Source: Raillietiella orientalis (lineage: Eukaryota). From it: 64,000 nt of DNA. Where the stretch lies: assembly GCA_036172245.1 (NCBI GenBank), contig JAYWIR010000051.1, positions 186,001 to 250,000 of the forward strand, read 5' to 3'. A model generated the notes under the pieces. It did not search any database. It was not told the DNA's origin and worked only from the letters and a program-made list of their open reading frames with translations. Both the position numbers and the translations under genes were made by a program. Below, one piece after another: positions 1 to 64,000 of this stretch; the stretch's first letter is position 1; each line of letters opens with the position of its first letter.

Positions 1-3000
1 CCACACAGCGAAAGGTTTCCATGACAGCAAGATTTTGTCTCCGGAAACCACGCGCTCCCTCCTTTTACCCTTTAATCCGGAGACCAGGCTCACGCGATGA
101 CCCGCGGCCTGACTGACGAAGGGGGAAACGCTGCGGTTGCCTCGAGACGTCACAGGAACGGAAAGGAGGGGAGGAGAAGAGAAGGACCTTGGTCGTACGT
201 GCTTCTCTCCTCTGGATGGGGCTGCACCTCCAGAAAGGTCCACCTCTTGGACGGGAAGTCCTCGCCTTCCGAGAAGCACTCGGATTCAGCGCTACGCCGC
301 CACGGCGGCACCACCACCACTGCTACCAGCAACGGCGGCGACAGCGACATGCAGCCGGCTCTCCTCAGCAACGTCACTGGAGGGGGGCTGGTGCCCCTCT
401 GGCAGCACTTGGGAAGAGATTGACTCCTGGATTCCGTCTCGATTTCTGAGCTTTTCGTTTCGGGAGGCGGAAACCGCGAAGAGGCGTCGGCGACAGCACT
501 TCCCTTCTCAGAGGACCTCCGGGAAGCGAGGCCAATCCTCTGGAGTCTTCTGCAGGCGGCTGGGGCGCCCTGCTTGCTTGCGCAGCAGCAGCTGAAGCGC
601 AAGGTTCTGGCGGTAATCTTCGCTGAGAACCAAGTCGTCTCGCAGGTGCGCTCGACGTAGGGAGGGGACGTCGGGAGGAAGGCCTCGGTGACGGACGGGG
701 GCACCTCGGTCCCTTGGACCGAGGCTGTTGTAGGCTGTTCGTGCCAGGTGACCGAGGGTGTGCGGTTCCTCTTCTCCAGGAAGCGCAAAGGTCCCATCCA
801 CTTTCTCCTTGGCGACAGCTCATGCTCCTGCCCTCGGGGTGGACTCGGAGAACTCGGGGTGGACCGGTAGCCTCCCCCGCTGCCGCCGCAGCAGCAGCAG
901 ACGGTTCCTTCGAGAACTCCTCAGATCCGAAGGACGCCGCCTGTCACCCTGGTGGTGATTCACGACACCGTTTAGGACCACCGCCATCACCTATCTGGCG
1001 CGAGGTTGTCGGACTCCGGAGACCGCCCCGTGGGTGAAGCGGGGGAGCTCTGCAGCCGCACTGCCAAGACCGCGGCCCCAGTGGAGGAGGCGCCGTACCC
1101 GCGTAGGGATCCGGGGATCCGTCGCGCACCTTCAGTAAACCTTCCAAGAAGCAATCGGTTTTGCTGTTGCTCGAGGGGGATCAGGGAAGAGCAACTGGGT
1201 ATTTCAGAGGAAGACTTGCAGTGGCTATCCAGTACTCTTGGACGCGCACCCTCCTCTTAAAGTGTAGCAGGAGTCAGCGTGGATGCTTCTGAACTGAGGC
1301 CACCCGTGCAATTCCTTCCAGCATCACTGGGCACGGAGGAAGAGGGGTGGATCCGAACTTTGCCAGATGCGAGGATCTTGAATCCCTCCTGCGCCTACTA
1401 GTGGACTGTGTTCCCCTCCGACCCCTCTGGGGACGCTTTGCCTCGATCCTAGGAATCCCCGGCGGCAACTCCAGGGACGCTTTACGATCCCTCCTCCTCC
1501 TACGCGACATCCTTCGGCCGGCAGTCTCGTTAGCAGCTCTCTCTGCCGCCTAGGAGGGATCGTAGCTGCCTGGAGCGACGTAAGGGGAGGACCGAGCGAC
1601 AGGGGTGCCACATCCATTTCGCTGTCCCCTTCATGCGTATGGCAACGAGATGGTCCACCTGGAAAACAACATCCAGCAAGAGCTTGCCGGCATACTCGAA
1701 AGGACCTACACCAGCAGGATGTGATCCCTTCCCGCACCTCCCTTCCCCCCCAAATTTGCTTTTTTCCTTTTATTTTTGTTTCTTTTTTTATCTTTTTGTT
1801 TGCCCCCTCCCTTCTGCTGCCGTCGCCGGTCTGCGCACAGGTAACGCAGCAGGTTAGACCTGAAAAGGACTTGGTTGGACCACAGATTGAACCACAGAGA
1901 TTATAAATTTTTATTTTATTTTTTATACGAAATAAACGCCCCGGTGCACCCGGGAGACGATCAATACACCACAACTGTCGAGCCTCTTCGGCGGCTGCTT
2001 GCCCCGCTCTGACGTTCTTGAGCCCTTCAGCTACGAGTTCCTGACGTCACAGTAAGCAGTTGGCGGCATCCCGCACCTCTTCAACCGGGAGCCGACTTCC
2101 GATTCGCTCCCGATAAAGCCACCCCACCTGCGATTTCTCCCAGCTCCCGTCGCAGCACTTTCGACTTCGTCGCTCGAACATTCTCGCTGCTCCCTCCGTC
2201 CCCAAGCGTTCCCGTCCCTCTCCCGGGAATCTCACACTGAGTGGTTCCCGCTCCTACTGGTTGCCTGCCGAGCACCGCCAGCTGCGACGTGGCCACGTTC
2301 GGCGATCTGCTCGCGTGCTGGGGTTCGGTCTGAAGCGGAGTGCATCGGAACTGCACCGGGCAGGGCCCCTCCTGCTTTAATAGCGCTAGGAGGTGGCAGA
2401 GGGAGAGAGGAACCCTCAGATGCCGCGGCGCTGAAGAACGTCTTCTTGCTAGGCTCCGATGCTTCCACCAAGCTGGGCAGCCTCGGAGAGTCCTCTGGGG
2501 CTTCAGGAAAAGGGGAGTTTCGATTTTCTAAGCACGAAGAGGACAACCCCTCCCCCCTCTTCCCCCCCCCCCCAAAAAAAAAAAAAAAAAAAAAACTGCC
2601 AGCTCGATGGGCTACAGAGATAACGACCGATCTCCTAAGTGGAAAAGCTCGGCCTGAGGAACTGGAGCGTGGAAAATGAAGAGTGCTATCGTCTTCTGGA
2701 GGGAAGCGGAGAAACACTCTTCCAACGAGGTCTTCAGTTTTCTTACGAGCATGCGACCAGGATTTCCCGTTTTTCGAGTCCTAGGTCAAGGGCACCTGCA
2801 GCTGTTTGAATTCCACCACCAACAGGTGTACTGAGAGGTTTTACCTTAGCGATGCGCACCAATGACACGCTTGAATTTCCGTGGGATTCCGCCCCCTTCA
2901 GAAGTCGTCCATACTGATGACCCACACCCTCTGAAACACTTTCCAAGACAACTGCGACGCCGCAAGCAATCATCTTCATCAGTACGTTCCAGAATTAAAA

Positions 3001-4250
3001 GTTTCATAACTCCATAGTTTTCCCCCCATTCATGCGATTCCTCGCTCCCATTCACGGGTAGCTCTCCACAAGGAAAGGTGCAGATCGTGTGCGCAGAGCG
3101 GGAAGAGAGGCTGAGGCGCGCTCCCAATCACTCATGACCTACCAGGATGCCAGCTCGGGCATCCTGACCATCCGCGAGACCGGACTGCAGGTGCGGTTCC
3201 GACTTTTGACCCTTTTTTGGTCAAAAGTCGTGGACTTGTCGCTGGTGTTCTCCAGCACACCACGTCCTCCGGCAACGCGCTGGAAGCGCAGGACTTCTTT
3301 CGCTGCTGCCAGGCAACCTACGCAAGAGAATAGGATTTGGCTAATCCCTGAGGGCTTCCGTTCCCACTTCTGGTGGCCCACCCAGCCCACCCCGCGCCCA
3401 CCAGATCCCCTGCCGCCCCATAAACTGGCACGCCGGGCGGCAGGAGGCTCTCGAGTCCTGAGTTGCCACTCTGGAAATGCTCCCAGAGAAGCTGCGTCCG
3501 CTGCGGAAACTCCTAAACAAGCCGCCGGGAGATCTCCTGCAGGACTGGGCGCAGTGGTCCCGGGTAGCAGCCTTGCCCCTTGCCCCATCGTTTCCTCTCC
3601 TCAGGGCAAGCGGCGACAGCAGCCAGCCGGCAGGATGGGAGTTGTCCTGCAACACTGCAGGAGTCGAGGAACGCCGCCACTCCTCGTTTCCGGGAGAATG
3701 GGCTCCTACGGCGGAGCGACCTGCTCGGTATGCCTTCCCGAAGAATGCGCGGCCCTCCTTTCCTGTGCGCGGGCGGGCACCTCCATGCCTCCACTGCTGT
3801 GGAAACCGCAGGGTGCTCTGCTGTTTTCATACTTTGAATTGCAGTACAACCAACGCGGACACCTGGTTTCCGGGGGAGTTGCCTCCCCAAACTATTCTAG
3901 GAGCGGGAGGATGACGGGATCGTTCTCACACTTCCTGCCGGACTGCAGTAACCGGGAGGACATGTGGCAGAGGTCAGCCTCGATCCTCCGTTGGCCATAG
4001 GATCCAACCTTCGGACCTGGTGAGGCGCTTCTTCAGGAGGACTGAAGAGAGGTGCTGCGATCGTAACGAGATGCTGTACCCGTGCAATCGTCTCAGCCGT
4101 CTCCGTGGTGGAGTCTCGTTTGCAGCGAAGGGAGGCCATCCGAATGGCAGCAGCCTCAATGAGGGCGGCTACTAAGTGGCCTTGCCTGCAAGAAGTCGCC
4201 AGGGAGGTCGCCCGCGTTTAGTGCCAGTGCCAGCTCTAGGAAAAAAGGAG
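1..4250 (+). mobile_element. Field of highly decayed non-LTR retrotransposon (L1/Tx1-like) fragments
   Basis: Stop- and frameshift-riddled peptides resemble L1-type ORF2 segments: PPLLWKPQGALL (about 3790, cf. WKLNxxLL after the endonuclease), REAIRMAAASMRAATKW (about 4125, linker-like) and LPPHKLARRAAGG (about 3410, cf. post-RT LPxxxGG). Includes the better-supported copy at 990-1965. Boundaries approximate. Confidence 0.45.
990..1965 (+). mobile_element. Degenerate LINE 3' portion, copy A (zf-RVT-like region plus 3' UTR)
   Basis: Encodes ARCEDLESLLRLLVDCVPLRPLWGRFASILGIP (decayed C..C..E..HLL..C....LW zinc-finger motif). DNA aligns by eye with 14390-15060 (+) and 12036-12512 (-). Ends in a T-rich tract then AATAAACGCCCCGG, as in the other copies. 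Confidence 0.7.
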
Positions 4251-6747
4251 TGACTAAAGCTACCCCCCCCCCCTTTCCCTACCCTCCCATCTTTTTTATT
4301 TATTCATTTATTGTCCCTTGTCTCCGTTCTCTACTTTCTTAGAAACCGGCCAGCAGGCTGAGAAAGCAATCCAAAGAGGTGACGCGGAAACAGTGAGAGT
4401 CTGTTGGGCCGGGATCCGACTGGTTGACCTGCAACTGACCAGTCCCAAGATCGGCTCGAGACTTCAGCCAGAACTAGTGTTTTAGAAGAATGCGATCATC
4501 CTGGACAGTAGTCCTGGATGTTCGTTGTTCCTTCGAAAGCGTTGGAGGAGGCAGGACAAAGGAAGGAGAGCAGGTGTCGCCACTATCTGGCTTTTCTTTT
4601 TTCCTCCAGAGGACTGCAGGCATCGGTCTAGGTGTTGGTGGGAGTTAGCAGTGGACTCTCTCGGTTCCAGAGAGCAGAGGAGTCCTAAGGGAACTCGAGA
4701 TTCCCTCCAGACCTGCGAAGCACGTGATGATCATCTTCTACACATGCGAGGCCATATCTGGATCATCAGTCATCAGATGGGGCAGTTGGATGAATCCTGT
4801 AACGGCAACAGCAGGCGCATAGGAGCGAACCGTTCCCTCTGCACTCAGAGGATGCGACACCGCACTCCAGGAGCGAATGGATGGAATGGGAAATCGGCAG
4901 CAAGCCAGAGAGCTTGTCCTGCCGTTCACGTCATCCCGTGCTCCCACATCCATCCACCATATTCCTGGGAGGTGGTTGTCTGCAGCGGCGTATCGTTTTT
5001 TCTATTTTTTCAGGGAAGCACTTGGGTGAAGCCACAGTGAAACAGCAGTCTTAGGAGCACAGCATAAGAACAAGTTGGAGGTGACTTTCTGCATGGGAAC
5101 AGCGCCATCGACTTTTTGATGATCCCTGAATACCAAACGTCCTCCGCTAGTCGTCGTGACGCCAGTTGACATTCAGACAACCAGACAACCGACTTTCTCC
5201 TTCGTTCCGCAGTGTCGGCCGGTGAACGCGAACGCATGCATCACCACCGAGTGCCGCCGGGTGGGACCAGCGTGCGGGAACGAAGTTGCGAACGAGCGGC
5301 GCATCCCAAGCGGAAAGAGCCCACTGATTCTTGGGTGTCAGCGGTCCCTCATTCGTTCCTTCCGCATTCCGGAGCTGCAGTGGCACGCTAGTGAGATTGT
5401 CGAGAAGGCTGTGCGTGCACTTGCTGGAAAATTCCAATTTGTGCGACGGCAAGGGAAAGCACGGAAGAGCTGAAAGGGGGCGAGGGGAAGAAAGAGCTGC
5501 TGCACCAGGGGCCCTCGATGCAGCGTGCTGACACAGCACCATCGAAAACTGACCGGAAAAAAAAAGGCATCTGCAGCTGTTAGGGGGAACGAATCAAGGT
5601 GAGGGTGTCCCTCGGTTGGTGCAACGCAAAGGAGACCTGGGAATGCGCATTTACGAAATCCCTGGTTACGTGCTCGTTCTTATTTTTGGTTCATCCTTCT
5701 TCTTCCAAACTGCCCAAACCGTCAGGAGAATCCCTGTGAAAAGGCCGGGTTTGTATCTGAAGTTTTCATTAGCTTTGAGCAACAACCGCTCTACGGATAC
5801 GTTTATAAAGAAAAAATGAACGTGGATAGAGTAGAATTCTTTTTTACATTTGTTTCTGATCAATTTCTAATCGACGGATTCTGTTCCCTTATGTGGAGTG
5901 CCAGTCTCTTCGTATCCGACTTTGGAATCAACAAAAAGGTACGCACACAATATTGCTGCCAATATGCTTTCTCCACAGTTTCCCTGAACTTCCACAAGAT
6001 GCAAACGAGCCAATTTTAAAGTTGGGTTGTGAAGCTCACACGAGCAGGCTGTTCTCCGAAAAGGCTGTTCGACACAGCCCTTTCGGAGGATTTTTCCAAT
6101 TTCACACTGTGCCTTCTATAGCTCTGGACACCTCACAATTTAACTCACATTTCTGTCATATGTCGTTCCTCGTTTACTCTACTCTCAATCTGTTTTCCAC
6201 ATCCTCAATACTGCAGTAATACAATACAATGCATAGATAACAATGTCGAACAACCTGTACTGCACTATACTTTGGTTCCTCTCACATGTGGATTCGGAAA
6301 TGTGGTCGTTTACACAACTCAACTGGAACTCCTTGCACTTAATTCAGCATTAAATTATTTACTAGCAGCATAGGCCATGCTGCTGGTAACGAACATAAGA
6401 ATAACAGCTACTGCCTACAGTGTGTGTGTTAATGTGTGACAGTGTCGAGATATTATCCTCTGCATCAAACATTTTGGAGAAGAATTGGATAGGTAATTCC
6501 TGTACACACATAGAAGTGGCATTAGAGCTCTGCAACAAGTCGTCGTAATGAATACAGTAGATTTCATCAAAGTAGCACTGGTTGTTGTATTTTTTAATAT
6601 ACGAACAAAGGTCTTAAATTAATTTACAACTATCTGTACCAAGTGACGTTTCAAATATAAAAACTTTAATCGAATCAATCAATGCAAAATTCTTCTTAGA
6701 AGTACAGGTATTTTAATGACAAACTTCACTTTTTGCATAGAATGTTC

Positions 6748-9472
6748 TTAAATCGGTTTGATCTTGAAATGAAGACCAATCAAAGAAAATACAAGACATT
6801 TGAGATCTTGAACTAAATAGTAAAAACATCGTAGCCCCTCAGGGTCCTTTGACTGGCTAACATCAACCAGAGATCCTATTTTTGATGTGGTGAAGGAGAT
6901 ATGCTCATCACCTATTACGATCTCTAACTCTTGACGACCAACTCGATCTGGTGGAGGCCACAACTGATCATCTTCCTGCATGATCTCACTGTCCTCAATA
7001 ATTCGTCTTAGCTCCTCCATGACACATTTATTTACATACATCTACAAGAACAGCATGTACACTCAAATAATTTTTTCTCCTTAGTTACCTCTTTGCGAAT
7101 CATTGTATCATTCTTGTAATTGGAATTATTAGCATAACGTAGTTTCCCTGAAAAAAGAAATACAAATTGATGCTTTTAATACATTATAAAGGATATAACT
7201 GAAATTCTGTTACAGTCCAGAAAAACACAGCTAAAAATGAAACAACACAATGATGAATGCTGTGATGCACATGATAGGAATAAGCCTCATCTTCAAGTTG
7301 CAAAACAGATATCATCTATGAAAATGACATGAAACATGCTACGAAAAATTATGGATGGGACACAAAGTTTCAGGTAAATCAGATGATTGGATTCCAGGGT
7401 CAACGAAAATGACAAAATGCAAGCACAATTTGTATTTGCTGAAAACTAACAATTACTTCAAAAATTTGGAAATACTATCTCTGGATTAGCGATGAATGCA
7501 CTTTTTCTTTTGTAATCACACATCCTAGATCTGAGCTTTCAGTTCCAAAAATGAAATTCATGAAGTGTGGTGTTTATCATTGACAAATGCTAGCCAGAAA
7601 TCTTTTACTTTGTTAAATCATGACTCAAACACAGTCTGAAGAAAACCCTTTAACCAACTTTAATTCAAAAAATAATGATCTCATGCAACATCACTTGAAA
7701 AAAACCCCAGTGAGGTAATCACTTTTTGATTCAAATGACATCAACAATCACTGGTATGAAAAGGGCATTTTGGGACAGAATAAAAACCAAAAAAGGAATT
7801 ATGTTCTACTTATAGACCAACACAACAAGATTCATTTGATTGACAAGAGTGCCCTCAAATTGGTTAAGGCTTTGTTCAAGCTTTCCTTTGAGCAAAAACA
7901 CAAAAATTACATTACCATGAAAGCAACTTCAACAAAAACACAATTTTTCTATAAAGTAGTAAGCAAAGGTGAAAAAATGCCATCAAGAAAGTACTGATTT
8001 GCTAATACTTACCCTTGCAAAACACACTTTTTTTTTATGTGGGAAGTGTAACATTCTTCTATTTTTAATTAATACTGCATCAATTTTGTCTACTACCAAT
8101 TTATTGTGCTGATGTGCTATAAATGTTCTGTTCAAGCAAACAAGGAAACATAAGTAATAATAACTACAGCACCAAAGCTAAGAAACACTGCATCTATTAC
8201 ATGACTAACACAAGCCTGCCTTTTTTGTTTTCAACACACCTGCTAGCAGACTGACAGTATCAAAGAAATTTCAACTTAAAGACTTATTTTTCTTATCTCT
8301 AGCTTGTCAGACCTAATACAGGAAAATCAAATGCTGTGTTTGTAGCAGCTAGAATCCAATGCACTAAATACTGACACAACAAACAAAAGATTACCATTAT
8401 AGCTTTTAGAAAGGAAAGGAACTTATTTTGAATTTCTGGGAAATGGAATCTCATTGTTAAATTCTGATGATATCCATGATATTCTATGCATCTGCACTTG
8501 AGATGGGAACAAAACAACCTTAGTGTAAATAACATTTTTGCATTTTCTCCTAGACTCATGCATACACAAAAATGCATACATGATTACATATCTACAATCT
8601 AAAATAATTTATAACTTTCATTTCTTCTCCATTTCTTCAACATAAGCAAGACAAACATAGGATGTACAAAATGGATATAAAACTATCTAACATTATAAGT
8701 TTGGAATTTACCATTTCAATTCCTTCTCTAATTAAACCACTCCTCATTGAGACAAACACAAAACATGTTGTTTCGACTTTAATCATTCTATAAAATTTAT
8801 CTACTTAAACATTTCTCATTATCGTTTGTTTGAATTTAACATATCTGTCAAATTTCCCCTCTTAAATCGGTTGTTTCATTTTCATATTTGATACATTCTT
8901 GATAAATGGATAATCTCAATCACATATTTCCACCTCTTAATGAGCTGGAAAGTGAGAAAGATGATCACATTGCTGCTGCTTCACATAATTTCCCAAATGC
9001 AAATGGATCACCACGATGTTTTCTAATCACAAAGAATGACGGAATAGCTTCCATTACATTGCAAAAAATAAACATAAAGAAATTTACACAATGCATTCTG
9101 ATCTTTTTTACCTGCTGAGACTTATGGAAAATTCACCAGTTTCGATTCCAAAAGGGTAAGCTGTTTTCTAAGTTACACCTCAATTGAAAAACTAGCTAAC
9201 CCATAACAAATATCATATGAAAACAAATACAACTGAACTCTAGAACACTAAAATCCAATAAAATATGAATATGAACTCTATAATCCAAGCAAAAGCTAAG
9301 CAAACACCATATATACTATTGCTATTATACAACTGACACAACAGTGGTCACACTTCGAAAAGCATGTTAATATTTTTCATTTACCATCAGGTCGAAATTC
9401 GAATTCCAGGAATTCATGTCCAAATTTTCCTTTATGTCCCACGTAATAGCGTAAGTAAAAGTCGTTACTCAT
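6748..9472 (-). CDS. mago: Protein mago nashi (exon junction complex core), 146 aa; exons 9472-9385, 7147-7089, 7041-6748
   Basis: Spliced translation [64 protein letters not shown]...[15 protein letters not shown] is the near-invariant Mago sequence. GT-AG introns of 2237 and 47 nt; phases consistent (88+59+294=441 nt). Confidence 0.98.
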
Positions 9473-11744
9473 CTCGGATTATTATTTTCTCGAGAGAAAA
9501 AATGTAAACAATGCACTCCACAAAACCAGGATGCACAGCTATCAGTGCGCCATTAGCGAAAGCAGGAGTATCAGTGTTTAGGGAAACCTTCAGCCAAAAA
9601 GATAAAATTCATAAAAAGCAGCAGATATTCTTGCATCTGGACTATTTGCAAATATATCTTGAGGTTTTAATTACGAAGGAATTTTAAAAATGACAAAATC
9701 ACTGGAACACTCTTTTTAAGATTTTTTAAAGATTCCCTTGGTTTGGGAACTGATTGAATTCGTCAGTTAAAAATAAGGATTTTGTATTGTGACAATCAAG
9801 AACGGTTCCATCCGAAGTACAAATTAGAGGAATTAAAAATAATTTACTACTTTGCACTTCGTATCGATTTTGAGCATTTTCAGGGTGTTAGCGTACTTCT
9901 AATCACAGTGGATATTTTTTTTAATTATTATTATTTAATTATTCCATACAGTTTAAATTATTATTATGAAATAACGGTGAACAAATTTCACAGTTTGCAT
10001 TGGATGTCTTCCTCAAAATTTGGCCGTATACAAAAAGTATTACAATTCACAGTCTATCAGATTTAAAATCATTTCTACTCAGTTTCTCATTTTTGACACG
10101 CTCAGATGACTTCGTTGCCTTTTGTCGATCTTTTGATTAGTTTATGTTTTGCAAATGTATAAATCATATTTTTCTCAATTTAACTTCTGACAAAATCGCT
10201 CTCTTTGACTTTGACGGTTATGAATACATAAACTGCATTGTATGATTCCTATGGAAAAAAACTCTCAAAAGCTCACGGAAAAAGAAAACTGTAGAAAAAA
10301 GTAAGACCGTAGCTTAGTAGAATGAATATATTTAGGGGAAGGAGATTCGATTTCTATTCCTAACAGCAAACTGTGCCCCCATCAAGAAACACTGACATCG
10401 GATACTGATGACACTTAACAGCGTTTACTATTCCAAATGATGTTCTGTTCTCTTATTTAAACCCAAGTAAAACATTCCTTTCTTGGAAAGCTTTTCAATG
10501 GTTTTCATTCACTACTCAGATAGATGTGGGGAATCACATTACGATGCAATATTAAATTTTCAATGCATTTGGACCCTTTCATAATATAAATTCTTCTTAT
10601 GCTGCAAATATATTAAAAAATGTTGATAATTCTTTTCTTATTCTGAAATATTATGTGATAAAAGAAATGTAAACAGATAAGAAGATAAGAGTTTTGTAAG
10701 GAGCAGCAGTAAAGACATGCATTTATGAAGTCAAATTTCAAGATCGTTACTGTTGATCATTACTTTTCCCGTATTTGATAATCAGGAAATGTTTGGTATC
10801 ACTCTTTAGTGTCGTACTGTATATGAGATTATCATCAAATAGAAAAATAGCATGGAGTTCAATTTTTAGTTTGCTTTCGCATTGATGTTGTAAATGTTGT
10901 TTTTTCCTCTCAGCTGTCAAAATTATTTGATTTGTTCCTAATCAAACGCACTTTCACTTTTTATTTATTTATTCAGAGTGACAACATGAATATAAATGGC
11001 CTCCAGTACTTTCATACCAAAGAGACTAAGAAATCACAGCTGGAATCTCATGTAAAAGAACGATCAGGACGTTAGGATGAGTATTATGAGCTGTTTCGAA
11101 ATGATCCATTAGCCTTTATACCCTGCAAAACTAACCATGTTAACTGGATGCTCTGATTAGTTAGCTGCTTTTTCAACGCGAAAGCCTTCTTCCTCCAGGA
11201 CATCAAAGTCACTGTTGATTCAATGAGGACTTCTTCAAGCTTTCCTTTCGTTGTCTCCACTGGCATAGAGAGTAGTTTGTTTAGACTTTGCGACGTTCAT
11301 CCAAGAATCAGTTAGTTTGTACGTGCAAGTGAAGCTGCACGCGGTCCATAGACAGGCGTGTCCCGTCTAGTCTTCTACGCTTCTACGTATTATTGTTATC
11401 CTAGCGTCACGCAGTTTCCCGGCACTGTGATGCTCCGTCGCCATTAAACATCACGGTGCTGCAGGAACTCATGATGAGTCCTACTCGTTCCGCAATTTCC
11501 ACTCTTCTGTCTTTACTGTCTCGGACGCAGCAGAAGATGCCAGCGATGCTGCAATGAAACGAGAGTTGCTCGAAACATTCCACCTCTTTCGCGGTTGAGG
11601 GGACATGAGAAAGCGAGAATTTCCGGTCGCAGCCTTCTAGGGATCCAGAGGCTGTGATCTGTTCATCGGAAGTAGGAAACTCCCCGAAAGTGTGAGCTAC
11701 AGGGACATGGGACCTCTTGTTCCTTTAGTATGATTATCATCCGG

Positions 11745-12790
11745 TTATGCCGGAGCATTTATTACGTAGAGTAATAAAAATACATTGGTGTGGTAGAACG
11801 TCCTTGGTTCTACCACGTGCGATGAACCTGCCGAAAAGCGGCACGCAGACCAGCGAGGTCCACTTAGGCGGCGAGGTGGAGGGTAAAACAAAACAAAACA
11901 AAACAGGGGAAGGGGAATTTTACATGGGAAGGGGGAGAGGGCACAGTATGCTGCCAGGTGTCCTCTGCATCCTATCCTGGATGCTGACAAGTTCCGTTCC
12001 TATAGCGCCTAGGTGGAGCCATCTCGGGGCGGTCCTCAGGAAGATCCGAGTCCAGTAGATGGCGTCCCCGCCATTCCGGACTCTTCTTCCCGCGTTCCAG
12101 GCTGCCGCGATTCCAAGGACCTAGCAGAGGACAGCGAGGGATGCGGCTGGAGAAGTACGGCACCGGGCACGAAGAGGCAAATGAAAATGTCCCTGGGGCC
12201 ACCCGCCGGGGTTCCTAGGGTCGCCACGAAGCGATTCCAAAGGGGTTGGAGGGCAGCGCAGTCCAACAGCAGTTGCGAGAGAGTCTCCTTCTTCCCAAAC
12301 GTGCCGCACTGAGCATCCACTCCTCCCCCCTGTGTTTGGTGACGAAGGCGCTCTTTGCATGAGATCCCTCCATGCACCATCAGCAACGACCACTTGAGGG
12401 AAGGAGAGCCACTCCTGCCGCGTGAGGGGGAGGTGCTGGGACACGCAGGGTCCCACAGTCCGTCGCTTTCCCAGTTGCTCGCGTCCCCAGAAGTTTCGTC
12501 TTTACTTCCCACCTTGCCGCAGTTACGCTGTCTCTTGTGTCCCTTAGGGAAGGCAACACTGGAGCAAGGTGGACGGAAGAGGTCTGCTACATCTTCTGCA
12601 GGTTGCGGACGACCTCCTCTAGAGACTTGCCAGAGCGGACACCTCGCCGCAGGCAGGCGTACCCCACCTCGCTCGCGCTGTGGACTTTCCCCAAGCGAAA
12701 ACCTACTCCTGGAGTCAGGCAGTGCGGTTCCCTGGGAGGCAGGGATCCAGTGTTCTCCTCCAGGGCAACCACCTGGCGTTTCTTTAGTAG
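11745..12790 (-). mobile_element. Degenerate LINE 3' portion, copy B
   Basis: ORF 12036-12512 contains WSLLMVHGGISCKERL...CGTFGKKETLSQLLLDCAALQPLWNRFVATLG (zf-RVT-like). Reverse complement aligns with 14035-15250. Terminal hairpin at 11790-11816 followed by AATAAA on the minus strand. Confidence 0.75.
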
Positions 12791-12989
12791 GATGGCATTC
12801 CTTTTGGGTTCTTCCAGCTTTTTTTTTTTTTTTGAGTTTTCCCTGTTTTTTTGGTTCGCTGAGTTCTCAAGAAGACTCGTTCTCCTGAGAGCTCGAGGAG
12901 CTCTTTGACACCATCCATGTCATTCTGGGGTGCGTATCAACTCTTCTTCAAGTTATGGGAGGTATCCCGGGTCAGGAGCATCCTGTGTA

Positions 12990-13330
12990 TCCAGGAAGGG
13001 CGCTGGAGGAAGGAGTCCTCTCCTCTTGCGTTTGCAGGGAACCATCCCGGAGGGAACCACCTCTTGCTCATTCTCTCCAAAGGGATCCCCCTGAAAGGAA
13101 GGGGCCTCCCCTCATTTCTTCTCCGAAGGGAACCCGGAAAGGATACGCTCCCTGCTTCTCCCTCTGAAGAGAACCCCGAAGGGAGCAGCGTGTTTTTGAC
13201 ACTCTGGAGAGATAATTCCCAAGGGGGCTATCAACAAGCTCCATGGTACGGTTCCATTTTCACAACCCGAGGGGGTCCCCCGGAGAGGTACTTGGAAGGA
13301 CCCAGGAGAGTTCACTTCCAATCCCAGCTA
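12990..13330. repeat. Dispersed repeat with internal sub-repeats (second copy 19540-19910)
   Basis: cgctccctgcttc..ctctgaagagaaccccgaagggagcagcgtg (about 13146-13192) matches cgctccctgcttc..ctctggagagaacccccgaagggg...cgaagggagcggcgtg (about 19802-19884). Both carry repeated ctyy(g)gagggaaccc units. Confidence 0.6.
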
Positions 13331-13339
13331 GTCATCGGG

Positions 13340-13730
13340 TGACATCAGACTTCCACCAGTGCCGGGAGTGAGGACAACGTCAAGATGGTCCTAAAATATC
13401 TGGGAGTCTTGAAACAGGAACTTGCCGGCATCCTTGCAAGGATGCAGACCTTCAGCACACGGTGATCTCTTCCCGAATCCCTTTCTTCCCCCATTTTTCG
13501 ACTGTATGTTTTTGGTTTTTTTTTCTTTTTCATTTTGTTTGTCTTCCCTTCCCCAGTGCTATCGAGGCGAACCCTCCGTGAAACCCTCCCTACCGGGAAC
13601 TGGCACGCAGGCCAGTTCCCGGTAGGTTCCTTTTCGTATCTATAAGTCACGTGGCAGGATCAAACGTCCTGCCACACACCTGTTCGTTTATTTTTTATAA
13701 ATAAACGCCCCGGAGTGACCAGGTATCAAT
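13340..13730 (+). mobile_element. LINE 3' terminal fragment, copy D
   Basis: caagatggtcc...aacaggaacttgccggcatccttgcaaggatgcaga matches 15127-15190. Followed by a T-rich tract, hairpin 13651-13675 and AATAAACGCCCCGG at about 13700. Confidence 0.7.
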
Positions 13731-13756
13731 TAGTGCCGCACCTCCGCCATGTAGCA

Positions 13757-15340
13757 TTAGAAAGAGGACGGAGTACCTCCTCCCGATCGCCCTCTGGGGC
13801 AAAGGGAGGCCTCTAGTCTACCTAAGGACTTGCGTGCTTCGCGCTGGGACGGTGGCCGAGGAATCCTGACGCTGGAGCGAATGGAGCTACAGCTCCAGTT
13901 TCGGATAATTGCCCTTTGGAGCAGCACCTGGTGCCAACCCGCACGCTTTCTGGTCCAGCAAGCCACTGGCAGCGTAAGACTCGCGTCCTTCCTTGAGCGT
14001 CCTCCAAGCAGCCTCATCGGTGGACTGCACCTGCGGCAGGTGGTCACTCTGCCAGGAAGAACGGATGGATCTCGTGCCGCCCCGTGAACGGTAGTGCCTG
14101 ATCGCAAGAAACCGCACGTGGGCGAGGATCCAGGAGCCAAATGCGGGACAGATGTGACGTTTCCTGTAAGCGCGTAAAAACTCCGAGGGATCCTGGAAGA
14201 TCCCTTGAAGAGTGCATGGGCAAGCAGAACCTCCCTCGCCGCCGCACTGCTCTCCCTTAGGGAGCACATGGTCAGCAGCCTAGATGGGAGGTTACTGTGG
14301 AAATCTCCGGAAGGAGAAAGGACTGAGTGGACGACGGATCAACTCACTGACGCTGCCACCACGAGTGCTCGACCTCGTGAACTTTTGCGCTGAGGAGTGC
14401 AACTGGGTATTTCGAAGGAGAACCTTCAGTGGGTCCGGTGCTCATGAACACCCGCACCCTCCCCTTAAAGTGGAGCAGGAGTCCATGTTGATGCTGCTGC
14501 ACTGGGGCTTCCTGTGCAACGTCCGCCGGCATTATTGGGGACGAGGGGAAGGTGTGAACCTAAACTGTGCAAGGTGCGGGGAGTGAGAATCCACTCTGAT
14601 ACAAAAGATAATTAATTTTAATACTTCATCATTATTTATTAACAATCCTTTTCAGTACTTTTCACTATCACTATAAAATAAAATTTTCTACTAATAATTT
14701 CATACTCAAATTCAACAAAATTTTAAATAATTATCAACATCAAGTCAATTTCTACACTTACTAGTAGATTACCCCCTTGCCTAGATACACCTTCCGGTAC
14801 ATCTACTATGTTACGACTTATCTAATATTATATCAGAGCGACGGTAGATTTGTATTTAATGATTATTAAATTCTCCTGCATCTCCTAGTGGACTGTCTTG
14901 CCCTCCAGCCCCTTTGGAGACGCTTTGCCACGACCCTTGGAACCCCCGGCGACAACGCCGAGGACGTTTGAAGCTCCTCTTCCTGAGCGATGCCCTCACG
15001 CCGGCCGCATCCCCAGCAGCACTGCACTGCCTGTGCGGCGGGACCGTGGCTGCGTAGAGCTAAGCTAGAGGAAGCCAGGACGATAGAGACTCATTTGTTT
15101 TGCGGCTCTCTTCTTGAAGATAGCGTCAAGATGGTCCCAACTGGGAATCCTGAAACGGGAACCTGCCGGCATCCTGGCAAGGATGCAGAGGACGCCCTCC
15201 AGCTGTCTGTGATCCCTTCCCGGTCCCTCCAAATTTTTTGCATGTGTTTTTTTTCGTTTTATTTTTTTTTGTTCGCCCAATTTTGTTTGCCCTTTTTGTT
15301 TTTTTTTCTTCCTGCACCACTGCGTGAAGAACAAATCTGC
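13757..15340 (+). mobile_element. Degenerate LINE ORF2 C-terminal half plus 3' UTR, copy C, interrupted by a NUMT
   Basis: LPKDLRASRWDGGRGILTLERMELQLQFRII (post-RT GGLGI-like motif) and LLHWGFLCNVRRHYWG...NCARCGE / LHLLVDCLALQPLWRRFATTLGTP flank the AT-rich insert at 14593-14872. Homologous to copies A and B. Confidence 0.75.
14593..14872 (-). pseudogene. NUMT: mitochondrial 12S rRNA 3' end, intervening tRNA-sized segment and probable 16S rRNA 5' part
   Basis: Very AT-rich 280-bp block inside GC-rich DNA. Minus strand reads TACAAATCTACCGTCGCTC...AAGTCGTAACATAGTAGATGTACCGGAAGGTGTATCTAGG, i.e. the conserved SSU rRNA 3' motifs with the helix-45 GGAA loop and a very short helix 44, typical of invertebrate mitochondrial 12S. 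ACTCTGATACAAAAG at the left end resembles a conserved arthropod mt-16S 5' block. Confidence 0.88.
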
Positions 15341-16299
15341 TATGCGGCTGGGAGGCAAGTGAGCTGGCGGACTCCGCTACTCCACCCCGTAGGGAGAAGG
15401 GAATTGGAGTCGATGGAGTGCGCTGCTCAGAGTAGCCTCCGACGAACTGGTCGTGCCTCCCTTGTGCATAAACACCTCCGTGTTCTTGCTGAAGTGGAAA
15501 CAGGACGGACATGCTGCTGTTTCTGCATTGGGGTTTCCAGTGCGACCAGCGAAGGCACTGGATTTCCGGGGACGCCGTGTCCCCGAACCGTTCGAGGTGA
15601 AAAGCGAATGAGTCGTCCTCGCACCTCCTGTTGGAATACAGTGCCCTCGAGGAACTTTGGCGGAGGCTCATCTCAGCCCAGCACAGCGGAGACACTGCGA
15701 CGGACTTGCTGCGGCGATTCTTCACGAGAGGTGGAGCCACGACAGGAGCCGTGATAGCGATGACCTGTTGCGTCCGTGCCATCGTTACGGCTCGCCATTT
15801 GCTGGAGTCTCGGACGGAGGACGCCAGCATCGCAGGTTGTCCACATGAGGACGGCTTCCAGGTGGGCCCAACTAGACGAGGAAGCGAGGAAGGAGATCGC
15901 CGAAACCCTGCGCTGCTTCTGAAGGAACGGACATTGCTGGTGACCCTCAGTTTGTCCTCCTTTTTACAAATTTGTTTATCTCGCACTCCTGCCCGTTCCG
16001 GACTTTTCTCGGTGCTTCATGAAGGAATGGGAAAAGCCAAAGACCCTGGCCCTGCCCTCCAATTTATTTCTGTTTTTTGTCCCTGTCCCCCAGCTCTGGA
16101 CGTTCAGGAAACCTGTCGGAAGTGTCGTTGAAGTCTCCCCTCGAACTTCCTTTAGGCTTTTTTAAATAGGGGAGTCGCCGCCTCGACGGCTGCTTTCCCA
16201 TCTTGTAGGTTTATCGCCAAATTAACGTCCCGGCGCTGCAGGGTGCAAATCTGCTGCCAAGGCGAACCTCACCGGCTTGCGTGCCGGTTCTCGGCAGGT

Positions 16300-16392
16300 T
16301 GCGTTTGTGACGTGTTAGAACCAAACGTCCTGCCACCGACATCTATGTTTATTTTATGTAAATAAAGGCCACGGCTCAACCGGGCGTCAAGC
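16300..16392 (+). mobile_element. LINE 3' terminus, copy E
   Basis: gacgtgttagaaccaaacgtcctgccac...tgtttattttatgtaaataaaggccacggctcaaccgggcgtcaa matches the termini at 13648-13730 and 11745-11820 (reverse complement). Confidence 0.65.
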
Positions 16393-18638
16393 CTGCGTAG
16401 CCAAGTGCGACCCGAAGATGCTGCTTGTCGGTGGCACCCTTCTCTCTCATTCCTGCCGTGACCCGCGGCACCGTTCCGAGCGCAGCGGGTCACGCGTCGG
16501 TCTTCCCGGCGCGCTCGCCGAGGAGCTCGCTGAGGAACCGGGAGTCGCGGCGCAGGTCACGACCAGCCAGGACGGTGGAAAGATGCCATGATCGCGGGGA
16601 AGGCAGGAAGGAAGATGCAGAACGACGCCCCGTCAATCCCACTGCTAGGGTGAAGGCCATCAGCGCTTCCCGCTTGCGGGAGAGCACTGCAGGGAAGTGC
16701 AAGACTTTCCTCAGGGGTTTCTCGTCGGCGCGCGGACGAGCGGGCGGCTGGCCAAGAGGCAGCAGCACCTACTGGGTCAGGCGAGGGGACCCAAGGGGCT
16801 GCTCCTGAAAGGCAGGAAGGCTTCCAGGCAGCGTGGACTTTCTTGCCAACACTCTTGTCCAAGCCGTGCGCTTTCTCCTCACGAAGCTGGCGGAGTCCTC
16901 CGGAACGCGATTGGCCGGTGGTACGTAGCAGCAAAGGAGCGCGCTAGGAGGCGGCAGTCCTGAAGGATTCCGGGTTCACCTCTCTTCCCTCCTCCATCAA
17001 TTTACCCGAAAATGAGTGGCTGCTGCACCCAGCTGAGTCCTGGTGATGGTAACTGCTGCGGAGAGATATGTTCCACGCGAAGAATCATTTCTGTTGCTGC
17101 CGTTAAAAGAGCAGGCGAGGAACGTCAGAAAGACCGCAAACCAAAAGAAAAGCGCGTTCCTGCGGGATGCTGAGAGGTAAGATGCAGGGCAGCGGATGAG
17201 ACAAGCTGGTTACGGTGTTGGCTTTGCTGGTCCGCGGGACGGCGGAGCGCGCCCCCTAGCGAGAGCAGGACGTGTGCAACCGGAGGTGTGCGCAAGTCAA
17301 AGCAGTCCCGCTGAGCACAGAAGCACTTACTCTATTCTGGAAACGCTTCTCTGGGCTGAGAGGATGGCACCGGCCGTCCGAACATTTGGCACCCACGAGA
17401 GGAGCTTCCTTGGGCGACCCCGCGTCACTCAGCGGAGAAACTGCGTTCCTCCGTGAATCCGACTGACTAGAAACCTCCCCAACAGAAGAGAAAACTTCAT
17501 CGTGGAATGTGACAGGAAGACAAGCAACACGTCTGCATCCTTGCGGTGATACAATCCTGCTTTATCTCTGTTGCCCCGGAGTTTCTGTTCCTCCTTTTGG
17601 ATTCGCCAAGTGCTCAAGCACGGTTGCTTCAGTCCATGGCGGCACGCGAGCGGCTCGACGGCGCCGCCACATTGAGGCTCACAAGTCTTTTCCACTGCCA
17701 GGCGCACGAGCTGGGTGTGAAGCTTGGAGGCGGAAGCCGGAAGGATCCACCTCCAACTCCCGGCCAGTGAACGGGGCATACGGCAGAGCACGCGATCGCG
17801 TCCTATCGATGCATGCTCCTGAAGCGGGTTCCCAGAGTCATCTCTCGGGGAGACTCAGAACCCGTCACGCATCCAATTTGGTGTCGATCTCCTTCACGGG
17901 TGTGGAAACCAGTGACTTCAGGTGCCACGCGCGTTCGTCGTGGCCACGAGGCCGCCAACGCGGGCTGAAGGAGTCTCATTGGCACACACTTCTCTGTATG
18001 AGACTGGATGCTTTTCCTATGAGTCGCGGGATAGAAAAGATCTCGGCCCCTCCTCCGTTCAGCATTTTCCATTTAAGTTATGGGAGCAGGCGATGGACCA
18101 GGACTGGAACAGGCTGACACCTTCCGGCTGGGACCTCCATCTACGAAGCGCGCTGGTAGGAAGGTTCGTCTGGAGGGCCGACTGCAAAAAAGTCTGAAGG
18201 AAAATACAGGGTTTCCTTCGTTCTCGTCTACGTGAAGAGCGTCTTCGAACGCGGAACCTGGAAGAGAACGTCCAGGCGGTGGCGCGGAGACGCTCGTCGT
18301 CGGTCGACTGCATCGCCGGCATCATCTCGGCGGCGCGCGAGGCGGCACCACCAGGATGCTCCTCGCGCGCAGCCGGCCGCCACGAAACCGCTGGACGGAA
18401 GCGAGAGATGGTGCGGGAGAGACCCTCCTACCTAGTCTCCCTTGTCATCTCTCCCTCTCCTCTGTCACCTCCAGGGGATCGATTGCAGATCAATTTATTG
18501 ACCATATATCACAATGTGGTAACACAGATGAATATCACAGCACAGTCTTCGTAGGAACAAACAGGGGCAGAAGGACGATGGCGACGCCGCTCCGTAAGGC
18601 TTTCTTCTTGCATTCCTGCAGTGTCCCTGGCGCCATCG

Positions 18639-21600
18639 TCACTGGCGATGGTAGGGAACCGCCTCTCGCGAGGAAGGGCGGGCGGCGTCCGCTCCCGTCC
18701 TGTGTTTCGGGGTTTTCCAGCTCGTCTTCACGCAGGTGCCTGGACCCCTCCACCAGGCATTGAGGTTGTGGTACGACTTAAATCCGTAGCTGGAGTGCAG
18801 CAGCGCGCACAGGCGGCAGAAGAAGAAGGTGTTGATGAACTCTCCCGTTCCTTTCCAGGAGAAGTACTTGTTGTACTCTGCGGGATTTCGATCCAGGAAG
18901 AGCAGGTATTTTCCCAGCTGCTTCGGAGAGGTGAAGTTGTCCACGTGGATGTAGGAGTGCCTGGGAGCGCTTTCCTCGTAATCCTCGGGTTTCGCTCCCA
19001 TCACTATAGGGACGACGTCGTTCCTGGAATGGGGGAAAGGCGGAGACAGGACGGTGGTGCGTTGTCGCCGCCGCCGCAGCGTGGGGCGCGTGCAGGGCCT
19101 TGCCCCCGCGCGCCGCGAGGGAAACCCGGAATCCCGCATGGCATCACGCGAGCCGAAGGTCGCATCCCAGAGAGGATCGGGACGTTCCGGGAAGCGGCAG
19201 CCGTGGATGCTGTCGCCTTCGACGTAGGGAGAGGCGCGTGGGGGAGTTTCCAGAGAGGAAGCCGTCTCTGAGGCCTGAGGAAGCCGCGACTCCCCGAGTG
19301 ACCACTTGGGAAGGCGGGACAACCCTATTCTGCAGAATCGGGAAAAGCGAAGGGAAGGAGGACAAGCGGAGGATCGCAGAGACCCCTTGGGGCTCTTCGG
19401 CTCCTTCCTATCAGGGTTTTTCTTCCCAGGTTTCCCCTTTCTCCTTTTTGGTTCCCAAGGGGTGCTGGAGAGCCGTCCGCCTCCTCAGGCGGCTCTCCGG
19501 CGCTCTTCACGCCGCCACCGGGTAGTGAGTCACTCTTCAGGTTAGGGGGAAGTGACCCCGGAGCGACCTCCCCACGGATCTAGGAAGAGCTCCAGGGGAA
19601 GGGGTCTGCTCCCTCTCTCCTGGGAGGGAGCCCCGAAGGGAACCCTCCACGCTAGTTGTCTTCGAAGGGAGTCGCCCCTTCCTCGTTCTTTCCGGAGGGA
19701 CCCTTCCAGGAGGAATCACTCCTTCTCCTCTTCTCCTCTAAAGGAGAGGATCCACCGCTGGAATTCCTTCTCTTTTGGAGGGAACCTATTCGCGTGGGAA
19801 CCGCTCCCTGCTTCCTCCTCCTCTGGAGAGAACCCCCGAAGGGGACGCTTTTCCCAGTAGGGCGCCCTCGAAGGGAGCGGCGTGCTTCTTGCACACTGGA
19901 GAGGTGCCAGCGATCCACCAGCTCCATGAGTACGAGACGGGAGGTGCCTTCCTGAGGGGAGGGGCGGCGCCATCTGCACAACCGGAGGGGAACCCCGAAG
20001 GGAGACGTGCCTTCGCTCCCTTCGACGCACCCTATGGGGCTCCTTTGCTGCGCAGGCTTCCAGGGGGCCAGCTCCCATTTCCGAGCACCGCATTCGAGCC
20101 GTGCACGACCTCGTGGCGGTGCGCGTCGGGCGATTCTCCCGGCGGCACGTCGCGTGGCGGCAGTCGCGGCGAATGCGGTGGTGACCCCCGAACGGTGGCG
20201 CGACTGCTGCTCCTCCGCGGAGGCAATTCGGACGTGGCCACTCGCGTTCCTCGCGTGCAAGGATTCCACGCGGTGGTTTCGTCGGCTGCCGAGTCAACCC
20301 TGCGCTGACAGGCGCGTAGGTGGCTTTGACATGCCCTGCAGCGGAGAAGGGCGACTGCCCGCTCATCCTGCCATGGAGCTGCCCGGTGACGGAGAGTGCT
20401 CCCTTGGCGCCAACGAAGAAGGTTGTGCGTTCCTGCCGCAGTTCGCAGTCTTGAACGCGGCGCTCGACCGAGGGTCGCTTCGGCTGAGTGACCTGGTGCC
20501 TCGCCTCTCCCGCTCCAGGTTTGGCGTCGGCGCCCTCCTCTCGAACGAGCGCCGCTGCTCAAATGTGGTCCCTGAGCCGCCGTTCAGTCCGAACTCCGCG
20601 AAGAGCTGACACCGCACGACGGTCAAAGCAACATCCGGCAACCTGGAAACTCCTCGTGGAGACGGCTCGAACCGGGTGGCATCTGTCGTCGTCGCTCCAT
20701 GGTAACGCCGGAGTGTAGCAAGAAGGAAGGAAGGGTTCGGGAGCGCCCCGGAGAAAGACATGCCGCCGCCGGAAGGAGTGGCAGGCGGGCGGGCGGATCA
20801 GCGCTCCTCTCTCCGGTCGCCGTGGCTACGATCCGGTCGCGATTCGCGGGACCGGTCGAGAGAGCGGAAGCAGCGAGCAGTGGCCAAGGCGACGCCTCGG
20901 AGTCGCGGGAGAAAGCAAGTCGTCTCCGCGCTTCGGGAGGCGAGGCGGCAGCTGCCAAGAACACCCCGGTGGCGCTCGGGGGAGGTTTCGCAAGTCTTCG
21001 CGGTCTCGGCGGGAGCCCCGCCATTGGCTCCCCTTTCTCCCATCCAACGCGTCCAGGGAGGAGGAGGGCTCAAGGCTCCGCGGCGAAACGAGTGCGCCTC
21101 CTCTCCTCCTCCTCCTCCTTCCCCGGACGCTCTCGGCTGCACCCTCGGATGAAATTCCTTCCACGAGAGCCTTTCTCCGCCTCCGGGAAACGGGATCGGA
21201 GTTGCTGCTCCTCCCTCCCCCCGAAGTGGCCACCTCCGCAAGCTGCTGGTTTTCGCTTACCGCACAACTGGGATTCTGAAGGGAGGGAGGAAGGGGGCAC
21301 CGACCCTGCCCCTCCGAGGTTGAAGCTCTCTCGCCGCGACCGTCCCCACCTCAGCGAAGGAGCGAACGAAAATGGGAGAGAAACGCAGCCCTCGGGGGAC
21401 GGGGTGGTGAAGCGCCACCTCGCGGCTGCGGTCAGCCGAAGGGGATGCCGGGCGCAAAGCTCAGGACGCTGAACGCGGCTGCGGGGCCATCGGTCGGGAT
21501 GAGAGGATGAACCACTCCGTGTTGTTCTCCTCTTCCCTCGAGCGCCCTCAGAAAGGGCGGCAACCAACGCCTCCGCGCTCTCTTCGGACTGCTTCAATCC

Positions 21601-23835
21601 TGCACAGCGGAACGCCACCCGTTCTCCCTGCCTTCCTGCGCTCGAGGGTTGCTGGGAGCAATCGGTAAGTATCAAGTTGCTGGAGGTCCTTTTTCCTTTC
21701 AGGACGTTTAGCCACCTGTGCTTCTTGACGCGGACGGGCAGGCTTCGCCCTAGACGGCGAGAGGGCGCTGCCGAGGAGTCGCAGCCCCGCCCCTCCCGGC
21801 ACAGAGAGTCCCGGGTGCCTTCTAGTGGCTGTTGCCTTCCCCACCGGTGCTCGGAAGGAGACCGAGGGAGCGCAGCCCCTCTCCGGTGCTCGAGGGACCC
21901 TGCAAAGTTCTGGAATTCGTCCTGCCTGGCCCTGAGCCCTCGCCGGGGCGGCTGAATTCCCGCGCAGGAGCGTCCTTCGGCAAAGGAAAGGAAGGAAGAA
22001 GAAAGATGGTGCCGCATCGCAAGGGGAAAGAAAGAGGGAGAGGGAGTTTTTTCCAGGCGAACCTCGTCCTTCGCGCGAGAGAGGACCTTGGCACCGGTGG
22101 CGACTCCTCTCCAGGGAGGGAGTCCGCCCAAGGGGCAGACCCTTTTCCCGCGCAAACCCCAGCGGAGCCCAGCTGGTAGCACGGGAGAAGACGAACAAGA
22201 TGGCGAGTGTCCGTGGCAGCTGCCCCCGGCCCCGCGCTACTGCGTTGCTCCCAGAGCCGGAGGGGAGGAGCTGCGTGGCGCTTCTCTCATGTGGCGTTTT
22301 GCGTTCCGAGAGGGGAGGAGACTGCAGCGGCTGGAAGGCGACGAAGCCGCTCAATCCATGAGCCTCCGCGCTCCGCACTTTTCCTTTCGTCTGCCTTCTG
22401 CTCGCTTCGACGCGTCCCCAAGGAGGCCCCGCCCGACTCTCCCTCCTCGGGTCCGTCCCCTCGACGTCGCGAATCGGATATCCGATGGCGCCGGAGATCC
22501 ACCATTTTGCGCGCTCACTCGCTGCGCCTCTGGTTCGATCCTCAAGGCATCCTCCGCCATCCCTGAGGGATGCCCCGTGCTCGCCCCCCTCACAACGCTC
22601 TTTTCGGACGGGGTCCCAAGAACCGTGCCAGCAGAGGCGGCGGTCGAGCTCCGCGGAGGGCGCGAGTGGTCTTCCGCCGGAGCCGGGAGACCCCTGTCTT
22701 ACCTGAGGGCATTGACGAAGAACTTCTCTGTGATGTAGTCCCTGCAATTGGAGTTCTCGAAGGCCAGGTAGAACTTGTAGTGCCTCCTGAGGTCCTCGAA
22801 GCACCTGGCGCTCTCGGAGCGGTGGCACGCCTTCCCGCCGCACTGCCCGTAGATGTCCACCTGAACGTGCTTGCTCAGCTCCTTGGCGTAGCCCCAGCGG
22901 TCGTTGACCGTGTGGCAGTTGCTCACGAACCAGGCGACCATGCGCGTCTTGTTAGAGGAGTAGTCCTTGTCGGGGGGCAGCGCCTTCACCCGGGGGTCGT
23001 AGTATAGCCACTTCTCGTAGGGAGTGACGAGGTCGCTGTCGCGGCGGTACGTCGCTGTCCAGTTGATAAGGTCCGGATGCAGGTGCGCCAGGGTGTACAC
23101 AGGGCTCTCGAGCATGTACAGGACCCAGACCTGCCGGCTATCCCGGCGATGCCTCAGGGGCAGATAGCTGTCCCGGAAGAGGATGAGGTTAGCTTCCTCG
23201 GCCAGACTCTTGTTGTCCAGCAGCTCGCACGCACTGACGGGGCATCCCTCGGAGATGAAGTTCTCCCTCCCCTGCTTCAGGCCGGTCCAGGAGGAGAACC
23301 CGTTGTACAGCAGGATCTTTTTCGGGGCGACGTCGAGGTCTTCCGGGAATGGGCGGAACCTCAGCTGGTTGAGGATCCGGTCGCCAGAGGCGTCGTCGGC
23401 GTCTACCTGGTCGCCGTCGCCGTCGCCGTCGCACTGCCCCGGCCACAGGCGCTCCGCCCCGCGCGGGTTGGCGGGGCGGCGCAGGTACCACGGCAAGCAG
23501 GAGGCACCGCCGACCGAGCCGCCGCCGCTGCCGTTCTTGCAGCTTCCCGCAGCCACGGGAGAACCAGTGTCACCGCCACTAACGCCCCCTCCTTGGGAGC
23601 CACTGCCACCGCCGGCACCACTACCACCACCACCACTACCACCAACGCCGCCGCTGCGGTCGCGCTTGGGCAGCGACGGCGCTCGCTCGATGGCGAAGGG
23701 GACGAAGCGCATGACGCACAGCATGGAGAGGGCGGCGCTGCCCACGAGGCACAGCACCACCAACCGCGGCGCAGGCACCCGGAAAACCGCGAAGGGCCAC
23801 TGGGCGAAGTTCCTCCTCGCTCCGTGAGCCACCAT
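18639..23835 (-). CDS. FucTA: Glycoprotein 3-alpha-L-fucosyltransferase A-like (GT10, core alpha-1,3-fucosyltransferase), 505 aa; exons 23835-22703 and 19023-18639
   Basis: Type II signal anchor (LVVLCLVGSAALSMLCVM), Gly/Ser stem, GT10 motifs LYMLESP, NWTATYRRDSD, VAWFVSNC, YKFYLAFENSNCRDYITEKFF and VPIVMG. C-terminal YFSWKGTGEFINT..CRLC..WWRGPGTC is characteristic of insect FucTA. Phase-2 GT-AG intron of 3679 nt; 1133+385=1518 nt. Start codon inferred. Confidence 0.9.
19540..19910. repeat. Dispersed repeat with internal sub-repeats in the FucTA intron (homologous to 12990-13330)
   Basis: Repeated cccgaaggg units at about 19632, 19835 and 19866 (also 19994), plus flanks shared with 13146-13210. 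Confidence 0.6.
22462..22566. repeat. About 105-bp repeat, inverted partner of 25311-25413
   Basis: cgacgtcgcgaatcggatatccgatggcgccggagatccaccattttgcgcgc..tcgctgcgcctc..atcctca aligns with the reverse complement of 25311-25413 (cgacgtcgcggatcggagatccgatggtgctggagatttgccatcttgtgcgc..tcgctgcgcctc..atcctca). Confidence 0.75.
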
Positions 23836-25310
23836 CGGACGCCGGCAAGCGGGGCAGCCTGGACGCGATCGATAACGCGCCGGGAAGGAAAGCCCGCCCG
23901 CGCCTGCGCGCGCGACGGCGCGCTCTCCCGTCGGCAGAGAGGCGCTTCGGGGAGGGAAGAGGAGGCGTCGCGGCTGGAAGCGGCAAGCCGCCGCCACCGC
24001 CGCCCCTCTAGGGAGGAGACTCGGGGCTACCAGACCTCTGTCGGGCACGCGCGGGGAAGCAGAAGGCGGGAGGGAGGGAAGGCGCCCTTTCGCCAGGACC
24101 TTCGCCTGGACGCCCGGTCTCGAATCTGCTGGCCGCGCCCCTCCGCACGCGCACTCGGGCGGCTCCACCTTCTCTGCCCCTCTCACCATCCTCTTCCTTG
24201 CTTCTCCCTTGTCCACCAACGGGACGTCACGCGCACGCCAGCTTCGGAAGCACTCGTCGGAAGCCATGGAAACCGGGCGTCGTCGTCTCGCGCCTCGCTG
24301 GAGCCCCGTTTCGGCCCCCCGCCTCATCGCCGGAGCACCTTCCCTTCCATCCCGTCTTCCTGGACGGAGACTGCTGCAACGCGGAGAAGAAAAGGCGCGC
24401 TCCCTCTGGGTCTCCCGGATGAAGGGGGCGAGGAAGAGCACGCTCCTGCGAAGACTCTCTGCAGTCTCTGAAGGCCCGTCTTCTCCCCCCTCCCTCCCTC
24501 GCTTTTCCCCCTTACGGCGGGGGGACATTCGGATGCCTTCCGGGGAGAGCCGACGCGGAGGCGGGGACGGCGCCGAAGAGCGCGCCGGCAACATTGCTCG
24601 GACGGCGGTCCAGAAGGAGGCTGGATGAGCGTGTCTTGTGCGCCGGGGGGCGCGCAAGACACGCTCGGCGAAACTCTGGCAGCGGTGGCGGCAGCGGCGC
24701 GGTCTTTGCAGACGGGTTCCTCCACTCCCTCTCCTCCTCGGCGAGGGTAAGGAAGGAAAGATGCGTTTCGGACCGGTCCTGTGAGGGCAGTGAATGCTGG
24801 CACCTGCAAGGGTTTCCTTCCCGGGGGGAGGGGCCGGCAGGGGTTCCCTTTGCGGGAGGCCCGGAACAGCTGGGCGGCGGCGGCGGCTCAGGCAGCGCCA
24901 CCTTCCACCCGCTCTGCACCAGCCGCCGCGGAGCTGCTCGTCCGGTTGCCCCCAGCTACGGGAGGCGAGGGGAAAGGGCAGCAGAGGGAGAACTGGAGGG
25001 GCGTGTGAGTCTTGCGGCGTACCCGCCGCAGCAGCCGGGAGGCACCTCTTTGCCTGGGGCGGCCTCCACGAGGGCGGGGAGCCTGCGCCTCGCTCTGGGA
25101 GGGGTGGAGGGGGCCCTCGTCTGCCCTGAGATTGAACTTCCCATGAACCCCCATAGGGTTTCTGGGGGACACCCTATTCTGCGTGGAAGCAAACGCCCCC
25201 GGGTACACTGGATGAGCCCCCGGCTTGCTCCCTGCTCCAGGTTGAGCGATGTTAGCGCTGTTGCTGGCGCGGTTGGGAGGCGGCGCAAAGGGGCGCCCGC
25301 GGGACATTTT

Positions 25311-25413
25311 TCAGGGGGGGTGGCGGCGGCCCTGAGGATACAGTTGGAGGCGCAGCGAGGGCGCACAAGATGGCAAATCTCCAGCACCATCGGATCTCCG
25401 ATCCGCGACGTCG
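25311..25413. repeat. About 105-bp repeat, inverted partner of 22462-22566
   Basis: Reverse complement aligns with 22462-22566 at roughly three-quarters identity by eye. Confidence 0.75.
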
Positions 25414-28400
25414 CGGAGGCGGGGCGAAACCCACCCCGGCCCCTCGCAGCGCGGGACCACTCTGCCCCCGGACCATCTCCGCGCCCAAGAGAGGGCCGGA
25501 GGGATCTCTCTCCTCATTTCTTCGACCTCGTTTGTTTACCGTCGCGCCCTCTCCCTTGGTCACCCGGATCTAGCGGCACGTCGGGAGACACGCCCTTCTC
25601 TCCATGGGGTACCCCACAGAGAGAAGGCTGCGAGGGGAGGGGGCACCCTATTCTGCGCTTCGATTTGCTCGCCAGGAAGCGAATGCCCCGGGTTGATGCG
25701 CCGCTGCTTGACCTTCCGCTTTGCTGAACTCCCGGAGACCACCCTCGTGGAGCGCACGCGAGGAGAGATGCCGGAAGCCGGAGGCTGGGGTCGGAAATGA
25801 AGTGGTGCCGTCCCCCGCGCCCGTGAGGGTCGGCAGAGACTGTTTCCGACCCCCGGGGCCGTCTGTTCCTTCTTCCCCTCCGCGGGATGCTCGCCAGGCA
25901 GCCGCAGCCCCGACATCACCTCGGGGGCGCTCGGCGAGCGGGGTCTCCGAGTCAGTGTGCCATGGCTTTCCCACTTGCGGGGTGTCCGGTGGACCCCCAG
26001 CTTATCCCTCCCAAACGGACCGACCCTCCCACGCTCGCGCGCTCCGTAGGGTCTGCGGGCCCTAAGTCTCACAAGGATCGCAACCCTGCAGGACGACGAC
26101 GCCCCTCCTTTTCTCGGTCCCGCCGTCCCTCGCCCCCGCACGGCCGCGCGCCTCCGGCACTCTCCGCAGCGGATCGCTCGGATTATGCACGAGCCACCGG
26201 CCGAGCTGCTTTACTCGAGCGCTTCGGGGCGCTGCGCCTGGTACGGGATGGGAGGTGCCGTTCGCCGCGGTGGCGCACCTCCGGGAGAATCAGGCGCCCC
26301 TCTGGGGTGGGCCGAGTTTGCCTGCTCGATTGACGCGTCCACTCTGCCGGATGTGCCGACACGTCCGTTGTGTGGACTCTGTCCACATGTTCGACGGTAT
26401 CGTTCTTGAGGGAGCTGGAAGGAGGTCGAGATGGCACTCTGAGGAAGGGCACGTGCCGCCCAGGGGTGGTGGCCGGGAGCGCGCTTTCCGATCTTGGAGA
26501 AGGAGGGCCGCGTCGTCAAGGTCGCCTTCTCCCGAATGAAGCGTCAATGTAAGAACGGTAGCGCCTCCCGAAACGGGCGGAGGACGGGAGGCCGACGTCT
26601 TCTGACCGCTGCGATGACCTGCTTGGTGCTACCCGAGCGCCACTTTCTCTTCGGGGAATCCCCCACTCTTCGGCAGCGCTCGGAACACAGTGACCAGAGG
26701 GCGCAGAGCAGCAGTGCCCGGTGGTGGAGAACGGGAACAGAGGGAGGGCGTGAAGTGGAGAACAGACGGCCAGCTTCCCCCTTCCCCTCCCCCGGCAAGC
26801 GTGGGGCGCGGAGGAGTTGCCCTCTGCTGATGAAGAGCGGGCAGCACCGTGGGACGGAAGGCGCGCGGGCACCCTTCACCAGATCAGCTTTCTCCTTTCC
26901 CGTTCGGGAGGATCGGCCCCAGAGTCTTCGAAGCGATGAGTCCTGGGAGAACTTCCGTGAGGCTGCCGGGTGCCAGCGGCCACGGGCCGAGAAGCGACAA
27001 AGAGCGCCCCACGACCACCGTTTTCCGCCTTTCGGTGCGGTTTCTCCAGCATTCGGTGTTCCCCAATGACTGGTGTGGCTCCCGCAGGTCCTCGCGCTCC
27101 AGTCATGCTGCGCCATCTGTTCACTGGCTACCAGTTCCAAAGTTCCATGGAAGACGCGAACCGGGTCACTGAGGCACCAGAGGTTCTCTTGTCGCGACCA
27201 ATCAGAGCAGAAAAAGGAAAAAAGAGGGACGATGAATGCCCTTTGAAGGAGGGGGTCGAGGTCGTGCTCTGATGGTGGATTTCTTGTCGAATCCACCGCC
27301 GCGCGAGCGCTCCAAGGAGCGGACAGCATCGGTTGCAGGGAGATGGTGGCGCGACGCGGTGGGAGTGGAGAAACCCACCCTGGGAACCGCGCACCTGACC
27401 CAAGTCATTCGCAACGGGAACGAGTTCGCGCGTGTTTCGCGTCCGGAACCACCTGGTTTGTTCCCCTCTGTCTACGGGGCAGCCCTGTTTTTTTTATTTT
27501 TTCTTCCTGCCGTATTCCATGCTCGCAGCTTCTCAACTCAACGTGACAACCCTCTACAGGGCTGCCCTTTTTTGTGTGTGCGTATCGCTGCACCCGGTTG
27601 ATCTCCCCGCTTGAGCAGGAGTTCCCTGATTTCCCTTCCGCGACAGCGCTCGACGATAAGCAGGGTTGCCCCTGCGTACGCGTGCCCGGCAAAGCGCACC
27701 GCAGGCATGCCGCGACGAAAGCATTTCCTGCGGAAGACGAATGCCAGGTGTTTGCGTTGCGGCTGCGCCGTAGCGCATCGAAAACCCTCTCCGGGAAGGA
27801 TCCGGATTTACTAGGTGCGAGATAAACGCATTTTAATTAAATAATGGTTTGTTAATTAAACATGTAAATGAATACTGATATCTGGATGGCCAGTTTTAAC
27901 GCAGCGAAGCCAAATGTGTACACCGTGGTAAATATAGTGCAGGGCTCCGCATTCGCATAGCAACGGAGAGATGGCGACGGGCGCCCATGGCGTAACGCAG
28001 TAAATCAGCCTTCCCCCCCATACTGCGGTGGATAAATTTCGATGTGTTGTGGTTCAGCGGTTGAGAATTTTTTTTTTTTTTAAAAAAATACTTTTTCCGT
28101 TTGTTTGTTTATTTATTTATTTTTTAAAAAAAAAACGCTTCCATCGCAAGACGTTTTTCAACAGCGTGAATGACGGAGCTGAAACTAGAGAATCGTGTAA
28201 ATTGTTTAAAGATCGAAAGGACTCTAAAAGTGTCTTAAATAATTGATAAAAACTTTCCATTTCTTTTCTTTTTGCTTTAAAGTGGAATAACATTCTACTG
28301 TCATAACGTTCAAAATACATTTTTATACCTTATAAATACCACCGCATTATCCGTGTATAGCTCCCAAGGCTTTCTTCTAATGCCAATTCGCATACATATC

Positions 28401-31400
28401 GCCCTCCTTATACGGGCTCCTAATGTACATGTACATACCTACATAAGATCAGATTAAGTACTTTACAACGACCATCAAATTTTCTCTTCGAAAGCATCCC
28501 TTCCCAATTTCATTGACGAAACGGAAACGTCGCCAAGAGTGTCGGGAAAACCTCCGAACGCCTTGCTGGACGCAGGAATCTTTTTTGGCGAAAGAGCAGC
28601 CAGTGGAAAAAAACATGTCTTTTAATCGGAAGGTCGGTGCAACCTCTGACCAGTGGTGAAACGAACGAACGGCCCTGTGCCTGAGCAGGCAGGTGAGTCG
28701 TGCGACCTCACGGGAAGAGGAGGCTACCCGCCCGTATGGCGATGTGTGTCCGCCGGCTATCACAACGGTTGGATTCATAGCGAAGACACTTTCTTCTCAA
28801 CAGGGTGGCCATAGTGGGAGACCCAGGTGTTTGGTGGCACCTCCGTAAACGACAGGAGGCCAGGTACTCGGAGCGGAGGAAGGCTCGCGCCGTTTGGGCA
28901 GCACCTTGCACCCTCCTCCTTCCTTCCATCCCCCTCCCTCCTCCCCGTCCTTCTCCTCCCACAATCGTCCCATTCCTCAAAGGGTCGGACACGAATTTGG
29001 GCTCTCCATCGCGTAGCATCCGGAACCGGATCTGCCGACTGGAGGATCCAGTTTGCGATTTCGGGCTCGCGCTGCGGAACCACCTCCTCGCATCGATGAA
29101 AGGAAGGAATCTTGAGGATTGAGGTTGCTGCTGAGGAAAGAGCACGAGCCGCCGAAGAGCACGAGACAGAGGGAGCTGGAGCGATGCTTACTGCAGACAG
29201 CTCTGATGGCGCCGCAGAGGTGCTGGGAAAATCGAGAAGCAGAGAGAGTCAGCCATCGGCTGCGTCAGTGCCCCGTCGGTAGGTCGGCCTTCCAGGGAGG
29301 ACGTACAACCCCAGCCCAGGTCGGATGCATAGAGGGCAGGGAAGACAAACCCGAAGATGCGGGAAAGCTCCAGGGTATTCTGGATCCGACATGAGCTGGG
29401 CATCCTCTTAATTTTCAATGAGCTGGAATCCAAGGAGCAGGTTCTTGAAAAAAGTCGTTTCCTCTCGCCTCGGTTGGGTTTGGGGAACAATCCGGGAAGA
29501 AACAGGGTGCATGCGGCAACTTTTGGAAAAGGTGGAGGATGGATGTGATTCCTAGAGGACGAAAGTTCCAGACCTCTATGATAGTTCTGGGCGCTGGCGC
29601 AGCCGGACACTCCAGCATCAAAAGCGGCTCGCGATCTCCAGGGGAACTGACGGACATATCTCTAGATATCTGCACCATCCCGGGGATTTCTGGACTCGAA
29701 CAATATGGAGGGGTCTCTCTCACCAGTCTCTCTTCGCGCGTGCAGTGAGGGAGGGCAGGGGAAAGCTTGGGCCACTGGCTGCTACGACAGTGGCTCCAGC
29801 TTCAAAAAAAAGAAAAGCCCCTAAAAGTTTCAAGAGGGAGAAGGAGTTTCTCCCAATACAACACGAAACTGGACAAAGTCAGACCCGCCGCGCGTGCACT
29901 TACAGAGCAGTGCGGTCCATAAAGAGTCGGAGGTCCTCATTTTTTACGACAAGAGTGATGCGAAAGCTGACTAAAAGAAGACGAGTACCTTGGACTCCGA
30001 AGACCACCGTGTTCTTCAACGTCTCACTCTTCGGCTTCAGGAAAAGGCTGCCTTTTTCTATGATATGCATCGATTCTCTGATCTGCCGACTGATTTGCAG
30101 TGACCCATCTCGATGACACGACAGCTGCACATAAAATGGGGGATCCAAGCTTGGATAGGACAGAAAACCTGAACGAAAGGTCATTTCCGCATCGAGAGAG
30201 AGAATTCATTCAGCATCCACACCTTTCTTTCTTGCTAATGCAATGAGCAATCAAAATAGGTGAGGTCGTTTTCTTGTATGTAAACTAATTGGCGTAAGCT
30301 CGTGAGTAGAGGTGTTCCACGCTCTTCTCCGTGCACATTAACTGATGGGGCTGCACATGTAAACCGATAGGCAGAGCATCCTCGTCTTTCCCTGAAGTAA
30401 TGCTCAGACCACAGCTCTCAGAACTTGCATACAATCGAAGAAGGCTGTATATCAAAAATGGGAGGATCACGTATATCAGATGTCATTTCTGTTTAATTTA
30501 AACGCTGTCTTGAAGAGCAGCCTTGCAAAGAAATTGCCTGGTGTTTCTAAGGAAGTTTCGATTCCTCAATGCTTGCGTAAGTCACAATTTTTCATTTAGC
30601 TTAGACGTTTATGCATAATCGCGCTGTAGTGTTTCCACTTCAGCCATCTTTCAGATTTATTGCCCAGTTTAAAATGAAGTATTTGCAACTATGAATTTCA
30701 AATCGTTGGTTTAAACTAAAGACAAATTGAAATTAAGCATTAGTTTCTAAATAATTCAATAAGTGTTTAATTTCACATCATAATTTCATTTATGGTTTTC
30801 AATTATCATAATATGATTAATAGAACAAATTCAAATAGCTTTGAATAAGATATCAAGAAGGATCACTGAAGTGAAAAAAAAATCGTAATCAAGATTTGTC
30901 AGCATGGAATGTTTTTTTTGTCCATGCTGGAATATGGTGTCTGCTTTCAATCAGAAGATGGAATCATTTCAGCTAACTACTTTTCTGATCCCATGCTTTA
31001 TGCTCACTCAGATTCTTTCCTCTTTTCCTCTTACATCTCAGCGTGAGTTTTAGAATTTACAAATTTTAATTGCACTTTGCCATCCCTTGGGAGATGCCCA
31101 GCCATTCGCCTTTTTAAAGAATAGTTTCAAATCTACGTTTTAGCTTCTCAAAAGCAGATGTGTGATAAGTGAGCATTCGATAAAGACAGTTTTTATTTAT
31201 TGGATGCTCACAATAAATAATGCATTCCTTTAAGAACAAATTTTTTTTAAAAGGAATAAGTTTGATGACTCCCATGGCAACCTTAGAAACAGCTTGAAAG
31301 AGCTGTACAATGATGGTATGTATGAACATCTTACAAGAACCAGTGCTGAGGATGCGTGCTAAGTGCGAATTACTTCGTCCGAATTCTTGATGATTTGATG

Positions 31401-32893
31401 AAAAAAAATAAGGAAACTCAGTTAGTGTAAAAAAAATTTTCTTCAAAAACATTCAAACTATTTCTACAAAACTATTGTAAAACTCTTCCAACTGGGTCTG
31501 ATTCTGCACGCCAGTTAGGTGAGAGTTCACGGCCGATGTCTCTGTAGCTCAAAGCTCCCGAAAGTTATGTAGCTTATGAAGTTTCCGGCTCACTTTGCAT
31601 CCAATTAAATTCACGACATTGGTAAATGCCTCAGAAACAGTCAAACGAACTATCAAATCCAAGCAGGGCTATTCGATCATTACAGTGAGCGTTTCAGAAT
31701 CGAAAATACAGGTCTCATATGAAACATTTATCAAGTTGAAATGGAGAGATTATAAGGTGGTGTCTTTTTTTTTATCAATCGGATCTGAAAACACTCCGTT
31801 TTATGCAATTGTAATTCTCGTGTTCAGCGCAAACATTAGATTATTTCGTTTCCATTTGTAGAAAATACTGTGCTGATTCTACCTCACTTATTTATTGTAC
31901 TTTTTTTCATTTTACACATTCTAAAAACCTTGGTTCCATAAGATTAAGGCACATAAGATTGGCAAACATTTATTCATCAATGGAATCGTTATTAAGGAAA
32001 CTGAATTCTGCTATGTTTTATGTGATGACAACTAATTTAAAAACCCAGAGACATCCACGATTTAGACAGACACAATTGCCTTCAGAGAAAAATTTTACTA
32101 CAATGAAAAGAAGCTTCGATGTTGAAGTGGTGGAGATTCTTGTATTCATATTGCTCTTCACATAGTACTAATAATAATCTTTGAATGATTCTTAGGAATT
32201 ATTATTATATTGACAAGAAATCAATACTTTGCAAAGATTACTTTGAATAGCTGATAGTGAATTTATATAATTTGTAGGGATTCAAGTATTTCCAAATAGA
32301 ATCATATGTCATGTTCACAAGGTAAGCTGCACGAGGTTGTAAAGACTAGGAACGGTTTTAAAATTACTAAGTTGACAATGAAGGTGCCGAAACAAATCAA
32401 AACCTACAAATATTCAAAAAAAGGAAAAAAAAGCGTAGTAAGAAGGTGAACACCAATAATCAATAAGAGAAGTAATAAAAATATTTTGAATTTTTATTAT
32501 TTTGATCCGTTTTCTAAAGAGTAGTCTACATGGAATCACATTTAGAACGTGTTACATATGGACTTCCTAAAAAAACACACATATTTTTTTTTCCGTTGGT
32601 ATCCCTTGTGCTGTGCTTCGAATTGTTGCATATGACGAACTCTTCAAGGTGTCAGTGTATGAACTTTGCAGGAATGTGGTAGATTCCTTTTCAATAATCG
32701 TGTGTGAGAGTCTTTGTATTTGCAAACATGAATCCGTTTATGTGTTTAGCTCCAGAATTTCGCTCATCCTGAAGATTTATTTGAGTTATCGAGTAAGCGT
32801 TTAATAGGTACAGGCTAAACGTATTTTGTTTTTTCTATCGTTGAATAGCATAGAATAATAATGTGCGAGTAAGAACATTTAGCGTTTCAATAT

Positions 32894-33948
32894 ATGAGAG
32901 TTACACTGACACTATGTTACATGTTTATCATTCTGAAGATTTGTGATGAATCACAACATGCAAGCAAACTGGGTAAGTGAAGTTTTACGTTGTTGCTGAA
33001 GTGGTTGAGTACTTTTTGTGTAGGTGGCAGATACTTTTTGTTTCGGAACTCGGTAAAGCCTGAATAAGAGTATGCAATATTAGACATATGTAAAAAAAAC
33101 TCATACGCAATGCCCATAATTGTATCCAATAAATACAAACACTTGTTATGAGTTTTCAGTTGTTAACTCTTACTAATTTTAGCACATGAAGGAGATCGCT
33201 CCCATTCTTCACATTCAGTGAATGCAGAAACTACATCGAAAAGTGTGAAACCTGAAGAAGAAAATAAAACTCTCCTATTTTCACCAGTAAGTCTGTTGAT
33301 AAAGATCCATTATGAATAGATTGTAATCTAACGATTGTATTAGTTGGGACAATTGCGTAAAAATATAACAAGCAATTCTCATACATTATCTTAATTTTTT
33401 TGCAGGCTATATCATCTGTATGTAAAACCAATGTAAATTGTTCTGACCTCCCAGCTGATTGCCTGCAGTGTGAATGGAATAGCAGCTGTGTATATGGAGA
33501 ACCATTAAATGTCACTTGTCAACCCTTACCAGAAGTTGAGTGCATTGGAAACTATTCACATCAGCGTTGGATGCTATGTCGATACTGTTATCAAACAGAT
33601 CTTTGGGAGCATGTGTGTCAGGGCAAAGCAGATTGCCATTCTGCAATGTCACCTCGTCAGTATTACCGAGCTAATTGTAGTGTGTTAGCACATATTGTGT
33701 GCATGGGGAATCGAGTCTTTTTCAAGAAGTTACCATGCAATTGGACTAATGGATATAGCTATTGGAAAGCTTTATTGCTGAGTATAGTTGCAGGAGGATT
33801 TGGGGCTGATAGGTTTTATCTGGGATATTGGCAAGAAGGTGTAGGGAAGCTTTTCAGTTTTGGTGGGCTGGGTTTGTGGACATTATTGGATATTTTACTT
33901 ATTGCTCTTCAGTACTTGAAACCAGCTGATGGTTCATTATATATTTAG
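32894..33948 (+). CDS. amx: TM2 domain-containing protein 3 / almondex, 241 aa; exons 32894-32972, 33183-33286, 33406-33948
   Basis: Signal-peptide-like MRVTLTLCYMFIILKIC. Cys-rich ectodomain (CSDLPADCLQC..CVYGEP..CRYCYQT..YYRANC) and TM2 domain CNWTNGYSYWKALLLSIVAGGFGADRFYLGYWQEGVGKLFSFGGLGLWTLLD..PADGSLYI*. GT-AG introns with consistent phases (79+104+543 nt). First two exons are less certain than the last. Confidence 0.93.
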
Positions 33949-36900
33949 CCATTCTAATGATGAGTTGTTTAGGTTCAAGCATTAGCATCAGAAGTGCAAT
34001 AATACTTGTTATTTGACTTTTATCAGGAACGATAGAATCAAAATTCTGAAGTTGAGAGGTGCAAGTAGAAAATTCGTAGTAGTATTTACTAAATAGCTGA
34101 TTGGAGAGTTACAGTGTGAAAACTAATTTTGGGATCTAGCAACATCATTTTGAGACCAGCGAAAGAGTAGGGAAGATTATGTCAAGTATATGAATTCTAT
34201 AGTTTAGAAGTGTTAGGACTTGCCAGAATATGAATAATATTAATCTGAAACTGTGTAGTTCATGCCAAACATGAAATGCAAATTTCAGAACTGTGTTGTG
34301 CCTAACTGTTTGTTATTCATTTTATGCAAGCAGCTAATGTGCTAACATATATATATATTTACAATAAAATGCCAAAATTTCCCTTATCCAGCATTAGAGA
34401 TGATATATAAATGCAAATGGAATTTCAGGTAGAGCATCCCCTAATTGTCAAAGAATCCTTTTATTGAGGACTGGTTTATTTTATATAACATGAATTAGCA
34501 AGTCCAAAATTGCTTTGTATGTGCACTTCAAATATTCACACAGGTCTCACAAATAACTAATGTTTAATTCATTGGTAGCAAAACAACAACAAAAAAACAG
34601 CAGTGTAGAACAGAGAGAGCATTTTGATATCAAAGTGGAAATAAAATGAGTCTTTTTATGGTGTATTAAGTTGGAATTTTTGAAATCAAGGGCTTTTCGT
34701 TTCAGACAGCCATTCCATTCCATCAGGAGATTATAAGGTGCATACAAATGAAACCTATAAGTCTGGATACAACATAATTGGTTTTTGAGAAATCCATGCC
34801 TTGACCAAAAACGTTTCATTTCAAGAAAGCAAGATGCAATGTGTCATTATAAGTTGTGAGGTGCCATAACATGTGTGCGCTTTTTCTTGTACAGGTTTAC
34901 TTGTTTAGTATTTCTGCTTCTGCCTGCCAATTGCCTCAGGAACAAACTTCGTTTCGCAGTTTTGTCCTTTTGCTCCCTTGGCTATGTTCATCTAGGTATA
35001 TTTGTTTGTAACAGGTTTGCAGGACCAATTCCAATTGACATTAAGTTGCTGGTTGTCAATCACCTTAATTGTATACTTGTGCAGCAGCAGAATTGAATTC
35101 CTCTAACATTTTAGGGTTTTCAACCAAATTGCTCTGATAATCACTGTTGAAAAGTTGAAAAATCCACATTCTTGAACAGCATGTGTCCACTAATTAGAGA
35201 ATTAACTTTCTCATAAGCTTTGGCAGTTTCTGCATCCCCGACTCCAGCTGAATGCACATGTGAAAGTCAATTTCCTAATGAGTGCGCGGCGAATCGTTCT
35301 CTCCAATCTAAATGTCGAAAAAGTAAATTGTCAGAACAGTCATCCGAAAAAGGATAACCGGAGCAACAGCCGGAATAATAATGCGGTTCCAACGAGCAGG
35401 ATTTTATGAGTCTTCGATTCTGGTTCCACGCCGACACATCATTACACTGAAAAGTTTAGGAAATTTCCTGTGCACCAATCAAATCCACCCCAGTTAGGAG
35501 CGTTCCCATGCCGGTCAAACAGTGCACCCCCACTCTTCGGCCAGTTTACGAAGAAAAGGTTCTGAAACCATCTGGTTGGCTGTTGGCGTGAAATTTCGGT
35601 CACATAAAGAAAAGTGACGCATAATTCTTTCGCCTTAAAGAAAATTTTGGCCCTGAGAATCCTGCACATGTGCTTTAATCATGATTCTGTACTCTGATCT
35701 CTTCTGCTTCCCGTTTTGCCCTATCTGGAAGCCTACTTGAAAAGCGATGAAGGGCGATAAGTCATGAGATCTATATCCGATAAAATACCAGGTTGATACG
35801 TACATGGTGCTCAGGGGCAGAAGATGGTTTCGACCAAGATCTCGAAAACTGCATGCAGACGCAAGCACTCCGACATCGCCCGTCGGATACGTGATAAATC
35901 GCGGACTTTCCATCACTACAGTTCTGCAGGTGGTCCATGTGGAAGAGCCTCAAGTTGAAAGCCTTCCTTCGAATGTTCGGTTCTAGCGGGTGGCAGAAAA
36001 ATGCCGCTTCCTTCGGACCGTTTTTGTTGTACGGTCAGGCGTTCATTGCGGGTTGGGTGCATTTGATAGTATGTCTCACTTGCAAACATCCTCAAGATCG
36101 CGCGCAGAAGGTCCCCCAACCGCCCAAAAACATGAGTACGGATAAGAGACGGTTGCTGGGGAACGTATTTCCACGACAAAAACAAAGGCCTAACTGGTGG
36201 AGGGATAGTTCCGGAAGACGAAGCTTCGGGTTCGCCACTGAGTGTCTGAAAGCACGAAGCAAAGGTTGTGGCGGACGCATAAATCATCTCCGCCACTCGG
36301 AGAGGAACACACTCGACTTGAGGCACCTCACCGGCGCGATGAAGGGAGGCGCGCCTGGGCGCCTGTCCGGTCCTTCTCCGCGAGGCAGTTATTGGATGGT
36401 TCTCGCTGTGATTTGAAAGGTGCTTTTCCGAGTTCGAATGATGAGTGTTCCCTCCGTTTGCTTTTGCCTGAAATTAAAATGCAGATGGTGATTTATAGTA
36501 GATGATAAAGAACGTACCCGGAGCCCGCACGTCTAGTGGCATTCCTCTAATAGCTTTCGGGGAGCCGTTCCCATTGCTCACTGGAAAGAAGTTGGTCCCC
36601 ATTGTGCTTGGGCTGCAGTCTCTTTTAAGGAGATCGGTAGCAGAATGCAGTTTTTGCTTAAATTTCTGTCCATCCCGTTTTTTCCGCGAAAGCAAAAGCA
36701 CTGAAGGATAAAGGAGGATGTTTTTAAAAATTCCGTTTAATCCCCGAAGTACAGTAGCACCTTGGACATACCAAGTTGAAAGCGAGACGGTGATTGGGAA
36801 GGAAGCCCCACCAGCCTACGCATTAAAGAGTTTCGATCAGCATTCAAGGAGAGTAACTGTATTTTTATATTCGTTCTTTTCCGTAGAGAGAATGCAAAAC

Positions 36901-39900
36901 AGGTAAAAGGCCCGGAAGAAATCGAGGTGGCTCCTGTGTGTGCTGCATGCAGACTACGGGAATACAGACTAATAAAAATATATAAAAAATATATATTGAA
37001 TAAATAAAAAATATTCCATTTATTGTTTTTTATGTTTTGATGCTTGCGCTTTTGGGCAATTGCACCGATGAAAAAAAAGTGGAAGACGAGTCCTGATGCA
37101 AAGGCACAAGGCTTGAAGACTGACTAATCAGCATCCTGACGGATTAGCTTCTTTGGACTGGTTGTTTCATCCGAAGGAAACTGTCAGTCGTTTCCCTTGG
37201 CCACAGTAAGGCGTATTGGAAATCGAAGTTCCGTACAAATCAAGAGGCAACTGATTTGCGATCTAAAAGCCAACTTGATCGAAAGATCACTGGGTCGATT
37301 AGGCTGGGGGAAATGGGTGGGCACCTCAGCGTAGGTGCGGGGTTCAGTCAGCTTTTGCGAAAATTCTGCAGCTCGAATGGGAAGGGATGCGCTTTCCAGT
37401 TTCCAAGTTCCTGAGTGATAGGGACACCACTTGTGGGCAGAGACCGCGGAGATTCTTAGGTCAACATGAGTGTTGAGAGAGGGAGGACGCGATCTTCGAT
37501 GACAGCCACCGTCGGGAGCGGTTTGGTTCCAGCAAGCACGGATGCCAGACTGTTCTTTCGGGTGGTTCGCCGCGACCAGCGAAACCGATTGCGGCCCGAA
37601 GCCGATCTTAGCGAAAAGGGGGCGGACGGGGAGTTTGGTTAGGAGTTTCCCGAAGGAAGTTCACGTCCCCCCTCCATCTCCGGTTCATTCGCCTCTCCCT
37701 CCGCGTCCGGCGCGGTGTGCCTCCGACCTGGCTTCTCTGGCGGAAGCCGCGAGCTGATGTGCGGTCCCCCGTTCTTGTCGGAACCGGGAGCGCTCAGAAG
37801 GGCTCCTCGTCGCTCGTCGCGGCCGCTTATGAACTCCGGGGTAATCGACCTAAGGCTGGACGGATGATGAATGGGTTTCGGCATTCGGGAGGTGCCCGAC
37901 GAAACCCAAGGAAATGGGATGAGGGACCGCCTTCCTAATTGTTCCACAGGATGAGCGCAGGTGGCGCAGATCGAACGGCGGCGGAAGCTCGCTGCGCCGG
38001 CAGCGGAAGAAACCCGCTCATCTTAATGTGCGCGCCGCGACCCACCGTTGCGATCGGCATCCGTAGGGGCATCCAAGGCTCGCGACGTCTTCCCCCGTTA
38101 CCATGGCCACGGGACGGAAAGGGAGCGTTCCGTTCCGAGCTGAGGGCCGGCGCAAAGAAGACGTGGATGCTCCACCGCGAGTGGCCAAGGAGGGGGAGGG
38201 GAGTTCCGCGCCGGAAGAAGGTGGCGTCTCCGTCACCGTTCTCGAGAAGCTCATGTGCGGGACGTTGGCAGCCGCGGCCACCGAGTAGCTCCAGGTCGAA
38301 GTTCCGGTGCCGTTTCCGGAGAAGACGAGTCCTTAGGGAAGGGCGATTTGGGGGATTCGTTTCCGAGGGGGAGAGAAGGGGTGAAACGGAGTCTGGTTGC
38401 CGCCGGATCCCGAGGGAGGTCGTCTTCCTAGAGAACCAGGACGAGCCTGAAGAGGACCGCCGACCGGCGGTGCGAGACCTCAGCACCCGGCCGTTCGAGA
38501 AGCTCCATGAGAAAAGAGCGGCAGAACGGTCGAACCCAGGAGGACTTCCGGTGTTGCGGCGGTCACTCCTCCCTCTTATTCCCTACGGGTGGGATCCTCA
38601 GGATCGAGGGGAGTCCGTCTGCCGACAGCGGCTGTCCGTTCTCGGTCTTGGAGAGCCGACCGTTTCCTTCTCATTCTGCACCATAGCCGCTCAGGGTCAC
38701 CCTGGGGCTGCGGAATCGCAAAAGAGGGAGAGACTCCTCCGTGGTGCCGTGGCGGCGAACAGGTGGGGGGAGAAACCCGCACGGTCGGTCGAAGGGCGCC
38801 TCTTCGAAGGACTCTCGGGCTCAGGAGGAAGCGTCCGCAGGAATACAGGTGCGCCGGGAGAGGATGCGGGGGGAGGGGGGAGGGGAAGGGTCTGACTTCC
38901 GCGACGAAATGGGTGGCAGGAGGATGCTTGGCTGCTAGGCGCGCGGACTGTCCGAGGACCCGGGATTCGGGCATGCAGGAAGATCTTCCGAGTCCTATCG
39001 GAAGGGGGAGGCGCGGGCAGTGGGCAGGCGCCGGGACCATCCAGCAGAGAGCCTTTTGCTTGCCTCTTCCTAGGGTCACCCGGGGAGGGAGGTCTCGGCA
39101 CGGGAGGGACGGCAGCAAGGGGGCACCCTGTCCTCCCAGAACCTGCCATTCCTTGCGCCGGTTTCCTCATAAGACGCGGTTCCTCGACTGAGTGCTCACC
39201 AGGGTGCTCGCCTTCCCTTTCTTGGCGGCTCGCGAACTTTCGGGCGACGGGTGGGCTCCTGGCAAAAGAGGCTGCGTGGGTCACCCTAGAGTTCCTGCGT
39301 GGGCGATGCGGACTTTCGTGCGGAGCGCGCTGCGACTGCTCCCTACGAGCAGCAGCACCCCTTTCCTCCCCAATCCAGAAAGGCGTTCAGCCTCCCTCGT
39401 CCGCTCGCCCCCTCCCCGTCCCGACGCAAGCGCCTTGCTCAGCGAGCAGGAAAGCCCGTGAGTCACGAGCGCTTCGTTTCCTCTTCCGTGGCGTCTCCAC
39501 GGACGCCCGCCGGAACCGCGCGAAACGCCACGCGGGTCGCAGGAAGCGCCGCCACCTGTCGGGAGTGCTGCGTGTGACCGTCGAGAGTTCGCAGGGCGCG
39601 CCGCGTCCCGCACGGAACGGTCGCAGGGCAGCGGGGGCCGAGAGATACCCCAACCCCTTCCCCCATCGCCTGCGTGCACCACAGAACGCGCATGTGTCTC
39701 TCTTGTGCCTCCATTGGGCGAGTCGCGGAGTCCCCGCGCCCCGGAGAACGTCCGGAGCTTCCGGAAGGGGACTCCGGGGCAGCGATAGGCAAGGTCGTAG
39801 TGGGCGTGCGTGAAACCGCCACGTCTGAGCAGCCTCCGCAGGAAGCGGTGACAGAGATATCAATAAAAATAATGGGAGTGGAGGGGGAATGGAATGAAGC

Positions 39901-41031
39901 CTGTGCGGTCCCTATCAGTCCGTCCGGTGCGGTATCCATTAGCAACGCATCCGTACCCTGCTCCACCGAATGGAACGAAGTGCGCTCGGGGGCGCGAGCG
40001 ACGTTCGCGGGCGGGTTGCACCCCCCTCCTCGTCCTCCTACGGCCTGCCTTCCCCTCTCCCCCTCTTTCCCTCCCTTCGCGTCGTTCCGTAGTCGGGGCG
40101 GCTCTCCTTCCCGGAAGAGGAAACCTCGGAGCGGAGAGAGGGCGCGAGCGAGAGGAGCGGCGACCCTCCACCGCCTGGGGCTGCTTTGAGCGTCCTCCGC
40201 GCGGGGATGCCGCGCAGTGGCCCCTCGGGGATGCGTCCTCTGCGCCCCCTCCCTCCCTTGCCGTCCTCTCACGCGGCGAACTCGAAGGGCGCGCCTAGCA
40301 ACGGAATGCCCGGCCCGCCAGAGACCCCCGAGGCGGCGGCACAAAAGGGAGTAAGGAATGCAGAAACCTTGGCTCAGTGGACGCCCTCGGGGCACCCCCC
40401 TGACCTTGGGGTACCGTCGCTGCCCCCGCTGATTGTCCCACCAGAGGCGAGTCACCCTCGCCTCCTCGCAGGATCCGCAGGGATGGGGGTGGGGCGTCCT
40501 TCCTGCTCCCTCTCGAAAGGAGAAAAAGGGTGAAGGGCCGGAAGGTTCGAGGATCTCGCCCAGTTGCTCCGGGCCCTTTGCCCCTCTCCCGCGCTTTCGG
40601 TCTCCAAAGAGGAGGCATCCAGAGGCGCCCCTTCCCTCCCCTCTCCTTCGAGCCAAGGACAAGTTCCTCCCTTCCTTTCGCTTCCAGAGTCCGCAGGATC
40701 CGGGACGCGCCGCAGCGCGCCCCGAGGCGTTCCTGTCCGCCTAGGGGCAGAAGGGAAGGAGTACTGGCGCTCGCGCGCTTCCTGCACCCCCGGGGCATCC
40801 ATCCACGCGCCCCGAGGCCGTGTGACGGGGGGAGAGAGGGAAGGTGGGGCTAAGAACGTCTCACAACCGTCTGGCTGTTCATTCTGGAACGGAGTCCCGG
40901 TGGGGAAGATGGGTCGCTCACCCTCCCGGGAGCGAGTGAGCGAGGGGTCGTGAGGGCGGTATGGGTGGCTTCCGTGACCACCGGATCTGCCACTCCCCCC
41001 TTCTTTCCAGCCGGCCCCAGAGGACCTTCGA

Positions 41032-44000
41032 ATGCCGCTGCGACCGCGCGCCCAGACGGGAGCGCTCCCTTTCCCGGATGCTCTCCTTCTCCTCCTCCTC
41101 CTGCCCCTTCTCGGCGCCGCCGCCTCCGAAGACAACCACCCGGAAGCTCAGTGGCTGTTGGAATTCAAGGGACAACTGGTCCGCTCGCTGCTGGCGGGGA
41201 CCGTGCAGAGGGAACGCGGTAAGTTGCCTCGAGGCGAGGGTCCCCTCCACTGGCTTCCCGATCCCCACGGCGTTTTTCCCCATTTCCGGTTCCGTCGAAG
41301 AGGCTTCCGGGAGAAGACTCGTCGTAGCCGCACCCGGGGGAGGCGCCTCTATCGATCTGCGTCCCCCGGGGATCAACGAGCCGGACGCCCTCACCCTCTT
41401 CTCCTACCGGGGGCGCCCCTTCGCCTTCGCAGCAGGAAGCCGGTCGGCCGCCGTGTTCCCCGTCGACCCGCTGTCTCCCGGGGCGGCGTCCCCCGCCCTG
41501 GCAGTACTGGAGCTGCAGGACCGTGTCAGCGGTCTCGCGGTAGGTGCGGTGGGAGCCCCTCCTTCCGACTCTCGTCCTTCCTTCTCTCCTTCCAGGCCCA
41601 GTCCCACGGGGACCAGGTGTTCCTGGTGGTCGGATACAAGGACCTCGGCGGATCCCGCGTCTTCACTTGTTCCCCGGGGAGGGGGTGGACCGTCCGCTTC
41701 CGGCACTGGCTGTCGCACGGGAGCAGGAGCCCGTCGGGCTACCGGTTCTTCCAGGAAGGTCGCCGGCTGCTCCTGGTGGTGACCTACCGGTCCGACGCGC
41801 TACGGGGGAGCGAAGGAGGAGCGGCGGCTGCCCCAGGAACTGAGGTGCTCGAGTGGAACGGCGAACACTTTGATTTACAGGTCACCCTGCCGACCTTCCC
41901 TTCCACGTCGAGCGTGGTCTTCAGGGACGGCGGTGGATCGACCCTGGCGGTGGGCGTCGCCCAACACGAAGGCGAAGGTGGGAACCCTCAGGTCAGTAGG
42001 CCCTTGAAGGCTCAGGGAGCGCACTCCTCCGGGGCCACGGGGAGGAGGCAGGATGGGAGGCCCCTCTTGGGGGCGCCGGCGTGCCCGGAAGAGCGGGTGG
42101 ATGAGCCTGTGCTTGAGCCGGGTTTCAGGGCGCCTTCTTGGGGCCACTCCCGCTCCGAGACCTCCCTACCCCGGAGGAGACCCCAGGAAGGAGCGGTAGG
42201 GAGGCTCCCTGCCTGCTGTCCGCGTCTTCCACTCCAGGTGGGCTCGAGGATCTTCCTCCTGGATGAGACCTCGGTCGGCCTCGGCGCCGCGCGACTGCTC
42301 CAGCAGCTTCCCTCCGACGGCGCCCTGCAGATGGAGACGTTCGTCCACAGGAACCACCGTTTCCTGCTGATCGCTAACCGGAACAGCTCTGCTGCCATAT
42401 TCTGGTGGGGAGGTGAGCGGTGGCGGATGGGGGGGGGGGGGGAGGGTCGGACGGAATAGGCGTTCTCCCCTTCCGCAGGCGCCCGGTTCGTCCCCTGGCA
42501 GACGATCCCGGCGCCTCGGGAAGGCTCGGGAAGGAACGGCGGGAAAACCGGGAGCTCCAGGATGGGAAGGCTGTGGACATCCCGACGATTCGAAGGGGAG
42601 CTCCTCCTGGTCTCGGCCGACGAGGTGAATGGTGGAGAGGGGGGAGAAGTGGAGGAGCATCTGGACCGCGGTCCCCCTCCCTTTTAGGAGCGGCTCGCGT
42701 TCCACCTCATGAACGAGGACGGCCGCTTCGCCGAGGTGGACGAGGAGCCGCTGCCGCCACTGCGCGGCACTGCAGGCAGCAACGTCGTTCTGGTGGACTT
42801 GGTGGACTCGGAAGACGGGCAGCTGTTCGTCTTCGTCTGCAAGAGGAGCGCCATCGCCTACCGGGAGCTCGCCTGCAGGCTCCATCCAGTGTCCTTCTCG
42901 GCGACCGAAGGGGCCGCCTCCCCGGCAGGTAACGCGGGAGGAAGGGTGGTGGAGGCTGACCCGCCGACCTCTCCTCCCTCACCGCAGGGCGCGAAGGCGG
43001 CGGCGAGAGCTGTCTGGAGAGCCTGTCGCGGGAGGCGGAGGCTCGCCTTCGCGACCTCGAATCACTGGATGCCCTGTCGCGCAGACTGTTGCTGACCTCC
43101 GGAGAGACCCAGGAGATAGAAGGCGCCCTTTTCGTCCACGGGGACGTCTCGATGGAGGGGACCCTATCTGCTGGTTCGATCCGGTTCGACCTCGAGGACG
43201 ACCCCCGCGCCCCGAGGTCGCTGAGCGGGAAGCTGTCCAAGCTAGAACACGCGATCGCCCGCCTGAGGCGGGAATTCGGCGACCTCCTGCGCGTCTCGCT
43301 TCCGGACCAGGTCGTCCACGGGACGCTGGTGTTCCGAGAGGTCCTCTCGGCGGAAGTCTTGCGCGTGGACACCATCCGCAACGATGTGCTGGTCAACGGG
43401 GAATCGCTGCTGTGGCCCTCTTCCTCCAAGGGATGGCGCTCCATGGAAGTGGGGAACCTGACCATCTCTGGGACCATCAACGGAATCTTCCCGGATGGTA
43501 GGCGGGACTATTAGCAGCCTCTTCGGGCGGTTTTTCCCCGAAGCGCTGGAATCAGATATCATGGACATTAACGGCGGAGGGTGGACAGTCACGGGACTGC
43601 ACAGCTACGCGGATGTCACGGTCCTCGATGGCGTGGAGATCTCTCCGGGAGCTCCCGTCAATGACTTCTACTGGGGGGACGTCGTACGAACGAACGTCCC
43701 TCACCAGGAGGTCTCCGGAACGAAGATCTTTCCGGGAGCTTGCGTGCTCGGCGACGTAATGGTTTTCGAGACCGTGAACGGGGTATGGGACGTGTCCCTG
43801 CCTTGCACCTTTCTCTCCTCCCTTCCTCTTCTTCCTCTTCTCTTCCTCCTCTTCCTATTCCTTTCCCAGCCACCTCGCCTTCAGGGGAGCCACCACTGAA
43901 TTTATTTCAGGTGCATCTGCAAGAGTGGGCCAAGTCGGTGGTCAGGCTAGACGCTGACCAGGAATTGCTCGGAAACTACGTCTTCGAAGGGGACGTGGAC

Positions 44001-47000
44001 GTCCTCGGTGACGTCGAGGTGTACGTCCTCAACGGCGTGCCTCTGGACGGTTTCCTCGATTCTCTGATCCATAGGGAAGATGGTTTTCTAGGAGGTGAGT
44101 GATCAGCGGCGGCTACGAGGGGGTGGAGTCGGAATGGGGGTGGGTCCGACCGCACCTCCGGAGCCCTCTTCAGGCACTCTGGTGTTCGCGGCTCCCGTCG
44201 AGGTCTCTGGAGACCTGACCATCGGCGGTCTTGCCAACGGAGCGAAGCTCTGGGACGACTTTCTTGTCCCATCTCGGGACCAGGAGGTGCTCGCGAGCTT
44301 CTCATTCTCCCGCGTGGTGGTGCTGGGAGCCCTGCTCTGTGACAACCTAAACGGCCTGAGCTTCAGCAAGGACGTCGTGAGTCTCCATGGAGACAACGTC
44401 ATTTCCGGTGAGCGTGAGGGAGGAAGGGTAGGAGGAGGGTTCGCCGGAAACTTCTTCATCCACAGGAGACGTCGTATTCGCAGCTCCCATCACCGTGGGC
44501 TCCAGCCAACCCACCGTGATCTACGAGGACCGCGTCTTCGAGGAGGACGTGTTTTTCAGCGGCTCCGTACACGTGCAAGAAGTCAACGGTTACGACCTGA
44601 CCAACCTCACTCACACCTACTGGATGAAGTCGGAACCCCAGGTACTTGCCGAGAGGCGAAAGGAAGAAATGGTGGCAGAAGCTCGCACCGCGTGGGACTC
44701 TTCCGGCCTGACGGCTTCCTCCTTCCTTAGGTGGTCTACGCCAACGAGGTAGTAGTGGCACCTCTGGGCAGCGCAGTCTTCGAGGGCGACCTGGTGGCTC
44801 ACAGCATCGGCGGACGGCCGTTCGAGGACTTCATAACCCTGGACAACGATGTGATCATCACGGGAGAGCTGTCTTTCGAGGGTGGCGTTGAGGTCGCGGC
44901 GACCGCACCCGTGACCGTCGGCGAAGGCGAGCTGGTGGACGGGGTGGACCTCTCGGAGCTTTACCGCGGCGCCTATCTCTTGCACGAGAGGCAGCCCGTC
45001 CAAGGGTCGAAGAGGTTCCTGGGTCCGGTGCGCGTCTTTAGGGACGTCATAGTGGACGGGCGCGTGAACGGCGTCGAGCTGCGCGGCTCTGTCACAAGGC
45101 TGGACGGAGACGTCGAGGTGACAGGTGCGGGTGCACTGGCGGGACGCGGCCTACCTTCTTCCTTGGGCGTTGGCAGGTTCCAAGAGGTTCTCCAGCTGTA
45201 CCCTGGACGAGGACCTGCTCGTCACGGGAGACTTCTCGGTGCAGAGACTGGGCGGCGTCGACTTCGACGAGCTCGTGCGGAAGATGGTCTTCGTGGACGA
45301 GGCGACCGTCGTGCGCGGGAGAGTTAGGCTGGAGCACTTTGACGGTGAGGATAGTCGCACGGCGTTTGACGGAGGCAGAGGCGGCGGCGACAAAGCAAGA
45401 AGAGGAGAAGAGGGCGGGGGGAGGCACGCGCAATTAGCTCATTTCACCCATTTGTTTTGTATTCTTTTATTTTTCAGCCAACGTCGTCCACGCGAGAGAG
45501 ATCAGTGACCTTCCCTTCAGGTCCCGCTACCACCTCCTGTCCGGCCTTTCCAGCACGTACCATACGCTGGTGGTGCAAGGAGACGCGGTCTTCGGAGATT
45601 CTCTCCGGGTCTCCGGAACCGTCAACGGCTATCAGCTCGAGAAGTTTGCGGACAGGGTGAGCAGTGCGCCCCTACACGAGGACCGAAGGAAGAACGGATC
45701 CTGGGAGGGTCCACTTTCCTTCCGGGAACAGAAGGGGTGCAGGACCCTTCCGTCTTCTTTTCCTCTTCTCTTCCTCTCCCTTCCTTCTACTTCTCTTCCT
45801 CCTCCTCACTTCCTCCTCCTCCTTTCGTTTCCCCACGTTTGCTCTACTTCCCCAGCCAAGGGCTGGGAACCGCTAAGCCACGGACGGTACTGCAAAGAGT
45901 CTCCCTGCACCTGCACAAGGAACCTCCGATCGCAACCCCGAACTGGCCGGACCTCTTCGACCTTGCCTCAGGAAGGAGGGAGGTCAAAGTAGCAGACCAT
46001 GCAGAGTGTCGTAGTCCGGCCGAAGGGCGAGACGGTCCCCTGGCTTGGGGCACGCGTGCCGGAAGCTCAGTGAAGCCCAGGAGGGGAGTGGGAAGGAGGA
46101 GGGAGAGGATAGAGTTTCTGCAGCAGCGCCACCGCTGTGCAGGACGACGGCTCCTTGGAAACCTCCAGAGCCGTCTCCAGGAGAGCACACACTGCCAACT
46201 TGCACTTACCTAACCCGCCCCTCCGTGATCTTCAGGCTTCTTAACCCCACGGAAGGGATCTGAGCATGGCCCATTCGTCTCCCTCTTCTCAGGTGATCAA
46301 GAGCAACGAGGTGACTTTCGTGACCGGACAGAAGCTCTTCGAAGGGCCCGTGCACGTGCTGGGTGACCTCCGTACCGACCTGGTGAACGACGTCGACCTG
46401 GAGGCCCTCCTGGACCGCATCCTGCTGAACTCCAGACCGCAGGTGCTAACGGTCCCCCTCACGGTCAGCGGAGGGGTCATTATAGGTGCGTGAATGAGCC
46501 TGAAAGGCTCAACTCGGTCCTGGGCTTCCCTTCCGCTTCCCGACAGACTCGCTGCATGTCCATGGCAGCTTCGGAAGGCTCCCTGCAGACGATCTGCTGT
46601 TCGATGACGGAAGCACCTCGCTGGACGGGATCGCTCTCTCGGGAGACGTGACCTTCGATGGCGCATCAGTTTCCTTGGAGTCGGACGTGATCAACGGCTG
46701 CAACCTCTCGCAGGTGGGAATCCCACTCTCCGCCACTACCCCTCCGGCACCTTCCTCTTCAGATCTGGCAGTCTCTGGTGCGGGCCTCCCCCTTCGACCT
46801 TGTCTCGGAGGCGTTTATACCGCAGCGAGCAAGGTCGCTGAAGGTTGCCGGCGACGTCCGCTTCTTTCGAGGTATTCAGGGCGTCGACATCGACCGCATG
46901 CTGTCGCATGTCATAACCCGCTCCGGTGGGCAGACCATTAGGTCACCAGTCAGCATGCCCGATGGGTTCTCCGCCCGCCGCGCGCAGATCGACGTTCTCA

Positions 47001-49847
47001 ACGAAAAGCCCTTGGATCTTGTGTTCGCGAGCGCTCTGCTCACCGAGGGAGATCAGGTGGGTCACCACGGAGGCATGAGCTCACTCCACCCTCGGGCCAT
47101 CTTGACGGTGGTGGTGGTCACCTTCGAGCAAATATCCTCACTCCCTTTCCTTCCCTTCAGGTTGCTGGGGGGCACTTCCTCTTCGCCGACGGGCTGTTGG
47201 CCCAAAGGGTACAGGTCGGAGGTCATGTGCTGTCGTCCTCCCCGGTCTCCGTCAACGACGTGTTCCTGTCCGCGTTCGCGAACCACGTGGTCCCTGCAAC
47301 GGGGGAGGTTCCCAAGGACATCTCCGGAGACAAGCTCTTCTCTGGCGGGATTCAAGCGGATGACCTCTTCGTTATCGCCTCCTTCAACGGGATGGACCCT
47401 GACAGCCTTGTAGTGACCTCCCGCAACGTCCTCCTAGACGAAAAGGCCACTTTCGACGCCGACGTGATCTTCTCCGGCGACCTGTTCGTTTACGGAGAGG
47501 TCGACGGGGTGGACCTGAAGAGCTTGCTGAGAGACAGAGTCACCTTGTCCACAGATCAGAAGCTTTACGGAGGGGTCAACGCCTCCGGGACAATGGTCTT
47601 GCAGGGTGCGTAGAGGAAGGATCAGGGGAATCAGACTCCCGTTTCCATGGTGTTTTTCCCCCCTTTGACATCATTTCCTCCTTCTCTCTTCCCCGCCTTG
47701 ATCTCTGCAAGCACCCGTGTCCTGGAGTCACGGGTACAGCCGTCGGTCGCCTGCCGCCTCGCTCCCTTCCCTCCCTCCTCCCAGGACTAGGTTTCCGATA
47801 GTGCGAGGAGGAGACGCTAGCTCCTCAGGTGAAGGGAGGATGGAGAAGGAGAAGGGAACGAGGGAGCAGGGGTCCAGGTGAGAAGGATGACCTTTCTTCT
47901 CCATCCACCCCCAGACCTGGAAGTCGACGCCATCAACGGCATCCCGTGGGACACCGTGGTGACGCGGAGGGGTGATGCTCGCATCCTCTCCGGGAAGACG
48001 TTCCGGAGCGTCTCCGTGGACACCGACATGAGGGCGGACCTCCTTAATGACGTGGACCTTGTCCACCTGGCGGAGAGCTCCGTGAGGCTGGACGAACCGA
48101 GAGAATTCGAGAGCTGCGTGGTGAGAGGACCTCGAGGGGCGGTGGGCAGGGGGAGGGCGCAATCATGTCTCCTTCTCGAGGCGCGGCGGCACGTTCTTTC
48201 CCCTCTGGGGTCTTGGACCTGAGGGTAAGCTGTCGCAACGCGCCCCGATGGAAGGAGGCCGTTTCCATGCCCTCCCCCTCCTGGGAAGGAGACCAACCGT
48301 TGGTCGCCCGCTGATGCATCGGCTGGTGCACTCGCGCGCCCGCAGGTCTTCACTGACGAGGTGAGCACAGCGCAGCCCGTGGTTGCCACCGAGAGTGTCA
48401 ACGGCGTCTCCTCGAGCGACCTGGAGGCAAGGGAGCTGCGGTGGCATCGGCTACGTGCCCACGTGGACACAGAGATCGCTAGAATGGATGCGGTGGAGGA
48501 GATGTACGTGGACAGTCACGCGAGAATGCACGGTGAGCTCCAACCCGTTCCGTTGTGGACGGACTCCTTCCCTCGCCACCACCACCAGGCGGCTCTCGCG
48601 GGAAGCTGCGGTACTTTGAGGACTTTGGTCAGATGCCCCTGAGGGATGTTGTTGCGTTCCGCTCCGGCCGCGAGAGGGAGGCGGCACCACTGGTGGCGAC
48701 GCAGTCCCTGCCGTGCCTCGAGGGCAGGCGTTGGTGCCGCTGCTTGCGCACTGTGCCGCTCGGACTCGGCGGCGGCGACGGCGGCGGGAAGTGGGGGGTC
48801 TTCCTGCAGAGACAGAAGGAGGAGGAGGTGGACGCGAGCGGGTAGGTGATCGCACCTCGAGAGCTTTTCCCGACCCCTCCGACTTCCCCAGCCGGTGTGC
48901 GGATGGTCCCCTGGGGCGCCTCTTCCCGCTCCCGGGCGTCCGGCTGCTGAGGAAGGTGGTGCCCGGGGACGTCGAGGTACTGATTGAGTGGAGCGGCTTG
49001 GAAGGCATCGTGGTGAAACGGAGACTCCACGGCGCCGCCGCGTGGACCTTCGTCCAGCATATCCCGGCGGCCTCCTCGGCAGCGACCCACGTGGAGACCG
49101 TCGCCGTCGCCGGGAAAGACGCAGCGGAGGGACAACAGCCGTTCCTGGTCGTCGTCAACGGCTACGACCCACGGGATGAACCAGCGACCTCCCTTTCCGT
49201 CGTGTACGGATGGAACCCCATCTCCAGGCAGGTGCGTGGATGCCACCCTTCCTCCCGTCCCGGCTCACCTCCTCCCCGCCCTTCCGGCGACAGTTCGAAG
49301 TGCTGCAGGCTTTCGAGACGGACGGACCCCTGGCGCTGACCGCCTTCTCCTTCGAGGGAGATGCTGGCTTCGTAGTGTCGCAGAAGCCGAGGACGGTTCC
49401 ACCGCCTCCCACGCGGGAGGAGCAGGAAGGCCCGCTCAGAGGCTCCCTTCTCCTACCCGCCCGGGCCTCCGCGGGATCCCTGCTCGTGTATCGCCTGAGA
49501 CCAGACCACCGCAGCTTCGATCGCGTCCAGGAGATCCAGGAGCGAGGTGTAGTGATGGCAACCACCTTCTCCTTCAGAGGTGAGCGAGGGACTCGGCCCC
49601 AGAGGAGAAGAAATCCCCTCGTGACCACCCGACCCCTTCGAAAGGTGGATTCTTTCTGTGCACCGCGTCGTCCAGCGAGCATCGCGTGGCGGTGTTCCAA
49701 TGGAAGGCGGCCCAGGGTTTCGACCGCTTCCAGGACGTCTTCGTGGAATCCGCGCGGGCCGTGGGAGCGGTGGTCCGCCCTCCCGAGGCGTACCTCGTCG
49801 CCTCCGACGGGCACTCCGTTAGAGCGTTCCGATCCGTCGTCTTCTGA
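41032..49847 (+). CDS. Large secreted repeat protein, about 2013 aa, 24 exons; probable Closca/Polehole (fs(1)M3)/Nasrat-family eggshell protein
   Basis: Exons 41032-41218, 41301-41539, 41596-41991, 42238-42412, 42479-42624, 42688-42928, 42988-43497, 43544-43782, 43911-44094, 44174-44407, 44466-44641, 44731-45124, 45177-45344, 45478-45656, 46293-46485, 46547-46713, 46763-47056, 47161-47605, 47915-48120, 48346-48532, 48589-48841, 48892-49231, 49294-49579 and 49645-49847 join in frame via GT-AG introns (6042 nt). Signal peptide (LLLLLLLPLLGAAA), EAR/EPTP-like blades at both ends (e.g. QQLPSDGALQMETFVHRNHRFLLIAN..SAAIFWWGG), and central repeats GxKxF..V.V.GD....VNGVDL. Gene model is well supported; family name is recalled, not searched. 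Confidence 0.85.
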
Positions 49848-50471
49848 AGTGTTGCCAAGAGATGAGCGCGGAGACTCCTCCGTGCAGCGTTCCCACTCCT
49901 TTCGTTGTTTATCCGGGAAAGGGGGGAAGAGGAGACAGGCAAGGAAGAGGGTTCCCCACCCATCCTTCCCAGTACCCTCATGGAACTCCCCGTTTTCCCT
50001 GGGGAGTGGAGGCTTGCGAGCGTCCGTCATCGTCTCCTGGCACCCACGGGAAGAAGGGCAGCGGTGTGGGCCGCACGCAACCCCCCCTTCCTATTTCAGA
50101 AGACTAGGGACGCGTCACCCATTGAAGGCATCCTCCGGTAGCAGCCACTCACCCTTCACAGGGAAAACACACGGACGAGCAGGGAGTCTGGGAGAGACAG
50201 GGAGCGGACGGGCTTTGTTGCGGGTGCCTCATCGGCAGAATGGAGGCGCCGCCTCCGCTGCCACCAAGCGTGCTTTCAGGGAGGTGCGAGCAGATGGAGA
50301 AGCAAGGAAGAGGCGATCCCCAAGAGTGGAGGGTCCTCCTCCTTTCTCCCTATCCACTTCCGTCTGTCCCCCTCTCCTTCCTTTATTGTTGGCTCTCGAG
50401 GACGGAACAGTCCTTTCCGCTCTGGGAAGGAGCAGCGCGGACGGTTCAGTCAGCCTCCTAGGCGAGGGCGG

Positions 50472-53400
50472 CTACGACCTCTCGAAGAAGCGGAACCTCA
50501 GCGGCGTCTTGGGGACGATGAGGAACTGGTGGACGGTGTCCATGGTGCCCTCGTAGGCGACTCGGAAGTGGAGAAGTACCTGGAAGCACCGGAAGGGCGG
50601 CGCTGCGGGTTAGCCCCGCAGGGTGAAGAAAAGGAGAAGACGCGGGGAGACTGTCATCACCTTGACCAGAGCCACGGCGATCTCCTGCTCAGCAATCCTC
50701 CTACCCACGCACATGCGGGGTCCCCAGCCGAAAGGTAGCACCAGAAACGGATTGGCCGGCTCCCGGGTCCACCGCTCCGGCACGAATCGCAGAGCGTCTT
50801 TAAAGTTGACCTCGGTCCTGGAGGCTACGTAGGTGTGGCAGCATATGGGAATCTGGAACAGGCGGAGAGGGCGTGGAACGGACTCCCTTCTGGGGTAAGA
50901 GAAGGAAAGCTCCGTTCCCAGAATCGGGAAACACGGAAGCAGAAGGAGCTTCAGAGTCTCTCCGAAGGCGCAGGGAGGGGGGGGGGGGAGGTTTTCGGCA
51001 GCGGAATGCCCCGGCGATTCTTCCTCCTCCCTCTTCCCATCTCCTCCACTGCTCACCTTTCCACTGAGCAAGGACGCGTCTCCCGGGGAGAAAGGAAGCA
51101 GAGGAGGAATTCCGAGGTCCCGGAAATCCGACCTCCCTGATTCCGTACCCCCGGGCGCCTGCAGGCCCTGGAAACGCAGGTGCGCTGGAGGGAGGAGATG
51201 GACAGCTGGACAAGGAAGGGAGAGAAAGGACGCGGCGATGATCTTCCAGGAAGGAAAAAACAGGGAGTGAAGCCACGGTGAAGGGGAGAGGGGGGTTTCG
51301 GACTGGAGAACATTTACCTTCGCGGGAATGCGGTAGTTCTGAATGACGACGTCCTCGGATAGCACCCGCACGATATTCGGGATGGTCGGCATCAACCTGG
51401 AACGCACCCTCCGGTAGTTGCGGAGGAGACTCTACAGTCTGGGACAGTGGGAACGGAGGGCGGGTGGGGGGGCTGGGAAGGGTCTGGGACCCCGTCGCAA
51501 GGTAGCGCGTCCTCCAGAGGGTCTGGGCGGCGAAGGGGATCGCCAGACTTTGCGTTCCCTGTTCACCCTCCTACCCTGAAGTCTCCCGAGACCGGAAGCT
51601 GCGGAGAAACGGGCGTTGCCCCTTCCCGCGCTCCCTCCCCGTGCCTCCGTTATTCCCGGAGGGACTCGGAAAAGCGAACCGTCGTCCCTTCCCAGGAATG
51701 AGAGCGATCCCCGCAGGGCGTGGTCTTCAGCAGGCAAGGTCAGGGGCGCGCCGGAAGAGTGCCTGTGCCAAGGGCAGCGCGGAAGGGGGTCAACCCTTTG
51801 CTCGCGAGGGGGAGGAAGGGTCGAGAGGAGGGGGAGAAAACCTGAAGGTCTCCTTGATGCAGTGCTTCAGGTAGGTGGCGGCGTTGAGGATGTCCACGTC
51901 GACCTGGTCCTGCGGCCCCATCATCGCCCGGATCTCTGCGTAGGCCTTCTCCTGGCACTCCTGGTTCTTCGCCAGCTGGTACAGCGTGAAGAGGATGGTG
52001 TTGGCGGTCTAAAGGAGACGTCTAAGGGAGTCCTGCTCATTCCCGTTTCCTCCTCCTCCTCTCCGCCCGCAATATCTCCACCACCTCTTCCGGTAGCTCG
52101 ACGAATGGTGACAGTGGCGCCACCTGAAGCCGAGGAGGAATTTTCCCTCCGAGCGCCAACCACAGGTCTCTGGTAGCTTCACCGTTCCTGGCTCTAGACC
52201 GAGCGCGTCTCTTGGAAGACTCTCCTGAGGTCTTTCGGCTTCCATTATGGAGGGCTCGGACGCCCAACCCTCTCTCAGTACCGGTGCTGGAAATCCCTCC
52301 CTTCCTTTCGGATCATGCAGCGTGCTTCGGATCCGGGACTCGTCCCTTGTTCCTCCAATCAAGGGAGAAAGGCAGGATGGACCCTCGTCCAAAGAGATAG
52401 GTTGATCCTCTGCCTCACAATGTCCCGCGCATCCCACGCTCTCTCCGTAACGAAGGTGTCCTCCGTCTTGCTCTACCGCCTGCAATCTCACTTCCTCGAG
52501 CTCCGCGGAGCTCATGCAACTACCGTTAGAGGACGCGGCCCTCAAAACAGGTGGAGAGACTGCTCAGCCACAGCAAGCGTCTCTTGCTTTGGATGGGCTG
52601 CGCAGTCCGTTCTTCGCAGGCCCTCCGAGAAGGCTGGAGCCGCACCTGACTGAGACCAGGTGGGAAGATCTTTGACATGGTCTTCTCGGAGCCGCGTGGC
52701 TTCCATCTCCGTCGCTTTTGTTCCTTCACGCTTGCTCTCCAGATCTGAGAGTCGCCTTCGTGCGTCTCCGATAGCTCCAGCCTTGAAGTTTTCGTCAGAC
52801 TGATGGACACCTGAAGCTTTGCAGGGTCAAGAAAAAAGGGCGATCCTGCGGCTTTTTCGTTCGCATCTCCAGGGAAGGACGCACCACTCCTTCCCCTCTC
52901 GTGGGGTAAGCGTCGACAAAGTGGCGCTTCTGGTAGAGCAAGCGAAAACGACAAATCCGTTCTCTAGTGATGGATGACGCTCCTGGTGAGTCTTGCACGG
53001 AAGAATGAGGCTGAAGAATCAGCTCGAGGAAGAAGAGCAGCAGCTGCAGCTGCAGACGCCAGGATGGAAGAAAAAGGAGCAATGGAAGGAAAGAAAGAAG
53101 GAAAGATATCCCGAGGAAATTTTTCTTTACTTTTTGCATTGCCGGAGAGAGAAAGAAAGAGAATTACGACGTTGTAGGATCCAAGACGTTTGCGGCGCCC
53201 AAAGTCATGCATGCGTTCTCCTGGGACGGAGAGACGCAAAGATGAGCTGGGAGATAAGCGGCAAACAACCATGCGGAGGGTGCATCCGGGCACTGCGTGG
53301 GGGGCAATGTACGCGTTGTTGTCTATATCTCTGATCTGAGTGAGCGGCAGGGCTACGAGATGCTGCCACTCAACGAAAGGATTCGCTTGTGTGGCATCCG

Positions 53401-56400
53401 TCCATTTTCGTTCCGGAGTGCTTCCCGGACCGATGACTCCAAAAACTTCCCCAGCTGCGTGCCACCTATTCATAGCTCACGTTCTCACTTTCTCTTACCG
53501 GCATTCCATTGTTGCTGAGGGCCTGTTCTGTTCATAATTCACGTTCTCACTTTCCCCCTCCCGCATCCGATTGTTGTCCAACACCTGCTCTATTCATAGC
53601 TCACGTTCTCACTCTCCCCGCATTCCATTGTTGCTCAGCACCTGTTCGATTCATAGCTCACGTTCCCACCTTCCCTAGCCCCCGCGTCCAATTGTTGCAG
53701 ACTGTCCCAGCGCATTAGGCTCCACTTGGAAAGTTGTTCGCCCTTCCGGGACAGCTTGCAGCAGTGTCAAGGCTGCTCCGATACGCCTTGGCCTCAACGC
53801 GTGCCACGAAGAGAACGCCGTGCGCAGCGGTCGCGTGTGCCTTGTTGGGCCGCGATTCGTGCCGCAAGTTTTCGCCGGACACTGCAAATTCCGATGCTCC
53901 CTCCTCGGAAGGCCGCCAGCCGAAGCTGCGCCACTTTTGCAGCTGCCGATGACTTTTTTTTTTTTTTTACCTCTGTCTAGGTCAGCCTTCAGAGCATGAT
54001 TTAAGCTCACGTTGCTCGCTGCGGCGTCTTTGGATGCACATGTGGAATTCCAAAGGTGCGCTGGGAGGTGGTCAGCGGAGGTTCCTCTTCCTTCTCTCCC
54101 CATTCTTTGCTTCCCCCTCCTACCGCAGAGCTGTCGCCTTTGTTGCAGCAGTGGCGCTTCGAGAGGGCCCATCCCGCTCGGTTTCCTCTCCCTCCGCGTC
54201 CCAAAGAGGGACGTCCCAGTTGCACTGCAACACAAGAGAATGTCTGGCGCGGGGTCAGCAGCTCGGAGTGCTGTGGGATTTTCCCTGAGAGAGGGAAGCA
54301 GACAACTCGAGGATAAGTTGGACAGGAAGGCGATGGGTTCCTGGACTGCCCTTTCATTCAGAGTCTGGACTGCTCTTTCGTGCATCCGTCCGCTCTCGAT
54401 CGGTCTGCTGGTAGTGAAAGAGCAAGTGAATGCAAGAGGGGACGCTCGGGAGGAACAATAGCTCTCAGAAAAAGAGAAGATACAGGTCGTTCTTTTTCGG
54501 CAGATCGCTGTCTGCTTCACCTGGCGGGAAGAGCTGCCCTTGGAGCTCTTCCCGCACTGTCTGTTCCTTTTTTCTTGTGTGTGTCTTTTTTTTTCTTTTC
54601 AGGGATCCAACTTGTGCTGCTCTCTATTTGTTGCTCTCCTCTCCCTCTTTCCCTTCCGTTCGCACTCCCTCTCGCTTCTGCCGTCTTCGTCTTGGCCCGT
54701 GACAGCGTGTACGTGGTTATCAAGCCCCGAGGCGCACTCACACGGTTGCCTTACGTTGTCGATCCCCGCGGCGATGAAGTCAATCATCGTTGTGCGGATA
54801 TCTCGGGGGTCCAGGTCGGGGGTGCTGATCAACGCCTTCAGGATGCTGATCTCGCGCTCTTGGGGATTAAGGCTGAAGTTTCCTTCCCGGCTCATCAGAG
54901 CCACCGACTCCTCGATGTACCGGTTGCATACGCTGCAAGGAAGGGCGGAAGAAGTAAGCTCACTCGGTTCCCTGGTACGGAACACGGGGGGCAGGAAGCA
55001 GTGGAGTGGGAGTGGAGAGGAAGAGTAGGGAAGAAACGGAACCAATGAAGAATGGCCCCCAGACATGGCTATCCTGCAAGGCGGAAGGAAAGGAAGGGAG
55101 ATGAAAGATGGATGGGGAAGGAATTTCCTCGATGAGGCAGAGCCGCTTCAAGGAGGGAGGGAGGGAGGGTAGAGGGGTACTCACTCGTAGATATAGGTCT
55201 CGTTTCTGGCGAACTTTCTGTAGGCCTCCGTGGTGAGGTACTTCCAGAGAGGGAAGCCGAAGTAGAGCTTCTGGTAGTACTTCCACATCTGGTGCACGGC
55301 TTCAATGAGATTGAGGGCTTCCGGAAGTGTCGGAGACAGAAGGCATCCCATGCGGCGGTCCAGACACACTAGGCAGATAGCTGGAAGGAGAGAGATGGCT
55401 GGGGTAGGGACCGGGGTCCCACAGGAGCGCCCTCACACTCCAAAGCCATGCAGAAGACGAGTTCCTGCAGGCGGCTCACGCCGCCGCTGTCCATGCCGGT
55501 CAGCAGTAGGCGGATGAAGTCGTCGCAGATGGCATTCTGCTCGCGCAGGTACTGCTCCACGTTTGCCGGCTTCATGAGGATGGGGGTCAGCTTTTTGCGC
55601 AGCTCGTTCCACTCTGACTGCTGCCTGTGGGCAGGGAGGAACCGGAGGAAGAAGGGGGAGTTTCTCCTGGCGCAGGCGCGGAGTCCGACCTTGCTAGGAA
55701 GGGAAGGGAACGGGGAACACCTTCGCCCGGCGGCCGCGCACCAGACGGAGTGCAGGAGGTCAGGGAGAAGAAGGGAACGCCGCGAACAGATGTGTTGCGA
55801 TCCTCCAACTCCTTATCTCCCACAGCGGCGGCGGTGGAAGAGAAGGAGGAGATGTGGATTTGTGGGAGCGACAACGAAAGCCGTTGCTCCAGTGGGGAGA
55901 CAGCCTCCATAAGGAAGGTTAGCTGAAACGAGGAGGAGGCTGTAAAGAGGGGCGAAAAAGACGGAGTAGAAGATTTTCCCGGGTCGCCATCGATGGCGAC
56001 GTCCGGCTGACGGAAGAGGCGTTCCTTTCTGCCCATCCAGGAACGACAGCCGGGAACCACCAGGAAGTTGCAAATGGACGCCTTTCCCTCTCTCGCCTTC
56101 CCTCCTCCTCTTCTGGCGCGCAAGAGTCCGCGATCGACGAGGCTGGGCGCCACCGCTCCGCGCGCTGCCAAGTGCCGGCGGGGGATCGAACCGGTCCGCC
56201 ATCTCAAGGTCACGTTCAGGAAACAGACCAGGAGCGCGATGGCACTACGTCCGGGTCACTGGACTACCCTCGGGGACTAGTGGTTGGTGGCAGTCCCGCT
56301 GCACAGCAGACCTGCCGGAACGTGCCTTGGCACCACCTCGGGGCCTTGCAGGAGAGCCGCAGGGCTGTCCTTCAGTGCTCTGGCTCGGGTGCCCCTGAAA

Positions 56401-58509
56401 GGCGCACCAGACCCAGGGGGATATATGGATGGATGCCCCTCCTTAGCGGGCGCCGCCTCGAAGACGGAGGAAGGAAGGAAGGAACAGAAAGGGCTGGGAA
56501 GCCGTTGCCGGTGGGCGAGGTCTCTGGCGTCGGGAGGGTCAGATGGTAGCTGCCGAAGAGGAGGCAGCGGAGAAGAGAAGGACACCACCCCTCCTTAACC
56601 CTCCATCGGCATGTGACCCTTCCCTCCCCTCCACTCCCCCACTTCCCTTCCCGAGGTCCCTCGAATGGCGGTGCCCCGCGCCAGCGATACGTACGAGTTC
56701 ACCAGCCCGACGCTCTTGTATCTGTCCGGCAGGCTCTGGCGGTACGTCTTCACCGCCTCGTTGATTGGCCTCTCCGGGAAGCGCCCCTGGCTGCGCAGGA
56801 CCTGCTCGATGTCGCTGCCGTCGTAAACGTGGACGAGGGGCGTCCGGCCGAAGTACTCCTTGACGACCCGCCCGTAGCGGAGGAACTTGTCTGCAGCGGG
56901 AGCGCGTCTGAGTGCAGCGGCGAGAGAGCGGAACGGGCGCGCGAAGAGAGGAGGAAGCTCCGAAGCGGCGCGGAAGCAGGGACCGAGACCAGGAGGAAGA
57001 GGGAAGCGCAGCAATGGGCCCAGGGGGGAAAGCCTGACGAAGGAAGGGCCCGCTGTCCGCTGCCACCCCGCCTCTCGACTCTCGCCTCTCCTCCTCGGAA
57101 GGGAAGGAAGGGTAATGCCCCTCCCCCGGGAAGGAGTCCTCCCTTTTTTTTCTTCGTTCGGAACCCGGGCAGGACCGCTCCCCCGTCCCGGGACCAGCAG
57201 CAGCAGCTGCGGCGGTGACCCGTGCATGGGGGAGGAAGAACGAGAAAAGCACACCGAGCGCTGTCCGAGATCTTTGGGGCGGAGGGGACGCGGGCCACCC
57301 CCCTTCGCCGAGTGGGAGAGAAGCATGTTGTTGATGGTCCCGCAGGCACGCACACGCAGGTAGGTAAGGAAGAGGTAAGGGAGGGAGGATCGTGCTACCC
57401 CACCCGCGTTCTCCAGCCGCCCTGGGCCCACTCGAGAGCACAGAAGGAAGAGGGGGTCGGCGCATGGGCTCGAGAAAGGTCAGCGGCCACCTTCGTAAGA
57501 GTCGTGCATCCTGTCCGTCCGGTACCTCCCTCCAGGGTAGTACAGCCAGGAGGTTCCGATGAGCGGGAGGGAAGGCTTCGGTCCAGGGATGAGGCTGAAA
57601 TCGCAGATCTTCCTTTCTGAAAAGAGAAGGCAGGAATTACAGCGTTGCAGGGTCGCCTCCTTCCTGTCCGGGAAACGTCCGTCTCCTCACGCCTCCCCTC
57701 AGGCGCGTGCCATCCGAGGGAGGGCAGGCGCGCGCGCCCCCGGCCCCGCAAGGGGAGGGACGCGTCCCTCGTCTCCCGGAGACGCCCCTCCGCTCCCCCT
57801 CATCATCCGTCGGACAGGGAGCCAACGGGAGGGGGGCGAAGGGAGGAATGTTCCCACCCGCAGGTGGAGGGGGAGAGGCGACGGCAACCCCTGAGGCGGA
57901 CCCCACCCCGCCCCAAACTCACCCCTCTCTGGAGCGCACGTGATCGTCGCGCGGGCCATAAAAACAAATCAAAGGGGGAACGCGCGCGCCGGCGGCGCGA
58001 CCTGACAACAACCTGAGGGTCCGTCCCGCAGGCAAAGGACGGACGTCCCTCGGACGGCGCCATCCGGCAGCGGCGCAAGGAGCCGACACCGGTGAGAAGC
58101 GCCGCCGCAGTCGAAGGGAAGAACCAGACGGGCACGGCGGCTGAGAGGTGTGCGAGAAGGGGAGGGGGAGAGGGGGGAATCCGGGGGAATTTCCTCCCTT
58201 TCGCCCTTTGCCCCGCGAGGCGTTCCGTCGCGCTCAGTCCCCCGAGACCGGCGTTACGCTCTTCGCCCCCCCCCAGCCCCTCTTCCCTCCCCCCCCCTTC
58301 CTTCTGCGACCTTTGCGGAGACAGGGGGGAGGAGGACTCGGGAGAAAAGCCAATGGGAAAAGACGGACTCACTCACCTCCTCTGAAGAGGCGCCCCCCGT
58401 CGGCCACCGCGGGGGAGTGCGGCCGCCGCAGCGCCCCCTCCCAGGCGGCGGCGGGCCGAGGCTCGCCGACGCCGCGGCTCATCGAAACGTGACGGAGCCG
58501 CCGCAGCAT
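50472..58509 (-). CDS. Mitochondrial-clan cytochrome P450, 520 aa, 10 exons; closest in motifs to CYP314A1 (shade, ecdysone 20-monooxygenase)
   Basis: Exons 58509-58377, 57616-57491, 56890-56695, 55624-55437, 55380-55185, 54932-54755, 52008-51842, 51396-51318, 50852-50661 and 50579-50472 (1563 nt, phases consistent). Arg-rich presequence-like MLRRLRHVSMSR, IPGP hinge, WxxxR (WNELR), I-helix DFIAAGIDNT, ExxR (ETFR), PERW and heme motif PFGWGPRMCVG. Shade-like segments: YRQSLPDRYKSVGLVN, LWKYLTTEAYRKFARNETYIYD, FLIVPKTPL. First exon and exact orthology less certain. Confidence 0.9.
53467..53700. repeat. Minisatellite, 4 copies of an about 60-bp unit, in P450 intron 6
   Basis: Units start at about 53467, 53529, 53591 and 53648 with core TTCATAGCTCACGTTCTCACT...GCATTCCATTGTTG. 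Confidence 0.85.
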
Positions 58510-58844
58510 CTTCGTGTCTGCACCTGCGGACGCCGGGACGGCGAGTGCGCGGGGCTCCCGGCTGCAGCAGCGGCGGCGCGCGTTCCAGCGCCCGAAGCAT
58601 CATCGCCGTGCCCCGGGGTGGAAGGGGGGAGGGGCGGGAAAAGGGATGAGAAGGGGGGGGAGCGGAGAAGAGCGGGCGCGTAGGTGCTTCATCCCCTGGG
58701 GGAATCGAGGAAGAAGGGAGAGGGGAGGGGAGGGAGCGTGGGCGTGCGAGGAGGTAATCCCGACGACCCCCAACGGGCACGTCGCTCATTCGAAGATGGC
58801 GGCCTCCTTCCGTCTCGTTCCGCCCACGCTCCGAACGCTGCTGC

Positions 58845-58953
58845 TGCTCTCAATGGTGCTGGCGGAAGAGTGCACTCACAGACTCCTCATGGATCAGTCC
58901 TTGGTCTCCTTGCATGCGAGCAGACCAAGGAGTGGTGGTTGGTAACACTACCA
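58845..58953. repeat. About 109-bp direct repeat, copy 1 (copy 2 at 60071-60179)
   Basis: tgctctcaatggtgctggcggaagagtgc..cacagactcctc.tggatcagtccttggt.tccttgca..cgagcagacca...ggtggtt.gtaacact shared with 60071-60179. Confidence 0.85.
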
Positions 58954-60070
58954 CTCCTCCCTTCCTCTTCCTCACCACAGATTGTGGCCACATTTCCCCC
59001 CCTCCAGCCTCCTTTCTCCCCGCCTCCTTGCCCGGTTCCGCCACCTTCCTCTTCTGCTTCTTTTCAACCCTCCGGGCACGTCCCAAGGCATTGCTTCTCC
59101 CGGGAGGCACTCCCGAACAGACCCTGGCATCTTCCTCCTTCCTTGCCTTGGCAGCTCCTCTTCTCCGGCGCCTCCTGAGAACGCTACTTCCGTCCTGCCC
59201 TCCCGCATTCCCACCCTGCTCCCTCTGTCACTCCCCTTCCTCCTCTCCATCCTCGTAGCATCCCGTGAAGGCCAAAAATGAAAGGAGAAGCGAAATCCTC
59301 ATCTTCCTTTGGTGCGGGAGGACGCCAGAGAGGATTGGAAGTGTGGAATGCCCTCCTCTTGATCCCTCCTCTTCCAGTACGGCGAGCTACGCCCCCCCCT
59401 CCCCTGCACCCCATCAATTCCTCCGCAGAATCCCTGAAGGGGCGATGATGGCGGAGATGCAGGCTGGTCATGGCGGGAGGGGCGGGGCCAGAAATGCCTT
59501 GGGTGGGAGTAGACTGGAAGGTCTTCCCCAGGGGGCACAGCTGGAAGCTGCTGACAACGTCCGGAGAGGACGTAGAGGCACTCCTTTGGCACTAAGGGGA
59601 ACTTCGACTGTTGGGCCCGTTCCGTGGGAAGACAAGGGTGGGCCGCGGCCTCCAAAGAGAGGTCAGGGAAACTCCACGGCACCAGAGCAGGCAGAAGGCG
59701 CCACCATTCGCTCGGCCTCGTAGGGCGATCCGCCGGAGTCGTTCACCCTCTGTGACCCCTTTCCTCTGGACGCCACCTAGTAATGCCTGGAAGAAGGAGA
59801 GGGGGTTCCGCCCGAGGCTCTTTGCTACCGAAAGCTAGTGCGTATCCAAGGTGATGGGGTCCGCGCTGCGAGCTCGACCAGGGGCAGTCTGGACGCGTTG
59901 CTTCGGGAGAGCAGCCGCGAAGCCACTTTCAAGGGAGGCTTTCAGGGGAGCTTCCTAGTACGGCAGGGGTGCGAGGAGGATGAAGGGTTCGACCTCCCCC
60001 TCTCCTGAGGCGAAGTGGTCTCAGGAGAGAGGAGTGTCCTGCGTCGGGCGATGACGGGCCGGTCCTGTGG

Positions 60071-60179
60071 TGCTCTCAATGGTGCTGGCGGAAGAGTGCG
60101 CGCACAGACTCCTCGTGGATCAGTCCTTGGTTTCCTTGCACACGAGCAGACCAGAGAGAGGTGGTTCGTAACACTGCCA
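60071..60179. repeat. About 109-bp direct repeat, copy 2; possible LTR 3' end
   Basis: High identity to 58845-58953; contains GTAACA near its right end. Confidence 0.85.
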
Positions 60180-62513
60180 TGAGCCTCGAGAGGAGTGGGC
60201 GAGACGCGATGTCCTCGCCCACGCGACTGTACCCTGGAAGCGCTTCTGAGAGAGGTAGAGGTCATGGGGCCGTGTGGGAAGCAAGGCCCCATTGCGTTTC
60301 GTGGAGATGCGAAGGGCTGCGTCCGTCCGCGCCCTCCAGGAAGGGGAAGCACTCTCCGCCGCTCCCTCCAGGGTCCTCGAGAAGAGCGAGAGTTTTTCAA
60401 AGTCGTTCCCCACGCTTTCACAACGCCGGATGAGTCGCCACGATCTCTTCCCTCGCGGAAAGCAAAGGATCGCGTCCCGGCGAGAGACCCACGTCGTCCC
60501 AACGTGGAGTCGACCTCCGTCGACTCCACGTTGCCTCCAAGGATGATGGCGGTTCCCGTTGTGGTTCCCGTGCTCCTGCCATGGAGGAAGGAAGGAAGGG
60601 AGGAGGAGAAGGAAGGAGGAAGGGAATCACGAAAGATTCCTGGGAGAATACGATCGCTTTGGAGAATTATGGAGGATGGGGATGAGAGAGGGAGAATCAG
60701 AAAAGCTCTACGCTAGTGCTACATGGACGACGGACAAGGAAGGATGTCGACAGAAAAGGCCGCAACTGCAGGAGGTCCTGATGAGAAAGCGGATCTTTTC
60801 TAGAGGAGTGTTCCCACGCCTGTCAAGCCGTTCCCTAGAAATATTTCAGATCTCCCGGGTTACTCCTCCGAGCAGGAGCAAAACCAGAGGAGACTTTCTG
60901 CTCCTTATAGAGCGGTGGAGGGAAAGGTTGGAGCCGAGTTACCGAGAGCGTGTCGGAATCCGGGAGTCGAGGCCTCTCTTCCCACCTTCGGCCGCCGTCC
61001 GACAGCGCCACCAGAGGGCGGAGGCTCCGAAAACTGGACAGGAGGAGAAACTGTCGAGAAGATTCGGCGAGCGCCTATAGCGACGGCCGGATCTGAGCGC
61101 CCTGCAGACGTTCACTTCTCGAGGCGCAGTATGGGATGGACGCGCGCCATCTGCTTGTTACCAGGAAGCTCGTTTTACTTTCAGCGGCGCTCGGAAGAGG
61201 GTACGACCGCTCCTCGGCAGCGACTTGCCCGCTGCCGTGTATTGTTCGCAATTGAAAAAGACGCGTGTGCGATCAGGAGGGAGGTTTTTCCCTCCTTTCT
61301 TCTCATCTGTTCCGGAGGCTGCGGAGGCGGTGGATGGAGGAGATGGGATTTTCTTCAATTCGCAGCCCACCCACCCCTTCCTCTCTTTCGAGCGACTTAC
61401 GGAACGATCGAAGTGACAAGAGAAGCACCAAGGATCAGACGGACGGGCGCCGTCCGAGAGCGCGCGCAGCGTCGAGGGAGTGGCGCAGGAGGTGTCTAGG
61501 AAAAGCGAGGAGCAAACGAAAGAAAGAACTTCCAGAAATAGACGAGGATCTGTCAAGCGACATCAGGAAGCGACCTTCATTCCGATGTCCTTCCGCATCC
61601 TTCGTCCTTGCAACCGCTCGCGTAGAATAAGCAGCGTCCTCCCTGGATACGCGGGAGGGAGCCACCGAAAGCAAAGGGCAAAGATTCCAGCCCTCCCAGG
61701 TGCCCCCTCCTCATCGCCAGTACCGAGAGGCTTTTGATTTCTCCCCCTTTGAAGTCAGCAAGACCACGGCGGCCTCGCCCTTGATCTTCCTCCCCTTCCG
61801 CCCCCTTTTCCTTTCCTCTTCCTCTAATCGCGCTTGTCGCTTTCTGTCCCCTTCTAAAATCGCTCGGGATGGACGATCCCAGCAGAGGCGACGAAGCCAG
61901 CGCCTTCGCGCGTCCCTACTCCATTCGCAGGAGACGCGCCGTTCGTCCAAGAGGGGCACAAAAGAAGTTCTAGGGGACTCGCAGATGCCCTTGACCCGGG
62001 CTACGTTCCCGCCTGAAAGGACCATGGAGTCGTCCCTCCCCCTCCTTCATGGAGGGGAGGGGCGATCTTTTCCTTTTCCTTTCCTGGGTCGAAATTTTCT
62101 CTCACGGTCTCACCCCTCTCTCTCTTCCTCCAAAGCTGACAAGTCCCCTTCCTCAGACCCCCAATCACCATCCGGACGCGCGATCCTCTCCTTCCCGACT
62201 GCGACCAGCCTCCCCGCATTCCTTCACCGTGACCTACCCGCAGCCAGAGGACGCCTCGGCTTTCTCGCCGAGGCCGTGTCTGAGGTTGGGCCTGGCGGAG
62301 ACGGAAGGACGCCGTGTGAGCGCCCATGCGGAAGTGCCGTTCGGACGGCGAACTGGAAAGTTCCTCCTGAAGATCACAGATGGCAGGCAACGCAATGCCA
62401 GCGCTGCTCGCGAACGCTGCGCCGTCCACGTCCCGCAGTTGCGTAGCACCCGCCAGCCTTGCCCCCAGCAACGGTGCACCAGGCGACTCGAGTTCCCAAG
62501 AATCACAGGAAGG

Positions 62514-62561
62514 GGAATGGTATCCCCTGAGGGAGGCTGCTCCCTCAGGGGATACCATTCC
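62514..62561. repeat. Perfect 22-bp inverted repeat with 4-nt spacer
   Basis: ggaatggtatcccctgagggag-gctg-ctccctcaggggataccattcc; the arms are exact reverse complements. Confidence 0.95.
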
Positions 62562-64000
62562 TCTGTTTCCTCCTCCCCTTCCCTTCTGCCATGAGCATCC
62601 CAGTCTGCCCCTTGACCTTCCAGAGAAAGCGCAAGGTCCGCGAAGGCGCTCTCGTCGGGGCGGGGTGGATGGGAGGCGTTGATTTCTGGAGAGCCCATCA
62701 TGACTCCAGGGACGGACGCCCTCTCAAGGGGGCGTCCTTGGAGACGCGTCGCCCTCGTAAGAACGCCTCGTCTCCGAAAGATCTCTCCCTTCCTTTCAGA
62801 GGTCCAAGGAGCCCCTGCGGAAATCACCCGCCCCATTTGCACTGCTGAGTCTTCGCCCCGGACCGCCGCGCGCCCGTCCCCCTCGGGTCGATCGGATGCC
62901 GTCCCCACAAGACGCGACGGAGGTCCGAGGAGATGAACGCCCGAGGCGGCACGCTCAGAGCGTCGAGGGCTCTCCTGAAAAGGCACCGGTAGAGCTGACG
63001 GCCTTCCAGCCCCTCGGGGCATTCGCGGGGAACACAGATCCGCCGCCGGGCGACCGAGGGGAGGTGGCGGAAGTTGAGCCGAGCCCTCAGGAGAGTCAAG
63101 ATCCTCTTCCCCCGGGCGGGGCGAGGAGGCGGAGCGCATATCCTCCCGAAGACCCTTACCTCGCCGAGTCTTTGCGGGCACGCTCAGGCGCTTGAAGGAC
63201 TCCCCTAGGGACGACGGTTTCCAGGTGCGATGGAACCGACGCTCACCTTCCGGGTCACCCTCGAGGCCGCGCCCTCTGGGAGAATAGGCATTGTCGCGAA
63301 AACCCTAGTCCTCTGGGACCTCCTCCGACCGCGGGAGCTTCCCCCCCCTCCTCTTCCGATCCTTTCCGGCTTCCGAAGGAGCTCGGGCGGCGGAGCGCCT
63401 CAACATCGCGAAAGCGCCGTCTGCGCCCCTGTGCTCCTGGACCCCTCCTCCTCCTCGCCATCCTCGCTGCCCAGGGCGCCGTGCGGCGCCGCCGGGGACG
63501 GGACGGACGGAGCTCCCGATGCCTGGAGCGAAGAGGAAGCGTGCCCGCAACGTCGGCGCTCACCTCCCTCGCACACGCGTGCGCTGGGGCTGCCCTCCTC
63601 GTGGGGCCGTCGTCACAGGGCGTCTCCCGCCTCTCCCGTCTCCCCGAGAGATAGGAGGGAGCCGCCGGGCCCGGGCAGGCGGCTCTGCAGCGGAGGACGC
63701 GCTGTCTCCCCGGAGACCAGATTCAACGAGCCGCCTTCGCAGGACGTCTCCCGGTGGAGCGCCGGTACGGGAGAAGAGCGGCGGCGGCGCCCCCCGCCAT
63801 CTGCGGCGCACATGGCGGGGAGCGCCGCCGCAGCATCCGGCCGGCCGCCTCCGCAAGCTGCGCTCGAGAGAGGGCGCGCCTCGACCTACTTCTGGGGCTG
63901 CGATCCGATCCCGGGGGAAAAACGAGGTCGCCTCCTGCGGGAACTGACCTCGTTGCTTTGTGGGCCGCCGTCGAGAGCGCGCGCGGGGGAAGGAAGGGGG

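Follow-up and report, generated by a model that had tools for sequence, protein, structure and literature searches.

The window, a 64,000-nucleotide stretch of the Raillietiella orientalis genome, contains at positions 41032..49847 (+) a gene whose product is reasonably likely to be one chain of a three-chain, double-headed rod secreted into the egg envelope, probably of the same family as the Drosophila proteins Nasrat, Polehole, and Closca. The predicted chain combines two beta-propeller heads with a long repetitive shaft, and the genome encodes at least two more proteins of this layout.

The gene is confirmed as real, and it encodes a very long secreted protein. It comprises 24 exons in a single frame with no internal stops, separated by 23 GT–AG introns: introns 1–6 at 41219-41300, 41540-41595, 41992-42237, 42413-42478, 42625-42687, and 42929-42987; introns 7–12 at 43498-43555, 43783-43910, 44095-44173, 44408-44465, 44642-44730, and 45125-45176; introns 13–18 at 45345-45477, 45657-46292, 46486-46546, 46714-46762, 47057-47160, and 47606-47914; introns 19–23 at 48121-48345, 48533-48588, 48842-48891, 49232-49293, and 49580-49644 (all on the plus strand). 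The gene, of animal type, is rich in GC, and its introns are short (GC3 0.80 vs. GC 0.62 in the introns). The single 24-exon reading frame suggested in the earlier note stands with one acceptor moved: splicing leaves the frame open, and intronless copies elsewhere in the genome jointly cross 20 of the 23 junctions (18, 19, and 22 are uncovered), with weak support, 18–19 of 30 matching bases, at junctions 3 and 4. The copies place the intron 7 acceptor 12 nt further downstream, at 43555, hence the protein length of 2,009 aa. A profile-guided gene finder misses intron 1 and predicts 22 introns, all identical to those of the manual model and including junctions 18, 19, and 22, although this agreement is only partly independent, because its splice matrices were trained on the same introns. 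AlphaFold2 modeling of exon 3, intron 3, and exon 4 together, with no alignment, yields pLDDT 39.9 and was set aside.

The intronless copies appear in a DNA search of the genome as many exon-only matches to the gene on other contigs. Eighteen of the 25 fetched stretches align to the spliced sequence at 71–87% identity, and 16 of these 18 cross at least one junction; the 18 loci lie on contigs C1, C4, C5, C7, C9, C11, C14, C15, C16, C21, C30, C39, C42, C45, C46, and C67. Their interpretation as dispersed paralogs was rejected, as they are decayed intronless fragments with frameshifting indels in 16 of 21 aligned pieces. The fragments are mostly internal, about 0.1–2.4 kb long, with no 3′-end anchoring; in 17 of the 18, the 60 nt downstream contain no stretch of 10 A. 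The copy at C46:1368915-1369659 lacks intron 7 and retains intron 8, and seems to derive from partly spliced pre-mRNA. The long fragments at C5:2310089-2312343 and C9:5106025-5108143 have a common 3′ end and 95% identical flanks, and are one insertion, duplicated afterwards; the fragment at C16:3325254-3326312 is split by an insertion of about 650 bp right after junction 5. One of the paralogs described below, on contig C19, likewise has a large number of retrocopies (we count more than 20 loci, with 39 of 74 candidates scored), and the one copy examined crosses five junctions; a candidate fourth gene at C17:3.596 Mb was rejected as a retro-fragment of this same paralog. Heritable retrocopies require mRNA in the germline or early embryo, and the copies therefore show that the mRNAs of both genes were once present in cells that pass on their DNA. 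Neither strong expression nor ovary specificity follows from this, because the neighboring P450 gene, taken as a control, also has two retrocopy loci. The retro-fragments can also be used as fossil cDNA for annotating genes of this genome.

The encoded protein starts with a leader and a first head (about 400 aa); next come two heptad-like helices and the shaft, which covers about 1,100 aa, and a third helix then precedes the second head (about 360 aa; all features below are on the plus strand). The signal peptide that had been suspected (approximately aa 1–31, 41032..41124) is borne out by an N-terminal hydropathy peak (19-residue windows starting at 9–14, up to 1.97), its cleavage site being placed by eye; the full-length named homologs likewise start with a hydrophobic leader. 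A weaker peak is seen at 806–807 within the shaft, and none at the C-terminus. The 2,009-aa product thus appears to be a large secreted protein with no membrane anchor, a trait of Nasrat, Polehole, and Closca, which in the fly are approximately 1,800–2,100 aa long. Helical linkers are found at the three places given in the earlier note, their heptad register being judged by eye only: linker 1 (aa 471–498, 43014..43097), heptad-like, is read from the sequence; linker 2 (aa 540–562, 43221..43289), also heptad-like, additionally shows weak alignment to a helix of the family profile; and linker 3 (aa 1613–1641, 48421..48507), between the shaft and the C-terminal head, agrees with the model of an ant homolog.

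Both heads are supported as EAR-type beta-propellers by profile matches and by the model of the ant homolog, in line with the EAR-like blades originally proposed for both ends. The N-terminal head spans exons 2–6 (approximately aa 63–455, 41301..42928), and the C-terminal head spans exons 21–24 (approximately aa 1650–2009, 48589..49844). Pfam EPTP stays below the cut-off in exons 4 and 23 taken singly (E 0.005) and is above it in 11 of 15 homologs scanned. The family N-head profile matches aa 226–344 (E 1e-17), the C-head profile matches aa 1814–1996 (E 1.7e-16), and each cross-matches the opposite end of the protein, while none of 20 shuffles gave a domain above 5 bits. The family profile matches LGI1 with both ends (E 2.6e-18). 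For the ant homolog, AlphaFold2 was run on the C-terminal 588 aa (mean pLDDT 56); the model has a 42-residue helix and an all-beta head, and the fold that matches this head best is the LGI1 EPTP propeller (E 1.3e-11). For either head, LGI1, a secreted EAR beta-propeller, ranks first in both sequence and fold comparisons; however, LGI1 and TSPEAR have one propeller each plus LRR or laminin-G domains, whereas here two propellers are split by an 1,100-aa repeat shaft.

The shaft (exons 7–20, approximately aa 500–1620, 43101..48444) consists of 21 clear and about five degenerate units of approximately 41 aa, with a consensus like Q-x-I-x-G-x-K-x-F … V-N-G-V-D-L, in keeping with the earlier estimate of roughly 20–25 degenerate repeats over about 1,100 aa. 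In a held-out test, 19 of the 21 units beat all 50 shuffles. The anchors for this test were selected visually, and a BLASTP self-comparison of the shaft gives no off-diagonal match; stronger proof of the repeat is therefore that its profile retrieves a true relative: the profile of 17 window units gives one match among 8,000 candidates scored, the protein P0004 (E 4.8e-21).

A search with the P0004 shaft yields 25 proteins among 7,995 candidates scored, and the family members come from Rhopilema, Sanderia, Hydra, Priapulus, two spiders, Ixodes, Macrobrachium, a damselfly, and an ant, plus unnamed records; all named matches are annotated as “uncharacterized.” The best match to the window protein is a Macrobrachium protein, collinear with it over aa 194–1701 (24.7%, E 6e-86), and a 26-sequence family profile built without the window sequence matches the window protein with E 4e-171. 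By these profile comparisons, it is shown to belong to an uncharacterized family that reaches from jellyfish to insects. Searches with single exons yield less: exon 18 gives no match among 1,073 candidates, and the three matches of exon 7 against 1.84 billion representatives were rejected as unrelated repeat or coiled-coil proteins. The Atlas search with exon 18 gives leads below 0.9 only, and that with P0004 gives EPTP-bearing eukaryote clusters at 0.92, with a low recognition score. The Sanderia protein P0011 has extra N-terminal TSP1 and SUEL lectin domains, which could reflect either genuine acquisition of domains or a fusion in the gene model. In the accessible literature, we found no study of the family that deals with structure or with cnidarians, and the locus ids of five members are absent from the main texts searched; most subscription journals lie outside both searches.

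Several observations suggest that the shaft is a trimeric fiber, as had been proposed. In PDB, the repeat profile built from the window alone (E 0.013) and the family profile (E 1e-4 to 3e-3) both match residues 20–63 of the receptor-binding proteins (BppL) of the lactococcal phages Tuc2009 and TP901-1. In the neck of these proteins, three chains interlace at residues 40–63 into a beta-prism whose repeat is six residues long, as described in excerpts of PMC3893620. The likeness covers the G-x-K-x-F-x-G-D-V motif and the succession of a helix bundle and an interlaced prism. The phage protein, however, has one 24-residue prism in a homotrimer of 163–173-aa chains with a barrel head, while the window protein strings about 25 units in tandem and has EAR heads and a signal peptide, its gene being split by 23 introns. 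Three copies of residues 560–880 of the Macrobrachium homolog P0025 (corresponding to window aa ~570–859), folded with ESMFold2 and no alignment, score 0.47 vs. 0.00 for the best control, the runs agreeing in at least 79% of contacts at pLDDT of at least 60. In this prediction for a prawn homolog, the best contacts are made between chains, at offsets of 5–7 residues. Among microbial calibration cases, 21 of 30 homo-pairs and 0 of 23 single chains reach the mark used here; among eukaryotic ones, 17 of 29 and 0 of 30, respectively, do so. The present job, with its three copies, was unlike the calibration. Only one of seven eukaryotic pairs with no older solved relative reaches it, so the pass of P0025 may reflect memory of phage fibers. 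Taking the neck resemblance and the homolog model together, we consider a trimeric beta-helix the likely fold of the shaft.

A single-chain, bactofilin-like beta-solenoid, which would make the protein a monomeric dumbbell, is the least probable of the readings weighed here. Exon 18 does match Bactofilin weakly (E 0.073), with an Atlas lead at 0.84 covering 15% of members; however, the repeats of the ant homolog modeled as a monomer are unconfident (mostly pLDDT < 50, with a 16-row alignment), the closest solved motif is interlaced from three chains, and the P0025 model places its best contacts between chains. Similarly, we regard it as very improbable that the shaft was acquired from a phage tail-fiber gene, a proposal that concerns its origin and is compatible with the trimeric reading. 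Besides the PDB matches, it is favored by Pfam BppL_N, above the cut-off in 3 of 15 family members (P0007, P0013, P0025), with scores mostly summed over repeats. The similarity is nevertheless limited to one short motif and does not extend along the phage protein: none of 50,697 phage records matches a shaft at E 1e-3, PHROGs give one weak match in four proteins, and none of 221 pattern matches in prokaryote genomes is confirmed. With no phage or prokaryote protein in these searches matching the whole shaft, we see no case for transfer, and convergence or a very old motif explains the likeness equally well.

The trimeric beta-helix could be built from one chain type or from several, and the relevant evidence here is that the same genome contains two further full-length paralogs with the head–shaft–head layout, located by the profile-guided gene finder on contigs C17 (approximately 3,180,100–3,187,500) and C19 (approximately 982,400–992,600), with scores of 669 and 664, respectively, vs. 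56–110 on control stretches. The genome was probed with homologs and Pfam EPTP, and three genes (C51, that of the window; C17; C19) are a lower bound; the family profile has no match at loci on C56, C15, C10, C13, and C3. Three related genes per genome are also characteristic of Nasrat, Polehole, and Closca. No intron positions are common to the paralogs beyond chance (2, 0, and 1 matches). The shaft spans about 1,000–1,200 aa in the 11 full-length rows with a good repeat-profile score.

A 14-row tree (7 of the 21 rows of an earlier tree being omitted as partial or unnamed) places the window protein with Macrobrachium and Ixodes and next to Rhopilema P0010 and Hydra (support 90). It unites C19 with one spider and one Sanderia protein (support 98), and it sets C17 with Priapulus, the other spider, and the ant, which share their side of the tree with Rhopilema P0007 and Sanderia P0008 (support 97). 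The link of the window clade to P0010 and Hydra has support 83 in the 21-row tree and is missing from the heads-only tree, where only the C19 group is recovered with a cnidarian; the grouping of C19 with one spider and one jellyfish protein is common to the three trees. Constraints uniting the three paralogs or all nine bilaterian rows are rejected (p-AU 4e-5 and 0.0013, respectively). Branches in these trees are long, composition is uneven, and columns are rich in repeats; the groups were named after the earlier trees had been seen. On these trees, the three paralogs appear to belong to three distinct groups, each of them close to cnidarian members, and at least one duplication, probably both, would be older than the cnidarian–bilaterian split; the cnidarians may have four groups. 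The two paralogs and the three-group split are new here.

Three such old paralogs, like the reach of the family into cnidarians, went unnoticed in the earlier note; they favor a heterotrimer over a homo-oligomer, and we hold heterotrimer formation to be slightly better supported than its opposite. Alternatively, each paralog might form its own homotrimeric rod, the three rods assembling side by side or head to head, which we consider unlikely. The only complex folded, that of P0025, is indeed a homotrimer and passed, therefore a single chain type can occupy all three places in the model; moreover, the paralogs are only about 20–23% alike, and the repeats score poorly in C17 and C19 (9 well-scoring units each vs. 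21 in the window protein). Against separate homotrimers, three old lineages have been kept together with similar shaft lengths, and the fly trio is mutually dependent, if the family link holds. Sarcoglycans are membrane-anchored and far shorter than the window protein, and the family has no match to them in the Pfam or PDB searches. As a precedent for the heterotrimeric beta-helix proposed here, the beta, gamma, and delta sarcoglycans form an animal extracellular beta-helix from three different chains (PMC12750041, in the part available).

The family is very likely that of Drosophila Nasrat (fs(1)N), Polehole (fs(1)M3), and Closca, compared by description only, and the window gene itself probably belongs to a named family. 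The matches to exon 18, exon 7, the repeat profile, and the P0004 shaft include no sequence from fly, mosquito, or Nasonia. Published orthologues of the trio are XP_016843824, XP_008215462, and XP_016839710 in Nasonia and XP_001659577, XP_021707815, and XP_021708553 in Aedes. In the available portions of the sources, the three fly proteins are secreted by the oocyte and mutually required (PMC6303783) and are thought to be heterotrimeric (PMC10576393); an orthology table pairs the EAR-bearing TSPEAR with clos, with a low score of 3 (PMC10898740); in Nasonia, all three are expressed both in the oocyte and in nurse cells (PMC6777369); and shrimp transcripts annotated as polehole-like, nasrat, and EAR are ovary-biased (PMC7040003, PMC6131155, PMC4659196), strongly so for the polehole-like and EAR-annotated ones (PMC7040003, PMC4659196). 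The likeness is hence that of three related envelope proteins, secreted by the oocyte and needing one another, with clos paired to an EAR protein. The fly trio is further characterized by its place in the vitelline envelope and by its anchoring of Torso-like and Nudel. As far as the partial texts go, the literature on the trio gives no domain or fold, PMC3478583 adding nothing further on structure, and covers insects and shrimp, whereas the family described here extends to cnidarians and priapulids. “Closca” is not mentioned jointly with “EAR domain” or “TSPEAR” in the accessible literature, most subscription journals being outside it. Knock-down of the three orthologues in Nasonia is reported to disturb the embryos and leave the eggshells impermeable (PMC6777369), and aphids are reported to lack two of the trio (PMC3639227; both sources in part), which argues against simple transfer of function from the fly trio.

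An egg-envelope role is nonetheless fairly likely. The competing explanation, a general extracellular-matrix or surface fiber (cuticle, mesoglea, sensory structures) unrelated to the egg and to the Closca family, is quite unlikely. The occurrence of the family in jellyfish and Hydra and the TSP1 and SUEL lectin domains of one jellyfish member are consistent with it, and retrocopies are common in this genome. It is at odds with the ant and damselfly members, with the pairing of clos with an EAR protein and the ovary-biased shrimp transcripts labeled polehole-like and EAR (both known from partial texts), and with the paralog number of three, which equals that of the fly trio.

Under the preferred reading of a three-chain egg-envelope rod, the repeat regions of three chains, about 1,100 aa each, would wind into a segmented triple-stranded beta-helix; the helical linkers would set the chain register and clamp the rod as short helical bundles; and three EAR propellers would be displayed at each end. 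The rod might measure very roughly 60–90 nm, by our own estimate and with no computation. The partners would most likely be the C17 and C19 paralogs, one chain each, in a trio predating the cnidarian–bilaterian split. Secreted by the oocyte into the egg envelope, the rod would act as a two-ended strut or tether, its heads binding envelope or membrane proteins, in the same way as the LGI1 propeller binds ADAM22 according to the titles of solved structures. A heterotrimeric rod would explain the mutual need of Nasrat, Polehole, and Closca, presumed here to be its insect counterparts. More tentatively, and with somewhat less than an even chance, the rod may be an obligate heterotrimeric, double-headed triple-beta-helix kept since the cnidarian–bilaterian ancestor, an extracellular-matrix fiber class beside collagen and laminin that builds egg envelopes, with Nasrat, Polehole, and Closca as its fast-evolving insect chains and with EAR heads docking Torso-like and Nudel. 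Searches of the accessible literature, which excludes most subscription journals, did not turn up this architecture, the ancient trio, or the reasoning for a heterotrimer.

The fly trio connects eggshell building with embryo axis signaling, and the literature, in the parts available, gives neither a fold nor a reason for the mutual dependence. A heterotrimeric rod with binding heads, if true, supplies both; alleles that spare the shell but lose Torso signaling should then map to the heads, the origin of the family would move back to the cnidarian–bilaterian ancestor, and this would be the second animal beta-helix of three different chains, after the sarcoglycans. If only the gene model and the family hold, the result adds a single member to a family whose annotation is poor.

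Elsewhere in the window, a cytochrome P450 gene (Pfam p450; 50473-56900, minus strand) is convergent with the shaft-protein gene; its N-terminal motifs presumably recall ecdysone 20-hydroxylase CYP314A1/shade, and one of its copies, on C32, is intronless and in seven pieces. A GT10 fucosyltransferase gene is located at 18680-23835 (minus strand). A repeat in its intron near 19450-20000 has at least 39 dispersed copies (1,539 candidates), and the gene was rejected as a retrocopy control, being swamped by this repeat (40 of 1,539 candidates scored). Two AT-rich blocks occupy 6001-11000 and 30001-35000, with GC of 0.31–0.38 vs. 0.55–0.70 elsewhere.
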